From assembly GCA_018829185.1 (NCBI GenBank), contig JAHJUI010000014.1:1-56680 (forward strand): a stretch of DNA of 56,680 nt, written 5' to 3'. Each line of letters begins with the position of its first letter. Position 1 is the stretch's first letter. This stretch comes from Nanobdellota archaeon. GTDB taxonomy: Archaea > Nanobdellota > Nanobdellia > SCGC-AAA011-G17 > PNOQ01. Position numbers and translations under genes: made by a program. Positions 1 through 56,680 of the stretch are shown here, piece by piece. Under the pieces are notes generated by a model. That model did not search any database and was not told the DNA's origin. It saw only the letters and a program-made list of their open reading frames with translations.

Positions 1-84
1 AGTTACAATTAGAAATAGGTATAAAGAACTATTAAAAGAACTTAAATTAGATACAGAAGTTAAGAAGAAAAATATTAAGGTGGA

Positions 85-447
85 ATGAAAATGAAATACT
101 TAGTTGATGAAGGTCATGAAACTTTTGATGATGAGACTGATGTAATATCTGGTGGTTATATGCTTCCAGATGGTACTAAATGTTATGTAAATGAAGATGA
201 AGTAAATTCAGTGGAAGGGACAGAAGATATAGAAGTTCCTTTGGTTGAGCCTACAGCGCATGATAAAAAGGTTGCACGTAATTTGATTAAAGGCTGTACT
301 CTTTTGGCGAGATGCGGAACTCCTACTGAAAATAAGGGTATAGCAGATAGAACTATTCTTGGTTTAATGTTAGAGGATGATGAAGAATCTGGAGATAATC
401 TTCTTGATTATGAATTTGGTTTTTTTGAACTTAATGGAGGAGAATAA
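85..447 (+). CDS. hypothetical acidic protein
   Basis: 120-aa ORF with ATG start and TAA stop, tightly followed by the next ORF. No motif recognised. Confidence 0.45.
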   Translation: MKMKYLVDEGHETFDDETDVISGGYMLPDGTKCYVNEDEVNSVEGTEDIEVPLVEPTAHDKKVARNLIKGCTLLARCGTPTENKGIADRTILGLMLEDDEESGDNLLDYEFGFFELNGGE

Positions 448-449
448 AA

Positions 450-641
450 ATGGTAATAGATTACTCAAAATTAGATCCAGAAACAGGATGTTTAGAAGAA
501 CAAGAATTTGAAAAAGTTTTAAGTTATTTAAGAACAGATGAAGGCAAAGAGAATATGGCTGATGTTTTAAGAAGAATCCCTAAGGGAGATAGAGATGCTA
601 TATTGAATGATATTGTAGAAGGCAGCAGGATTGTTTTTTAG
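450..641 (+). CDS. hypothetical small protein
   Basis: 63-aa ORF starting 2 nt after the previous stop. Ends in TAG. Confidence 0.4.
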   Translation: MVIDYSKLDPETGCLEEQEFEKVLSYLRTDEGKENMADVLRRIPKGDRDAILNDIVEGSRIVF

Positions 642-700
642 AAACATTTATAAATCTCTTTCTTTATTTTTAAATTATCGAAAATAAGAGGTTGATATTC

Positions 701-988
701 ATGCCTAGCTCAGAAACAATAATAAAGGAATTAGCTAAAAACAATATTTCTCTGCAAAAAGTAACTATTAAACTTGTTGAAAATACAGATAAATTAAATA
801 AAAGAATTGATAAATTGCTTGGAATCTTTGAAGAAGCATCTAAACATGTTGGGGATGTTGATACTGATAAAGTTAGACAACTAACTATGAAATTAGATAA
901 TTTACTTGATCAAAATAGAGATTTAGCTAAAGGTTTACTTTTATTAGAAAAGTATGTTAGGGACAAAGAGTTTAGTACCCCTTTATAA
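701..988 (+). CDS. hypothetical coiled-coil protein
   Basis: ATG at 701 is preceded by AAGAGGTTGAT (SD-like). A GAAACATTTATAAAT promoter-like box lies at about 641-655. The sequence is heptad-like and rich in K, L, D and E. Confidence 0.5.
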   Translation: MPSSETIIKELAKNNISLQKVTIKLVENTDKLNKRIDKLLGIFEEASKHVGDVDTDKVRQLTMKLDNLLDQNRDLAKGLLLLEKYVRDKEFSTPL

Positions 989-1716
989 TGGACGAAATCA
1001 AATTCTTAGTTGATGAAACTCTTGAAGGAAGAGAGAAATTATTGAAAGATATAAATGAATTACTGGAATATAAACCAGTAGATCAACATGCGAGATTTTT
1101 AAGAGATTTTACTCATTGTTTGATTAAAGCTTCTGGTTTTAAACCTAGTACAGATTATAAACAAGTGCAACCTTTTGTTGGAAATACAAATGTTCATGTT
1201 ATTCAGAAATCTAGACCCTTAAAACCGTTGAGTTTTAAATTGCCCAAAGTTAGATTGATTCCAAGAGGTTCTAAAAAAGTACAAACTATGCGAACAGTTT
1301 CTAAGAAAAAAAGAGCACCATTAAATGTCCCTAAACCAATTCAATCTGGAATGCTTGATGATAAATTAGAAGTAAAGAATGGAAGTTATTATTATAATGT
1401 TAAGGAAAAAGTTAAACAAAATGAGTTTAAAGAAATGACAGCTTTGGTGCAAGATAATGATGTTAAAGCTATTTATTTTGAAGGAATGGGAAAACCAGTT
1501 TTAATTGATTATAAAGAAAAGGAAAAAGTTTATACTAAGGTTTTTTTGAAAGATTTGAAGAAAGTAAATAAAACAATAATGATTATTGCAAAAAAAGCTA
1601 AAGTTAAGATTAGTAAAAAAGATTCTTTCTTTGATGTTGTTTATAAAAATATGAGGATACAAGGAAATTTAGGTACAAAGTTTGCTAGTCCTAAATTAGT
1701 TATGAAAAAACTTTAA
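988..1716 (+). CDS. hypothetical protein resembling the N-terminal domain of FlaI/GspE-type secretion ATPases, with no ATPase domain
   Basis: The C-terminal half (VKAIYFEGMGKPVLIDYKEKEKVYTKVF...FFDVVYKNMRIQGNLG...PKLVMKK) looks like the N-domain that precedes Walker A in FlaI/VirB11-type ATPases. The ORF stops before any P-loop. Its 3' end overlaps the kae1 3' end. Confidence 0.4.
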   Translation: MDEIKFLVDETLEGREKLLKDINELLEYKPVDQHARFLRDFTHCLIKASGFKPSTDYKQVQPFVGNTNVHVIQKSRPLKPLSFKLPKVRLIPRGSKKVQTMRTVSKKKRAPLNVPKPIQSGMLDDKLEVKNGSYYYNVKEKVKQNEFKEMTALVQDNDVKAIYFEGMGKPVLIDYKEKEKVYTKVFLKDLKKVNKTIMIIAKKAKVKISKKDSFFDVVYKNMRIQGNLGTKFASPKLVMKKL

Positions 1717-2695
1717 CTTGGTCTGTTCTTTGGTAAGGATAAATTTTTGGATCTTTTGTTTTTAATTTGTATCCTGCTTTTACCATGCTGATACCTGTTG
1801 TTGCTATCATGGCACCGTTATCTACTAAATATTGATTTTCTGGAACAAAACATTTTGCATTTCTTTCTTTACACATTATTTTTGATTTTTCTTTTAGAAT
1901 AGTGTTGCAAGCTACTCCTCCGCCAAGTAATAATTCTTTTTTGTTACAATGTGCCATTGCTCTTTCTGAAACTTCTAGAAGCATTGCAAAAGTGGTTTCT
2001 TGTAATGAATAGCATAAATCTTCTATTTTGTATTTTTTTGAATCATATTTTTGTTTTAAATTTGTTAACATTCCTGTGAAAGATACATCCATTCCTTTTA
2101 CAACATAAGGTAATGGGATGAATTCTTTTCCTTTTTCTGCTAGTTTTGATATTTTTGGTCCGCCAGGAAATCCTAAACCAATGTATCTTGCAAATGAATC
2201 TATGAAGTTTCCAACACCTTGATCTAAAGTTTCTCCAAAAATTCTGTATTTTTGTGCTTCAAATGCAATTACTTGAGTGTTAGCTCCTGAAGCGTAAAGT
2301 AAAACAGGATCTTTTGCTTTTGTTAAGAATTTTCCAACTTCTAAATGAGCAACACAGTGATTAACTTCTACAAATGGAAGTTTTAGTTCCTTTACAATAT
2401 TTTGAGATACTTTTAAACAAGGTCCTAATCCTGGTGCTGCTGAATATGAGATAAAATCAATGTCTTTTAAAGAAACTTTTGCATTTTTTAATGCTTTATT
2501 TATTACTTCTTTGTATATTTTTTCATGGTGTTTTGCAGCTTCTATTGGGATTATACCCCCAGATTGGGTAGTGTAACTATTCTTTTCATTAGATAAAATC
2601 TTTTTAGAATTAGCTACAGCTGCTCCGAAAGTATCTCTGCATATTTTTTATTGTGCAGTACTTTCGATGCCAAGACACGTTATTCTATTTTCCAT
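1700..2695 (-). CDS. kae1: tRNA N6-adenosine threonylcarbamoyltransferase Kae1, interrupted by an 18-nt BHB intron (2635..2652)
   Basis: The minus-strand frame reads MENRITCLGIESTA, then an 18-nt interruption carrying TAA. It continues TFGAAVANS...GGIIPIEAAKHHEKIY...SAAPGLGPCLKV...VNHCVAHLE...ASGANTQVI...FGETLDQGVGN...GFPGGPKISKLAEKG...VKGMDVSFTG...LGGGVACN...DNGAMIA. This is a full-length Kae1/OSGEP-like protein, 325 aa after excision. The ORF track shows only the last 130 aa. Confidence 0.9.
2635..2652 (-). other. bulge-helix-bulge (hBHBh') mini-intron within kae1 mRNA
   Basis: Outer helix GAAAGUA(2665-2659)/UACUUUC(2633-2627). Central helix CUGC/GCAG (4 bp). 3-nt bulges ACA and AGA on opposite strands. 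Inner helix AUA/UAU with an AAAAA loop. Cutting after bulge nt 2 removes 18 nt in frame, including the TAA. Confidence 0.75.
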
Positions 2696-3904
2696 TTTGA
2701 TTTTGTTTCTCCTTTTGTTTATTCCTCCCTGTCTAATTATAATATTATGATTATTTAATACTTTTTGCATTATTTTTGTTGAAGAGAATCCTTCCTTTAA
2801 ATAATTATCTACTTCTTTTCCTAAATAAGCTGGCCAGTGATGATGAAGGCGCTTCGCTTTCATAATTTTTTCCATGAGTTGATACCTATAAGATTTAACA
2901 TGTGGACTAAATAGGGGCAATTCAATTGCTTTTTCTAATCTAAATTTAATTTGTCCTAAACTTCCTTTGTGCAAATAACTTTCTTCCCCATTTATGTTTA
3001 TAGTTTTTAATAATTCTTTAATGAATTTAGTATTTGGGCCAGTAATTATCCCTGCCCTGTGTGTTGTGATATCAATGTAACCATCAGAATCGGCTAAACC
3101 TTGCAAAAAGTAGATTTTAAATTCTTTTGGTGCTTTAATTAACCAGTTAGCTTTAATTGGATCATAAGTTGTTTTTTCTTTATTTTTTAATCCCAAACAC
3201 ACCTTGAATATCCATTGAATAAGTAAAGAAGATTGAGAGTGCCAAGCATAGAAATCATGTGTATTCCTTTTTCCTTTAGGGCAATTTTTACCTTGATTCA
3301 TTCTAAGCCCTATATTATTAGCACATAATTTAGTGAATTCTCCAAGCATTTTGTTTGTTTTGAATCTAGTTGAGAGTCTTAGTTGAATTCTTCTTGTGGT
3401 TCTATTTTTTCTTTTTATTTCCTTTTTAGAAGTATCTCCAACAAACATTCCCAATAAGTATGCGAAAAGAAGAGGTTTCATTTTTTCTATTGATTTAAAA
3501 TTTATGTTAAATTTATTGAAATCTTTTAAATTATTTATGGATTTAAGTTGTTTTATTACTTTAATTAAATCTCGATAACTATTTATCTTCTCCGGAACTT
3601 TTATCCACGGTTCTTTTAGTATTCCACCCCTTGTAGAATTTATTGCCAACCACTTATAATCTTTTTGTGGTTTTCTAAGATTTTTGGAATATTGTGAATA
3701 ATGAACTAAGTATGGCACACTTTTCAATCGGATCCATTTCTCGATTGTTCCTTTTGGGGTTTTTGTTTTATTTGATATTTCTTTCTCTAAAAATCCCTTT
3801 TTCTTTAAATAATCAACTTCTAAAAATTTTTTGAATCTTTCCTTTTCTTTATCGGAAAAATTTATGCTCCAAAAATAATTTATAAATTCTAGATCGTTAT
3901 TCAT
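2648..3904 (-). CDS. free-standing two-motif LAGLIDADG endonuclease-like protein with an N-terminal HTH-like region
   Basis: LAGLIDADG-like motifs LLFAYLLGMFVGDTS and IYFLQGLADSDGYI, both keeping the acidic residue. The ORF runs in frame through the kae1 ATG and stops at the TAA inside the kae1 intron. Confidence 0.8.
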   Translation of the reverse strand: MNNDLEFINYFWSINFSDKEKERFKKFLEVDYLKKKGFLEKEISNKTKTPKGTIEKWIRLKSVPYLVHYSQYSKNLRKPQKDYKWLAINSTRGGILKEPWIKVPEKINSYRDLIKVIKQLKSINNLKDFNKFNINFKSIEKMKPLLFAYLLGMFVGDTSKKEIKRKNRTTRRIQLRLSTRFKTNKMLGEFTKLCANNIGLRMNQGKNCPKGKRNTHDFYAWHSQSSLLIQWIFKVCLGLKNKEKTTYDPIKANWLIKAPKEFKIYFLQGLADSDGYIDITTHRAGIITGPNTKFIKELLKTININGEESYLHKGSLGQIKFRLEKAIELPLFSPHVKSYRYQLMEKIMKAKRLHHHWPAYLGKEVDNYLKEGFSSTKIMQKVLNNHNIIIRQGGINKRRNKIKMENRITCLGIESTAQ

Positions 3905-3926
3905 ATTTTATTGATGAGGTTTATTC

Positions 3927-3968
3927 TTTATAAATTCTTTTGTCGTACTTGTCATTGTTGTCACAGTG
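3927..3968 (-). promoter_or_regulatory. TATA box plus conserved upstream element CACTGTGACAACAATGACAAGTACG
   Basis: In gene sense: CACTGTGACAACAATGACAAGTACG, then 9 nt, then TTTATAAA, then about 24 nt, then ATG (3904). A near-identical element lies at 20291-20316 and a shorter version at 41282-41302. Confidence 0.5.
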
Positions 3969-4017
3969 TAGAAAAGTTAGTTTTTTAAGTTTTTTGTTAT
4001 TGTTATATTATGAGAAA

Positions 4018-4272
4018 ATGATGAATTTGAAAGGAATAAAAAAAGGACTTGTAACAATTTTATTGACTTGTTTTGCTACACCTGCTTTTTCTATATCAGA
4101 GCCTGATTCTACCTCTCAGCTAAAGAATACTTCTTTTGGAAAATATTATAATGATATATGTATTATTGATTCTGAAGGCAAAGGAGAGCCTGTTAGGATT
4201 GGATGGAGCTCTAACCCTGGATGGTCTCCTGATGGGAAGAATATAGTTTATCAAGTAGAATACCGTTATTAG
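4018..4272 (+). CDS. small secreted protein with a single PD40/TolB-like repeat
   Basis: MMNLKGIKKGLVTILLTCFATPAFS looks like a signal peptide. GWSPDGKNIVY is PD40-like. Ends in TAG. Confidence 0.35.
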   Translation: MMNLKGIKKGLVTILLTCFATPAFSISEPDSTSQLKNTSFGKYYNDICIIDSEGKGEPVRIGWSSNPGWSPDGKNIVYQVEYRY

Positions 4273-4314
4273 CCTATTCCGAAGTTTTATATATTTTTTG
4301 ATACTCTTTAAATC

Positions 4315-6108
4315 ATGCATTTTGGGGCAAAAAGTAGGATTGCTATTTTTTTGTTAGTTATTTTACTGTTTTCTTTTTTTGTTTATGCAAAAGGAATTTC
4401 TAATCTTGATTATATTGAACAGGAAGGGCCAAAGGAAATTGAGGATATAGAAGTTGTTGTAGAAGAGATTTCTCCTATTGATTTATGGATAGAAAAAATT
4501 TATTTTGAAGATGAATTAATTGCTAAGGAAGAATTGGATTTAATTGTTGAAATTGGTTCTAATTATCTTGAAGAAGTTGAAGTTGAAGTTAAAATTGAGA
4601 TAAAAGAGATTAGAGAAGGAGAAAATGATTTTGAAAAGGATAAATTTATGTTTGAATATAAAAAAGAAATTAAGTTTGCCAAAAAAGAAAAATTAATTTT
4701 TGGCCCGATAATATTTGATAAACCAGGGGAATATGATATTATTGCAACTATTGAATCTTCTGTAAAAGAAAAAGATAAGAAGAATAATGAAATTAGTGGT
4801 TTGTTTTTCTTTCCATTTTTAAGTTGTGAAGATGGAACTTACCATGATGAATGTAATAAAGATTTATTGTTTTGTGATAATGGAGAGTTAGTGGCTAATT
4901 GTGGTAAATGTGGTTGTGAAGAAGGTTTAGTTTGTGTTTCTGATGAATGTGTGGAAAGAGAATATGATGAAGGGATGTTAGGAACTAAAACTTTTTTTTA
5001 TGTTGGAAGAAAATTAGTTGCTCAGGAAAAAGATGATGAATTTAGTTATTATCATCATGATAATTTAGGAAGTGTTAGAAAAATTACTGATGAAAATGGA
5101 AGTGTTGTTTCTTCTTTTGAATATTTTCCTTTTGGTGAAAAATACAGTCAAGAAGGAGAAAGTGATTTTGAGTATACAGGACAAAAATTTGATTCAACTG
5201 GTTTGAATTATTATGGTGCTAGATATTATGATAGTTCTTTGGGTAGGTTTATTACATCTGATCCAGGACATGATGGAGTTAATTGGTATGCTTATGTTGG
5301 AAATAATCCTGTAACTAGGGTTGATCCAAATGGATTAGAAGATTATGATGTTAAATTAAAATATAAAGCATTGGGTTTTTCTTCTCCTAGGGAAGAGGGA
5401 ATTAGTTATACTTATAGTGAAGGAATTGGTATAAAATATGATTCAGTAAAAGGAGAATATTTAGATAATGCAAATGATGCTGGATGGAAATCTAGTTATA
5501 TACAAACCTTACCAGATGGATTTTTTACAGGTGTTGGAGCTTGTATAGGAATTGGTTTAGGAACATTCAAAAGTCACATAGATACTTTAGAAAGAGAGAT
5601 TATGGAAAATGCTAATAACGAATTTAATGTGGGTAGTTCTTCTAGTGGTGGAAATATAATTGCCACTGGTTTAAGTCCAGAAGCTAAATCTAAAATAGAT
5701 TTGTGGTATGCTGTGAGTGGTGTTCCTTTAATGGAAGATTGGCAGAAAGTTTATATGCATTATACTTTATTTGTTATTGTACGTGTTCCTGATTTCATAA
5801 ATGGATTAGAAGATTTTCCAGTTCCTGATCCTGTTACTTGGGTGACAGGTATTTTATTTCCCCATAGGATTCATGGTTTTAGTATGGTTCATTGTGATCT
5901 AAATGGTGCTGAACTTATTCGTGAAACTAGGCAATTAACTGCAGATAAGTTAGCAGGAAATAATCCTGATCCCTTTGCATGGAGCGGGGTTGTTCTTCCT
6001 GGAGGAAGGATGGATAGAGAACTCAATCCACATGCGTACAGTTGGCCAGATTTAGAAGATCAAAGAAGTGAAAGAACCGTTAGTGCAGAACTTATGTATT
6101 TAAATTAA
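4315..6108 (+). CDS. secreted polymorphic-toxin-type protein: signal/TM, CARDB-like and Cys-rich regions, RHS repeat-associated core, variable C-terminal domain
   Basis: YYHHDNLGSVRKITDENGSVV..FEYFPFGE...YTGQKFDSTGLNYYGARYYDSSLGRFITSDP...NWYAYVGNNPVTRVDPNGL is the RHS/YD core tip ending in the DPxGL motif (5323-5337). It is followed by about 255 aa with no recognisable family. Confidence 0.8.
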   Translation: MHFGAKSRIAIFLLVILLFSFFVYAKGISNLDYIEQEGPKEIEDIEVVVEEISPIDLWIEKIYFEDELIAKEELDLIVEIGSNYLEEVEVEVKIEIKEIREGENDFEKDKFMFEYKKEIKFAKKEKLIFGPIIFDKPGEYDIIATIESSVKEKDKKNNEISGLFFFPFLSCEDGTYHDECNKDLLFCDNGELVANCGKCGCEEGLVCVSDECVEREYDEGMLGTKTFFYVGRKLVAQEKDDEFSYYHHDNLGSVRKITDENGSVVSSFEYFPFGEKYSQEGESDFEYTGQKFDSTGLNYYGARYYDSSLGRFITSDPGHDGVNWYAYVGNNPVTRVDPNGLEDYDVKLKYKALGFSSPREEGISYTYSEGIGIKYDSVKGEYLDNANDAGWKSSYIQTLPDGFFTGVGACIGIGLGTFKSHIDTLEREIMENANNEFNVGSSSSGGNIIATGLSPEAKSKIDLWYAVSGVPLMEDWQKVYMHYTLFVIVRVPDFINGLEDFPVPDPVTWVTGILFPHRIHGFSMVHCDLNGAELIRETRQLTADKLAGNNPDPFAWSGVVLPGGRMDRELNPHAYSWPDLEDQRSERTVSAELMYLN

Positions 6109-6611
6109 TGAGTATAAGAATCAGCTATTTTATCTATTTCATCTGCTCTTTTTTTAAGCTCTGGATTTCCCGAATTCCTATAAAATTTACTAGCAAGATC
6201 TTTTGCTAATTTAAATTGTGATTTTGCTTGATCATTCATTCCCATTTCTAAATAAGCTATTCCTAAATCTAACCTATATTCTGGGAGATTTGGTTCTTTT
6301 TCCACACAATCTGAATAAGACTCAATTGCAGAAGAAAAATCTCCCCTGTACATTTCTCTATCCCCTGTATAATTTTGGCTAGCTGTTAAAGCTAATTGTG
6401 AACTTCTTTTAAAATCTAAATAAGGTCTATATTCATTAAAAAACAATCTTCCTTGATCTACACCTTCTTCTTGGAAAGGCATTCTTATTCCTATTTCACC
6501 TGGCTGATTTGCATAACTTGGACAAGTACAACCTAAACATGAAGCGGCTATTGCTGCAGCTGTTAAAAGTGCTAATGATGTTTTTGCTATTCTTGAGTTT
6601 TTTATTGACAT
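6105..6611 (-). CDS. TPR-like lipoprotein
   Basis: Signal peptide with a Cys-containing lipobox-like segment (AASCLGC). TPR-like segment LGIAYLEMGMNDQAKSQFKLA. Confidence 0.6.
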   Translation of the reverse strand: MSIKNSRIAKTSLALLTAAAIAASCLGCTCPSYANQPGEIGIRMPFQEEGVDQGRLFFNEYRPYLDFKRSSQLALTASQNYTGDREMYRGDFSSAIESYSDCVEKEPNLPEYRLDLGIAYLEMGMNDQAKSQFKLAKDLASKFYRNSGNPELKKRADEIDKIADSYTH

Positions 6612-6670
6612 TTTTACAAAAATTGAATATCAGTAAAGCTTAAAAATCTTTGCTTATTAGCTAAAATACT

Positions 6671-7270
6671 ATGAAACCATCTAGAATTGGGGCGATTGTT
6701 GCAGGAACATTGTTAAGTGTTGCTACCTTAACTGGTTGTACTAATTCTCCTGATCCACAACTTTGGGAAACTGCTCCTGTTATTTATGTTTCTAATCCTT
6801 TTGTTGAAAAAGAGTGTGAGAAATTTTATGAGGAGGGGATTTACAAGGCACAGATTGGGGACCATAAGGGAGCACTTGATAGTTTTTCAACTGTTCAAGG
6901 ATACAATGATTTTTATCAAATGGATGTTTCTTTTGAACAAGAAATAGATCTTAGATGTAGAGTTGCTATTTCTAATTATGAGGTTGGACATGAAGGGCTT
7001 GCTGAGTTCGTTTTATTAAATGCAGTTCAACATTTAGAAAAATCTTTACAAGAAGGGTTAGATCCTTATGAAGCAAAAAAAGCTAAATTAAAAATTGCTG
7101 GAGTTTATGATTGGATGGGAGAACATATAGAAGCTAGAATACACTTTTTAGAAGCATGGGATTATACCGTGGATAGCCAACAATTAACAGAAGATATTCA
7201 AAAAGCTAAAGAGAAACTTGGAAAGTATAAGGGAAGAAGTCCTTCTGAGTGGAGGCAGCAAAGAAGATGA
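6671..7270 (+). CDS. TPR-like lipoprotein
   Basis: MKPSRIGAIVAGTLLSVATLTGC lipobox. Helical-repeat content (YKAQIGDHKGALDSF). Confidence 0.6.
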   Translation: MKPSRIGAIVAGTLLSVATLTGCTNSPDPQLWETAPVIYVSNPFVEKECEKFYEEGIYKAQIGDHKGALDSFSTVQGYNDFYQMDVSFEQEIDLRCRVAISNYEVGHEGLAEFVLLNAVQHLEKSLQEGLDPYEAKKAKLKIAGVYDWMGEHIEARIHFLEAWDYTVDSQQLTEDIQKAKEKLGKYKGRSPSEWRQQRR

Positions 7271-7794
7271 GAGGAATCGCTAGAGCTGGTTTGATAACAT
7301 TGCTTGCATTGGGTGTAACTTTTGGTGGTTATGCTTCTGCAGAAATTCCTGTTAGTGAATCTATTGAAGTTCACGATGAATGTGATTGTCTTGCTATGGA
7401 TGGGGCAGTTTTTCAATTAATAGGATTTAAATGGGAAGATTTAACTGATTTACAAACCTCCTTGGATTACTTTGAATCTGCTCGAGATTGTTTTGAGGTT
7501 TCTGGAAAAGCTACTAATTGGAATTTTGATTATTGGAGCAACCTTGTTGAAGGAGATATTCATTTCTTAGAAGAAGATTATGACGAAGCATTAGTAGATT
7601 ATCTTGATGCTTTAGATCAGGAAATGAATATGACTATTCTTGAAAAATTAAGAAATACTCAATCAATGAGATCTAAGGTTCAACCTGAAAGAGAAGTACT
7701 AACTTTTGAACCAATTAGAGGAATGTATAAACCAGTTCATGAAATTCCTATTGAAGAAACTTCTTTGGGAAGAATTAAAGCTGTTTATCGTTAA
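7267..7794 (+). CDS. secreted TPR-like protein
   Basis: ATG at 7267 overlaps the previous TGA (ATGA). MRGIARAGLITLLALGVTFGGYASA looks like a signal peptide. GDIHFLEEDYDEALVDYLDAL is a TPR-like repeat. Confidence 0.55.
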   Translation: MRGIARAGLITLLALGVTFGGYASAEIPVSESIEVHDECDCLAMDGAVFQLIGFKWEDLTDLQTSLDYFESARDCFEVSGKATNWNFDYWSNLVEGDIHFLEEDYDEALVDYLDALDQEMNMTILEKLRNTQSMRSKVQPEREVLTFEPIRGMYKPVHEIPIEETSLGRIKAVYR

Positions 7795-7795
7795 A

Positions 7796-7999
7796 ATGGA
7801 TTTAGGATATAATTCAAGATATAATAGAAGTTGTTCATCTTCTTTTAGTTGTGATTATGTTGGTTTTAGTGGGGAACCTGCAAAATATTTTTCTTTTATG
7901 AATGAATGTTATGAAAATCTTCCTGGTCCAGATTTGGAAGCTTTAAGAGTTTATGAAGAAGGTGGAGATAGAGCTTACAAAAGCTTAGGAACTAGTTAA
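7796..7999 (+). CDS. hypothetical small protein
   Basis: ATG lies 1 nt after the previous stop. 67 aa. No motif recognised. Confidence 0.3.
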   Translation: MDLGYNSRYNRSCSSSFSCDYVGFSGEPAKYFSFMNECYENLPGPDLEALRVYEEGGDRAYKSLGTS

Positions 8000-9169
8000 T
8001 ATTTCTATAATATCCATATTTTTTAATTTGTGTTCTTTTCCAATTGCTAATTTTGTTCTAACATTAATTGCTTTTGCAAATTTATTTCCAAAATCAGTAT
8101 GAAGCCTGAAAGCAAAGTCTAGTGCAGTTGCTCCATTTGGCATTAAAAAACAATCAGGAATTACATTTCCTTTTGAATCTTCTAATTTTTTTACTCCACC
8201 AGGGAATAAACAGATTTGATCTAATATTTCAAATACTACTTTGTTTAAAATTGCTTGAACACCTGTACTTTCAAATTTTTTAAGAACATTTTCTTGTATA
8301 AATTCTAAACCAGATTTTTGTTTTTCATTTATTTCTTTTTTTATTTCAAATTTATTTTCTCCTGGAAGATAATCTATTAATTCATGAACATGTGCTTCTT
8401 TTAATGCAAGTTCTGATTCTGCAGAACAAGGGATGATTGTTAAGTTTGGAAATTCTTCTTTTAATCTTTTGTAGTTTTTTTCTGCACCGGGAACATCTAT
8501 TTTGTTTGCTGCAATTATCATTGGTTTTGTTATTCTTCTTAGTTCTGATGCTAATTCTAGTAAATCTTTTTCCGACCAGCTTGTTGGATCTTTACTTAAA
8601 TTTGCTACTAATGGTTTAACTATTTCTTCAGTTACTTTTAAACCAGATAGTTGTTTTGCTAAAGATTTACTTATATCTTTGTGTTCTTGATGTACTCCTC
8701 TAGCAAATTTTTCCCAACCTTTTTTTAAAATGTCTAAATACCACATATCTAATTCTAATTCTAAGAAACGAATATCTTCACTTGGATTATAGCTTAATGA
8801 CTGAACTGATTCTCCTTTTTCATTTGTTGAACCAGAAATATCAACAACATGTATTAATGCATCTGCTTGGTTTAAATCATTTAGAAATTGTGAACCCATT
8901 CCTTGTCCCTTGTGGGCTCCAGGAACTAAACCAGCTACGTCAATTAAATCTATTGGAACAAAACGAAAATCTTCTTGAACATAACCCATTCTAGGGTTTG
9001 AATGTTTTCCAAAGTCTACTGCGGGATCATTTATTTTTACAAAACCTACTGCATGATTTGGTTTTATTGTTGTGAATGGATAATTAGCTATTTCTACATC
9101 TGCAAGTGTTGCAGCCTTGAAAAAAGTACTTTTTCCACACGATGGTTTTCCTACTACACCAATTAACAT
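7985..9169 (-). CDS. ychF: YchF/OLA1-family P-loop GTPase/ATPase
   Basis: MLIGVVGKPSCGKSTFFKAAT (P-loop), NYPFTTIKPN (G2), DVAGLVPGAHKG (G3), NKID (G4), and a TGS-like C-terminus. Confidence 0.85.
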   Translation of the reverse strand: MLIGVVGKPSCGKSTFFKAATLADVEIANYPFTTIKPNHAVGFVKINDPAVDFGKHSNPRMGYVQEDFRFVPIDLIDVAGLVPGAHKGQGMGSQFLNDLNQADALIHVVDISGSTNEKGESVQSLSYNPSEDIRFLELELDMWYLDILKKGWEKFARGVHQEHKDISKSLAKQLSGLKVTEEIVKPLVANLSKDPTSWSEKDLLELASELRRITKPMIIAANKIDVPGAEKNYKRLKEEFPNLTIIPCSAESELALKEAHVHELIDYLPGENKFEIKKEINEKQKSGLEFIQENVLKKFESTGVQAILNKVVFEILDQICLFPGGVKKLEDSKGNVIPDCFLMPNGATALDFAFRLHTDFGNKFAKAINVRTKLAIGKEHKLKNMDIIEILTSS

Positions 9170-9253
9170 GAATTTAAAAAAATATGGTGGATTAAAAAGG
9201 TTTTGTTTAAAGGAAAAAGTTTAAATATCGGGTTTTTTTCTTATTTTAATGTT

Positions 9254-9373
9254 GGGCCCATAGCTTAGCCTGGCTATAGCACTGGTCTTATATGACCCAC
9301 AGGTTGTGGCTAAGACAGCCAGAGAATATATTTATTCGGCTAAAGGTCGCCGGTTCAAATCCGGTTGGGCCCA
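9254..9373 (+). tRNA. tRNA-Ile(TAT) with two BHB introns (9293-9316 at 37/38; 9323-9343 at 43/44)
   Basis: Acceptor GGGCCCA/TGGGCCC. Anticodon stem CTGGT/GCCAG. Loop CT-TAT-A|A. T arm GCCGG-TTCAAAT-CCGGT. Both introns sit in 4-bp-helix/3-nt-bulge motifs. Excision gives the canonical variable loop AGGTC. Confidence 0.8.
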
Positions 9374-9418
9374 CCTTATAGTTAAATTTAAAAAGGCCTG
9401 GAGTTCTCAAAATCTTAT

Positions 9419-9493
9419 GCCCCGTTGGTGTAGCCCGGTCAAGCATTAAGCCCTTTCGAGGCTTAGACCCGAGTTCGAATCTCGGACGGGGCA
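9419..9493 (+). tRNA. tRNA-Glu(TTC)
   Basis: GCCCCGT/ACGGGGC acceptor. AAGCC-CTTTCGA-GGCTT anticodon arm. CCGAG-TTCGAAT-CTCGG T arm. No intron. Confidence 0.9.
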
Positions 9494-9499
9494 TTTATT

Positions 9500-9679
9500 A
9501 TGAAAAAAATTAGATTTTGTCCAAAGTGTGGAAGTAAGGATGTAGATACAATTTATTCTGTTTTGTCTTATATGGTTGGTTTTGAAAGAATGGTTTGTAA
9601 TAAATGTGGTTATCAAGGAATGTTTTTTCCTGAATGTTATGAAGAAGAATATAGAAAGATAAAAGCAAAATTTAAATAG
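9500..9679 (+). CDS. zinc-ribbon small protein
   Basis: MKKIRFCPKCGSKD...VCNKCGYQG has two CxxC pairs. 59 aa, below the ORF-track cutoff. Ends in TAG. Confidence 0.5.
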   Translation: MKKIRFCPKCGSKDVDTIYSVLSYMVGFERMVCNKCGYQGMFFPECYEEEYRKIKAKFK

Positions 9680-9700
9680 TTCTTTTTTTAAAATTTTATT

Positions 9701-9922
9701 ATGGCAAATATGGTTATAGATAAAATAGCTGCTTTAGTAACAGCTGCTTTTGGTTTAGTTGCAGCACTTGCATGGAATACAGCAATACAACAGGTTTTTA
9801 AGAATTTTTTTGGTGAAAATAGTTCTGTTGCAGCAATGTTGACTTATGCAATCATTGTAACTATCATAGCAGTGCTTGCAACAATTTGGATTGGAAAGGT
9901 AGCTCAAAAATCTGAAAAATGA
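9701..9922 (+). CDS. small membrane protein
   Basis: Two predicted TM helices (AALVTAAFGLVAALAWN; AMLTYAIIVTIIAVLATIWIG). Confidence 0.55.
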   Translation: MANMVIDKIAALVTAAFGLVAALAWNTAIQQVFKNFFGENSSVAAMLTYAIIVTIIAVLATIWIGKVAQKSEK

Positions 9923-10158
9923 ACAATAAGATTATTTATTGTACATTGAATATGTTTGTAATAGCTTTAGTTGGATTTATTTTTTATTTTTTTGCTCCAC
10001 CTTTCTATAGATATGTTGGTTTTGTAATAGCTTTAGTTGGTTATATTATTTTACATAGGAAATTTTCTCAGTTTGAATTTTGGAAAAGTTATCTTTACAG
10101 TTTGATCATTTATTTGGTTTTCTTTTTATTATTTTTTTATGTTAATAGGATTTTGTAA
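9919..10158 (+). CDS. small membrane protein
   Basis: ATGA overlap with the previous gene. Hydrophobic throughout. Confidence 0.5.
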   Translation: MNNKIIYCTLNMFVIALVGFIFYFFAPPFYRYVGFVIALVGYIILHRKFSQFEFWKSYLYSLIIYLVFFLLFFYVNRIL

Positions 10159-10200
10159 TAGAAACATTTATAAAAACAGAATTTTCTTCCAAATCCACAA

Positions 10201-10305
10201 ATGAAGAGAAGCTCTAGACGTTGGAAGAAAAAAAGACAGATGAGATGGAAGTGGCAACGTAAGAGAATGAATAAAGAAAAAAGGAAGAGAAGAGCTGCTA
10301 AGTAA
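10201..10305 (+). CDS. rpl41e: 50S ribosomal protein L41e
   Basis: MKRSSRRWKKKRQMRWKWQRKRMNKEKRKRRAAK is a 34-aa Arg/Lys-rich peptide typical of L41e. GAAACATTTATAAAA box about 25-40 nt upstream. The track's antisense ORF 10168..10368 is spurious. Confidence 0.75.
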   Translation: MKRSSRRWKKKRQMRWKWQRKRMNKEKRKRRAAK

Positions 10306-10384
10306 TTCTAATTTGTAACTACTTATAAAAAGTAACAAAACAAAAGGTTTATATACTAGTTTTTTCATAATTATTCTAGAGAAA

Positions 10385-10582
10385 ATGACACAGAAACCAG
10401 AAAAATTTAAGGATTTAGAAAAATTAGTAGGTTCAACTTTTTGTGCAACTGCTTTATCAGCTGGTTCATTAGTTTCTTATGTTAATGAGCGTCCTTATCT
10501 GGCGGGGGTCATAGGTGTTTTAGCAATTTTGGAAGTTGTTGAAGCAATTAAATGTTATTATAAAACTAAAAATAAATTATAA
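10385..10582 (+). CDS. small membrane protein
   Basis: 65-aa ORF with hydrophobic segments. Confidence 0.4.
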   Translation: MTQKPEKFKDLEKLVGSTFCATALSAGSLVSYVNERPYLAGVIGVLAILEVVEAIKCYYKTKNKL

Positions 10583-10622
10583 AACGTGTGGCAATTCAAC
10601 ATTTGTTTTGCTAAATTCTAAC

Positions 10623-10638
10623 GAAACATTTATAAATA
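10623..10638 (+). promoter_or_regulatory. rRNA operon promoter candidate (BRE/TATA)
   Basis: GAAACATTTATAAATA matches the box seen upstream of several genes in this window. It lies about 210 nt upstream of the 16S 5' end. Confidence 0.45.
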
Positions 10639-10848
10639 ACCTGTTTCCACAAAACAGTACTTCATGAAGAAGATAGAATATTTATCTTCTAAGAATGTTT
10701 TCTTTTTTTTAGAGAAAACTATAGAACACTTTTTAACGAGAGTGTTCAATATGTGATTGCTTAATTGAACAATTAAGTATGATGTATGAACGAGGCAAAA
10801 ATGTAGTGGAGTTAAAATTTTTTGCTAATAACTTTAGCGGTCAAAATA

Positions 10849-12314
<1,466 letters not shown>

Positions 12315-12375
12315 ATTATTTTTATAATAATAAATGACTTCGCTACAATTGCTAGATCGTTCATACAAATTAAAC

Positions 12376-12475
12376 GGGCCCGTGGCTCAACGGTAGAGCA
12401 TCGCCTTTGCAAGGCGGGGGTTTCGGGTTCGAAATTTTGGACCTTCGGTCTGAAACGAAAGTCCCGACGGGTCCA
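12376..12475 (+). tRNA. tRNA-Ala(TGC) in the 16S-23S spacer, with a 28-nt BHB intron in the T-loop (12434-12461, position 59/60)
   Basis: Acceptor GGGCCCG/CGGGTCC with G3:U70. TCGCC-TTTGCAA-GGCGG anticodon arm. T stem TCGGG/CCCGA. Central helix TTCG/CGAA with bulges AAA and AGT. Inner 9-bp helix capped by TTCG. The mature T-loop is TTCGAAT. Confidence 0.85.
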
Positions 12476-14547
12476 CCTTGAAACAAATGCAATTCCGGAA
12501 CGAAAGTTTGGAATGAAGAGTTTCAGTCAGCTTCGGCTGTTTAGAATATCATATTCATGAATCTATGCAAAAGCAAGTATACCTAAGGCTTAAACTATTA
12601 GAGGAAAGACTTGGCTTGAATGTTGAAGAAGGCCGTGGCCAGCTGCGATATGTCTGGGGTAGGCGCATGCAGCCTGTGATCCCAGAATTGCCGAATAGGA
12701 CTTCCATTCTTTTATAAGAAGATCAGTAATGATCGATAACGCGGGGGATTGAAGCGTCTTAGTACCCGCAGGAAAAGAAATCAATTGAGATGCCGCTAGT
12801 AACAGCGAGCGAACGTGGCATAAGGCAAACCGAATCCTTTGTAGCAATACAAAGGACATGTGGTGTTATAGGACTTTCTTTTAATCCTTTTTGATGAGTT
12901 GAAGTGTTCTGGAAAGAACTACTATAGAGGGTGATAGTCCCGTAAACGAAATCTTTGAGGATGTGAAAGTATCCTGAGTAGGGCTCATTGGATATTGAGT
13001 CTGAATTTAGGAGGCATCAACTTCTAACCTTAAATACTATTCAAGACCGATAGCGTACTAGTACCGCGAGGGAAAGTTGAAAAGAACCCTTAATAGGGAG
13101 TGAAAAGAATCTGAAATCTAATAGTGATAGTGTGATGCTGCTCTTCGGAGTTGCATCGTACGTTTCGAATAACGGACCAGGGAGTGTACTTGAGTGGCAA
13201 GACTAACTTTTTAAAAAAGGAAGTCGGAGCGAAAGCGAAAACCCGCAGGCAACGAGGGGTGTGGTGTTAATGCGCCATTAGTCACTTGGGTACGACCCGA
13301 AACCGGACGAACTAGTCCTGAGCAAGGTGAAGCAGGGATAAAACCTTGTGGAGGCCTGCAGAGGTGCTGTGGACAAGCGTTCTTCTGACTTGGGACTAGG
13401 GGTGAAAAGCCAATCGAGTCCGGTGATAGCTGGTTCCTGCCGAAATATGTCGTAGCATAGTCTCAACTGAGATTACTAAGATGGTAGAGCTACGGACTGG
13501 GAGTTTTGGGGAGTAAAATCCTCGGCTTCCTATCCAACTCCAAATGTTTTAGAATCGTAGACGTTGGGAAACAGCGGCACGCGGTAAACGTGTGTCGCTA
13601 AAGGGGAACAACCCAGCCTGAAGTTAAGGTCCCAAAATACTAATTAAGTGTGAAAGGGTGAATGGTGTATAACATCAGAGACAGCGGGGAGGTAGGCTCA
13701 GAAGCAGCCATCCTTTAAAGAAAGCGTAATAGCTCACCTGTCAAGATCTTGTGCCCAGAAAATGGACGGGGCTAAATTAGTTACCGATACTTCAGACATC
13801 CGCAAGGATTGTGGTAGGCAGGCGTCCTGCTTGAGCAAAACTTTTCTCGTAAGAGGAAAGGAATCGAGTAGGAATGAAAATCCTGGTGGTAGTAGGACCA
13901 GTATACAGTGAGAATCTGTATTACCGAAAGGGCAAGGGTTTCTTAGCAATACAGTTTAGCTAAGAGTAAGTTGATCCTAAGGCAATTCCTAACTGGACAT
14001 TGTCGAAAGGGAAAACGGTTAACATTCCGTTACTATTTAAATACATATGGCAACATTAGTTTTATTCTTGACGGTTTGGGCTAGATTAACAACTCTCGTC
14101 GGAGTTGCTAACTAAAATAAGTCTGGGGAGTATCGTAACGATGAGATCCAGATTAAATTTAGGAATGGTCTGTCTTAAGACAGATTTAGTCAATGCCTAG
14201 ATCCCGTGAAAAAAGAATAGATCGGATTTTAAATAATCATACCCAGAACCAGCACAGGTGCCCCAAGGTTAGTAGCCTAAGGTATGAGGGAGTAATCCAA
14301 CTAAGGGAATTCGGCAAATTAGTCCCGTGACTTTGGTATAAGGGATCCCTGCGTTTGTATCCGTATGGATGCGAATACAGGGCGCAGTGACTAAGGAGGC
14401 CCGACTGTTTAACAAAAACGTAACTTTTCGCTAGCCTCAAAAGGTGTGTATGGAAAGTGACGTCTGCCCAGTGCCCGTACTTGAAACTCGGTTTCAACTG
14501 AGCTAAGAGCGGGTAAACGGCGGGAATAACTATAATTCTCTTAAGGT

Positions 14548-15253
14548 AAGCAATAGTTGCCTTAGTAAAATTTGGCTATATGCTGGAAAGTCTGAGTATT
14601 CCATGCTACTCGATTTACATTGTGACAAGTTCACGCAAAGAATTTATAAACAATGTAAGTCAGTAACAAGGTATGGATGCAGATAATCAGCAGGAAAGAC
14701 TAGAGGCTCAATGGATTGTTGGATTTGTCGACGGTGAAGGAAGTTTTCTGATTTCAATAAATAAGAATGAGAAAATGACTTTGGGTTGGCAAGTTTTACC
14801 AGAATTCAGGGTAGTTCAACATCAAAATGATGAACAAATTTTATATAAAATCAAAGATTATTTTGGTTTTGGGAATGTTGTTGTGAATCATGGAGATAGA
14901 AAAGAGTTCAGAGTTAGAGGTTCTGAAAATATTAAAAAAATTATTTTGTTTTTTAAGAAAAATAATTTAAGAACTTCAAAAAATAAAAACTTTGAAATTT
15001 TTTGTAATGTTGTTGGACGGATGGAAGATGGACAACATTTAGACAAACAAGGTTTGTTAGAAATAGCAAGTTTGGCATCCAATATTAATAATAAAATAGA
15101 TAGAGTTTCTAGAATCCTCAGAGACTATACGCCAAACACACATTAAGTGTGAAGATATAGTCCGATCCTTGCAGCGATGTAAGGAGATTAACAGAAATGT
15201 TAATCCGCCATCTTTGATGGTTAGTAACCATTTTGGTGAAAGTAACAGATATG
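14548..15253 (+). mobile_element. group I-type intron in 23S rRNA carrying a LAGLIDADG ORF
   Basis: Exon join AAGGT|AGCGTAATGCC restores the conserved sequence. The 5' exon ends in U, paired as TAAGGT with GCCTTA (P1-like, terminal U.G) 12 nt into the intron. The intron ends in G. No BHB can be drawn at the junctions. Confidence 0.7.
14673..15146 (+). CDS. single-motif LAGLIDADG homing endonuclease (intron-encoded)
   Basis: WIVGFVDGEGSF motif. 157 aa, the size of I-CreI/I-CeuI-type homodimeric enzymes. Lies inside the 23S intron. Confidence 0.85.
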   Translation: MDADNQQERLEAQWIVGFVDGEGSFLISINKNEKMTLGWQVLPEFRVVQHQNDEQILYKIKDYFGFGNVVVNHGDRKEFRVRGSENIKKIILFFKKNNLRTSKNKNFEIFCNVVGRMEDGQHLDKQGLLEIASLASNINNKIDRVSRILRDYTPNTH

Positions 15254-16265
15254 AGCGTAATGCCTTGTCGTTTTATTGACGACGTGCATGAATGGCGTAA
15301 CGAGGTCTCTACTGTCCCTAGTTGGAATCCCCCGAACACATTATCCTGGTGCAAAGACCAGGGACCTCCAGTGGGAAGCAAAGACCCCGTAGAACTTTAC
15401 TACAGTTTGTTGTTGTGATGTGAGTTTTGTTGTGCAGTATAGGTGGGAGTTGTTATGTTTCAAGCGCTAGTTTGGAAATAGACATCAGTGAGATACCACC
15501 CTTCAGAGTTTACATTGCTCACCTTGGAAACAAGGGACATCAGTAAATGGGTAGTTTGCCTGGGGCGGGACCCTGCTGAAACGATATCAGCAGGGCCCAA
15601 AGGTTGACTCAACCGGGTCAGAAATCCGGTGTAGAGTGCAAGAGCAAAAGTCAGCCTGACTGTGTTTCGAACCATAAGAAACGCAGAGCAGAAATGCCGG
15701 TCTAGCGAACCCCTATGTCCTCTTTGATGGGGGCTAGGTATGACAGAAAAGCTATCTCGGGGATAACTGAGTGGTAGCGCCTAAGAGCTCAAATCGACGG
15801 CGCTGTTTGCTACTTCGATGTCGGCTCGTCGCAACCTGGGCGTGCAGAAGCGCCCAAGGGTGGGGGTGTTCACCCATTAAAGCGGCTCGTGAGCTGGGTT
15901 CAGAACGCTGTGAAGCAGTTTGTTCGATATCTAGTGGAGGTGTTCGGTGTCTGAGAGGAAGGATCTTTTAGTACGAGAGGAACGGAGGTTCGGGGCCTCT
16001 AGTCAACCGGTTATCTGATAAGGTAGGCCGGGCAGCCACGCCCCAAGGGATAAGAGCTGAAAGCATCTAAGCTCGAAACCCCCCTCGAAAAGAGACACTT
16101 CAAGTTCTTGTAGAAGACAAGGTTGATAGAAACGGCGTGTAAGCATTAAGGCAACGAGATGTTCAGCGTGCGTTCACTAATTACTTGACAACTTTAGGTA
16201 TACTTGCGCATAGTTTTCATTTTTTTTCAAAATTATTGAGAACTAGTTAGTACTATTTTAAAAAA

Positions 16266-16535
16266 TTATAATCCAAAACTATCAGAGAACTCTTTGATTT
16301 TTTTGTACTCTTTTATAAAATTAAAACCTTCTTGGTTTATTATAAACATTTTTTTACCTTTTTCATTTTCTTCAGCAACCATATTTTTTTCCATTAGTTC
16401 TGATAGATATTCCATCATTTTTTTATGGGAAAGATTTGATTTGTAAAGTAGATGTGTTGGTTTTATTTTTCCACCTTTATTTTGGATAGCTAGAAGGATG
16501 TCATTCACAATTTCTAATTTGTCTCTTCTTTTCAT
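16266..16535 (-). CDS. winged-helix DNA-binding protein
   Basis: 89 aa. KRRDKLEIVNDILLAI...PTHLLYKSNLSHKKMMEYLSELMEKNMV is a wHTH pattern. Confidence 0.6.
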   Translation of the reverse strand: MKRRDKLEIVNDILLAIQNKGGKIKPTHLLYKSNLSHKKMMEYLSELMEKNMVAEENEKGKKMFIINQEGFNFIKEYKKIKEFSDSFGL

Positions 16536-17209
16536 TTTTTTCCAATTAATAAATATGTTAAGAGTAATGATAAGAACCCAAGTAATTGGACAATTACTCC
16601 AGCTACGTAAAGAGTTGGATCAAGTAATACAAATATGAAAATTAATTGACTAATAAACATCAAAGCAAATGCTAATGCAACTAAGAAAGAATTTTTTGTT
16701 TGTTTTCTGTAGTGATTTGCATAGAAGGATAATGAAATGTATAGTAGCAAGAATGCAGCTATTAAATGGAAGATGAAATAAGTTTCTCTAGAGAACCAGG
16801 TTGAGATAAATATGAAAAATAATAATAATAATCTTGTTTTATTTGTTCTTATTTTTAAGCAGAGAGTTGTTAAAATTAATAATCCTGTTAACATAAAGAA
16901 TCTGTGTAGGAATGAACCTAATGCGTAGATTGTTTGAACACTGTTTAAATTATATTGAATTATTGTTATACTTTGAAAAACTACTTGTTTAAATTGTGAA
17001 CAAGATAACCATGTTGCGAGCATTTTAATTCCAAATGATGCAGCAATTAAATAAAAAGCCATTGCAAAATAGAAATACTTTCTTTCGCTTGTGAATTTAG
17101 ATGCTCTATGGCTGAATAAACCAATTAATAGGGCTATAAGTAGGGATATGAATTCTATTATTAAATCGGCATTTAAGAACCATAAAGGTCCACAAACAAA
17201 ATGTACCAT
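16532..17209 (-). CDS. polytopic membrane protein
   Basis: About 7 hydrophobic segments. ATGA-type overlap with the downstream wHTH gene. Confidence 0.6.
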   Translation of the reverse strand: MVHFVCGPLWFLNADLIIEFISLLIALLIGLFSHRASKFTSERKYFYFAMAFYLIAASFGIKMLATWLSCSQFKQVVFQSITIIQYNLNSVQTIYALGSFLHRFFMLTGLLILTTLCLKIRTNKTRLLLLFFIFISTWFSRETYFIFHLIAAFLLLYISLSFYANHYRKQTKNSFLVALAFALMFISQLIFIFVLLDPTLYVAGVIVQLLGFLSLLLTYLLIGKK

Positions 17210-17331
17210 TAAAACGGGTGAATGGATTGTGATTTATAAAGATTGTGGAAGGGATTTATGGATCTATAATCTTTACTTTCTTTTCATAATCAATTAATAA
17301 AGGGTTTCTTAAGTAATATTGAGGTGACATC

Positions 17332-17457
17332 ATGAATCGAAAAATAAAAAACTATGTAGAATTTATTGGGGATGTATTAATGATAGATGAGACATTTGAT
17401 GATTTACTTTTTAGAAAATTGAAGACTGCTAATAGATGGGATAAGGGGGTGATATAA
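17332..17457 (+). CDS. 41-aa upstream ORF in frame with the cupin gene
   Basis: GAGGTGA (17321-17327) lies 4 nt before the ATG. Stops at TAA 17455-17457, immediately before the cupin-homologous sequence. Confidence 0.35.
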   Translation: MNRKIKNYVEFIGDVLMIDETFDDLLFRKLKTANRWDKGVI

Positions 17458-17799
17458 ATATCTGAACATAAAAAAGGATGGGGTAATGAAGTTTGGATTG
17501 CAAATAGTAAATTGTATTGCGGAAAGAAATTAATCATTAATAAAGGTAAAAAATGTAGCATACATTATCATAAAATTAAAGATGAGACTTTTTTTATCCA
17601 GGGTGGGAAGGTTAGGATGGAGATTTATCCAGAAGGTTATCCCCGGGAAGTTAAAAGAATAATTATGAATGCTGGAGATATATTACATATTCCTGTTGGG
17701 TTGGTTCATCAGTTTTTTGGAATAGGAAATAGTGAAATGTTTGAATTTTCTACTCAACATTTTGAGGAAGATAGTTATAGATATGTCTATGGAGATTGA
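17458..17799 (+). CDS. cupin-fold protein, probable ATA start
   Basis: HKKGWGNEVWI...YCGKKL...SIHYHKIKDETFFIQGG...IPVGLVHQF cupin motifs begin before the first canonical start (TTG 17512). GGGGGTGAT (17445-17453) lies 4 nt before ATA 17458. Confidence 0.6.
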   Translation: MSEHKKGWGNEVWIANSKLYCGKKLIINKGKKCSIHYHKIKDETFFIQGGKVRMEIYPEGYPREVKRIIMNAGDILHIPVGLVHQFFGIGNSEMFEFSTQHFEEDSYRYVYGD

Positions 17800-17838
17800 A
17801 ATGAAAAGCTTTTTAAAGCGCTATTTTTTAGTAATTTT

Positions 17839-18150
17839 GTAGGTAAGTGCCTGACTGTCGGGATTTATCCTGAGGAAAGTCCACCCACAAGAGAGAATCG
17901 GCTGCTTATGTTATGTAAGTCCTAGAAATGGGAGGCAACCGCTCAGAAACGACACGTCCTTACATTGTTTAAACATGTGGCTTGCGAAGGTTTTGGTGAC
18001 AAAACTGAGTTAACCAGCTGAATAGGTGTAAGGGAACGATGAGACGGCGAGACCCTGTTTGTGCAAGTCCGTTGAGACGCTAAGTTGAATGTCAGGAATG
18101 CTTGTTCATTTAAGTGAAGGCTAACAAAAGGTGGCTTACACTTGCCTACC
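17839..18150 (+). ncRNA. rnpB: RNase P RNA
   Basis: GAGGAAAGTCC (CR-I). Terminal P1 pairing GTAGGTAAGTG/CACTTGCCTAC. TATA-like CTTTTTAAAG about 25 nt upstream. G/C-rich island in AT-rich surroundings. The track's antisense ORF 17943..18161 is spurious. Confidence 0.8.
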
Positions 18151-18194
18151 ATTTTTTTCAAAAGTTTTATAAATTTTTCTAATATCCTAATTAT

Positions 18195-18692
18195 ATGTCA
18201 AGAATAATTAATAATCAAAAAAATCAGAGTTTAGGAAATCTTGAAGTTACTCGTGGGGATTTAGTGGCTTTTGATAATAGGGATTCTGACTTTTCACAAC
18301 TTTTTATTATAGCTAGAGCAATAGCCTTAATTCCCGGTCATCATGATGGAGAAAATGCACTTAAATTGGGGTATTGGGCACATTCTGCTGGAGGCGACCG
18401 AGAAGAATGGACTCTTTATAGTAAAGGGAAGATTTTGGGATTATGGACTCCAAGAGGTAGTTATGAAAGACTAGAACCACACTATGAAATAATAGACCCA
18501 ACAGATCTTAAGCAGGTTTATGATGTTGAGAGGGCCTTTTCCGGAACTTCTTTTTTAGATGGATTAAAAGAATTTTCAGGTTTTTATGGTTCTTGTATGG
18601 TAGAAGGATTAAAAGCTGCAAGAGAGCTTGAAGAAAGAAATCTTAGAGATGCTGGTTTTGGGTTAGTTGGATTGAGTCTGCTTGAATCTTAA
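18195..18692 (+). CDS. hypothetical protein
   Basis: 165-aa ORF. No motif recognised. Confidence 0.5.
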   Translation: MSRIINNQKNQSLGNLEVTRGDLVAFDNRDSDFSQLFIIARAIALIPGHHDGENALKLGYWAHSAGGDREEWTLYSKGKILGLWTPRGSYERLEPHYEIIDPTDLKQVYDVERAFSGTSFLDGLKEFSGFYGSCMVEGLKAARELEERNLRDAGFGLVGLSLLES

Positions 18693-18742
18693 AAGTAACA
18701 TTTCAAAAGTTTTATAAAGAGTTAATTTCTCTTAAAATTAAA

Positions 18743-18916
18743 ATGGCAGAAAAGATGCAAATGCCTTCGGGTATGGGTGGTTTAGTTCGTTACTTTGATG
18801 ATTACAAAAGTAAGATAGAGTTTAAACCTATAATTGTTATTGTTATGATAATTGTTGCAATAATTCTTGAGATTATTTTGCATAGAATGGGAAATGGTTG
18901 GTTTGGTTTACAATGA
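18743..18916 (+). CDS. secG: preprotein translocase subunit Sec61-beta
   Basis: MAEKMQMPSGMGGLVRYFDDY...KPIIVIVMIIVAIILEIIL is a tail-anchored Sec61-beta pattern. 57 aa, not in the ORF track. Confidence 0.7.
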   Translation: MAEKMQMPSGMGGLVRYFDDYKSKIEFKPIIVIVMIIVAIILEIILHRMGNGWFGLQ

Positions 18917-19239
18917 TGCCTGGTATGAATCCTAGACAAATGCAGAAGATGATGAAAAAGATGGGTATTTCTCAAACTGAGATACCTGCAACTGAAGTTA
19001 TTATTAAAGGTGAAACAGATTATGTTATTAGAAATCCAAATGTTTTGAAAGTTAATATGCAAGGGCAAGAGACTTTGCAAATAACTGGAGATTTAGAAGA
19101 AATGGATTCTATTTCTGAAGAAGATGTTAAAACTGTTTCTGAGCAAGCTGAAGTTTCTTTGGAAGAAGCAAGAAAAGCTTTAGAAAAAAATCAGGGAGAC
19201 TTGGCTTCTGCTATATTATTTTTAACTAAGAATAAATAG
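18913..19239 (+). CDS. nac: nascent polypeptide-associated complex protein
   Basis: MMPGMNPRQMQKMMKKMGI...VIRNPNVLKVNMQGQETLQITG is the NAC domain. The C-terminal UBA-like part is EEARKALEKNQGDLASAILFL. The ATG overlaps the secG stop. Confidence 0.8.
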   Translation: MMPGMNPRQMQKMMKKMGISQTEIPATEVIIKGETDYVIRNPNVLKVNMQGQETLQITGDLEEMDSISEEDVKTVSEQAEVSLEEARKALEKNQGDLASAILFLTKNK

Positions 19240-20252
19240 TTTTCTATTTTAGTTGCTATAGATTTTTCCCAGTCTTTTTTATAATCAGTTGTCATTATTT
19301 TAACTCCTTGATTCTTGCTGAAATCAAAAACATTTACTCCCCCAAAGTTGTTTAAATAACCGTAGTTTTTCCACCAGTTGTTTATTACCAAAAAATTTAC
19401 TTTTTTATTTGTGTTAAATATGATGATTCCCTTTAATATGTCTGATAGTATATGTATTCTGGTGTTTCCTATGTTTTTTATATTTTTTAAGTTTATGGAT
19501 GTTAATTCAGTTACGCAATCTGGGTTTATTTTCAACAATTTGATGTCATGTATTTGTCCTTGTGATATGCATAAAACAGGATATTTTTTGATTAAGTATT
19601 TAGCTAATTCAAATTCTTCTTTTGTTGGAAAAAATCGTTTAGTTAATTTAAAATTTTTATCATTTAAGCAAATGTAATTTATTTTACAAGATTCTTGAAT
19701 GAAGAAAGTTAATTTCCCTGTTAACTTGTAAATATCATTGGATGCCTTTGAGATAAATGAATTTCTTGAATAATCTATTGTAGTAGGTTTTATTATAGCA
19801 TAATTTTTTCTTTTATCTATGTAGATAGAGGTTATATTTTTTTCTTTAAAATAATCACACAAACCTCTAGAGTTTATCACTATCTTTGTTGAATTTTTAA
19901 ATGTTTTAGAACTAATGGATTTGAACCAAAAATTAGTTTTTTCTAACTTAACTAAACCTTTTACATGCTTTATTATTTTGGCTAAATCTTTACAATTTGT
20001 GTATATTTTTATATCTATCTTTTTATTACATATTTTTAGTTTGCTTTGAGGAATGTGCAGTTTAATTGATCTGTCTGATTCATAAAAAGTTACTTTTTTT
20101 CCATCTTTTTTGATTAAAACAGAGCATGAATCTTTTGATAAGTTTAGTAATTCAAATCGGTAGTTTTTGTTTTTTAAAAATTTGAATGAAGTATTGTAAA
20201 CACAAACCACCCTTTTTCTTACAATTCCTTTAAATTTAAATGGTCCAAACAT
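19191..20252 (-). CDS. hypothetical protein (353 aa)
   Basis: Long ORF with its own TATA box and the same conserved upstream element as the LAGLIDADG gene at 3904. No family recognised. Its 3' end overlaps nac by 49 nt. Confidence 0.55.
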   Translation of the reverse strand: MFGPFKFKGIVRKRVVCVYNTSFKFLKNKNYRFELLNLSKDSCSVLIKKDGKKVTFYESDRSIKLHIPQSKLKICNKKIDIKIYTNCKDLAKIIKHVKGLVKLEKTNFWFKSISSKTFKNSTKIVINSRGLCDYFKEKNITSIYIDKRKNYAIIKPTTIDYSRNSFISKASNDIYKLTGKLTFFIQESCKINYICLNDKNFKLTKRFFPTKEEFELAKYLIKKYPVLCISQGQIHDIKLLKINPDCVTELTSINLKNIKNIGNTRIHILSDILKGIIIFNTNKKVNFLVINNWWKNYGYLNNFGGVNVFDFSKNQGVKIMTTDYKKDWEKSIATKIENYLFLVKNNIAEAKSP

Positions 20253-20272
20253 GGAATATAATTGGTTAGAGC

Positions 20273-20316
20273 CTTTATAAGGTCTTCTCGCGTACTTGTC
20301 GTTGTTGTCACAGTGG
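20273..20316 (-). promoter_or_regulatory. TATA box plus conserved upstream element CCACTGTGACAACAACGACAAGTACG
   Basis: Differs at 1 of 25 positions from the element at 3944-3968. Same position relative to the TATA box and the ATG. Confidence 0.5.
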
Positions 20317-20384
20317 TGATTTGGCAGAAGCTATTTTGAAGTTAAAACAATAAACTTTTAAAGTGATAATGTTATTTTTACTTT

Positions 20385-21323
20385 ATGGATTTACTTCATA
20401 CTGAAAAAAATCTTATTTTTAATGAAAAGGGTAATGAGATTAATTTTAAGGGGGTTTCTATAGCAGATCCTTTTTGGATTAAAAATGTTGATAAACTAAA
20501 TCCCCTTGATGTTGTTAAAAAAGCAAAGACTCTTGGTTCTAATATAATTAGAGTGCCAATCCATCCAGGTTATTGGAGATATGAAAAAAATTATCTTAAA
20601 AAATACATTGATCCAGTAGTTAGTTTGTCTCAGAAGCTTAAACTATATTTGCTTCTTGATTGGCATCCGATAGGGAATCCTAAAACAAATGAAACAAGAA
20701 GAAATGATAAAATAGGAAAATACCTGGTTCATGATGTAAATTTAAATTTAGCCAAAAAAGCATTAAAAGAGATTTCTGGGAAGTATCAAAAAAGGTCTAA
20801 TGTGATTTATGAAATTTTTAATGAGCCAGCACCAGGAGATAATCCCCCAGCATTCATGAAGATTAAACCTTTGTATTGGAAAGATTGGAAACCAATTGCT
20901 GAAGATTTAGTTGAAGTTGTTCGCAAAGAAAATCCTTTTTCTTTGATTGTTGTTGGTGGAACAAAATGGGCTTATGATTTAAGTAAAGTTAGACAGAACC
21001 CTGTAAATAAAGAAAATATAGTTTATGCAGTGCACCCATATCCAATACACAAAGACTGGGATAAAGCATTTGGGAGAACATCTAAAAAATACCCCGTTCT
21101 TGTTACAGAATTTGGTTTTAAAAAGAAAACAAGGGAAAAATTTATGAGGGGGACTAAAACTGGTTATGCCAAACCAATTTTTAAGTATCTTAAGAAACAT
21201 AAAATTGGATGGATTGCTTGGTGTTTTAATCATAAATGGGGGCCCAGAATGCTAGACTCTTGGGAGCCTTTGAAGTATACTGAATGGGGCCAAATTGTTA
21301 AAGAAGAACTAAAAAACAAATAA
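20385..21323 (+). CDS. glycoside hydrolase family 5-like (cellulase-type)
   Basis: IYEIFNEPAPG (acid/base Glu in NEP) and PVLVTEFGF (nucleophile Glu). (beta/alpha)8-type spacing. Confidence 0.75.
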   Translation: MDLLHTEKNLIFNEKGNEINFKGVSIADPFWIKNVDKLNPLDVVKKAKTLGSNIIRVPIHPGYWRYEKNYLKKYIDPVVSLSQKLKLYLLLDWHPIGNPKTNETRRNDKIGKYLVHDVNLNLAKKALKEISGKYQKRSNVIYEIFNEPAPGDNPPAFMKIKPLYWKDWKPIAEDLVEVVRKENPFSLIVVGGTKWAYDLSKVRQNPVNKENIVYAVHPYPIHKDWDKAFGRTSKKYPVLVTEFGFKKKTREKFMRGTKTGYAKPIFKYLKKHKIGWIAWCFNHKWGPRMLDSWEPLKYTEWGQIVKEELKNK

Positions 21324-21354
21324 ACTTTTATATTTTGATATATTCTTCTTTTTA

Positions 21355-21822
21355 ATGGAGAAATATGAAGAACTTCTGATTGAGATGGATAGAGCTTTTA
21401 AAACAGCAGACCATCTTGCTTATGTTACTTATCCAATTGTAAAAGAAATTAGATTGTTAATGAGTATTATTGAGAATTTAGATAGAGCATTAAAGGCTGG
21501 AATGAATGCAGTTTTAGAATATGATCGGTTGTATAAGAGGATTGGACCATTACAAGAGAGTTTTGAAATTAGATTGGATTTATTTAAATCAAAAATTATT
21601 ATGAGGCATGCAATTAATAGAGAATATGCAGAGTTAATTGAAATGATGCATGAGTTAGTTACTTACAAACAAAAAAGTCCAATGGTTTTTCAGAGAAAGG
21701 ACAAATATGTTATATCCAACCAAAAATATAAGCTTAAAACATTGACGATTGAGGACGTCAAAAAGTACGTTGAAAAAGCAAAACCTTTTATATTTAAGGT
21801 GCACAATATAATATCTAGGTAA
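21355..21822 (+). CDS. hypothetical helical protein, paralog 1
   Basis: Shares the N-terminal ADHLAYVTYP / VDHLVYVTLK motif and its length with the next gene. Confidence 0.5.
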   Translation: MEKYEELLIEMDRAFKTADHLAYVTYPIVKEIRLLMSIIENLDRALKAGMNAVLEYDRLYKRIGPLQESFEIRLDLFKSKIIMRHAINREYAELIEMMHELVTYKQKSPMVFQRKDKYVISNQKYKLKTLTIEDVKKYVEKAKPFIFKVHNIISR

Positions 21823-21828
21823 ACTATT

Positions 21829-22275
21829 ATGTTTGAAGAGAATCGGGCTAAGGAAGAATTGAAGAGAGTTGATCATCTCGTTTACGTAACCTTAAAATAT
21901 ACTCGTACATGTGATGTTATTAAAAATACGATTGAGAGATTAATTAATGCATTTGAAGCTGCATTTGATCAAGGTTTAGAATATGCTCAGAAAAAGAAAA
22001 AAATAAAAATTATTCCAGATTCAAATAGGCTAAAGGGTGAAGTGCTCCAAAAAGTTTGTAAGAAGAGGGGAGTAAAAAAATATTTTGAGCTTTACCTTTT
22101 ATTAAGAGATCTTTATGTTGCGGAGTTTGGAAGAAAAGAAGAGTATAGAAAACATGTTGCAATGGTTTGTACGCTGGATAGGGGAAAAATCATTGAAGTT
22201 GACATTCCTATTTTGATGGGGTATTTTGATCAAACAAAAGAATTTGTAAAAATAATTGAGGATTGGACAAAATGA
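21829..22275 (+). CDS. hypothetical helical protein, paralog 2
   Basis: Paralog of 21355..21822. Its stop overlaps the minD-like ATG. Confidence 0.5.
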   Translation: MFEENRAKEELKRVDHLVYVTLKYTRTCDVIKNTIERLINAFEAAFDQGLEYAQKKKKIKIIPDSNRLKGEVLQKVCKKRGVKKYFELYLLLRDLYVAEFGRKEEYRKHVAMVCTLDRGKIIEVDIPILMGYFDQTKEFVKIIEDWTK

Positions 22276-23027
22276 GCGTAATTGTTGGAATATTATCTGG
22301 AAAGGGCGGAGCTGCAAAGACAACTACTGCCTTGAATTTGGCTGCTGCTTTTAATCATTTTGGTCGTGATGTTGTTTTAGTTGATGGTAATTTATCAACT
22401 CCAAATGTTGGTTTGCATTTGGGTGTTCCAATTGTTCCTATTAATTTACATCATGTTGTTAAAGGAATGAATCATATTACTGAAGCAATTTATATGCATC
22501 ATTCTGGATTGAAATTTGTTCCCGCAGGAATTTCTATTAATGATTTAAGTAATACAGTTCCGGAGAATATGTCTAAAGTTTTACATGGTTTACATGGACT
22601 TGCTGATATAGTTGTTGTCGATGGTGCTCCTGGTTTAGGTCGTGAGGCATTAAGTATTATGGATTCTGTTGATGATCTTATTATTGTTACAAATCCTGAG
22701 CTGCCCGCTATAACTGATGCTTTGAAAACTATTAAATTTGCAGAGAATCGTGGCAAGCAGGTTAAAGGAGTTGTTATTGCAAAGTCTGGTAAGAATCATG
22801 ATATTTCTTTAGCTAATATACAAGCGCTTTTAGAGAAACCAATTTTGGCTGTTATCCCAGAAGATTATGCTATTCGTGAAAGTTTGGTTCAGAAAGATGC
22901 TGTTATTCATACTCACCCAAAAAGTAAATCTGCTATTGCTTATAAGAAACTAGCTGCTGATTTGATTGGAATGAGTTATGATGTTGAGTATAAAGAAAGT
23001 TTTTGGAAGAAGTTTTTTAATAGATAG
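22272..23027 (+). CDS. minD: MinD/ParA-family ATPase
   Basis: GILSGKGGAAKTTTALNLA is a deviant Walker A. VVVDGAPG. Ends in TAG. Confidence 0.8.
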   Translation: MSVIVGILSGKGGAAKTTTALNLAAAFNHFGRDVVLVDGNLSTPNVGLHLGVPIVPINLHHVVKGMNHITEAIYMHHSGLKFVPAGISINDLSNTVPENMSKVLHGLHGLADIVVVDGAPGLGREALSIMDSVDDLIIVTNPELPAITDALKTIKFAENRGKQVKGVVIAKSGKNHDISLANIQALLEKPILAVIPEDYAIRESLVQKDAVIHTHPKSKSAIAYKKLAADLIGMSYDVEYKESFWKKFFNR

Positions 23028-23168
23028 GAACCTTTAAATATCACCTATATTCTAGAGTATATAGATTAAAATGAAACGAGTTGATTTAGTTCATTGTTAG
23101 TGAAGATTTTTCTAGTTACTGCTTTTTCAAAAAACTTTATAAAGAACTAGATGGAGGTATTTTTATAT

Positions 23169-23242
23169 GACGGCAGTGGTGTAGTGGTTAACATTCAAGC
23201 CTGTGGAGCTTGAGATCGCGAGTTCGATTCTCGCCTGCCGCC
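23169..23242 (+). tRNA. tRNA-His(GTG) with encoded G-1
   Basis: CAAGC-CTGTGGA-GCTTG anticodon arm. GCGAG-TTCGATT-CTCGC T arm. 8-bp acceptor with G-1:C73. TATA-like CTTTATAAAG about 26 nt upstream. Confidence 0.85.
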
Positions 23243-23256
23243 CTTCAAAATTTAAA

Positions 23257-24405
23257 ATGGAAACTGTAAAAGGATTCAAGGATTGTTCAGGAGAAGAAGC
23301 AATAAAGAGACAGAGGATTAAAGAGATTTTAGTAAAGAATTTTGAACTTTATGGTTTTGAACCAGCTGAAACCCCAATTGTTGAATTTGAAGAGTTTGTA
23401 AAAGGAGAAAATGTTAATGATGAAGCAGTTTCTGAAATTTTTAAATTACAAGATAGAGGTAAAAGAAAATTAGCTTTGAGATATGAGTTTACATTTCAAT
23501 TAAAGAGATTGGCTAGTAACAAAAAATTGCCTTATAAAATATATCAAATTGGTGCAGTATTTAGAGATGAACCTGTAAATGCAAATAGATTTAGACAATT
23601 TACTCAATGTGATGTGGATGTTATTGGTTCTTCATTGAAAGAAGATGCAGCAATACTTGCTTTGACTTCTAAGGTTTTAAGGGAGTTAGGGATTAAAGCA
23701 GAAATTAATGTTAATAACAGAAAATTATTGAATGAGATTTTAGAGAAAGAAGGGGTAGTTAAAAAAGAAGAAGTTATTAGAGAATTAGATAAATTAGATA
23801 AACTTCCTGAGAAAGATGTTAAAGAAAATTTAAAAAAATATAAAGCTGAAAAAATAATAAATATTTTTAAGAAAACAGATAGTTTTTTTGAACAATATGA
23901 TGCTTATGATGAAATAAAAGAATTAAAGAAATATTGTAATTATTATGGTGTTAAATTTAATTTTCAATCTAATTTAGCTAGGGGTCTAAGTTATTATAAT
24001 GGAACTATTTTTGAAGTTAAAACAAAAGATGTTAAGGAAACTGTTTGTGCTGGTGGAAGTTATTTAGTCAATGGGGTACAAAGTGTAGGAATTTCATTTG
24101 GTTTAGAAAGATTGAGTGCTTTAGCAAATGTTGAAATTAAAGGCAATAAAATTTTATTAATTTCAATTGGACAAGATGAAGAAACAATGAAATTAAGTGA
24201 AGAATTAAGAAATGAAGATATTCCTTGTTTAATTGCGTTCGGACAAATTTCAAGGGCCCTAGGATATGCAAATTCAATTAATGCAGATTATGTTATTTTT
24301 GTAGGTGAGAAAGAAGTTAAGAAAGGAAAATTTAAACTTAAAGATATGGATTCTGGAAAAGAAGACATGTTAAAAATAAAAGAAATAATAAAAAAGTTAA
24401 AATAA
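23257..24405 (+). CDS. hisS: histidyl-tRNA synthetase (short form)
   Basis: METVKGFKD...FELYGFEPAETPIVE...LRYEFTFQLKR...IGAVFRDE...RFRQFTQCDVD...GGSY. The ATG lies 14 nt after tRNA-His. The track start at 23203 runs through the tRNA. Confidence 0.8.
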   Translation: METVKGFKDCSGEEAIKRQRIKEILVKNFELYGFEPAETPIVEFEEFVKGENVNDEAVSEIFKLQDRGKRKLALRYEFTFQLKRLASNKKLPYKIYQIGAVFRDEPVNANRFRQFTQCDVDVIGSSLKEDAAILALTSKVLRELGIKAEINVNNRKLLNEILEKEGVVKKEEVIRELDKLDKLPEKDVKENLKKYKAEKIINIFKKTDSFFEQYDAYDEIKELKKYCNYYGVKFNFQSNLARGLSYYNGTIFEVKTKDVKETVCAGGSYLVNGVQSVGISFGLERLSALANVEIKGNKILLISIGQDEETMKLSEELRNEDIPCLIAFGQISRALGYANSINADYVIFVGEKEVKKGKFKLKDMDSGKEDMLKIKEIIKKLK

Positions 24406-24407
24406 TT

Positions 24408-24773
24408 TTATTTGTAAATTAAACCAGTTATGGCCCCAATTATTCCTAAAATTGGACCGATTAACCATCCTTGAGCTGTTACTAATGCTAAAATACTAAA
24501 TATAAGGATTAAATTGAATCCAGTTATTCTGTTTTTTGCATCTTGAACAAGGATATAACCTACAACTATTAATGCTCCACATAAGATTCCCCATAATCCG
24601 ATTGATGTACCTTGAATTCCTAATAACCAAAACTCTACTGTGTTGCCTACTATCATAGCAAATATACCGGCAATTAGAGTTATTATTCCGCCTATTAGTA
24701 CTAAAGTATCTGCAATTTTGATGTTGCCATCTTTTTTAACAACAGGTTTACGGGTTTTCTTTCTTTTTGCTAT
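24408..24773 (-). CDS. small membrane protein, probable ATA start
   Basis: AAGGAGGTG (24788-24780) lies 6 nt before ATA (24773-24771). The extension KIAKRKKTRKPVVKKDGNIKIADTLVLIGGIITLIAGIFA adds a basic N-terminus plus a TM helix ahead of the track ATG at 24656. Confidence 0.5.
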   Translation of the reverse strand: MAKRKKTRKPVVKKDGNIKIADTLVLIGGIITLIAGIFAMIVGNTVEFWLLGIQGTSIGLWGILCGALIVVGYILVQDAKNRITGFNLILIFSILALVTAQGWLIGPILGIIGAITGLIYK

Positions 24774-24788
24774 TTTCTACACCTCCTT

Positions 24789-25403
24789 TTATACCTTTGA
24801 ATAAATACTTCCAAATAATGTTAACATTGTCACACCAAGAATAAAGCTAGCAATTGCTGAACCTACGTATGGTATAAATCCCAATATGTAGCTTACTATA
24901 AATGCATATATTATTACAAATAGCCAGGCCAAGGAATATTTTCCTGTGAATGATTTCTTAAATATTTTTTTGAAATCAAATCCGGCTGAAAATTTGTAGG
25001 TCATTGCATAGTTCGTTAATGCCATTGGTGAAATGTATGCTGCAATTATTAATAAGACTAAGCCACTTAAAATAACTGGTCCACTTGTCGCGATCATTGA
25101 AAATACGTCTTCAGTAAAAAACCCAGTTAGGAAAGCTGTGCCTATTCCTATTGTAAATAATATTAAAGCTGGAAGCATATAAATTATTCCAATAATCATT
25201 GCTAAAAGGCCTCTTACAAATAAGTTACCCCAATTTTTCCAATCAGGAAGCTTGAATTTATTTTTATTTGCGGTTTTTGCACATTCAAGTTGATAACCTG
25301 AAGATATGAAATTTACAATTGGAACAATGCTTAATAAGATCCCAATTAGAAGTTTAACCACATCAGTGAAAGGTCGTTTGAATGCTTCTCCATATTTTGT
25401 CAT
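24789..25403 (-). CDS. polytopic membrane protein (DUF4013-like)
   Basis: MTKYGEAFKRPFTDVVKLLIG...SGYQLECAK. AGAGGTG lies 5 nt before the ATG. Confidence 0.6.
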   Translation of the reverse strand: MTKYGEAFKRPFTDVVKLLIGILLSIVPIVNFISSGYQLECAKTANKNKFKLPDWKNWGNLFVRGLLAMIIGIIYMLPALILFTIGIGTAFLTGFFTEDVFSMIATSGPVILSGLVLLIIAAYISPMALTNYAMTYKFSAGFDFKKIFKKSFTGKYSLAWLFVIIYAFIVSYILGFIPYVGSAIASFILGVTMLTLFGSIYSKV

Positions 25404-25425
25404 TTTTACACCTCTTTTTTATAAT

Positions 25426-26166
25426 TTAATTTTGATTTTCTTGGTTTATAAACTTTTTTGATATCAATTTTATATCAATTTCACCAAAATGTTTTTTTTG
25501 ATTGAGATCTACCTTTTCTTGGTTAGCTAAATGTAGTAAAGGAACTATGGTGTAAATTTTATCTTCTTTTTTATCTGAGTTTGTTAGTTCAGTGAAAGTT
25601 AAGTCTTCTTTTGTTTTGAAGAAATCTTTTATTTTCCCATAAACTGTTTTTATTAAAGAACTTATATCTACTTTTTTTTCTGGAAGTTCCATATGTACTT
25701 TATTTCTTTCACGTTCTATTACTCTTATTTTTCTTTTCTTATCTACCTCTAATGCTTTTTCTAAGGCACTAACTAAATCTTGAATAGAAACTTTTCTCTT
25801 TCTTGATTGAGGTGTTTTTATTGTAAGCCTTGGTTGAGTTTCCAATCTTATTGATTTATCTTCTTGGAAGTCTTCTAGGTCTTCTGCCTCAGTATCAAAT
25901 AGTAAGTTGTCGAAATCTGCAATGTTTTCTGTTAAGAATTTATTTGATTTTATTTTTAATAGTATAGATGATGCAAGAATTACTTTTCCAGATATGAAGA
26001 AATTCATTTCTTGTAATTTTTGAACTGTTTCTAAATATTTTTGAGATAATAAAGAGATATCGATGTCCCAAGGATTCATTTGTTCAGTTTTAACTAAATC
26101 ATATAGTAATGTTTGCCAGGTGATTTCATCTTTTTTAAGAAGCATTTCTAATATTTGATCTTGCAT
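25426..26166 (-). CDS. scpA: segregation and condensation protein A (kleisin)
   Basis: MQDQILEMLL...NPWDIDISLLSQKYLETVQKLQEMNFFISGKVILASSILLKIKS. TTTATAAA lies about 25 nt upstream of the ATG at 26166. Confidence 0.65.
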   Translation of the reverse strand: MQDQILEMLLKKDEITWQTLLYDLVKTEQMNPWDIDISLLSQKYLETVQKLQEMNFFISGKVILASSILLKIKSNKFLTENIADFDNLLFDTEAEDLEDFQEDKSIRLETQPRLTIKTPQSRKRKVSIQDLVSALEKALEVDKKRKIRVIERERNKVHMELPEKKVDISSLIKTVYGKIKDFFKTKEDLTFTELTNSDKKEDKIYTIVPLLHLANQEKVDLNQKKHFGEIDIKLISKKFINQENQN

Positions 26167-26200
26167 AGAATTAAAGTGTGTAAGGAGTTTATAAAGTTTT

Positions 26201-26614
26201 TTAACGGTGAAAGAAAAGGTCAACAAATGGGTCGAATTTTTCTGTTTCTTTATCTCTCTTTTTTGGTTCTAATTCATGATATTCCCAAACATCTTCAATA
26301 GTTCTTTTTGAAAATGGAAGTCTTTGTGAAGCAGTGAATGCATTTCCTTCTGTTGATTCGTGTGCTCCTATGATTTCTTCTGCTTCTCTTGAAGAATGTA
26401 CTTCTCTGCTGCCAAAGGCATATCCATCTTTCCAACCTCTTGGAGTTACTGGGAGATCTCTCCATCTTGCGAAATCTAACACTGCTTCTGCACGAACATA
26501 AATGCCAAGGGCTTTCTTTGATTCTCTCGCTACTGCTTCAGCATTATAGTTTGCTTTAATATACATTTTGCCGAGCGTTTCTAATTGTTCGTCGCTTAAT
26601 TCTTCCCATGTCAT
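26201..26614 (-). CDS. hypothetical protein
   Basis: 137-aa ORF. By eye, richer in G/C-containing codons than its neighbours. Confidence 0.5.
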   Translation of the reverse strand: MTWEELSDEQLETLGKMYIKANYNAEAVARESKKALGIYVRAEAVLDFARWRDLPVTPRGWKDGYAFGSREVHSSREAEEIIGAHESTEGNAFTASQRLPFSKRTIEDVWEYHELEPKKRDKETEKFDPFVDLFFHR

Positions 26615-26675
26615 AGGACTTTTTGTATTTTCAGAAAGCTTTATAAGGTTTTTCTTGTTTCGATTTTTAACGAAA

Positions 26676-26978
26676 ATGGTTAATATGGAGTTAATTCAAA
26701 AGGTTAGGCTTCCATTTAATTGGAAGGGGAGCGGACAGTTGACTTATATTCATACTGAAGAAGAAGGCAGAGAAACATATCAATTAGAAGCTGGAGCTCA
26801 AATGAGTAATAGTTTAGCGATTGGTTTAGGTTTTATTGAATGTGATGGTCAGTATGATTTAACAGGAAGTATAGCAGTTAACCATAAGTTTGGTAGGGCT
26901 ACAGTTGCTGGTGAAGCTACTTGGAATGGCCTTGATGAAAATTTAGAAACCTATTTTGGAATTGAACTTCTTTATTAA
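26676..26978 (+). CDS. hypothetical protein
   Basis: ATG at 26676 lies about 30 nt after CTTTATAAGG. 100 aa. Confidence 0.45.
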   Translation: MVNMELIQKVRLPFNWKGSGQLTYIHTEEEGRETYQLEAGAQMSNSLAIGLGFIECDGQYDLTGSIAVNHKFGRATVAGEATWNGLDENLETYFGIELLY

Positions 26979-27098
26979 TTTCTTTCTTTTTGTTATTTTA
27001 TTGTTAATGTTACTACTCTACCATAGATACAAATAGAAAGCTTTATATATAAGTTCTTACGCTTTAAAATTGTAATATTTATTTGGAGGTAAACTAAA

Positions 27099-27395
27099 AT
27101 GGCAGAACTTAAAATTAGGGAAGGTGTAACAACCTATTTTGGCGGGAAAAATATTGTTAAGAGCTTAAAAGGACAAATTTTAGAAAAGGGAAACCCTTTT
27201 AGAGATTATTTCCCACATAAACCATGGGCACACAGGCCAGTTTATGAGATTCCTGGAGATGCAAGATTTGTTGAAGTAGATGGGACCGATGCGGTTGTAA
27301 GTGTTGGTGTTTGGAGAGATGCAGATCCTTTTAATGCAGAATCAACAGCTAGTCCTTCTCTTAGCGAAATTACTGAAAATAGCGATTCAGAGTAA
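27099..27395 (+). CDS. hypothetical protein
   Basis: GGAGGT SD before the ATG. Upstream promoter module 27009-27049. Confidence 0.5.
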   Translation: MAELKIREGVTTYFGGKNIVKSLKGQILEKGNPFRDYFPHKPWAHRPVYEIPGDARFVEVDGTDAVVSVGVWRDADPFNAESTASPSLSEITENSDSE

Positions 27396-27499
27396 TTCTT
27401 TTTCTTTTTTATAATTTTTAACAAATTAGACATGTTACTACTCTCGGATAGAGTCAAACCGAAAGATTTATAAATAGGTTAATATTACCATAATTATCA

Positions 27500-27585
27500 C
27501 CTCTTTTTCCCCAGCGGGAATGCTTCGGTGTTCCTGCCAGGGTTTATACCTATAAGTGTGAACTCGGTTAATTTACTATAAAATT
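27500..27585 (+). ncRNA. candidate small structured RNA (unknown class)
   Basis: A duplicated promoter module (27434-27474) is followed by no ORF. Instead there is a G/C-rich extended hairpin, CCCCAGCGGGAATGC-TTCG-GTGTTCCTGCCAGGG (27509-27542). The ends are approximate. Confidence 0.3.
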
Positions 27586-27596
27586 TTAAGAAATGA

Positions 27597-27791
27597 TTAT
27601 TCTTCTTTTTTAGCTTTCATTTCTACATAGCCACATTTACCACAATATAACCTATCTTTGTGATCACCTAAGAATATTCCGTCACCACATTTAGGACAAC
27701 TTTTTCCACGAGTAAGTTTATCCCCTTCTACTTTATATTTTGTCCATCTTTTACTTGGGACTTTATTTTTAACTTGTTTTTTACCCGCCAT
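27597..27791 (-). CDS. rps27ae: 30S ribosomal protein S27ae
   Basis: [24 protein letters not shown] zinc ribbon. Conserved operon position after S24e. Confidence 0.85.
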
Positions 27792-28152
27792 TTTCTTCCT
27801 TTATTTCTTCTTTTTTCTCTTCAGCTTTTGGTTCTTCTTTTGGGGCTTCAGCAGCTTTTGCAGCTTCTTCAGCAGCTTTTTTTGCTTGTGCTTTCATATG
27901 TTTAGTAACTGGTTCTGATTTTTTAAGATCTTCTTTAGAATCATAAACATAAGCAGTTACAATTGAACTTCCAGAACCAAAATCTGTTTTTATTTGTTTG
28001 ATCATAATTAATTCTTTTTTTGCATTTGCAGTTTTAGCAAGTTCTTTTTTTATGTTTTCTTTAGTTGGAGTACTTTTTCCATAATGTGCTACTTCTGCTT
28101 TTATTACTTTTTGATGTAATAATTTTGAATAGGTTTCATTAAGAATTTTCAT
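27781..28152 (-). CDS. rps24e: 30S ribosomal protein S24e
   Basis: [32 protein letters not shown]...[17 protein letters not shown]. Confidence 0.85.
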
Positions 28153-28328
28153 ATTTTAATTGCATATTCTCCTTTTTGTGTTATTTCTATATGTTTTGCA
28201 ATTTCTGATTTTTCAGGATCCATAACTGCTACACGGCCTTTCCAACTTTCAACAAATTGGTTGCCTTTACAAATAGGGCATTTGTTTCCTTTTACAAATA
28301 TTTTGCATTTTTTACATACTTTTTTCAT
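28149..28328 (-). CDS. spt4: transcription elongation factor Spt4 (RpoE'')
   Basis: MKKVCKKCKIFVKGNKCPICKGNQFVESWKGRVAVMDPEKSEIAKHI. 59 aa, not in the track. ATGA overlap with rps24e. Confidence 0.8.
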   Translation of the reverse strand: MKKVCKKCKIFVKGNKCPICKGNQFVESWKGRVAVMDPEKSEIAKHIEITQKGEYAIKI

Positions 28329-28516
28329 TTTTTAGATCCTTTATAATCACTAAAAATAACTGTGAAGATAAATAAGATTAAGAATAGAACTATTAAACCA
28401 ATCAAAACATGTAAAGTTGGATGCATTACTATTCTAGCGAATATAAAATAATGTAAGATTAGAGTTATTAATATTGAAACTCCATATAATATTAAATTTA
28501 AGTTTTTAGGTTTCAT
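28325..28516 (-). CDS. small membrane protein
   Basis: Two TM helices. Overlapping start and stop with both flanking genes inside the rpoE'-spt4 operon. Confidence 0.4.
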   Translation of the reverse strand: MKPKNLNLILYGVSILITLILHYFIFARIVMHPTLHVLIGLIVLFLILFIFTVIFSDYKGSKK

Positions 28517-29088
28517 TTTTTAGGTGCTGCTTTTTTAGCAGATTCTTTTGATTTTTTTAAATCTTCTTCAACATGATGCAATGCTCCAAGCCAAGGTTGT
28601 CTCATTGTTAAACCTATTTTTGGATTTGCAGGATCTTTATAACTTATTGCGATTACTCTTGCTCTGCAATCATCTCCTGCTTTTAATGTTCTTTTTGTTT
28701 CTTTTCCTTGTAAAGCATTATCTTTACTAAATGAAACATAATCATCCATTGTTTGTGAAATATGAATCATCCCATCAATTGGGCCAATATCTAGGAAAGC
28801 TCCGAAGTCAGTTATTTCAGTAATTTTTCCAATAATTACTTCTTGTAATTCTGGTTTGAATGCAAATACTTTGAAAGTTGTTTCGTAATAAGCTGCACCA
28901 TCTCCAGGAATTATTATTCCTTCTCCGATGTTGGATATTGAATGGACACCAATTACAAAACCCAATTCTTTAGACATATAGTTGTCAAAATGTTGGTTTA
29001 GGCTTCTTAATACTGAAGTTTTTGTATCTCCCCCGAATTCTTTTGGGGGAACTCTGATGTGATCCATTAATTCGATTTCGTAAAACAT
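28513..29088 (-). CDS. rpoE: DNA-directed RNA polymerase subunit E' (Rpo7)
   Basis: MFYEIELMDHIRVPP...GKITEITDFGAFLDIGPIDGMIHISQ (S1 domain). Confidence 0.85.
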   Translation of the reverse strand: MFYEIELMDHIRVPPKEFGGDTKTSVLRSLNQHFDNYMSKELGFVIGVHSISNIGEGIIIPGDGAAYYETTFKVFAFKPELQEVIIGKITEITDFGAFLDIGPIDGMIHISQTMDDYVSFSKDNALQGKETKRTLKAGDDCRARVIAISYKDPANPKIGLTMRQPWLGALHHVEEDLKKSKESAKKAAPKK

Positions 29089-29134
29089 TTTATTGTTTAA
29101 AAGTGAACTGGTTTCTTTTATAAAGGTTTTGGTG

Positions 29135-29479
29135 TTAAATTTCTTTGATATATTTCTTTTGTCTTACTACGAGAGTTTTTATTCCTTTAACTTTTAATTT
29201 TTTTCTTAATTCTAAATCATTTGTTGCAACAATGGTTTTTTTATCAACAATATCTAGGATTAAATCATCAACTATTTTGTCTTTTTTTGTTTTAATTTCA
29301 ATGAAGTTTTTAACTATCTTTAGAGCTATTTTGTCGCCTAATTTGGTCAATTCATCTAATGTCGCATCTACTATTGCTAATTCAAAATTCGTGTCTAGAG
29401 CGTCACTTATGGAACTCTGTATGTCTATTTTATTGGTAATACAGTATATTATAAAGTTGGTGTCTAAGATTACTAACAT
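29135..29479 (-). CDS. PIN-domain protein (Fcf1-like)
   Basis: MLVILDTNFIIYC...IVATNDLELRKKL. Usual position upstream of rpoE'. Confidence 0.7.
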   Translation of the reverse strand: MLVILDTNFIIYCITNKIDIQSSISDALDTNFELAIVDATLDELTKLGDKIALKIVKNFIEIKTKKDKIVDDLILDIVDKKTIVATNDLELRKKLKVKGIKTLVVRQKKYIKEI

Positions 29480-29618
29480 AAATCGAAAATTACATTCATC
29501 ATATATAAATCTTTTGTTTTTTTGAAAGTTATAATGGCAATAGGGGCCTCCTAGTGCTTAAATATTGGGGTTTCAGGAGCAGAAAGGTTTTTATAGTTAG
29601 AGATGCTTTCAATAGTAG

Positions 29619-32618
<3,000 letters not shown>

Positions 32619-32621
32619 AAA

Positions 32622-32873
32622 ATGAATGAAGAAATAGCTAGGGGGAAAGTAAGAACAAAAAATGGAGTTACTCTAGAGATCTCTGTTAGGGGAACTGGCG
32701 AGGATTGTTGTTATTTTGTCTTAGATAATCCTGAGCATAAGGTTATTGAAATTCGTGGAGGGGATGAAATTGAAGTTTTTTATCCCGGTTTAAATGGATT
32801 TGAAAAAAGAGTTATTGCGGATATTTTAAAGATTGATTGGCAATTTGTTTATTGTGCTGCAGAAAATGGTTGA
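32622..32873 (+). CDS. hypothetical small protein between gyrB and gyrA
   Basis: 83-aa ORF starting 3 nt after the gyrB stop. Its stop overlaps the gyrA ATG region. Confidence 0.4.
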
Positions 32874-35277
32874 AGAAAAAATACAAATTAAGTTAATTGA
32901 AGAAGAAATGAAAGAGAGTTATATAGATTATGCTATGTCTGTTATAGTTGGCAGAGCATTACCTGATGTTTGTGATGGTTTAAAACCAGTTCACAAAAGA
33001 ATTTTATTTGCTATGAAAAATATGGGTATGTGGAGTAATAAACCAACAAAGAAGTCAGCAAGAATTGTTGGAGAGGTTCTGGGTAAATACCATCCACATG
33101 GAGATTTAGCTGTTTATGATGCTTTAGTTAGAATGGCTCAAGAGTTTTCATTGAGATATCCTTTGATTAAAGGTCAAGGAAACTTTGGTAGTGTTGATGG
33201 GGATTCAGCAGCAGCTTCTAGGTATACTGAGGCAAAATTAAGTAAAATTGCTGAAGAGTTACTTGCTGATATTGACAAGAAAACGGTAAACTTTGTTCCT
33301 ACTTTTGATGGAGAAGGGGAAGAGCCTGTTGTTTTGCCTGCAAGAATTCCTAATTTGTTAGTTAATGGAAGTGCGGGTATTGCAGTTGGTATGGCAACTA
33401 ACATTCCACCGCACAATATTTCTGAAACTTGTAGTGCTGTAATAAAGATGATTGATAATCCCGGAATAGAAACTGCTGAGTTAATGGAAAATGTTTTAGG
33501 ACCTGATTTCCCAACAGGCGGAATTATTTGTGGTAAATCTGGAATTTTGAGAGCTTATGAAAAGGGGCGCGGAAGTGTTATTGTTAGATCAGTTACTGAT
33601 ATTGAAGAAAAAGGAGATAAGAAAGCGATTATTGTTACTGAAATTCCTTATCAAGTTAATAAAGCTAGGTTAATCGAAGCTATTGCTGATTTAGTTAGGA
33701 GTAAGAAAGTAGAAGGAATCTATGATATTAGGGATGAAAGTGATAGAAAAGGAATGAGAGTAGTTATTGAATTAAAGAAAAATGCTAATCCTGATATTAT
33801 TTTGAATCAGTTGCACAAACATACACAGTTACAGACTAGTTTTGGAATTAATATGCTGGCATTAGTTGCAGGTCAACCTAAATTATTATCATTAAAAGAA
33901 ATATTACATCAATTTATTTTGCACAGGCAAAGAATTGTTACAAGGAGAACTAAATTTGATTTAGAAAAAGCTGAAGAAAGGGCACATATCTTAATTGGTT
34001 TGAAGGTCGCATTGAATAATATTGATGCAGTTGTTAAAACAATTAAATCTAGTAAAGATGTTGTTGTTGCTAAACAATTGCTGATGCAGAGATTTAAACT
34101 TAGTGATAAACAATCAGTAGCTATTCTTGAAATGAGATTACAGAAATTAACTAGCTTAGAAACAACTAAAATTATGAAAGAATATGAAGAATTAATCAAA
34201 TTAATTGTTGATTTGAAAGATATTCTGGGTAGTGACAAAAGAATTTTTGATATTATTAAAGATGAATTAAAAGAAATAATTAGTAAATATGGGGATGAAA
34301 GAAGAACTCAGATTTTGGATGTTGAAGAAAATATTGAAGTTGAGGATTTGATCAAGAGAGAAGATGTAGTAGTTACTGTTACACATGAAGGTTATGCTAA
34401 GAAGTTGCTTTTAGATAATTACAAACAACAAAAACGTGGTGGAAAAGGCATTGTTGGAACTGGAACAAAAGAAGAAGATATTGTTGAGCATTTATTTACT
34501 TGCAATACCCATGATTATATTTTGTTTTTTACAAATAAAGGTAAAGTTTATTGGTTGAAGACCTATAGGATTCCAACGGCCACTAGATATAGTAAAGGAA
34601 GTAATTTGATTAATCTGATTAGGCTTGATAAAGGCGAGGTAATCAATGCTATTGTTCCGATTAAACAATTTAATGATACTGAAAATTTAATTATGGCAAC
34701 TAAAAATGGTTTGGTTAAGAAAACTGTTTTATCTGCATTTTCAAACCCAAGAAAAGGTGGAATAATTGCAATTAAATTAAGAGACAAAGATGAGTTAGTT
34801 AATGTTAAGCTGACTGATGGAAGTCAACAGCTGATATTGGGTACTAGGAACGGAATGGCTGTTAAGTTTGATGAGAAGCAAGTTAGGCAAATGGGAAGAA
34901 ATTCTTCTGGTGTTAGGGGTATTAGATTAGTTAATGATAAGGTTGTTGGAATGGAAATTGCGCATGATGATCTTAGTTTGTTAACTGTTACTGAGAATGG
35001 ATATGGTAAAAGAAGTTCAATTTCTGATTATAGATTGATTAATCGGGGTGGAAAGGGTGTTATTAATATTAAGACTTCTTTAAGGAATGGGAAAGTTGTT
35101 GGTATTAAGACAGTTGCTGATGATCATGAATTGATGTTTATTACTAAAAATGGAATTATTATTAGAACTACAACAAAAGATGTTTCTGTTATTGGAAGGA
35201 ATACGCAAGGTGTTAGATTGATGAAGATGAAAGAGAAAGATAAAGTGGTTGCTGTTACTAGAGTTATTATTGAATAA
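32866..35277 (+). CDS. gyrA: DNA gyrase subunit A
   Basis: MVEEKIQ...[26 protein letters not shown]...GKYHPHGD...AAASRYTE (catalytic Tyr), plus C-terminal beta-pinwheel repeats. Confidence 0.95.
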
Positions 35278-35294
35278 AAAAAAGAAAAAAAGAA

Positions 35295-35441
35295 TTATTC
35301 CATTTTACCAATTTTGAACATTTTTGTACCACATTTAATACATGTTCCTTTAACGCAATCTCTGCCGTTTTTCATTTTAGCTGCTTTTGCGTCTTTCATT
35401 TCTCTTTTTGCTTTACATTTCATACAATATCCTATAACCAT
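35295..35441 (-). CDS. zinc-ribbon small protein
   Basis: MVIGYCMKCKAKREMKDAKAAKMKNGRDCVKGTCIKCGTKMFKIGKME has CxxC...CxxC. 48 aa, not in the track. Confidence 0.5.
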   Translation of the reverse strand: MVIGYCMKCKAKREMKDAKAAKMKNGRDCVKGTCIKCGTKMFKIGKME

Positions 35442-35527
35442 TTTTAATTTCCTCCTATAGTTTTTTTAATAAATTATGTTGTTTTTAATAGAAAAGCTTG
35501 CTATTTAAAGGTATTTATCAGTGATTT

Positions 35528-36754
35528 TTAGCTTTCTATGCTTGCAAAACCAATTAATCTCCATCTATTTCCTAATTGTCTAGAAATAGTTACTCTATCT
35601 TTTTTATCTGCACAAACTGGGATTTTTAGTTTTGCGTGGATTATGTCCTTTTTTAATTCATTTACAACACCCACTGTTGCAGATGAATTTACGTTAAGCA
35701 TTAGAATTTCTCCTTTTTTTATTGGTTCAACTACTAAGTCATCTTTTGCTCCAACCACTCTTTTTAATAATTCTGGCTTTAAAGTTAAATCATACCAAAC
35801 TGGGGGGATTTTTCCTTGTAGGCCAACAACATTTCCGGTTAAATTATCTGATTTTACAATTGATGGATCTAATTTTGTTAAAATTGCAGATGAACCTCCC
35901 GGAGTTATTTCTTTTACTTTTAAACTACTAGAATGTAAACCTTCGATTTCGGTTATAACTGGTTCCCAAACAAATTGATTTTCTTTTTCTGTTTTAAGTC
36001 CTGGTCTTATTTCTATTTTGTCTCCAACTTTTAAAGTTCCTTGTTTTATGGAACCTCCTAAAATTCCACCGACCAAATCTTTTACTTTTGAACCTGGTTT
36101 ATTGATATCAAATGAACGTGCTATGAAGAATAATGGATCTTTTTTTAAATCTCTTTTTGGTGTTTTAAATTCTTTTTCTATTGTTTCTATTAAAATATCT
36201 ATGTTTATTTTGTGTTGTGCAGAAATTGGGATTATTGGTGCATTTTCAGCAATTGTTCCTTTTACGAATTTTTTTATTTGCTCGTAATTAGCTAGTACTG
36301 TTTTTTCATCTACTAAATCTATTTTATTTTGAACTATGATTATATTTTTTATTCCGATTATGTCTAGGGCCATTAGGTGTTCACGGGTTTGAGGTTGTGG
36401 GCAGTTTTCGCTTGCAGCTATTAAAAGTAAGGCATAGTCCATAATTGCTGCCCCTGAAAGCATTGTGGCCATTAATGTTTCATGTCCTGGTGCGTCTATG
36501 AAAGAAACTTTTCTTTTTAATTCACATTTTTCCTTGCATGAGCATTTTTCTGAAGGGGAATATTTTTTACATTTTTTACAATAATAGAAAGCTGCATCGG
36601 CATAACCTAGTCTAATTGTAATACCTCTTTTAAGTTCTTCAGAATGAGTGTCTGTCCATTTTCCAGACAGAGCTTGCGTTAGAGTTGTTTTTCCATGATC
36701 AACATGGCCAATTAATCCTATACTAATTTCTGGTGTTAAATTGTCTTTAACCAA
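35528..36754 (-). CDS. eif2g: translation initiation factor aIF2 gamma
   Basis: IGLIGHVDHGKTTLTQALSG, zinc knuckle CKKCKK...CSCKEKC, DAPGHE, NKID. TTG at 36754 lies 1 nt after the rps6e stop. The alternative ATG at 36820 would overlap rps6e. Confidence 0.85.
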   Translation of the reverse strand: MVKDNLTPEISIGLIGHVDHGKTTLTQALSGKWTDTHSEELKRGITIRLGYADAAFYYCKKCKKYSPSEKCSCKEKCELKRKVSFIDAPGHETLMATMLSGAAIMDYALLLIAASENCPQPQTREHLMALDIIGIKNIIIVQNKIDLVDEKTVLANYEQIKKFVKGTIAENAPIIPISAQHKINIDILIETIEKEFKTPKRDLKKDPLFFIARSFDINKPGSKVKDLVGGILGGSIKQGTLKVGDKIEIRPGLKTEKENQFVWEPVITEIEGLHSSSLKVKEITPGGSSAILTKLDPSIVKSDNLTGNVVGLQGKIPPVWYDLTLKPELLKRVVGAKDDLVVEPIKKGEILMLNVNSSATVGVVNELKKDIIHAKLKIPVCADKKDRVTISRQLGNRWRLIGFASIES

Positions 36755-36755
36755 C

Positions 36756-37190
36756 TTATGTTGCCCCTTCTTTCTTTTCTTCTGCTTTTGACTCTTCTTT
36801 TGGAACTTCTTCTTTTCCAAATAGTTTGTCTAAAGAATCTTTACCTTGTTTAGTTACTTTGATATTAATTTGAGAAACTTCAGTTGATAATGCGTTTCCA
36901 CGAACTGTTTTTCTTTGTCTTTCACCATCTCTTTTTGCTTTTGCTCCTATCCCTGAAACTACTAAAGGTTTTGTTCTTCCTTGACCTTCCAGATCTTTCC
37001 TCATGGGGAAACCTTGTTTATCTGAACCACCAGTGATTTCTAATTCATAACCTTCTAAACCTAATTTAGTTCCACTTATTTTATCTCCTAGTTTTTTCCC
37101 TCTAAATTCAGAGGTTTCATCCCCGGAGATTGTTTTTTGATAGCTTTTTCCCGTTTTTGGATCATTTATTGTTAGTTTAAATTCAACCAT
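36756..37190 (-). CDS. rps6e: 30S ribosomal protein S6e
   Basis: FKLTINDPKTGKSYQ...GYELEITGGSDKQGFPMR. Confidence 0.85.
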   Translation of the reverse strand: MVEFKLTINDPKTGKSYQKTISGDETSEFRGKKLGDKISGTKLGLEGYELEITGGSDKQGFPMRKDLEGQGRTKPLVVSGIGAKAKRDGERQRKTVRGNALSTEVSQINIKVTKQGKDSLDKLFGKEEVPKEESKAEEKKEGAT

Positions 37191-37203
37191 TTTTTATTCC
37201 TCC

Positions 37204-38904
37204 TTATACACCCCAAGTAGCGTTAGTTTTTCTCTTTAAAGATGCTAGTTCTCTTAGAATTTCCACTTCTGCAGGGTTTAAATAGCTTTTGAATTCTTTT
37301 AATTTCCTAAAATCGCTTTCTGGAATGTTACTATATAATATATCTAACTCTTTTACTTGACGACCTGCAGTTATGTTTGGCAATGATATAGCAACTTGTT
37401 TTCCTTTCTCTGCTTCCTTTACATTTTTCCCATCTAACTGAATTTCTTTAACTTCTGTTAGATTTGAACCATCTTTTGTTATTTTGGTGTTAGATTTTAA
37501 CTTTCCTGCAAGAACTTCTACCCCCACAATTGCCGGATGCGATATGTGAAATATACAATTTTTTAAAACTTGTAATTTGAATGGTTTTATTAAGTTTCCT
37601 AATTGTTCTTCTTCAAGTCTTTTTGATTCTGTTTCTTGAAATTTTTCAATATCTTCTACAACCTTGTAAATGACATCACTATGAATTATTTTAACTTCTT
37701 TTGTTTCTATTGGTTTAACATTGAAAGCTAAGATTACTTTGAATAATGGATTTTCTTCTGCTGAAGCATTTGCCAAGTCATTTTTTGTTACATCTCCGAT
37801 TAATGCTTTTTTTATTAGAATATTTTTTTCCTTTAGTAATTTGGTTAATGCTTCTAAGGAACCGATTGTATCTGCTTTTATGATTATTCCTTCATTATCT
37901 GCTTCTATTAAGACCTCTTCAATTTCTTTTTGAACTTCTTCTTTTGTTTCTTCTAGATTTTTATTTGCAACTCTTACAGGCATTCCTACAATTGCGTGGT
38001 CTAAATTTGGAGCAGAAATTTTTAATGCTATTGCTGCTTCTGCTTCTTTTATGGGGATAAGTTTTTTATCTTCTTCAAACATAGCCTTGATTTTTGTTAC
38101 AATTGGTTCTCCGGTGTTTCCGATTACAATTGTGTCATTTTCTTTTATTCTTCCATCGTAAAGGATAATATCAATTGTTTTTCCTAACCCTTCTGTATCT
38201 TTTTTTTCTAGGATGATTGCTTTTCCTTCTATATTTTTATCTATTTCTAATTTTTTTTCTAAGAACTTTTGAGCTAAACCTGAAATAATCATTAATAATT
38301 CTGGAATCCCTAAACCAAATTTTGCAGAGGTTGGCACAATTGCAATTTGTTTTGTGTAATCTTCTACCCGGTCAAACCTTTCCGCATTAAATCCATGTTC
38401 TGCTAGTTTCCCTACTAGTTCGTATACTTTTGTGTCTAGTAAGTTTGTGAAATCTTGTGATTGTTGATTTATGTTTTCTAATAATGAATCTAATTCAGTT
38501 TTTCTAAATTGAGATAAAGTATCTATTTTGTTTGCTGCAATTATAAATGGAGTTTTGTAATGTTTTAGAATTTCAATTGCTTCTATTGTTTGAGGTTTTA
38601 ATCCTTCATTAATATCTATTACTAAAATTGCTACATCTGCAAGGTTTCCACCACGTTTTCTTAAAGTAGTAAAGGCTTCGTGACCGGGAGTGTCTAAGAA
38701 TAATAAACCAGGGATTTTAACTTGATCTTTAAGATTTTTACAGATTTTTTGTAGTTTTTCAGGAACTAATTTAGTACAAGAAATATGTTGAGTGATAGCT
38801 CCCGCTTCTTGAGCTGTTACTTTAGTACCACGGATTTGATCTAAAATAGATGTTTTTCCGTGGTCTACATGTCCTACAAATACGCATATTAATGAACGAA
38901 GCAT
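37204..38904 (-). CDS. infB: translation initiation factor aIF5B
   Basis: VFVGHVDHGKTSILDQIRGT..EAGAITQHI..LDTPGHEAF..NKID, followed by beta-barrel domains. Confidence 0.9.
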   Translation of the reverse strand: MLRSLICVFVGHVDHGKTSILDQIRGTKVTAQEAGAITQHISCTKLVPEKLQKICKNLKDQVKIPGLLFLDTPGHEAFTTLRKRGGNLADVAILVIDINEGLKPQTIEAIEILKHYKTPFIIAANKIDTLSQFRKTELDSLLENINQQSQDFTNLLDTKVYELVGKLAEHGFNAERFDRVEDYTKQIAIVPTSAKFGLGIPELLMIISGLAQKFLEKKLEIDKNIEGKAIILEKKDTEGLGKTIDIILYDGRIKENDTIVIGNTGEPIVTKIKAMFEEDKKLIPIKEAEAAIALKISAPNLDHAIVGMPVRVANKNLEETKEEVQKEIEEVLIEADNEGIIIKADTIGSLEALTKLLKEKNILIKKALIGDVTKNDLANASAEENPLFKVILAFNVKPIETKEVKIIHSDVIYKVVEDIEKFQETESKRLEEEQLGNLIKPFKLQVLKNCIFHISHPAIVGVEVLAGKLKSNTKITKDGSNLTEVKEIQLDGKNVKEAEKGKQVAISLPNITAGRQVKELDILYSNIPESDFRKLKEFKSYLNPAEVEILRELASLKRKTNATWGV

Positions 38905-38955
38905 TTTCCATCACAGGAATTTGGAATTTTCTTGGTTTAAAAGGTTTTTGGAGAA

Positions 38956-39135
38956 TTATTTTTTAACTATTTTTTCTTTAGAAGCCCATTTGTAATCTCT
39001 AGGCTTTCTTTTTAATTTAAGCATGTTCTTTTCACATTTCATAGCACAGAAGTTAAAAACTTTTCCAATTTTAGTAACATACATCTTTCCTGTTCCTTTT
39101 TCAATGTTTTTATTACAAAAAGAGCATCTAGGCAT
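38956..39135 (-). CDS. rpl24e: 50S ribosomal protein L24e
   Basis: MPRCSFCNKNIEKGTGKMYVTKIGKVFNFCAMKCEKN. 59 aa, not in the track. Confidence 0.8.
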   Translation of the reverse strand: MPRCSFCNKNIEKGTGKMYVTKIGKVFNFCAMKCEKNMLKLKRKPRDYKWASKEKIVKK

Positions 39136-39136
39136 T

Positions 39137-39397
39137 TTATTTTCCTTTCTGATTCATTCTTCTGGCTTCTATTTCTGTTTCTCTAAGCATTAAGGTATCA
39201 CCAACTCTTAAAGGACCTTTAACATTCCTTCTAAGAATTTTACCTTTATCTCTACCATCAAGAACTTTACATCTAACTTGAATAGCTTCCCCACGTGTTC
39301 CTGTTCTTCCAACTATTTCTTCTACAGTGGCTGGAACAGCAGTAGTGAATAAACTACTTTCTTTAGTTTCCTTATTTGTTTTCTGTTGTGGTTTCAT
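39137..39397 (-). CDS. rps28e: 30S ribosomal protein S28e
   Basis: [47 protein letters not shown]. Confidence 0.85.
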
Positions 39398-39809
39398 CTT
39401 TTACTTCTTCTTTCTTTGGTTCTTTTATTGGTTTTTCTTCTTTTTTTGGCTCTTCTTTTGGAACTTCTTCTTTTTCAACAATAACAGTTTTAGCTGCTTT
39501 TACAAAAGCTTTAATCATATCTTTTGTTTCGCCTTCTTTAACAATTGAGATTGCTGATGTTGGTACTCTTAATCCTGCTGCAGCACCTAATTCTTCTCTG
39601 CTGGGAACTTCTGCGTAAGGAATGCCTTTTTCTTCACATAAAGGTTTTATATGTAGAATTATTTCAGCTGGTGAAACATCTGTTGCTATAACAACTAATT
39701 TTGCTACGCCTCTTTCGATTGTTTTGGTAACTTCGTTAATACCTTTTTTGATCTTACCTGTTTTTTTGGCAAGTTCAACGGCTTCATAAGCTTTATTTGC
39801 TTCAGTCAT
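39372..39809 (-). CDS. rpl7ae: 50S ribosomal protein L7Ae (K-turn binding) with a K/E-rich tail
   Basis: [27 protein letters not shown]...[10 protein letters not shown]. Part of the conserved L7Ae-S28e-L24e operon. Confidence 0.9.
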
Positions 39810-39854
39810 TTTAAACCTCCTATCATTGGTTTAATTTTTGAGAAAATTGAACGT

Positions 39855-40301
39855 TTATAAAGGTTTCTTTTGATCTTTTTTGTAAATTTTACTAAAAATT
39901 AAGTAAATTATAACATAACTTAGAATTGCTGATGAAAAAGCTAAGACTAAATCACCTACTACTAAGGGCCAAATCATATTTGCCATTTCTGTTCTAGAGA
40001 ATACATCTACGTTTGTTCTTACTTTTGCTCCTGTTAAAGTTGTTCCTATCCAAAGAATTGCTGCTAAAACAAAAGGTAATGTTGCTGGATTTATCATTGC
40101 AAAACCAGCCAGTATTGATAATTTGTTTACTTTGAAAAGAAGAACTATTAGTAGACAAAGGAGGATTCCAATTCCCGGTGTTGGGAGAATTCCTATGAAT
40201 AAACCAAGAGCAAAACCTAAAGCTATGGCATGGGGAGAAGTTTTTGCTTCTAGGATTTCATCAAACCATTTCTTTAATTTACTTTTCGTTTTTTTAAACA
40301 T
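39855..40301 (-). CDS. DUF2062-like membrane protein
   Basis: SPHAIALGFALGLFIGILPTPGIG pattern. Confidence 0.55.
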   Translation of the reverse strand: MFKKTKSKLKKWFDEILEAKTSPHAIALGFALGLFIGILPTPGIGILLCLLIVLLFKVNKLSILAGFAMINPATLPFVLAAILWIGTTLTGAKVRTNVDVFSRTEMANMIWPLVVGDLVLAFSSAILSYVIIYLIFSKIYKKDQKKPL

Positions 40302-40413
40302 AAATTAAGAAGTAATTCAGTTATTTATTAGGTTTTTGTTTATAAATGTTTTCAATAGTTTTATAAATTTTTTTATTCGAAATATTTATAAACTGTAATA
40401 TTAAAATAGTTTT

Positions 40414-40764
40414 ATGAAAAAGAAACCTGTTAACAACAATATTTGGATGTTAATTTATTGGGTAGTTGCTGTAGTGCTTGCTTGGATTTTTAAAGGAAAC
40501 GATTTGCCTCCTTTAGGATTTGCAGTAATTATCATAGGGATTGCTTTGCCTCTTTTTATCTTCATATTCCTGATTTGGATGCTTGTTGAGAAAAGAAAAA
40601 ACAAAATTAATTGGTATAAAAAATGGTCTTATTGGGTTTATATGATTATTTTTTTGGCAGTTGTAGTTTTAATTCTTATTTCAGGTGGTCCGCTTTCTGC
40701 AATGTTCTTCGCTTCAAGTTTAGCTTTTTTAGTTTTATTGCTTTTACCTGTATTTTTGAGATAA
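40414..40764 (+). CDS. membrane protein
   Basis: 116 aa with four hydrophobic segments. Confidence 0.5.
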   Translation: MKKKPVNNNIWMLIYWVVAVVLAWIFKGNDLPPLGFAVIIIGIALPLFIFIFLIWMLVEKRKNKINWYKKWSYWVYMIIFLAVVVLILISGGPLSAMFFASSLAFLVLLLLPVFLR

Positions 40765-40813
40765 AATGAAAAATAGGAAATTTTTATATAGCTTACTTTA
40801 TTAGGTTTTTACT

Positions 40814-40870
40814 ATGGAAATCAAAGTAAAGCAAGTAAAAGACTATGTTTGGGAAATTCCTAAAAAATGA
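40814..40870 (+). other. 18-codon upstream ORF resembling an RtcB N-terminus
   Basis: MEIKVKQVKDYVWEIPKK resembles the ..K.ID...WEIPK.. start of archaeal RtcB. The TATA box (TTTTTATATA) lies about 25 nt upstream. The stop overlaps the archease ATG (ATGA). Confidence 0.3.
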
Positions 40871-41277
40871 AATTTAAATTTATTGAAAATTTAACTTCAG
40901 ATGTTATGTTTGAAGCTTATGGCAAGGATTTAAAGGAATTATTTGAAAATTCTGCTATTGCCTTATTTAATGTTATTTGTAAAATTAGTAAAGTTAAAAC
41001 TATTAAATTTGTAGAAGTTGAAATTGAGGGGGAGAATATTGAAGATTTACTAATTAATTGGTTACAGGAGTTAATTGCTTTGGTTGATATCAAAGAAATG
41101 TTTTTTTCTAAATTTGAGATTTTAGAAATTTCTGAGAAAAAATTAAAAGCTAAGGTTTATGGAGAGAAAATAAGTCCTGAAAAAGGAGAGACTGTTGTTA
41201 AGGCTGTAACTTATCATAATTTTAAATTAGAGAAAAATAAAAAAGGTTATACAACAAGGGTTGTTTTTGATATTTAG
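40867..41277 (+). CDS. archease (RtcB activator)
   Basis: FKFIENLTSDVMFEAYGKDLKELFENSA...VKAVTYHNFKLEK...TRVVFDI. 136 aa. Confidence 0.85.
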   Translation: MKFKFIENLTSDVMFEAYGKDLKELFENSAIALFNVICKISKVKTIKFVEVEIEGENIEDLLINWLQELIALVDIKEMFFSKFEILEISEKKLKAKVYGEKISPEKGETVVKAVTYHNFKLEKNKKGYTTRVVFDI

Positions 41278-41281
41278 CTTA

Positions 41282-41317
41282 CCACTGTGACAAGTGCGCA
41301 GGAAGGATTTATAAATG
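41282..41317 (+). promoter_or_regulatory. short form of the conserved element (CCACTGTGACAAGTGCGCAGG) plus TATA box
   Basis: Same 5' CACTGTGACAA and GT(A/G)CG core as at 3944-3968 and 20291-20316. ATTTATAAAT follows, then the ATG (41338) about 22 nt downstream. Confidence 0.5.
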
Positions 41318-41337
41318 AAAAATTCTGTTTTTATCTA

Positions 41338-42225
41338 ATGGATATAGATTTATATAAACTAATAAGCAAATCAGATTTAGTAAGAATTTCTATTAAAAAA
41401 GAATTTAGATATCATGTTAAAAATAAATTAAAGAATAAATTTGGAACTTTAAAACAAGCTTCTATTGAATTAGGAATAAATTTTGTGACTTTTCAAAATT
41501 GGTGGTTAGGTAGAAGGGGTCCTTTATTGAAGGATTGGTTAAATTTATGTAAAAAACTTGATATTTCTGAAGATAAATGTTTTAAAAATATAGAAAATTT
41601 TTATTCTAACAATCAACGATATTCTATAATGTTTCCTAGGTTTAGGGAAATTGATGAAGAGTTATTAGCAGAGGGTGTTGGTTTGTATATAGCAGAAGGA
41701 ATAACTTCTAAAAATAGTAATGAAATTTCTTTAAGTAATACAGATTTTGGTGTTTTGAAATTTTATATAAAATGGTTAGAGCATTGTTTTGATATCGATA
41801 AAAATAAATTAAATATTTATGTTTATTCTCATGATGAGAATTTTAATAAAAATGATTTAATTGAAAAATGGTTGAAAAAGCTTAAGGTTTCTAGAATAAA
41901 TAAAGTGTATTATTATAAAAAATCTACAAGGGAGTGTGGATTGATCGTTTGCTCAAGATCTATTTTAAGATATTTATTAAATGAATTAATAATTGAAGCT
42001 AAAATTTTGATTAAGGAAGATAAGAAATTAGCCCATGCTTATTTGAGGGGCATTCTTGCCGGAGAAGGACATGTTTATATTGATAAAAATAGACCTATTC
42101 GTTATGTTGAATTTGGATTGAAAAATAAAAAGGAAATTGAATTTATTATTGACTTATTAAATATGTTGGGGATAAAATTCTCTGAGATAGAAAAACCGAA
42201 CTTTACTAACATCATGATTTGTTAG
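41338..42225 (+). CDS. free-standing two-motif LAGLIDADG endonuclease-like protein with an N-terminal HTH
   Basis: LLAEGVGLYIAEGI and AYLRGILAGEGHV motifs. HTH-like TLKQASIELGINFVTFQNW. The TAG stop is followed by 28 more in-frame sense codons ending at the rtcB ATG. Confidence 0.75.
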   Translation: MDIDLYKLISKSDLVRISIKKEFRYHVKNKLKNKFGTLKQASIELGINFVTFQNWWLGRRGPLLKDWLNLCKKLDISEDKCFKNIENFYSNNQRYSIMFPRFREIDEELLAEGVGLYIAEGITSKNSNEISLSNTDFGVLKFYIKWLEHCFDIDKNKLNIYVYSHDENFNKNDLIEKWLKKLKVSRINKVYYYKKSTRECGLIVCSRSILRYLLNELIIEAKILIKEDKKLAHAYLRGILAGEGHVYIDKNRPIRYVEFGLKNKKEIEFIIDLLNMLGIKFSEIEKPNFTNIMIC

Positions 42226-42320
42226 AAGAAGAATTTAGAAAAGTTAATAAATAACGGAGGTTTTGGTTCTAATGAGGAAAGAACTCTTAAGTTGATTAAA
42301 GCTTATAATTCATATAAAAA

Positions 42321-43727
42321 ATGAAAGAAAATTTAAAAAAATTAAACGAATTTGAATGGGAATTAGATAAAACTGTTAGAAAAGAAATGCGGGTTAAAGC
42401 AAAAATTATTGCTAATGATAAGATTATGAATGCGATTGAGAATGAAGCTATAACTCAATTAACTAATGTTGCTTGTTTGCCGGGTATAATTGAACCCGCT
42501 ATTGGCCTTCCAGATATGCATTGGGGCTATGGCCTGCCAATGGGTGCTGTAGGGGCATTTGATGCAGAAGAAGGAATAATCAGTGCCGGACTTTGTGGTT
42601 TTGATATAAACTGTGGAATTAATTTAATTAGAACTAATTTGACTCTTAAAGAAGTTTTAGAAAAACAGAAAGAATTAGTTAGTGCTTTATTTAATAAAAT
42701 CCCTTGTGGGGTTGGAAGCAAAGGAAAATTAAGATTAACAAAAGAAGAATTAAATGAAGTTCTTTTAAATGGAGTTAATTGGGCTTATGATAAAGGTTAT
42801 GCTACTAAAAAAGATATTAAATCTACAGAAGAAAATGGATGTATGAAAGGAGCAGATCCAAGTAAAGTTTCTGATTTAGCTAAAAAAAGAGGATGTCCTC
42901 AATTAGGGACCCTTGGTGCAGGAAATCATTTTTTAGAAATACAAAAAGTTACTGATGTTTTTGATAACAATATGGGTAAAAAATGGGGTGTAATTGATAA
43001 GGATCAAGTTTTGATAATGTTACATTGTGGTTCTCGTGGATTAGGACATCAAGTAGCTAGTGATTATTTGAAAATACAGGAAAAAGCAGTCAAAAAATAT
43101 AATATTTGGTTGCCTGATAATCAATTGGTCTGTGCTCCAGTAAATAGTAAAGAAGGACAAGATTTTTTTGCTGCAATGAAAGCTGCAGTTAATTATTCTT
43201 TTACAAATAGAGCCGTTATTACAAAATGGATTAGGGAAGTTTTTGAAAAAGTATTTAAAAAAGACTGGGAAAAATTAGAAATGGAAAATGTTTATTCTAT
43301 TGCTCATAATATTGTTAAATTAGAAGAGCATACTGTTAATGGTAAAAAGAAAAAATTATATGTTCACAGAAAAGGTGCTACTAGAGCATTTCCTGATATG
43401 CCTGTAATAATTGCTGGCTCAATGGGAACAAGTTCTTACTTACTAAAAGGGACCGATGTTGCTATGCAAAAGACATTTGGAAGCAGTGCTCATGGTGCTG
43501 GAAGAGCAATGTCAAGACATGCTGCTATTAAGAGTTTTAGAGGTGAAGAGATTAGTAAAAATTTGTTGAGTAAAGGTATTGTGAGCAAGGCTACTTCTTG
43601 GAAGAGTTTAGCTGAGGAAGGTCCTTTAGCGTATAAAGATATTGAAGAAGTTATTAATAGTGTTCATGGTGCTGGAATTTCTTTGAAAGTTGCTAGAATG
43701 GAGCCAGTTGGTGTGATTAAAGGTTGA
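42321..43727 (+). CDS. rtcB: RNA-splicing ligase RtcB
   Basis: NVACLPGI, GLPDMHWGYGLPMG, GFDINCG, GAGNHFLEIQ, HCGSRGLGHQ, HNIV, HRKGATRAF, GSMGTSSY, SSAHGAGR. Confidence 0.95.
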   Translation: MKENLKKLNEFEWELDKTVRKEMRVKAKIIANDKIMNAIENEAITQLTNVACLPGIIEPAIGLPDMHWGYGLPMGAVGAFDAEEGIISAGLCGFDINCGINLIRTNLTLKEVLEKQKELVSALFNKIPCGVGSKGKLRLTKEELNEVLLNGVNWAYDKGYATKKDIKSTEENGCMKGADPSKVSDLAKKRGCPQLGTLGAGNHFLEIQKVTDVFDNNMGKKWGVIDKDQVLIMLHCGSRGLGHQVASDYLKIQEKAVKKYNIWLPDNQLVCAPVNSKEGQDFFAAMKAAVNYSFTNRAVITKWIREVFEKVFKKDWEKLEMENVYSIAHNIVKLEEHTVNGKKKKLYVHRKGATRAFPDMPVIIAGSMGTSSYLLKGTDVAMQKTFGSSAHGAGRAMSRHAAIKSFRGEEISKNLLSKGIVSKATSWKSLAEEGPLAYKDIEEVINSVHGAGISLKVARMEPVGVIKG

Positions 43728-43741
43728 GAGCTGCGCTCGGC
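43728..43741 (+). repeat. GC-rich intergenic element, family 1 core GAGCTGCGCTCGGC
   Basis: Starts 1 nt after the rtcB stop. Same + orientation as the copies at 45845, 46884, 47867 and 48446. Confidence 0.6.
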
Positions 43742-43819
43742 TAAGAAAGTTGTTAAGTTGAAACCGCTTATTTCTATAAAAGGATAAGATTTAAATAATG
43801 TTTATTTCATAAAATAATT

Positions 43820-44035
43820 ATGAAAAAACAATTAAGTCTTTTTTTGTTTAGTTTTTTAGCAATCATTTTTATTAGTTCTTCTGTTAATGCACTTGGATGT
43901 TGTGATTATTCTATTCCGCCTGCCCCTTTTAGAATATGTTCTACTTTTATAACTGATTGTGCATCTCATGGGGGAGTTTGGGATCCGATGGGAGAATGCG
44001 AGCCCACTTCTTTTGGGATGGAATGTATCTCCTAG
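43820..44035 (+). CDS. secreted Cys-rich protein, N-terminal part (ends at an in-frame TAG)
   Basis: The signal peptide MKKQLSLFLFSFLAIIFISSSVNA is followed by Cys-rich sequence. Confidence 0.55.
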   Translation: MKKQLSLFLFSFLAIIFISSSVNALGCCDYSIPPAPFRICSTFITDCASHGGVWDPMGECEPTSFGMECIS

Positions 44036-44314
44036 TTTTGTGAAGATGGAACCCCCGTTGGGGAGTGTTTGGAAAATAGACCAAAATATTGCGATGGAGA
44101 TGGAGATATAATTAATAACTGTCAGTATTGTGGGTGTAGTAGTTCTAATTTGGTTTGTGGAAGTGGTGGAGGTTGTTTTCTTCCTAGAAGGAAACTTTTT
44201 GTTAAGGATTTTCTCGAGTTTTCACCGAATAATAATGTAAGTTTTTTAATTCCTTTTGGGGTTTTGTTAATTCTAGCTGGATTAGTATATTTCTATGATA
44301 AGAAAAAAAGATAA
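44036..44314 (+). CDS. continuation of the Cys-rich protein after TAG: Cys-rich module plus C-terminal TM anchor
   Basis: Same frame as 43820..44035. Begins FCEDGTPVGEC...YCDGDGDIINNCQYCGC, the same module as in the RHS protein (CEDGTYHDEC...CDNGELVANCGKCGC). Ends with a TM helix and KKKR. No ATG and no signal peptide of its own. Confidence 0.4.
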   Translation, partial: FCEDGTPVGECLENRPKYCDGDGDIINNCQYCGCSSSNLVCGSGGGCFLPRRKLFVKDFLEFSPNNNVSFLIPFGVLLILAGLVYFYDKKKR

Positions 44315-44473
44315 TTTTTTCTTAAATTATAACAACTTTACAGTAACTACAAAATAGATAACTTTATAAAGAGGAAGATTAACAAATATATTAATAGAGC
44401 ATAATCGACGATGAGATGGCACTTGTTAACACATTTCGCTTTTTCTAGATAAGTGCTACGGAGTAATATAAAA

Positions 44474-45664
44474 ATGAATGAATTTAAAGAATTTAATATG
44501 AGCGATAGCTTACAGTTAGCTATCCAAGATTTAGGATTTACAAAACCTACTCAGATTCAAGCTGAATCTATCCAAGACATAGTTCAAGGAAAAGATATTA
44601 TTGGTGAGAGTGCAACAGGCTCAGGAAAAACCTTAGCTTTTGGTTGTGGAATTGTAGAACAAGTAATTCCTAAACAAGGTTTGCAAGCATTGGTGTTAAC
44701 ACCAACAAGAGAACTTGCAGAACAAGTAAAAGACATGATAAAAGATTTAACAAAAGAGTTAAGAATAACTGCCGTTTATGGTGGAGTTGCTATCAACCCA
44801 CAAATACATGATTTAAACTGGGCAGAAGTTGTTGTTGCAACACCCGGTAGACTTTTAGATCATATGCAAAGAGGAACTGTTGATTTAAAGAAAGTTAAAA
44901 TTTTGGTTTTAGATGAAGCAGATAGAATGCTTGATATGGGTTTCTTAGATGATGTTGAAAGAATTATTCATAGTTGTCCTAGAGATAGACAAACTTTGTT
45001 TTTTTCAGCAACTATTGATAGGAAAATTAAAGAATTATCAAATAAACATATGATTAATCCTAGAAAAGTTTCAGCTGTTAAGATGGTTGATCCTACAAAG
45101 TTAAAGCAAGTTTATTACAATGTTGATAAAAACATGAAGTTGTCTTTATTAGCACATTTGTTACAAAATGAGGAAAAAGATTTAGTTATGGTTTTTTGTA
45201 ATACAAGGAGAAATACTGAATTTGTTACGAAAACACTTAAATTGAATGGGGTTAATGCAACTGCAATTCATGGTGGTTTAAGTCAGAATAAAAGAACAGA
45301 GACTATTACTAGGTTTAATGGAGCCAAGACAAGTGTTTTAGTTTGTACTGATGTTGCTGCTAGAGGATTAGACATTGGTAATGTTTCTCATATCTATAAT
45401 GTTGATTTACCAAAAGATGCAAAAGATTATGTGCATAGAATTGGTAGAACTGCAAGAGCAGGCGAGGAAGGAATTGCTGTGAACTTATTATGTGATTATG
45501 ACCATGATAACTTTAGAAGGATTCAACAGGAATATCCAGAATTTGATATTGAATGTGTTGAAAGGCCTAATGTGAAAAGGATTAACATTCCCGCTATTAA
45601 GAATAATAGACCTAGAAGGGATAATAATTTTAGAAATAGAGGGAATTTTAGACGGAGGTATTAA
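44474..45664 (+). CDS. DEAD-box RNA helicase
   Basis: GFTKPTQIQ (Q motif), SATGSGKT, PTRELA, VLDEADRM, SAT, ARGLD, HRIGRTARAG. RG/RN-rich tail. Confidence 0.9.
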   Translation: MNEFKEFNMSDSLQLAIQDLGFTKPTQIQAESIQDIVQGKDIIGESATGSGKTLAFGCGIVEQVIPKQGLQALVLTPTRELAEQVKDMIKDLTKELRITAVYGGVAINPQIHDLNWAEVVVATPGRLLDHMQRGTVDLKKVKILVLDEADRMLDMGFLDDVERIIHSCPRDRQTLFFSATIDRKIKELSNKHMINPRKVSAVKMVDPTKLKQVYYNVDKNMKLSLLAHLLQNEEKDLVMVFCNTRRNTEFVTKTLKLNGVNATAIHGGLSQNKRTETITRFNGAKTSVLVCTDVAARGLDIGNVSHIYNVDLPKDAKDYVHRIGRTARAGEEGIAVNLLCDYDHDNFRRIQQEYPEFDIECVERPNVKRINIPAIKNNRPRRDNNFRNRGNFRRRY

Positions 45665-45665
45665 A

Positions 45666-45824
45666 ATGGAATATGAAGGAAGAATATTGGAATGTAGAAC
45701 CTTAGAAAGTAGAACACTTGGTAGAGTACTTCAAGGAAGAATCTTAGAAGGTCAAATATTAGAAGGAAGAACACTTCAAGGAAGAATTTTATATAGTGGA
45801 AGACTACCTGAAGAAAAGAAATAA
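45666..45824 (+). CDS. 52-aa micro-ORF made of about nine pentapeptide units
   Basis: MEYEG-RILEC-RTLES-RTLG-RVLQG-RILEG-QILEG-RTLQG-RILYSG-RLPEEKK, with 15-nt DNA periodicity. The ATG lies 1 nt after the helicase TAA. Confidence 0.45.
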   Translation: MEYEGRILECRTLESRTLGRVLQGRILEGQILEGRTLQGRILYSGRLPEEKK

Positions 45825-45844
45825 TCTTTTTCTTTTTTTGTTTA

Positions 45845-45858
45845 GAACTGCGCTCGGC
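45845..45858 (+). repeat. GC-rich intergenic element, family 1 (GAACTGCGCTCGGC)
   Basis: Lies between the micro-ORF and the 3' end of the HEPN gene. Confidence 0.55.
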
Positions 45859-45867
45859 CTTGGAAGA

Positions 45868-46299
45868 TTATTTTAACCTTTTATGGATAGATTCTAAAAA
45901 TTTGATTACTTTCCTTGCATATTCTTCATCAAAGGACTTACCGTAGTATGTTATCCCATTTCTAAAATATCTTAATTGATTTGCAAATTGGATCTCTTTT
46001 TCAGAGAAATTTAGTATTCTTAAATAGGCTACTTCAGCTTCATGTGCTCCTAATCCAGAGGAATTAAAACCTTCTAGTAGCATTTTAGCTCTAATCAATT
46101 CCATGATAATATCGTAAGCATTTTTAATTATGTTGTTTGCGTTTGAATTATTTATTCCAATCTTCTTAATTATATCTATAAGGAAATTATATGATTTTTT
46201 TGATTCTTTCTTTAATGAATTTACCCTAGATTTATCAGGAGATTGTTTTTTAACTATTCCTTCTTTTACAAATTCATTAAAATTTCTTAATGGTTTCAT
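45868..46299 (-). CDS. HEPN-domain protein (toxin-like partner of the MNT gene)
   Basis: All-helical, 143 aa. LRYFRNGITYYGK motif region. ATGA overlap with the upstream NTase gene. Confidence 0.65.
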   Translation of the reverse strand: MKPLRNFNEFVKEGIVKKQSPDKSRVNSLKKESKKSYNFLIDIIKKIGINNSNANNIIKNAYDIIMELIRAKMLLEGFNSSGLGAHEAEVAYLRILNFSEKEIQFANQLRYFRNGITYYGKSFDEEYARKVIKFLESIHKRLK

Positions 46300-46838
46300 A
46301 ATTCAATTCCTCCAACAAGCACTATTCCTGAAAGTATATTCTCCTTTAACTCTTTTTTGATTTCTTTGAATGAATTGTAGAAGTGTAAACATATCTCTCT
46401 TTCTAAAAGTTTTTCGAATTTTGTTAAATCTATTGTTTTTTCTTTTGAATTGATAATTGCTATGTCTATATCGCTTTTTATTGTATCTTCTCCTTTTGAA
46501 TAACTTCCAAATAAGATTATAGTTGTACCCGGGAATGTTTCTTCTAAGAATTCTTGGAGGGTGGTTTCCTGTATAAATTTTTGATTTTCAATTCTTTTTA
46601 ATTCAATGGTTTTGTGGTTTTCTCTGTTTAGTTGTATTAATTTTAAATTCATTGATTTATCTTTGTTTATAGTTATTAAATTTTCTTTTTCTAATAAGTT
46701 TAAAGAATTATGGATTGCGGTTGGTGAAACTTTTAATAATCTTGATATTTCTCTTTGATTTAATTTATTTGTTTTTATACATAATAATCTAAATATTTCT
46801 AATTGTAAGGCTGTAAACTTAAGTTTATATGTGTCCAT
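46296..46838 (-). CDS. wHTH plus minimal nucleotidyltransferase (MNT) protein
   Basis: NQREISRLLKVSPTAIHNSLNLLEKENLI (wHTH). ILFGSYSKGEDTIKSDIDIAI (GS...DxD Pol-beta NTase motif). Confidence 0.75.
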   Translation of the reverse strand: MDTYKLKFTALQLEIFRLLCIKTNKLNQREISRLLKVSPTAIHNSLNLLEKENLITINKDKSMNLKLIQLNRENHKTIELKRIENQKFIQETTLQEFLEETFPGTTIILFGSYSKGEDTIKSDIDIAIINSKEKTIDLTKFEKLLEREICLHFYNSFKEIKKELKENILSGIVLVGGIEL

Positions 46839-46883
46839 TTTAGTTTATAGGTGTAAACTATAGTTTATAAATGTTTCTTTTTA

Positions 46884-46910
46884 GAGCTGCGCTCGGCAGT
46901 GCACAGTTAC
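46884..46910 (+). repeat. GC-rich element, family 1 long form GAGCTGCGCTCGGCAGTGCACAGTTAC
   Basis: Overlaps the stop codon of HEPN gene 46907..47323. Sits just upstream of the BRE/TATA of the 46838 gene. Confidence 0.6.
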
Positions 46911-47323
46911 AAAATATTTTTTACTTTTTCAATTAACTTAATAATATTTTCCATTATTTCTTTTGCTTCTTCTTTAGAAATATCTTTTCCATAATAATTA
47001 ATTGCATTTCTTAATTTTCTAAAATTATCAAATTCTCTTCCTAAATCATTTTTCTTTAAAATTTCTTTTAAAAAAGCATAATAACATTCATGATTGTAAA
47101 TTTTAAAACCATTTGAAATTGCCAATGCTTCTAGTAATTCCCTTAAAGCTTCATAACTTAAACTTATTTTTGAAGTAGCAGTTGTTTCATTTAAATCAAG
47201 TAAAGATTGAGTTTTTAATTTCTTTTCAGAAGATTTAATTAAAGAATTAGTTAGATTTTTATCTGCTTTAACTTCTTTTACAAGGTCTTTTTTATTGCAT
47301 TCTTCCCAATCCATTTTTACCAA
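46907..47323 (-). CDS. HEPN-domain protein (second copy)
   Basis: FRKLRNAINYYGKD motif region. 138 aa. Overlaps the upstream NTase gene by 7 nt. Confidence 0.65.
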   Translation of the reverse strand: MVKMDWEECNKKDLVKEVKADKNLTNSLIKSSEKKLKTQSLLDLNETTATSKISLSYEALRELLEALAISNGFKIYNHECYYAFLKEILKKNDLGREFDNFRKLRNAINYYGKDISKEEAKEIMENIIKLIEKVKNIL

Positions 47324-47823
47324 CTTCCCGATAATATAAACCCATTTAAAATATTATTTAACAACTCTTTGTTTTTAACGTTTTCCTTTTCTTTAAATGT
47401 AAAAACTTGTATTTTTCTTTTTAATTTATTTTCAAATTCTTTTAAATCTAATTTTTTCTCTGATTTAGTAAAAATAGCTAGATCAATATCTGAATTTTCT
47501 TTTATTTCTGCTTTTGATAATGAACCAAATAAAATTATTGTTGGATTTGTTAGTTTTTGTTCTAAATATTTAGTTAACTCCTTTAATTGTATTTTCCAGT
47601 AAATTCTTGATAGATTTATGAAGATATCATTATCTTTGTTTGCAAAATAAAAAATGTATATTCTTTCTTTTTCTTTTTTTAACAGATTATTGTTTTCTAA
47701 ATTTTTTAATAAAGTAGATGCAGTTGGAGGGCTTATTTTTCTTATTCTTGAATATTCTCTTACATTTATCCTTCTATAAGAATCTTCAAAAAATGGTTTT
47801 AAATCGTTAAATATTTTTAACAT
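47317..47823 (-). CDS. wHTH plus minimal nucleotidyltransferase protein (second copy)
   Basis: ILFGSLSKAEIKENSDIDLAIF. N-terminal wHTH-like part VREYSRIRKISPPTASTLLKNLENNNLL. Confidence 0.75.
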   Translation of the reverse strand: MLKIFNDLKPFFEDSYRRINVREYSRIRKISPPTASTLLKNLENNNLLKKEKERIYIFYFANKDNDIFINLSRIYWKIQLKELTKYLEQKLTNPTIILFGSLSKAEIKENSDIDLAIFTKSEKKLDLKEFENKLKRKIQVFTFKEKENVKNKELLNNILNGFILSGSW

Positions 47824-47866
47824 ATGTTAAATATTCTTAACACTTGTATATAAAGGTTTCTTTTTA

Positions 47867-47898
47867 GAGCTGCGCTCGGCAGTGCTGCGCACAGTTAC
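47867..47898 (+). repeat. GC-rich element, family 1 long form GAGCTGCGCTCGGCAGTGCTGCGCACAGTTAC
   Basis: Same arrangement as 46884-46910, with an extra CTGCG insert. Adjacent to the BRE/TATA of the 47823 gene. Confidence 0.6.
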
Positions 47899-47911
47899 GA
47901 AAAGAAAGAAT

Positions 47912-48145
47912 TTATTCTCTTGAGGGTTTTCCATACACAGTTTTTCTGTAAACATCAAATAGTGCATAGACTCCAGGTACGTTTTCAAGATGAAAGGATA
48001 TTGTTTTAAGTTGTCTATCTGGATCACATTTCTTTGCTTCAAGAGTTGCTCGTTCAATTACACTATCCAAACAAATTGTTCCGATTCTTTCTGCGAAAAG
48101 CGCATAATCTTTTAATGATTCATCTCGAGGTGTTTTATCTGTCAT
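47912..48145 (-). CDS. hypothetical protein
   Basis: 77-aa ORF with TTTATAAA about 30 nt upstream. The overlapping track ORF 47827..48057 is judged spurious. Confidence 0.4.
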   Translation of the reverse strand: MTDKTPRDESLKDYALFAERIGTICLDSVIERATLEAKKCDPDRQLKTISFHLENVPGVYALFDVYRKTVYGKPSRE

Positions 48146-48445
48146 TTTGTTTATCTTTAAAATAGAATAATACTATAGTTTATAAATCTTTTGATTGTTT
48201 ACCACTTTTAAGTTAATATAGTGTGCGTGTTGTTTTAATCATTAATTCTTTGTTGTTTCCGGATATTGTTCCTGCTACTATTACATTTATTTTATTGTTT
48301 TTTGTGTAAATAGAGTATGGATATGCATAGAATTCTATTTTTAGTTTTTTACATAGTTCTGAGTAGATATCTTGGTTGTCTTTTAGTTTGAATTTGGTTA
48401 TTTAGATAAACTGGTAATTGTCGGTTTGTGTTTAAAGATTGTGGT

Positions 48446-48479
48446 AGAGACCTGCGGTCGGCAGTCCTACGGACAATTA
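48446..48479 (+). repeat. GC-rich element, family 1 diverged copy GAGACCTGCGGTCGGCAGTCCTACGGACAATTAG
   Basis: Upstream of the TTTTTATAAAT box and the ATG at 48517. Confidence 0.5.
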
Positions 48480-48516
48480 GAAAGATTTTTATAAATCTTT
48501 TATCATTCAGAAACTT

Positions 48517-49206
48517 ATGAGTTTATCCAGAAAAAGAAAGATCATTTATTGGACTGTATTTATTTTTTTAATAATATTGATTTTATTCCTTTCTTCTATT
48601 TTTGTTAAATATTTTTTCATAGATGTTCAAAAAATTAGAACTTTGGTTTCAAGTTTTGGTATTTGGTCTCCAATCATATTTATTTTATTACACATTTTAC
48701 AAGTTTTAATTGCACCAATTCCCGGACAACTAGTAGGATTTGCAGGGGGATACCTTTTTGGAGCTTGGTTGGGCACACTTTATAGTATCATTGGAACGGT
48801 GTTAGGTACATTACTAGTTGTTTCTTTAGTCAGGAAATTTGGAGAACCATTTGTTAAAAAAATGGTCGGTGAAAAAATTTATTCTAAATTTAATAAATTT
48901 TGTGAAAAAGAAGGAAAACTTACATTATTTTTAATATACCTTTTGCCTTTCTTTCCAGATGATGCAATAAGTTTCATTGCTGGCTTATCTAAAATAAGAA
49001 TGAAACACATTCTTCTATTGGCTTTTATTGGAAGGCTCCCCGGAATGTTTGGTTTAAGTTTAATTGGTGCTGGAGTAGCAGAATCAGAAGTTACTATTTC
49101 GGTTGTAATTGTAAGTATTTTAATATTTATCTCATTTATGATATATTTATATAAAAATAAACTACAACATAAAATGGAGAAATTGTTAGATAAAATTAAA
49201 AAATGA
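48517..49206 (+). CDS. DedA/VTT-domain (TVP38/TMEM64-like) membrane protein
   Basis: LHILQVLIAPIPGQLVGFAGGYLFG...LLPFFPDDAISFIAGLSKI. Confidence 0.75.
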   Translation: MSLSRKRKIIYWTVFIFLIILILFLSSIFVKYFFIDVQKIRTLVSSFGIWSPIIFILLHILQVLIAPIPGQLVGFAGGYLFGAWLGTLYSIIGTVLGTLLVVSLVRKFGEPFVKKMVGEKIYSKFNKFCEKEGKLTLFLIYLLPFFPDDAISFIAGLSKIRMKHILLLAFIGRLPGMFGLSLIGAGVAESEVTISVVIVSILIFISFMIYLYKNKLQHKMEKLLDKIKK

Positions 49207-49535
49207 GATTTTGTCCTAAATGCGGAAAAGAAATTAAAAAATCTAAAAACTTCTGTTCTAAGTGTGGTAAAGATATACATACAAGATCAAAAAAACATAG
49301 GAAATTGAGCTATATTTATTTAATTGCTTTTATTATATTAATTTTTATTATATTTTTTAGTGTATTTAATGTAAATAATGGTTCTAATCGTTCTGTAGAA
49401 AATTCTTTTTTTAATCTTTTTAATCAACAAGCTTCTGAAGATAGTTATTGTGGAGATGGAACCTGTAGAAATGAAGAAACTTGTAAAAATTGTATAAAAG
49501 ACTGTGGAGATTGCAGAGAAACAAATTATTATTAA
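49203..49535 (+). CDS. zinc-ribbon / TM / extracellular Cys-rich protein
   Basis: MRFCPKCGKEI..NFCSKCGKDI, then a TM helix, then CGDGTCRNEETCKNCIKDCGDC. Confidence 0.6.
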   Translation: MRFCPKCGKEIKKSKNFCSKCGKDIHTRSKKHRKLSYIYLIAFIILIFIIFFSVFNVNNGSNRSVENSFFNLFNQQASEDSYCGDGTCRNEETCKNCIKDCGDCRETNYY

Positions 49536-49670
49536 AAAATTAGGCATTTCACATTTACTTGCAACATTACTAACTAATCGGGTAATGAATAAATACTAAG
49601 ATTATTAATCACTAGATAGTAGTATAAAGTAGATAGATTTATAAGGGAGCATAATATACTACTTTGTACT

Positions 49671-49817
49671 ATGAAGAAGAAGTTGAGTATTACGGTAGAT
49701 GAAGTAAAGATAGTGAAGATAGAAGCATTAGTATCTTCTGGTAAATTTAGGAATAAAAGCCATTTCATAGAATTTGCTGTTGATAATTTTCTTAATGAGG
49801 AACAGAATGAAAGGTAA
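49671..49817 (+). CDS. ribbon-helix-helix (CopG-like) protein
   Basis: MKKKLSITVDEVKIVKIEALVSSGKFRNKSHFIEFAVDNFL. 48 aa, not in the track. TATA box about 25 nt upstream. Overlaps the next gene by 11 nt. Confidence 0.6.
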   Translation: MKKKLSITVDEVKIVKIEALVSSGKFRNKSHFIEFAVDNFLNEEQNER

Positions 49818-51081
49818 TTTATATGGAGTTGATATTAAATTAAACCCAGACAATAAGCCATGTCTTATAGAAGTAAATGGGCAAGGTAGCGGAACGAGAG
49901 GTTTTAGAATCGCATATGGTGATCTCCGCACACAAAAGGAAATTCTATCTGCTTTAAATCATTTTGGAGAGGGTAGACCAATCTATAGAAAGCATAATAA
50001 TGATAAAAGGCGTTTTAGTCCAAGAAAGTTATGTCTGACTGCCTTGTGTAAAGCTGGAACTCTTTTAAATGATGTTGTTAACAAACCTCTTTTAGATTTA
50101 AGACAGGAGTGGATAAAAGAGCCGTATGAAACAGACCATAAAAGGGAAGATAGTGAATTACCAGAAGAAGACTACCAAGTAGCAGCGCAGGAGTTAGGAA
50201 TTGATTTTAGACCACATTCTGCTCTAAAACTAATCAATCCTCGGGCTCTCAGAGTGAAGCATCCATCAGGAGAATATGATGAAATACATCCAGGAGATGT
50301 AGGGGTTATTTGGGGTGGGAATAAAGTTTTCTCGAAAACCCATGAATTTGATGATGTTTTAATAAATCCATATGTAACAGAAGCATTACTTGGTATAAAA
50401 CTGTATGTTCACCGATTGTTGGAGGATACAACATTACATGAGCATATTCCAATAAGTGTTCCTTATGGGATGGGCTTATTACATGATTTACCTGGAGAAA
50501 TAATGTCAGGTGATAAAGTCGTATATAAACCAAATGCTGGTGGGGGGGGCCAAGGTGTTAGAATTTTATCACCAAAAGATTTAGACTCGTTTATTAATCC
50601 AGAAAATGCGAAGAAAGCCAATAGCAGATTAAAAGCATTTTTCCATCAATATTGTGATCACAAATCTGGAAAGGTAGCTGATACATTGGTTAAACTTGAA
50701 CTAGACACTATGGAGTTAGGTTCATATCTTGTGCAAGAATTTATTCCATCAAAGCCAATCAGATCATCCCAGACAGAACAGGATCATGATTCTTGTATAC
50801 GTGCTATAATTTTTGACGGAAAGTTTATTGACGCCTATCATCGCTTGTCACCAAGACCGCTATCAGATCCTGAAACTAGCTTAAAGTATATTGGTAATCT
50901 TCATTATGGGGCATTAGCTGAAGCGGTTTCAGATGAAGACAAAACTGTTGTAGCAGATTTTGCTGAAAATGTTGTAAGAACATTGGAAGGTAAAATTGAA
51001 AGTTGTAATATTGTATCTGAACAAGATTTTAGACAATTCAGAGAAAAATTTTGGAGGGGTGAATTAGAGAGAGCATCCTAA
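49807..51081 (+). CDS. ATP-grasp-like protein with apparently permuted motif order
   Basis: VVYKPNAGGGGQGV, LVQEFIPS and DSCIRAIIFDGKFIDAYHR are central ATP-grasp-like motifs. The GVD...CLIEVNGQGSG segment, normally C-terminal, sits at residues 6-30. Confidence 0.6.
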   Translation: MKGNLYGVDIKLNPDNKPCLIEVNGQGSGTRGFRIAYGDLRTQKEILSALNHFGEGRPIYRKHNNDKRRFSPRKLCLTALCKAGTLLNDVVNKPLLDLRQEWIKEPYETDHKREDSELPEEDYQVAAQELGIDFRPHSALKLINPRALRVKHPSGEYDEIHPGDVGVIWGGNKVFSKTHEFDDVLINPYVTEALLGIKLYVHRLLEDTTLHEHIPISVPYGMGLLHDLPGEIMSGDKVVYKPNAGGGGQGVRILSPKDLDSFINPENAKKANSRLKAFFHQYCDHKSGKVADTLVKLELDTMELGSYLVQEFIPSKPIRSSQTEQDHDSCIRAIIFDGKFIDAYHRLSPRPLSDPETSLKYIGNLHYGALAEAVSDEDKTVVADFAENVVRTLEGKIESCNIVSEQDFRQFREKFWRGELERAS

Positions 51082-51169
51082 GCAAGATAGTTTGTGTTAT
51101 CTAATCCTTGATTCTATTGATAAAACTTCTAAGGAAACTTATTTAAATCTTCATTTCTAATTTTATTAT

Positions 51170-51814
51170 ATGGTATACTCAAAAAATATCTATTCGCTTC
51201 CTTTCAAGAAAAAATACTTAATAAAAGCTATTTCTGATCCGAGGGCACATTTTGGCCATTTTAAAGAAGCAATAGATTTTGCTTTGCCAGAAGGCACAAA
51301 AATATTTGCTCCTAGGGCAGGTCAAGTTATTGATATGAAAATTAGAATCGCTAAAATTGAAGATGTCCCTAGTCTTTTAGTTCTTTTCATGGAACAAGAG
51401 AAATCTGGTGTTAGTTTTTTACCTAAAAAGTATAAATCTATGAGAAATAAGAAGAAACCATTAAAAAAACATATTAAACTTGCATTGGAAAAAGATATCA
51501 AACAGAAAAATTCTAGGTTTTTGGTTATGGAAGATAATGAAAAAATTGTTGGTTATATTTTTGGAGAAATCCGTGATAGTACTCATCCTTTGTTTAAAAG
51601 ACCAAAATCTGGTGAATTAAGTGATATGGCTGTCTTAAAAACATATCAGGGCAAGGGCATTGCAGGTAAATTATGGAAAGAATTGTTAGATTGGTTTACT
51701 AAGAAAAAATGTAAAATGGTTACTTTGAGTGTGAATTCTAATAATCCGGCTCAAGAGATTTATAAAAAATGGGGTTTTGATGTATTTTATTTTAGAATGA
51801 TCAAGAAAATATAA
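51170..51814 (+). CDS. GNAT acetyltransferase preceded in frame by an M23-peptidase-like fragment
   Basis: HFKEAIDFALPEGTKIFAPRAGQVID is a LytM/M23-like fragment. MKIRIAKIEDV... (ATG 51335) ...LKTYQGKGIAGKLW is a GNAT motif A-like region. Confidence 0.6.
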   Translation: MVYSKNIYSLPFKKKYLIKAISDPRAHFGHFKEAIDFALPEGTKIFAPRAGQVIDMKIRIAKIEDVPSLLVLFMEQEKSGVSFLPKKYKSMRNKKKPLKKHIKLALEKDIKQKNSRFLVMEDNEKIVGYIFGEIRDSTHPLFKRPKSGELSDMAVLKTYQGKGIAGKLWKELLDWFTKKKCKMVTLSVNSNNPAQEIYKKWGFDVFYFRMIKKI

Positions 51815-51832
51815 ATTTTTGTTATTTTCCTA

Positions 51833-51870
51833 GGCCTGCGTGGCAAGCGCTAAAGAAACATTTAAATATA
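51833..51870 (+). repeat. GC-rich element, family 2: GGCCTGCGTGGCAAGCGCTAAAGAAACATTTAAATATA
   Basis: Related copies at 52778 and 56412, all in + orientation. The promoter-like tail has no + strand ORF downstream. Confidence 0.55.
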
Positions 51871-51957
51871 AAATTGCTGATTTTATTTACAATTTAATTT
51901 CCAATTAAACTTTCTTTCACTTTATTGAATATTTTCTCATGTCCTTTTGAATCAGAA

Positions 51958-52278
51958 TTAATATCTTCCATCAATTGTCTTAATTTTCTTTTCTAATGCC
52001 TTTTCTATATCAATATTCATAGATTTAGCAACAAGCAAAGTAGTTATTATCATATCTGCGAATTCTTCAGATAATTTATCCTTTTTTTGATTTTCTAATT
52101 TACCTTTTCTTTGTAAGGAAAGATGAGAAAGTATTTCGTTTGATAACTCTCCTAGTTCTTCTGATAATTTTACAGTTCTGCCAAGAATCTTTTTTTCTGG
52201 TTCTTTATAAGTATTATAAAAATCAGTTAATCTCTTATCTTCTACTTCTATAAATTTTAATAAGTCTTTAAATTCCAT
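51958..52278 (-). CDS. MazG-like nucleotide pyrophosphohydrolase
   Basis: LSEELGELSNEIL...LSEEFADMIITTLLVAKSMNIDIEKAL (EExxE / ExxD helices). Confidence 0.7.
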   Translation of the reverse strand: MEFKDLLKFIEVEDKRLTDFYNTYKEPEKKILGRTVKLSEELGELSNEILSHLSLQRKGKLENQKKDKLSEEFADMIITTLLVAKSMNIDIEKALEKKIKTIDGRY

Positions 52279-52313
52279 AACTTTAAGAAGAATTAAGATG
52301 TTTATATAGATTA

Positions 52314-52709
52314 TTATCTTTCTTTAACAAACTTCTTTTTCTTTAAATCCCACTTTATTTTATTTCCAGGATAAAACCCATGATATGCTATTGCAGTTTT
52401 CTTTCCTAATTCTTTTAAGGCTTTAAATCTGTGAAGTCCATCAGCAAGAAGATTATTTTTATAAGTTACAATTAAAGGTTTTTTTAATCCTTCTTTTTTA
52501 ATCCTTTCTTTAAGTTTTTCAAAATATTTGTTGTGATAAGAATCATATTCTTTAAGATAAGTTTCATCAATTTCTATGTTATTTAATCTAATTCTTTTTT
52601 CTACCCAAATTAGCTCCTTATAATGGCTTTCTGGATTGTTAGTTTCTTTAGCAAGTTTAGCAATTATTCTTTTTACTTTATTTTTAGATAGATATTTCAT
52701 TAGTATCAA
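52314..52709 (-). CDS. ParB/Srx-fold nuclease-like domain protein
   Basis: PLIVTYKNNLLADGLHRFKALKELG (DGxHR motif). The ATG at 52700 is an alternative start. Confidence 0.6.
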   Translation of the reverse strand: MILMKYLSKNKVKRIIAKLAKETNNPESHYKELIWVEKRIRLNNIEIDETYLKEYDSYHNKYFEKLKERIKKEGLKKPLIVTYKNNLLADGLHRFKALKELGKKTAIAYHGFYPGNKIKWDLKKKKFVKER

Positions 52710-52777
52710 TAACTCATTAAGAATTAAGTCATTTATAAATTATTCGTGTATGTTTTTACGATAGATAAAACTTCTAT

Positions 52778-52804
52778 GGCCTGCGCGGCAAGCGCTAAAG
52801 AAAC
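52778..52804 (+). repeat. GC-rich element, family 2: GGCCTGCGCGGCAAGCGCTAAAGAAAC
   Basis: GCGC-GGCAA-GCGC mini-hairpin. Lies between two minus-strand genes. Confidence 0.55.
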
Positions 52805-52825
52805 ATAAAAGAATTTATTAATACT

Positions 52826-53869
52826 TTACCAATTACCCAAATTCATTGCAAGTTCCACGTAAAACTCTTGTCTTTTTTGAATATCTTCAATGGTATCACA
52901 AATATTTGCATCAAGTTCTGTATGAGTACAATAAACTCCAACACAAACATCTTTATCTGGTTGAGGAAGTAATTCGCAGATTGAAACATCCTTACTTGTC
53001 TTTGCTCTATCTTTTATACAAGAAACAAAGTCTGGATGTTCATCGCAAAAAGATAATGGTTGTTCAAAATAAGTTAAACAATTAGGATTACTTCCACACA
53101 TAGAAATATCTCTTGCTTTTAATGCAAGACAAGTTTCTTCCATCTCACCTTCTAGATGACCACAAATCTCTGCAGTTATTTCATCAGATTTACCCCATTG
53201 ATATAAATTACTCATAAAACTAAAATAACATTTTTCTTTTTCCTCTTTGTTTTTTTGTGCTGTATCTAAATAATCAATATCACTACAAAAATCAGCATTT
53301 TCACTTGACACTGCGAGCATAAAATAACAAACATGTTTTGCATCATCACCAACATGGTTTGCATCTTGATCTTCAATGTTTTCACAATAAGAAGAATCTT
53401 TATTTGCATGAGCTAAACAGATATTTTTATCATTTTTTGCTTCTATATCTTCTTCATTATCTATTTTAATCATTTCACAGAATTCAGCATTATTATTTAC
53501 AAGAGCAAGACAATGATATTTATTACTTGAAATGAACTCATTTGTTAGAGGAAGTTTTTTACAAAGGGTGTTTGAAGGATTATCTGGAACAACAATATTT
53601 TCTAATTCTTGATTAATTCCGCCATCATCTTCGTCTTCACCATCATCTACATTCCCTTCATCAATATCTTCATCATCTTTTGTACTCCCACTGATTGAAT
53701 CACAAATATTTTCTTCAGCTGTCCATATACATTCTTCATGCAGCAAACATCCTTCTTGATTTCCATCATAATCTTGGCAGAAGATTTCTACTTCTCCAGA
53801 ATCTTGTTCTGTTGTAGCACAACCACTAATAAAAATTAATAGAATAATTAATATTATAGTTTTTTTCAT
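52826..53869 (-). CDS. Cys-rich acidic lipoprotein
   Basis: LIFISGC lipobox, an acidic D/E tract, then repeated C-x(6-9)-(F/Y)C units (AEFCEMI, SSYCENI, ADFCSDI ...). Confidence 0.65.
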   Translation of the reverse strand: MKKTIILIILLIFISGCATTEQDSGEVEIFCQDYDGNQEGCLLHEECIWTAEENICDSISGSTKDDEDIDEGNVDDGEDEDDGGINQELENIVVPDNPSNTLCKKLPLTNEFISSNKYHCLALVNNNAEFCEMIKIDNEEDIEAKNDKNICLAHANKDSSYCENIEDQDANHVGDDAKHVCYFMLAVSSENADFCSDIDYLDTAQKNKEEKEKCYFSFMSNLYQWGKSDEITAEICGHLEGEMEETCLALKARDISMCGSNPNCLTYFEQPLSFCDEHPDFVSCIKDRAKTSKDVSICELLPQPDKDVCVGVYCTHTELDANICDTIEDIQKRQEFYVELAMNLGNW

Positions 53870-56358
53870 TGTTTAAATAACCAATCTAATAATCTCTTTA
53901 TAAAATTATCAGAATTCTTTACAACTTCTCCAGTTATATCATTATTAGAATCTTCAACAACATTTCCTCCATCATCCCCGCCACCAGAATCATCTCCTGC
54001 TACTCCATCATCTCCATGTATAACATCATCATCGGGACCTACTACGCCTACAATTCCTTGGGGTCCTGGAGCCACATTATTATTACAATTTTCTTCTCCT
54101 TCTTCACACATACCCCCATCAATTATATTTGGAGCAGGCGATACATCCCCATTATTTTTGTCCATTGGAGATTTATCTACAATCATGTCTGCTTTATCTA
54201 TTGTATTAATAGAATTGTCTATAACATCAATTTGTTGTTTTATTTCATTTGCTTTTGTAGTATCTGATTTTATATCGTTTGATTTTTTATCAGCATTGTC
54301 TACAATTTGATTAATCTGGTCATTTGTAATAATGTCAGTGTTCCCATCATCATCTATTACTATCTTATCTCCGTCTTTTATTCTTTCAGCATTAATCTTT
54401 GACATAATTAAACTGCAAGATTCTTTATCATACACTCCTAATTTTGCACACTCTTTAGGAACTCCTTCTTTTATTATGTCATCATTACAATTTTCTTCTC
54501 CTTCTTCACACATATCATCATCTATTAGATTAACTTCTGGCTTGTTTATTGTAATATTTTTTTCTTCCATAATCTTCTTACATTCTTCAACATCTAACCC
54601 AATACATTCTTCAGGCATATTTATTCCAATACCTTGCTTTCTTCTTTGTTCTTCTAATAATTTTCCACATTCTTCAGGAGTTTCAACATCTGCTTCTTGG
54701 CATATTTCTGGAATAGCATCTTGCATAATTCCTCCTTGCAAGATTTCTTCACATTCTTGGGGTGAAACAGGAGTTCCTCCTTTCATACATTCTTGAGGAA
54801 TATCTGATGTTTCAACAGGTGGAGGAAGCATAATCCCAAATTCTTTTATTAATGCTTCATCACAAGCCATATCCCGAACAAAATTCATTCCATCTAAACA
54901 GGTGCTTGGAATTTCTTCAAGACTAATTCCTTTACTTTTAAGATATGGAATTTCTCCTTCAATGCTTATATCAGAGACTTTTGCATACAAAAGTTTAGCG
55001 CATTTAAAAAAATTATAAGTTCCAGATTCCTGACATTCTGAAGGCATTTTTTCTTTTATAAAAACTGCTTCACATTCTTCATTTGAAAATGCTTCTCCTT
55101 GACATCTTTGAGGAAGTTTAATTTTTTCACAAGCTTCAGGAGTTAAAGCACCTGCATCAATACATTTCTGCGGAAGATTTTGATTTAAAGTAAAACTTTC
55201 ACATTCTTCTTTTGTATAATAACCTGCATCTTTACAAGGACGAGGAAGATTAACAATTTCGTCACATGCTTCAATATCATAAACACCTCTTTCTTTACAT
55301 TCACCAGACATTAATTTAAATTCTTCATCAGAAGGTTTTGATTTTTCTTTCATAATCTTTTCACATTCTTCAGGAGAAATAGGTTGCCCATTTTCAATAC
55401 ATTCATTTGGAATTTTATCTTCATTAACAAGTTTTTTTCCACAAGCTTCATCACCTAAAACATTACCATTTTTAATACACTCTGAATCAGGTTGATATAA
55501 AGCAATAATAAACTTCTTGCATTCTTCTCCGTCCCTAATTCCTGCTTCTGTGCATTCTGCCGGAACATATTTATTTAAAATTTCTTTTTCATAATTTTCT
55601 CTTTCATTAGTTTGAACATCTTTAAACATCCCTATTTCTTTGCATGCAGATTCATCATTCTGAAATTCACACCTTACTGCCAATGATTTAAACTTCTCAC
55701 ATTTTGTCCTTTCACTTGTTAAAGAAATTTCATCACAATCAGCATTTTTGGGGTTAGTCATACTAATTTCTACTTGCTTTTTTATTTCTTCAGAATCTTG
55801 TTTTTGGACTTCTTCTATTCTATTATTTACTTCATCTTCAAGCCAATCAGGAGCATTATTTTGGCATTTTTCATCGTTTAACATTAATTCATAATCTTGT
55901 TTAGCAAGCTCTTCACAATATTCAAGAATTTTCTCAGAATGTTCTATAATTAATTTTGTTTTTTGTTCTTCTGTTAAATACTTTTCAAAAAATTCTAAAT
56001 TTAAGTTTTCATTTTCATTTATTTTAGACTCTGTTTCTGCTATATTACTTTTAACTTCGTCTGCTATTTTAGGAGTTGTTTTTGATTGAATAATTTTAAG
56101 CATCTTAATAGCTGATTCTATTTCTTTTTTTGCTCTGTTTTCTTTTCCTAATTCTAGATTATTAATTGCCGAGTTTAGTTCTTTTTCCCTAATTTCTAAA
56201 GCTAACATAACTTTATTATCTCCAGAAGAGAAAAATAACTTAATATTATCTGTAAATCTATTAAATCCAGAATAAGTTTGAGTTTGCTCTTGAGCTAAGA
56301 TTAAAGGGGAAACTAACAAAATTACTAATAAGAATAGGACTATCACTCTCTTTTTCAT
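53866..56358 (-). CDS. large secreted Cys-rich repeat protein (830 aa)
   Basis: Signal peptide and a coiled-coil N-terminal region. About 11 tandem units of the form xP.EC..xG......EC(E/K)K(I/F/L), for example IPNECIENGQPISPEECEKIM and LPQKCIDAGALTPEACEKIK. Two MCEEGEENCN boxes. Its stop overlaps the start of the next gene (ATGA). Confidence 0.7.
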   Translation of the reverse strand: MKKRVIVLFLLVILLVSPLILAQEQTQTYSGFNRFTDNIKLFFSSGDNKVMLALEIREKELNSAINNLELGKENRAKKEIESAIKMLKIIQSKTTPKIADEVKSNIAETESKINENENLNLEFFEKYLTEEQKTKLIIEHSEKILEYCEELAKQDYELMLNDEKCQNNAPDWLEDEVNNRIEEVQKQDSEEIKKQVEISMTNPKNADCDEISLTSERTKCEKFKSLAVRCEFQNDESACKEIGMFKDVQTNERENYEKEILNKYVPAECTEAGIRDGEECKKFIIALYQPDSECIKNGNVLGDEACGKKLVNEDKIPNECIENGQPISPEECEKIMKEKSKPSDEEFKLMSGECKERGVYDIEACDEIVNLPRPCKDAGYYTKEECESFTLNQNLPQKCIDAGALTPEACEKIKLPQRCQGEAFSNEECEAVFIKEKMPSECQESGTYNFFKCAKLLYAKVSDISIEGEIPYLKSKGISLEEIPSTCLDGMNFVRDMACDEALIKEFGIMLPPPVETSDIPQECMKGGTPVSPQECEEILQGGIMQDAIPEICQEADVETPEECGKLLEEQRRKQGIGINMPEECIGLDVEECKKIMEEKNITINKPEVNLIDDDMCEEGEENCNDDIIKEGVPKECAKLGVYDKESCSLIMSKINAERIKDGDKIVIDDDGNTDIITNDQINQIVDNADKKSNDIKSDTTKANEIKQQIDVIDNSINTIDKADMIVDKSPMDKNNGDVSPAPNIIDGGMCEEGEENCNNNVAPGPQGIVGVVGPDDDVIHGDDGVAGDDSGGGDDGGNVVEDSNNDITGEVVKNSDNFIKRLLDWLFKQ
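54082..54112. repeat. 31-nt exact direct repeat, copy 1 (encodes MCEEGEENCN on the minus strand)
   Basis: ATTACAATTTTCTTCTCCTTCTTCACACATA is identical to 54484-54514. Confidence 0.85.
54484..54514. repeat. 31-nt exact direct repeat, copy 2
   Basis: Identical to 54082-54112, about 400 nt away within the same gene. Confidence 0.85.
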
Positions 56359-56411
56359 AATTTCTGTTATGGGTAAAACTGCTATATAAATTTATCTTTT
56401 ATAATATTTGT

Positions 56412-56452
56412 GGCCTGCGCGGCTTTGAGCGCTAAAGAAACGTTTAAATATA
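56412..56452 (+). repeat. GC-rich element, family 2: GGCCTGCGCGGCTTTGAGCGCTAAAGAAACGTTTAAATATA
   Basis: The promoter-like tail lies about 22 nt upstream of the ATG at 56472. Confidence 0.55.
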
Positions 56453-56471
56453 AAGATTAATTGCAATTTTT

Positions 56472-56666
56472 ATGAAATTCTACAAATTTGCAACATATTT
56501 AACAACGCCTGGAGATGAGCCAATTGAAACTGCTGCTTATTACTTTGCATTTGATGGCGGAATCCCAGTAAAAGAAACAATTGTAACAATTTCTGGAAAT
56601 CCTTCCTTAAGATCTGCAAAATTAGAAGAAGTAACAGAAAAAGAATATACAAAAGCAATTAAATAA
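56472..56666 (+). CDS. hypothetical small protein
   Basis: 64-aa ORF downstream of the family-2 element and its TATA box. Confidence 0.4.
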   Translation: MKFYKFATYLTTPGDEPIETAAYYFAFDGGIPVKETIVTISGNPSLRSAKLEEVTEKEYTKAIK

Positions 56667-56680
56667 GTAACACAAACCAA

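What the first reader, a model, noticed from the sequence alone, without database searches (positions are those of the whole stretch)
2627..2665. 18-nt bulge-helix-bulge intron inside the kae1 coding sequence: excision removes an in-frame TAA and rebuilds the conserved TAHTFG motif
Seen in sequence: on the minus strand, kae1 reads MENRITCLGIESTAQ-TAA-KICRDTFGAAV. The RNA around the stop folds as follows.
- Outer helix GAAAGUA (2665-2659) / UACUUUC (2633-2627), 7 bp.
- Central helix CUGC (2658-2655) / GCAG (2640-2637), exactly 4 bp.
- Two 3-nt bulges on opposite strands, ACA (2654-2652) and AGA (2636-2634).
- Inner helix AUA/UAU closed by AAAAA.

This is the canonical hBHBh' substrate geometry of the archaeal tRNA-splicing endonuclease. 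I applied the cut rule (after nt 2 of each bulge) that yields correct mature anticodon, variable and T loops for the three tRNA introns in this window. It excises exactly 18 nt (2652..2635). The excision is in frame, takes out the TAA, and joins CA|T into a His codon. The product reads GIESTAHTFGAAVAN and the protein is 325 aa, a typical Kae1 length.

Established, from memory: BHB introns in archaeal protein-coding genes are known essentially only for cbf5 in Crenarchaeota. I know of none in kae1.

Inference: production of the essential t6A enzyme would depend on the tRNA splicing endonuclease and on RtcB/archease, which are encoded at 40.8-43.7 kb in this window.
Basis: partly seen in the sequence, partly recalled or inferred. 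Interest (0 to 1): 0.93.

Follow-up and report, generated by a model that had tools for sequence, protein, structure and literature searches.

The report
Spliced mini-intron inside archaeal kae1 gene
An essential tRNA-modification gene (kae1) of a tiny DPANN archaeon is interrupted by an 18-base intron of the kind normally found in tRNAs. The same intron recurs in related genomes, nearly always next to a homing-endonuclease gene, which suggests how such mini-introns spread.

Summary
Minus-strand kae1 carries an in-frame TAA inside an 18-nt insert (2652..2635). [quoted passage not shown] Excision at the canonical bulge positions yields a 325-aa Kae1 with the invariant ESTAHTFG motif.

Comparative data settle it. 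Twelve distinct kae1 alleles from independent assemblies carry an intron at this exact site, 14-24 nt long and not always a multiple of 3. The same cut rule restores the frame in every one. Helices covary, exon codons are tuned to form the outer helix, and interrupted alleles evolve under strong purifying selection (dN/dS about 0.04).

It abuts kae1, runs in frame through exon 1, and stops at the intron's TAA. ORF and intron co-occur: 5 of 6 intron alleles against 0 of 97 intronless ones. Both are present or absent among 94-96 % identical kae1 alleles.

Best reading: an EndA/RtcB-spliced mRNA intron that belongs to a roughly 1.3-kb cassette, probably mobilised by the adjacent endonuclease ("collaborative homing"). 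Splicing and nuclease activity are inferred, not shown.

The parts
2653..2695 (-). kae1 exon 1 (ATG 2695-2693; codes MENRITCLGIESTA plus the first base, C, of the His codon)
   Evidence: The peptide LGIESTA is conserved in all intron-bearing alleles, with synonymous variation.
2635..2652 (-). 18-nt BHB intron AAUAAAAAAUAUGCAGAG, containing the in-frame TAA (2650-2648)
   Evidence: Clean 18-nt gap against the closest relatives (alignment A1). Covariance model R1 scores 70.1 bits here, against 25 bits or less for intronless alleles.
1700..2634 (-). kae1 exon 2 (supplies AT of the His codon, then TFGAAV... to stop 1702-1700)
   Evidence: Homology with intronless L059 resumes exactly at 2634.
2626..2666 (-). 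Complete BHB substrate: 8-bp exon-exon outer helix, 4-bp exon-intron central helix, two 3-nt bulges, weak inner hairpin
   Evidence: dG -17.3, z -5.5. (94.7 % of cells paired, 5 pairs with double changes, 0 of 500 shuffles as good). (all 12 variants fold the same way).
2648..3904 (-). HTH-LAGLIDADG ORF. 403 codons of its own (3904-2696), then it reads in frame through kae1 exon 1 and ends at the intron's TAA (418 aa in all)
   Evidence: ORF. (both LAGLIDADG motifs, D157 and D274 invariant in 26 homologues). (pLDDT 92; best PDB match I-DmoI, TM 0.66-0.69). (24 homologue clusters end in ...LG(I/V)E(S/C)TA plus 1-3 residues).
3905..3934 (-). Upstream end of the cassette, with a TATA-like TTTATAAA (3934-3927) about 23-30 nt before the LAGLIDADG ATG. 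Putative promoter for the LAGLIDADG-kae1 transcript.
   Evidence: Homology between the window and L139 (different upstream genes) starts here. The promoter role is inferred from sequence only.
42321..43727 (+). RtcB RNA ligase, which would join the kae1 exons
   Evidence: Pfam PF01139, 528 bits.
40867..41277 (+). Archease, the RtcB cofactor
   Evidence: Pfam PF01951, 136 bits.

Best explanation
The 18 nt at 2652..2635 are a genuine archaeal bulge-helix-bulge intron inside the kae1 mRNA.

**Splicing layer.** Exon codons for E-S-T and T-F pair with each other to form the outer helix. The last bases of exon 1 (CUGC) pair with the 3' end of the intron (GCAG) to form the 4-bp central helix. The tRNA-splicing endonuclease EndA cuts after the second base of each 3-nt bulge. 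RtcB with archease ligates the exons. This rebuilds the His codon (C|AU) and the invariant ESTAHTFG motif, so a full-length 325-aa Kae1 can be made only from spliced RNA.

**Cassette layer.** The intron is not a private accident of this genome. It belongs to a cassette of about 1.3 kb: a promoter, an HTH-LAGLIDADG endonuclease ORF, a replacement kae1 exon 1, and the intron. The cassette is found at the 5' end of kae1 in many Woesearchaeota-like (DPANN) genomes and is absent from their nearest relatives.

I infer that the LAGLIDADG protein is a free-standing homing endonuclease that cuts intronless kae1 at the conserved, pseudo-palindromic motif-coding site (GAAAGTA-N7-TACTTTC). On this reading the intron splits that site and protects the carrier. 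Repair of a cut allele then copies endonuclease gene, exon 1 and intron together. This would be the BHB-intron counterpart of 'collaborative homing'.

In this window the endonuclease ORF has no stop of its own. It terminates on the intron's TAA, so unspliced RNA yields the endonuclease, while spliced RNA yields Kae1 and possibly a fusion protein.

**Shown:** structure, conservation, covariation, frame restoration, selection, co-occurrence.
**Inferred:** actual splicing, nuclease activity and target, mobility.

Confidence is about 0.9 for the splicing layer and about 0.5 for the homing layer.
For: 1. A clean 18-nt insertion relative to uninterrupted relatives at 94 %, 91 % and 81-82 % identity, located exactly at the predicted cut sites.
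2. Twelve distinct introns at the same site, all from independent samples and assemblers: window 18 nt, L139 16, L140 15, L141 18, L142 17, L143 24, L145 18, L003 and L005 groups 18, L049 18, L147 16, L151 14. In every one the BHB cut rule restores ...TAHTF(G/S)... Lengths of 14, 16 and 17 nt shift the frame, so readthrough cannot rescue them.
3. Covariation. The central helix is CUGC/GCAG, CAGC/GCUG or CCGC/GCGG. The outer helix changes from A-U to G-C in L049. All three inner-helix pairs change. Overall 94.7 % of cells are paired, 5 pairs show double changes, 0 of 500 shuffles reach this, and slid controls reach 29-45 %.
4. All 12 sequences fold by minimum free energy into the same outer helix, 3' bulge and central helix. 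A covariance model scores two alleles not used to build it at 52 and 48 bits. Intronless alleles score 25 bits or less, and nothing else matches in 869 kb.
5. Exon codon choice. The exon-exon helix has 7.9 of 8 pairs in intron alleles and 4.9 of 8 in 90 distinct intronless alleles, p = 8e-8.
6. Selection. kae1 dN/dS is 0.042 between two intron-bearing alleles (dS 0.70) and 0.046 against intronless L059.
7. In 24 of 24 LAGLIDADG homologue clusters with an exon-1 tail, the residue after ...TA is L, Q, R, H or P. These are residues whose codons can begin with C, as expected if exon 1 always ends with the C of the His codon. A stop follows within 1-3 codons.
8. Machinery. RtcB and archease are in the window. 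BHB introns in two tRNAs of the window obey the same cut rule.
9. Cassette and mobility.
   - In the unbiased Kae1-derived locus set, 5 of 6 intron alleles have the LAGLIDADG ORF against 0 of 97 intronless alleles, Fisher p = 7e-8.
   - The two LAGLIDADG homologues that showed no exon-1 tail (41-50 % identity) also sit on an intron-bearing kae1.
   - Kae1 identities are window-L059 (no intron) 95 %, L139 (intron)-L059 96 %, and L005 (intron)-L063 (no intron) 94 %.
   - Against L059, homology stops in the shared promoter region and resumes at the first base of exon 2.
   - The genes upstream of the cassette differ between loci.
   - The catalytic Asp of both LAGLIDADG motifs is invariant. The fold matches I-DmoI. 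LAGLIDADG dN/dS is 0.08-0.14.
Against: - No RNA data. Splicing, the exact cleavage positions (1-nt ambiguity, A|A) and ligation are all inferred.
- EndA was not found among the 27 window ORFs scanned with Pfam, so it has to be encoded elsewhere in the genome.
- The inner helix is weak or absent in several variants (80 % paired). L145 has two mismatches. The substrate is therefore a relaxed BHB that needs a broad-specificity EndA. That is plausible for DPANN (PMC5829648) but was not verified for this organism.
- Homing layer: no cleavage data exist and the target site is a guess. L049 keeps the intron without the ORF.
- Sustained purifying selection on the LAGLIDADG protein across the whole family would also fit a domesticated DNA- or RNA-binding role. 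WhiA and the bI3 maturase are among the structural neighbours.
- The loci fetched through LAGLIDADG proteins were partly chosen because their tails already implied an intron. Only the Kae1-derived set is unbiased.
Confidence: 0.85

Rival explanations
1. The intron is real and spliced, but the LAGLIDADG protein is not a mobility factor. It is a domesticated HTH/LAGLIDADG DNA- or RNA-binding protein (WhiA-like regulator, or maturase-like helper of kae1 expression or splicing) that is co-transcribed with kae1. The patchy distribution reflects an old vertical association with repeated joint loss.
For: - The family is under purifying selection (dN/dS 0.08-0.14) and is well conserved down to 38 % identity, with two flanking HTH regions.
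- Structural neighbours include WhiA and the bI3 and I-AniI maturases.
- The ORF always overlaps the kae1 start, so the two genes are expressed as a unit.
- Selfish homing endonuclease genes usually decay after fixation.
Against: - Both catalytic Asp residues are invariant in all 26 aligned members. WhiA has lost them (established knowledge).
- Presence or absence differs among 94-96 % identical kae1 alleles, with precise boundaries, and the cassette sits in different upstream contexts. This is the classic signature of a mobile element.
- 97 intronless kae1 genes do without the protein.
Confidence: 0.3
2. kae1 here is a pseudogene, or the 18 nt are an assembly or sequencing artefact. The BHB-like fold is coincidental.
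For: - There is an in-frame stop, and no canonical start codon downstream that could give a full protein.
- Loose BHB-like motifs are frequent by chance in this AT-rich window.
Against: - The same site is interrupted in 12 distinct alleles from NCBI, ENA, JGI and Logan assemblies.
- Helices covary.
- dN/dS is 0.04 between two interrupted alleles and there are no other lesions.
- The spliced protein scores above the arch_KAE1 trusted cutoff over the full model.
Confidence: 0.01
3. The insert stays in the mRNA and the ribosome deals with it, either by stop-codon readthrough or by translational bypassing (as in T4 gene 60), producing Kae1 without RNA splicing.
For: - A stop codon follows exon 1 closely and sits in a hairpin, which superficially resembles bypass elements.
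- In this window the insert is a multiple of 3.
Against: - Inserts of 14, 16 and 17 nt in relatives change the frame.
- Readthrough would insert 5-6 residues into the invariant ESTAHTFG phosphate-binding motif.
- The only GCA landing codon in the insert would give ...EIL..., not HTFG (sequence).
- The conserved features are exactly the two bulges and the 4-bp helix of an EndA substrate.
Confidence: 0.02

Closest known systems
cbf5 pre-mRNA BHB intron of Crenarchaeota (Watanabe 2002; Yoshinari 2006; Yokobori 2009, PMC2738675)
   Same: - A short ORF-less BHB-type intron (16-44 bp in cbf5) inside the coding sequence of an RNA-modification enzyme.
- It interrupts a functionally critical, conserved codon.
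- It must be removed by EndA and a ligase.
- Its distribution is patchy, with inferred gain and loss.
   Different: - Different gene (kae1, t6A synthesis) and a different archaeal group (Woesearchaeota-like DPANN).
- Even shorter introns (14-24 nt), located 43 nt into the gene.
- The outer helix is made purely of coding exon sequence.
- It is physically linked to a LAGLIDADG ORF. For cbf5 no nuclease partner is known, and the authors explicitly left open how such a short intron could move.
BHB intron in the 5' UTR of Haloferax volcanii HVO_1309 mRNA (PMC7714728)
   Same: An mRNA substrate of the archaeal splicing endonuclease outside tRNA and rRNA.
   Different: It lies in the untranslated leader, not in the reading frame. 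No frame or motif is restored, and there is no associated endonuclease gene.
Non-canonical tRNA BHB introns, as in this window's tRNA-Ala T-loop and tRNA-Ile
   Same: Same motif geometry, the same cut rule (after base 2 of each bulge), and the same presumed enzymes. The 5' exon pairs with the 3' part of the intron.
   Different: The host is an mRNA. Helix-forming exon bases are also constrained by codons, and there is no tRNA body to help recognition.
Collaborative homing: free-standing F-CphI next to the ORF-less group I intron in cyanophage S-PM2 psbA (PMC6083498); T4 mobE / I-TevIII (PMC2790892)
   Same: A free-standing homing-endonuclease gene sits next to a gene that carries an ORF-less intron. 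In the known cases the intron interrupts the enzyme's target and protects the carrier, and the nuclease gives the intron mobility. Here the two parts are co-inherited as a unit.
   Different: - The known cases are self-splicing group I introns in phages, with Endo VII-like or HNH enzymes.
- Here the intron is protein-spliced (BHB), 14-24 nt long and in a cellular essential gene, and the enzyme is a LAGLIDADG protein whose ORF ends inside the intron.
- Nuclease activity and target are untested here.
Archaeal rRNA BHB introns encoding LAGLIDADG endonucleases (I-DmoI, I-PorI)
   Same: A monomeric double-motif LAGLIDADG fold (I-DmoI is the best structural match) associated with an EndA-spliced intron.
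   Different: There the ORF lies inside a large intron in rRNA. Here it lies outside and upstream of a mini-intron in a protein gene, and it has extra N- and C-terminal HTH regions.
HAC1/XBP1 unconventional mRNA splicing (IRE1 plus tRNA ligase/RtcB)
   Same: Spliceosome-independent excision of a short mRNA intron defined by RNA stem-loops. In metazoans the exons are joined by RtcB, and the excision changes which protein is made.
   Different: A different endonuclease (IRE1, stress-regulated), in eukaryotes. It is not homologous at the level of the intron.

Membership tests
Archaeal BHB intron (EndA substrate) | Two 3-nt bulges on opposite strands, separated by a 4-bp helix and flanked by helices (hBHBh' or relaxed variants) | tested here: met
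   The 3' bulge and the 4-bp helix appear in the minimum-free-energy fold of all 12 variants. The 5' bulge and inner helix are strict in 4 variants and relaxed (loop) in the others.
Archaeal BHB intron (EndA substrate) | Cleavage within the bulges yields a functional mature product | tested here: met
   In silico, cutting after base 2 of each bulge restores ...TAHTF(G/S)... and the Kae1 frame in all 12 alleles despite lengths of 14-24 nt. The same rule is correct for two tRNA introns in the window.
Archaeal BHB intron (EndA substrate) | Structure conserved through compensatory changes while the sequence drifts | tested here: met
   94.7 % of cells paired, 5 pairs with changes on both sides, covariation score 0.314 against 0.115 for shuffles (0 of 500 as high), slid controls 0.095 or less.
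Archaeal BHB intron (EndA substrate) | Organism encodes the splicing endonuclease and the RtcB-type ligase | tested here: inconclusive
   RtcB and archease are present in the window. EndA was not found in the 27 window ORFs scanned. The rest of the genome is not available. The tRNA BHB introns in the window imply that EndA exists.
Archaeal BHB intron (EndA substrate) | Intron is actually excised and the exons ligated in RNA | not testable with these tools
   No transcriptome data are accessible.
LAGLIDADG homing endonuclease (free-standing) | Two LAGLIDADG motifs, each with a conserved acidic catalytic residue | tested here: met
   Motif 1 LFAYLLGxxxGD157xSK160 and motif 2 FLQGLADSD274G. G152, G156, D157, K160, Q268, G269, S273, D274 and G275 are invariant in 26 sequences down to 38 % identity. 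Both motifs align to the PI-SceI motifs.
LAGLIDADG homing endonuclease (free-standing) | Pseudo-dimeric alpha-beta-beta-alpha-beta-beta-alpha fold | tested here: met
   AlphaFold2 model with pLDDT 92 and pTM 0.90. Foldseek top hits are I-DmoI-DNA complexes (E 3e-7, TM normalised to target 0.66-0.69), then PI-SceI and I-AniI.
LAGLIDADG homing endonuclease (free-standing) | Site-specific cleavage of alleles that lack the element | not testable with these tools
   Requires an enzyme assay. The candidate target is the intronless GAAAGTA-N7-TACTTTC region of kae1.
LAGLIDADG homing endonuclease (free-standing) | Presence/absence polymorphism among close relatives with precise boundaries | tested here: met
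Collaborative homing (free-standing nuclease plus ORF-less intron) | Nuclease gene adjacent to a gene with an ORF-less intron, and the two co-inherited | tested here: met
   5 of 6 against 0 of 97, p = 7e-8. Every LAGLIDADG-bearing kae1 locus examined carries the intron.
Collaborative homing (free-standing nuclease plus ORF-less intron) | The intron interrupts the nuclease's recognition site and confers immunity | not testable with these tools
   Inference only.
Kae1 (KEOPS t6A synthase), spliced product | Full-length match above the trusted cutoff, including the N-terminal phosphate-binding motif | tested here: met
   TIGR03722 at 427.4 bits (cutoff 375), model positions 1-321 of 323. ESTAHTFG is shared with the 40 closest homologues.

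The most novel reading that the evidence does not exclude
A new kind of composite mobile element in archaea. A free-standing LAGLIDADG homing endonuclease gene and an ORF-less 14-24-nt BHB mini-intron invade an essential protein-coding gene together. The nuclease targets the conserved motif-coding DNA. The intron, spliced by the host tRNA-splicing machinery, makes the insertion harmless and shields the carrier from its own nuclease. The nuclease ORF uses the intron's stop codon, so splicing decides whether nuclease alone or a nuclease-Kae1 read-through product can be translated. This would explain how very short archaeal mRNA introns, which are too small to encode a nuclease, are gained and spread.
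Probability: 0.45. Interest if true: 0.92.

Novelty: new variant of a known kind. Interest (0 to 1): 0.86.

Why it matters
- For more than twenty years, essentially one archaeal protein gene (cbf5, in Crenarchaeota) has been known to need tRNA-type splicing of its mRNA. This finding adds a second gene, in a very different lineage.
- Twelve natural sequence variants are already in hand. They define what the endonuclease must recognise in an mRNA: a substrate built largely from coding sequence.
- Synthesis of the universal t6A tRNA modification in these reduced DPANN cells is thereby tied to the tRNA-splicing enzymes.
- It explains why automated annotation reports kae1 as missing or truncated in such genomes (130-300-aa fragments).
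- The tight linkage with a LAGLIDADG gene turns an open question from the cbf5 work into a testable one: how can introns too short to encode a nuclease be mobile (PMC2738675)? One protein can be expressed and tested on one 40-bp target, with and without the intron.

Tried and rejected
- A permissive BHB scan with introns up to 1200 nt gave thousands of hits and was useless. The stricter scan showed that motif matching alone is not significant in this AT-rich DNA, 98 hits against about 135 simulated. Significance therefore rests on quality and on comparative data.
- The second-best BHB candidate (20650-20762, minus strand) lies antisense inside an intact 312-aa ORF. I rejected it as chance.
- I checked whether rtcB, which also has a LAGLIDADG ORF directly upstream, is interrupted. 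It is not: the full RtcB domain and a normal N-terminus are present. A weak BHB hit at 42218-42276 does not remove the stop of that ORF.
- tblastn 'contiguous' matches at first suggested that no relative had the intron. This was misleading, because tblastn aligns through the in-frame stops. A regex rescan plus manual inspection of 21 uncalled loci was needed.
- Long homologues (700-1500 aa) of the LAGLIDADG protein were tested for being host-gene/intron-ORF fusions. Their extensions contain only extra HTH repeats.
- A thaumarchaeal homologue sits tail-to-tail with EF-1alpha, not next to kae1.
- EndA was not found in the 27 window ORFs scanned.
- The exact 130-aa downstream kae1 fragment is not in the protein collection, and the 418-aa fusion ORF is a singleton cluster.
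- Translational bypass or readthrough, pseudogene and artefact readings were considered and rejected (see rival explanations).
- The scenario in which the cassette derives from a large ORF-containing intron by deletion does not fit, because exon 1 lies between the ORF and the mini-intron.
Full report
**1. What is in the window**

On the minus strand, an ORF begins at ATG 2695 and reads MENRITCLGIESTAQ, then TAA (2650-2648). The same frame continues as KICRDTFGAAV... to a stop at 1702-1700.

The 53-nt RNA around the stop folds at -17.3 kcal/mol. The z-score is -5.5 and none of 200 dinucleotide shuffles folds as well. The fold consists of:
- an 8-bp helix made only of exon sequence (CGAAAGUA / UACUUUCG);
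- a 3-nt bulge AGA on the 3' side;
- a 4-5-bp helix between the end of exon 1 (CUGC) and the 3' end of the insert (GCAG);

Deleting 2652..2635 gives a 325-aa protein. It matches the archaeal Kae1 model TIGR03722 over positions 1-321 of 323, at 427 bits against a cutoff of 375.

The window is a complete 56,680-bp contig with 31.5 % G+C. Its kae1 relatives are labelled Woesearchaeota or Nanoarchaeota. It also carries archaeal 16S and 23S rRNA and RNase P RNA.

**2. Is the motif more than chance?**

Motif matching alone is not significant. A strict hBHBh' scan with introns of 11-150 nt found 98 hits in the window, against about 135 in Markov-simulated sequence. The kae1 site is the best of them, with a 9-bp outer helix, six G-C pairs and one G-U. 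The only comparable hit lies antisense in an intact ORF.

The rule 'cut after base 2 of each bulge' is validated inside this window. It gives a correct 7-nt anticodon loop for tRNA-Ile (intron 9293-9316). It also gives a correct T-loop UUCGAAU for the spacer tRNA-Ala (intron 12434-12461).

**3. Comparative evidence for the intron**

*Relatives without the insert.* The closest full-length Kae1 proteins are uninterrupted and read ...ESTAHTFGAAVANSKK..., exactly the predicted spliced sequence. They are 94 % (L059), 91 % (L054/L060) and 81-82 % (L055-L058) identical. The DNA alignment shows a clean 18-nt gap at the predicted cut sites.

*Relatives with an insert.* tblastn had aligned straight through in-frame stops. 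A rescan showed that other loci carry an insert at the identical position. Further alleles were fetched through homologues of the upstream ORF. There are now twelve distinct introns:

| Locus | Intron length (nt) |
|---|---|
| window | 18 |
| L139 | 16 |
| L140 | 15 |
| L141 | 18 |
| L142 | 17 |
| L143 | 24 |
| L145 | 18 |
| L003 | 18 |
| L005 group | 18 |
| L049 | 18 |
| L147 | 16 |
| L151 | 14 |

In every allele the same cut rule rebuilds the His codon and ...TAHTF(G/S)... Three lengths are not multiples of three, so the downstream frame is reachable only by excision.

*Structure and covariation.*
- The central helix covaries: CUGC/GCAG, CAGC/GCUG and CCGC/GCGG.
- The outer helix has a compensated A-U to G-C change in L049 (GAAGGUA/UACCUUC).
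- All three inner-helix pairs change.
- On alignment A2, 94.7 % of cells pair and five pairs show changes on both sides. No shuffle out of 500 reaches the observed values, and slid controls pair at only 29-45 %.
- All twelve sequences fold independently into the same architecture.
- A covariance model built from ten of them scores two held-out alleles at 52 and 48 bits. Intronless alleles score 25 bits or less, and nothing else matches in 869 kb.

*Exon codon choice.* Synonymous choice in the exons is bent to the structure. The exon-exon helix has 7.9 of 8 pairs in intron-bearing alleles and 4.9 of 8 in 90 distinct intronless alleles, p = 8e-8. For example, Ser is AGT instead of the usual TCA. 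The Thr third base matches the intron.

*Selection.* The interrupted genes are under strong purifying selection. dN/dS is 0.042 between the window and L139, both interrupted, with dS 0.70. Among the L003-L006 alleles it is 0.04-0.10.

Pseudogene, artefact, readthrough and ribosomal bypass are therefore excluded, or nearly so.

**4.

Directly upstream lies a 403-codon ORF (3904-2696). It has no stop codon of its own. It continues in frame through kae1 exon 1 and ends on the intron's TAA, giving a 418-aa ORF at 2648..3904.

The protein is an HTH-flanked double-motif LAGLIDADG protein.
- Both motifs and their catalytic Asp residues (D157, D274) are invariant across 26 homologues down to 38 % identity.
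- The AlphaFold2 model has pLDDT 92.
- Its best PDB matches are I-DmoI-DNA complexes (TM 0.66-0.69). They are followed by PI-SceI, I-AniI, the bI3 maturase and WhiA.
- The family has about 200 clusters at 50 % identity with E < 1e-30.
- Twenty-four clusters at 90 % identity end in ...LG(I/V)E(S/C)TA plus one to three residues. The first extra residue is always L, Q, R, H or P. These are residues whose codons can begin with C, as expected if exon 1 always ends in the C of the His codon.

Members whose ORF ends earlier, or in another frame, still overlap the start of an intron-bearing kae1 (L147, L151).

**5. Linkage and polymorphism**

*Co-occurrence.* In the unbiased set of loci found by Kae1 similarity, five of six intron alleles have the ORF. 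None of 97 intronless alleles with at least 400 nt of upstream sequence has it (Fisher p = 7e-8). L049 has the intron but no ORF.

*Intermixing at the tips of the Kae1 tree.*

| Pair | Intron state | Kae1 identity |
|---|---|---|
| window - L059 | intron / none | 95 % |
| L139 - L059 | intron / none | 96 % |
| window - L139 | intron / intron | 94 % |
| L005 - L063 | intron / none | 94 % |

*Boundaries.* Against L059, which has the same flanking genes, homology ends in the shared promoter region (window about 4281). It resumes at 2634, the first base of exon 2. Against L139, which has different upstream genes, homology starts about 30 nt before the LAGLIDADG ATG, at a TATA-like TTTATAAA.

Promoter, nuclease ORF, a distinctive exon 1 (ME/GNR...CLGIESTA against MISLGLESTA) and the intron therefore behave as one cassette of about 1.3 kb. 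The cassette sits in varying upstream contexts. The LAGLIDADG ORF itself is under purifying selection (dN/dS 0.08-0.14).

**6. Mechanism**

*Inferred with high confidence.* EndA cuts the two bulges. RtcB and archease, both encoded in this window, join the exons. Only spliced RNA encodes Kae1.

*Inferred with moderate confidence.* The LAGLIDADG protein is a free-standing homing endonuclease. Its target would be the intronless kae1 site, a 21-bp pseudo-palindrome GAAAGTA-N7-TACTTTC that encodes an invariant motif. The intron would split that target and make the insertion phenotypically silent. Repair of a cut allele would copy the whole cassette. This is the logic of 'collaborative homing' described for phage group I introns (PMC6083498, PMC2790892), now proposed for a protein-spliced BHB intron.

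The in-frame stop within one to three codons of the intron start in all 24 tails is consistent with selection. Such a stop would terminate translation of unspliced RNA, and in this window the nuclease ORF as well.

The main rival is that the LAGLIDADG protein is domesticated, as a regulator or maturase. That reading is not excluded.

**7. Relation to what is known**

In the searchable literature, the only BHB introns in archaeal mRNAs are cbf5 in Crenarchaeota and a 5'-UTR intron in Haloferax HVO_1309 (PMC7714728; reference list of PMC12397907; PMC2738675). The cbf5 introns are 16-44 bp and are described as 'too short to encode such a nuclease'. No paper connects kae1 with an intron.

DPANN EndA enzymes with an extra loop are associated with many disrupted tRNA genes (PMC5829648). 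That makes a relaxed-BHB mRNA substrate plausible.

This is therefore a new variant of a known kind. It has a new host gene, a new lineage and the shortest such introns yet seen. Its linkage to an external nuclease gene has no described counterpart among BHB introns.

**8. Limits**

- No RNA or enzyme data exist.
- EndA was not found in the 27 window ORFs scanned.
- The cut sites have a 1-nt ambiguity.
- The loci fetched through LAGLIDADG proteins are partly biased toward intron carriers.
- Look-up quotas prevented sampling of more family members.

Noticed in passing
window 41287-42225 (+), with continuation to about 42320: A second LAGLIDADG_3 ORF (312 aa) sits between archease (40867-41277) and RtcB (42321-43727). 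After its TAG the same frame stays open for another 32 codons. rtcB itself looks intact, so this is another free-standing nuclease gene beside a conserved RNA-processing gene, but without an intron.
   Followed up: partly
window 12580-16200; ORF 14673-15146; Rfam hit 15048-15184: The 23S rRNA is about 630 nt longer than the Rfam model. The extra stretch holds a single-motif LAGLIDADG ORF (157 aa) and a sub-threshold group I intron match (40 bits, E 2e-8). This probably belongs to the archaeal group I rRNA introns reported for Woesearchaeota (PMC6125680).
   Followed up: partly
window 9254-9375: tRNA-Ile(UAU) has two introns. One is a canonical 24-nt BHB intron (9293-9316). The other is an insertion of about 22 nt in the variable region, which my strict BHB scan did not resolve.
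   Followed up: partly
window 12376-12475: The tRNA-Ala(UGC) in the 16S-23S spacer has a 28-nt BHB intron in the T-loop (12434-12461) with a 9-bp inner helix. Standard tools report only a truncated tRNA.
   Followed up: yes
L059 2998-3000: The closest intronless relative has ATA where L054 has the kae1 ATG, and there is no other canonical in-frame start after the upstream stop. This is either a non-canonical start or a sequencing variant.
   Followed up: no
L141 1233-1847 and L143 1849-2475: In two cassette-bearing loci, the Sua5/TsaC gene (the other enzyme of t6A synthesis) lies immediately upstream of the LAGLIDADG-kae1 unit. L141 also has an IS605 OrfB/TnpB-like gene just downstream of kae1.
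   Followed up: no
L153/L154 3001-4407: A Nitrososphaerota homologue (33-35 % identical) of the LAGLIDADG protein lies tail-to-tail with the EF-1alpha gene, 7 nt apart. The wider family may sit beside other conserved translation genes.
   Followed up: no
window 3940-4272 (+) and 4315-6108 (+): Between the cassette and the RHS/YD-repeat gene lies a 110-aa ORF with a signal peptide and a PD40-like repeat. It is absent from the syntenic L059 locus, so the window differs from L059 by more than the cassette alone.
   Followed up: no
window 46296-47823 (-): There are two nucleotidyltransferase ORFs (one with an N-terminal winged-helix region) and a weak HEPN-domain ORF between them. This is a likely toxin-antitoxin-type module.
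   Followed up: no
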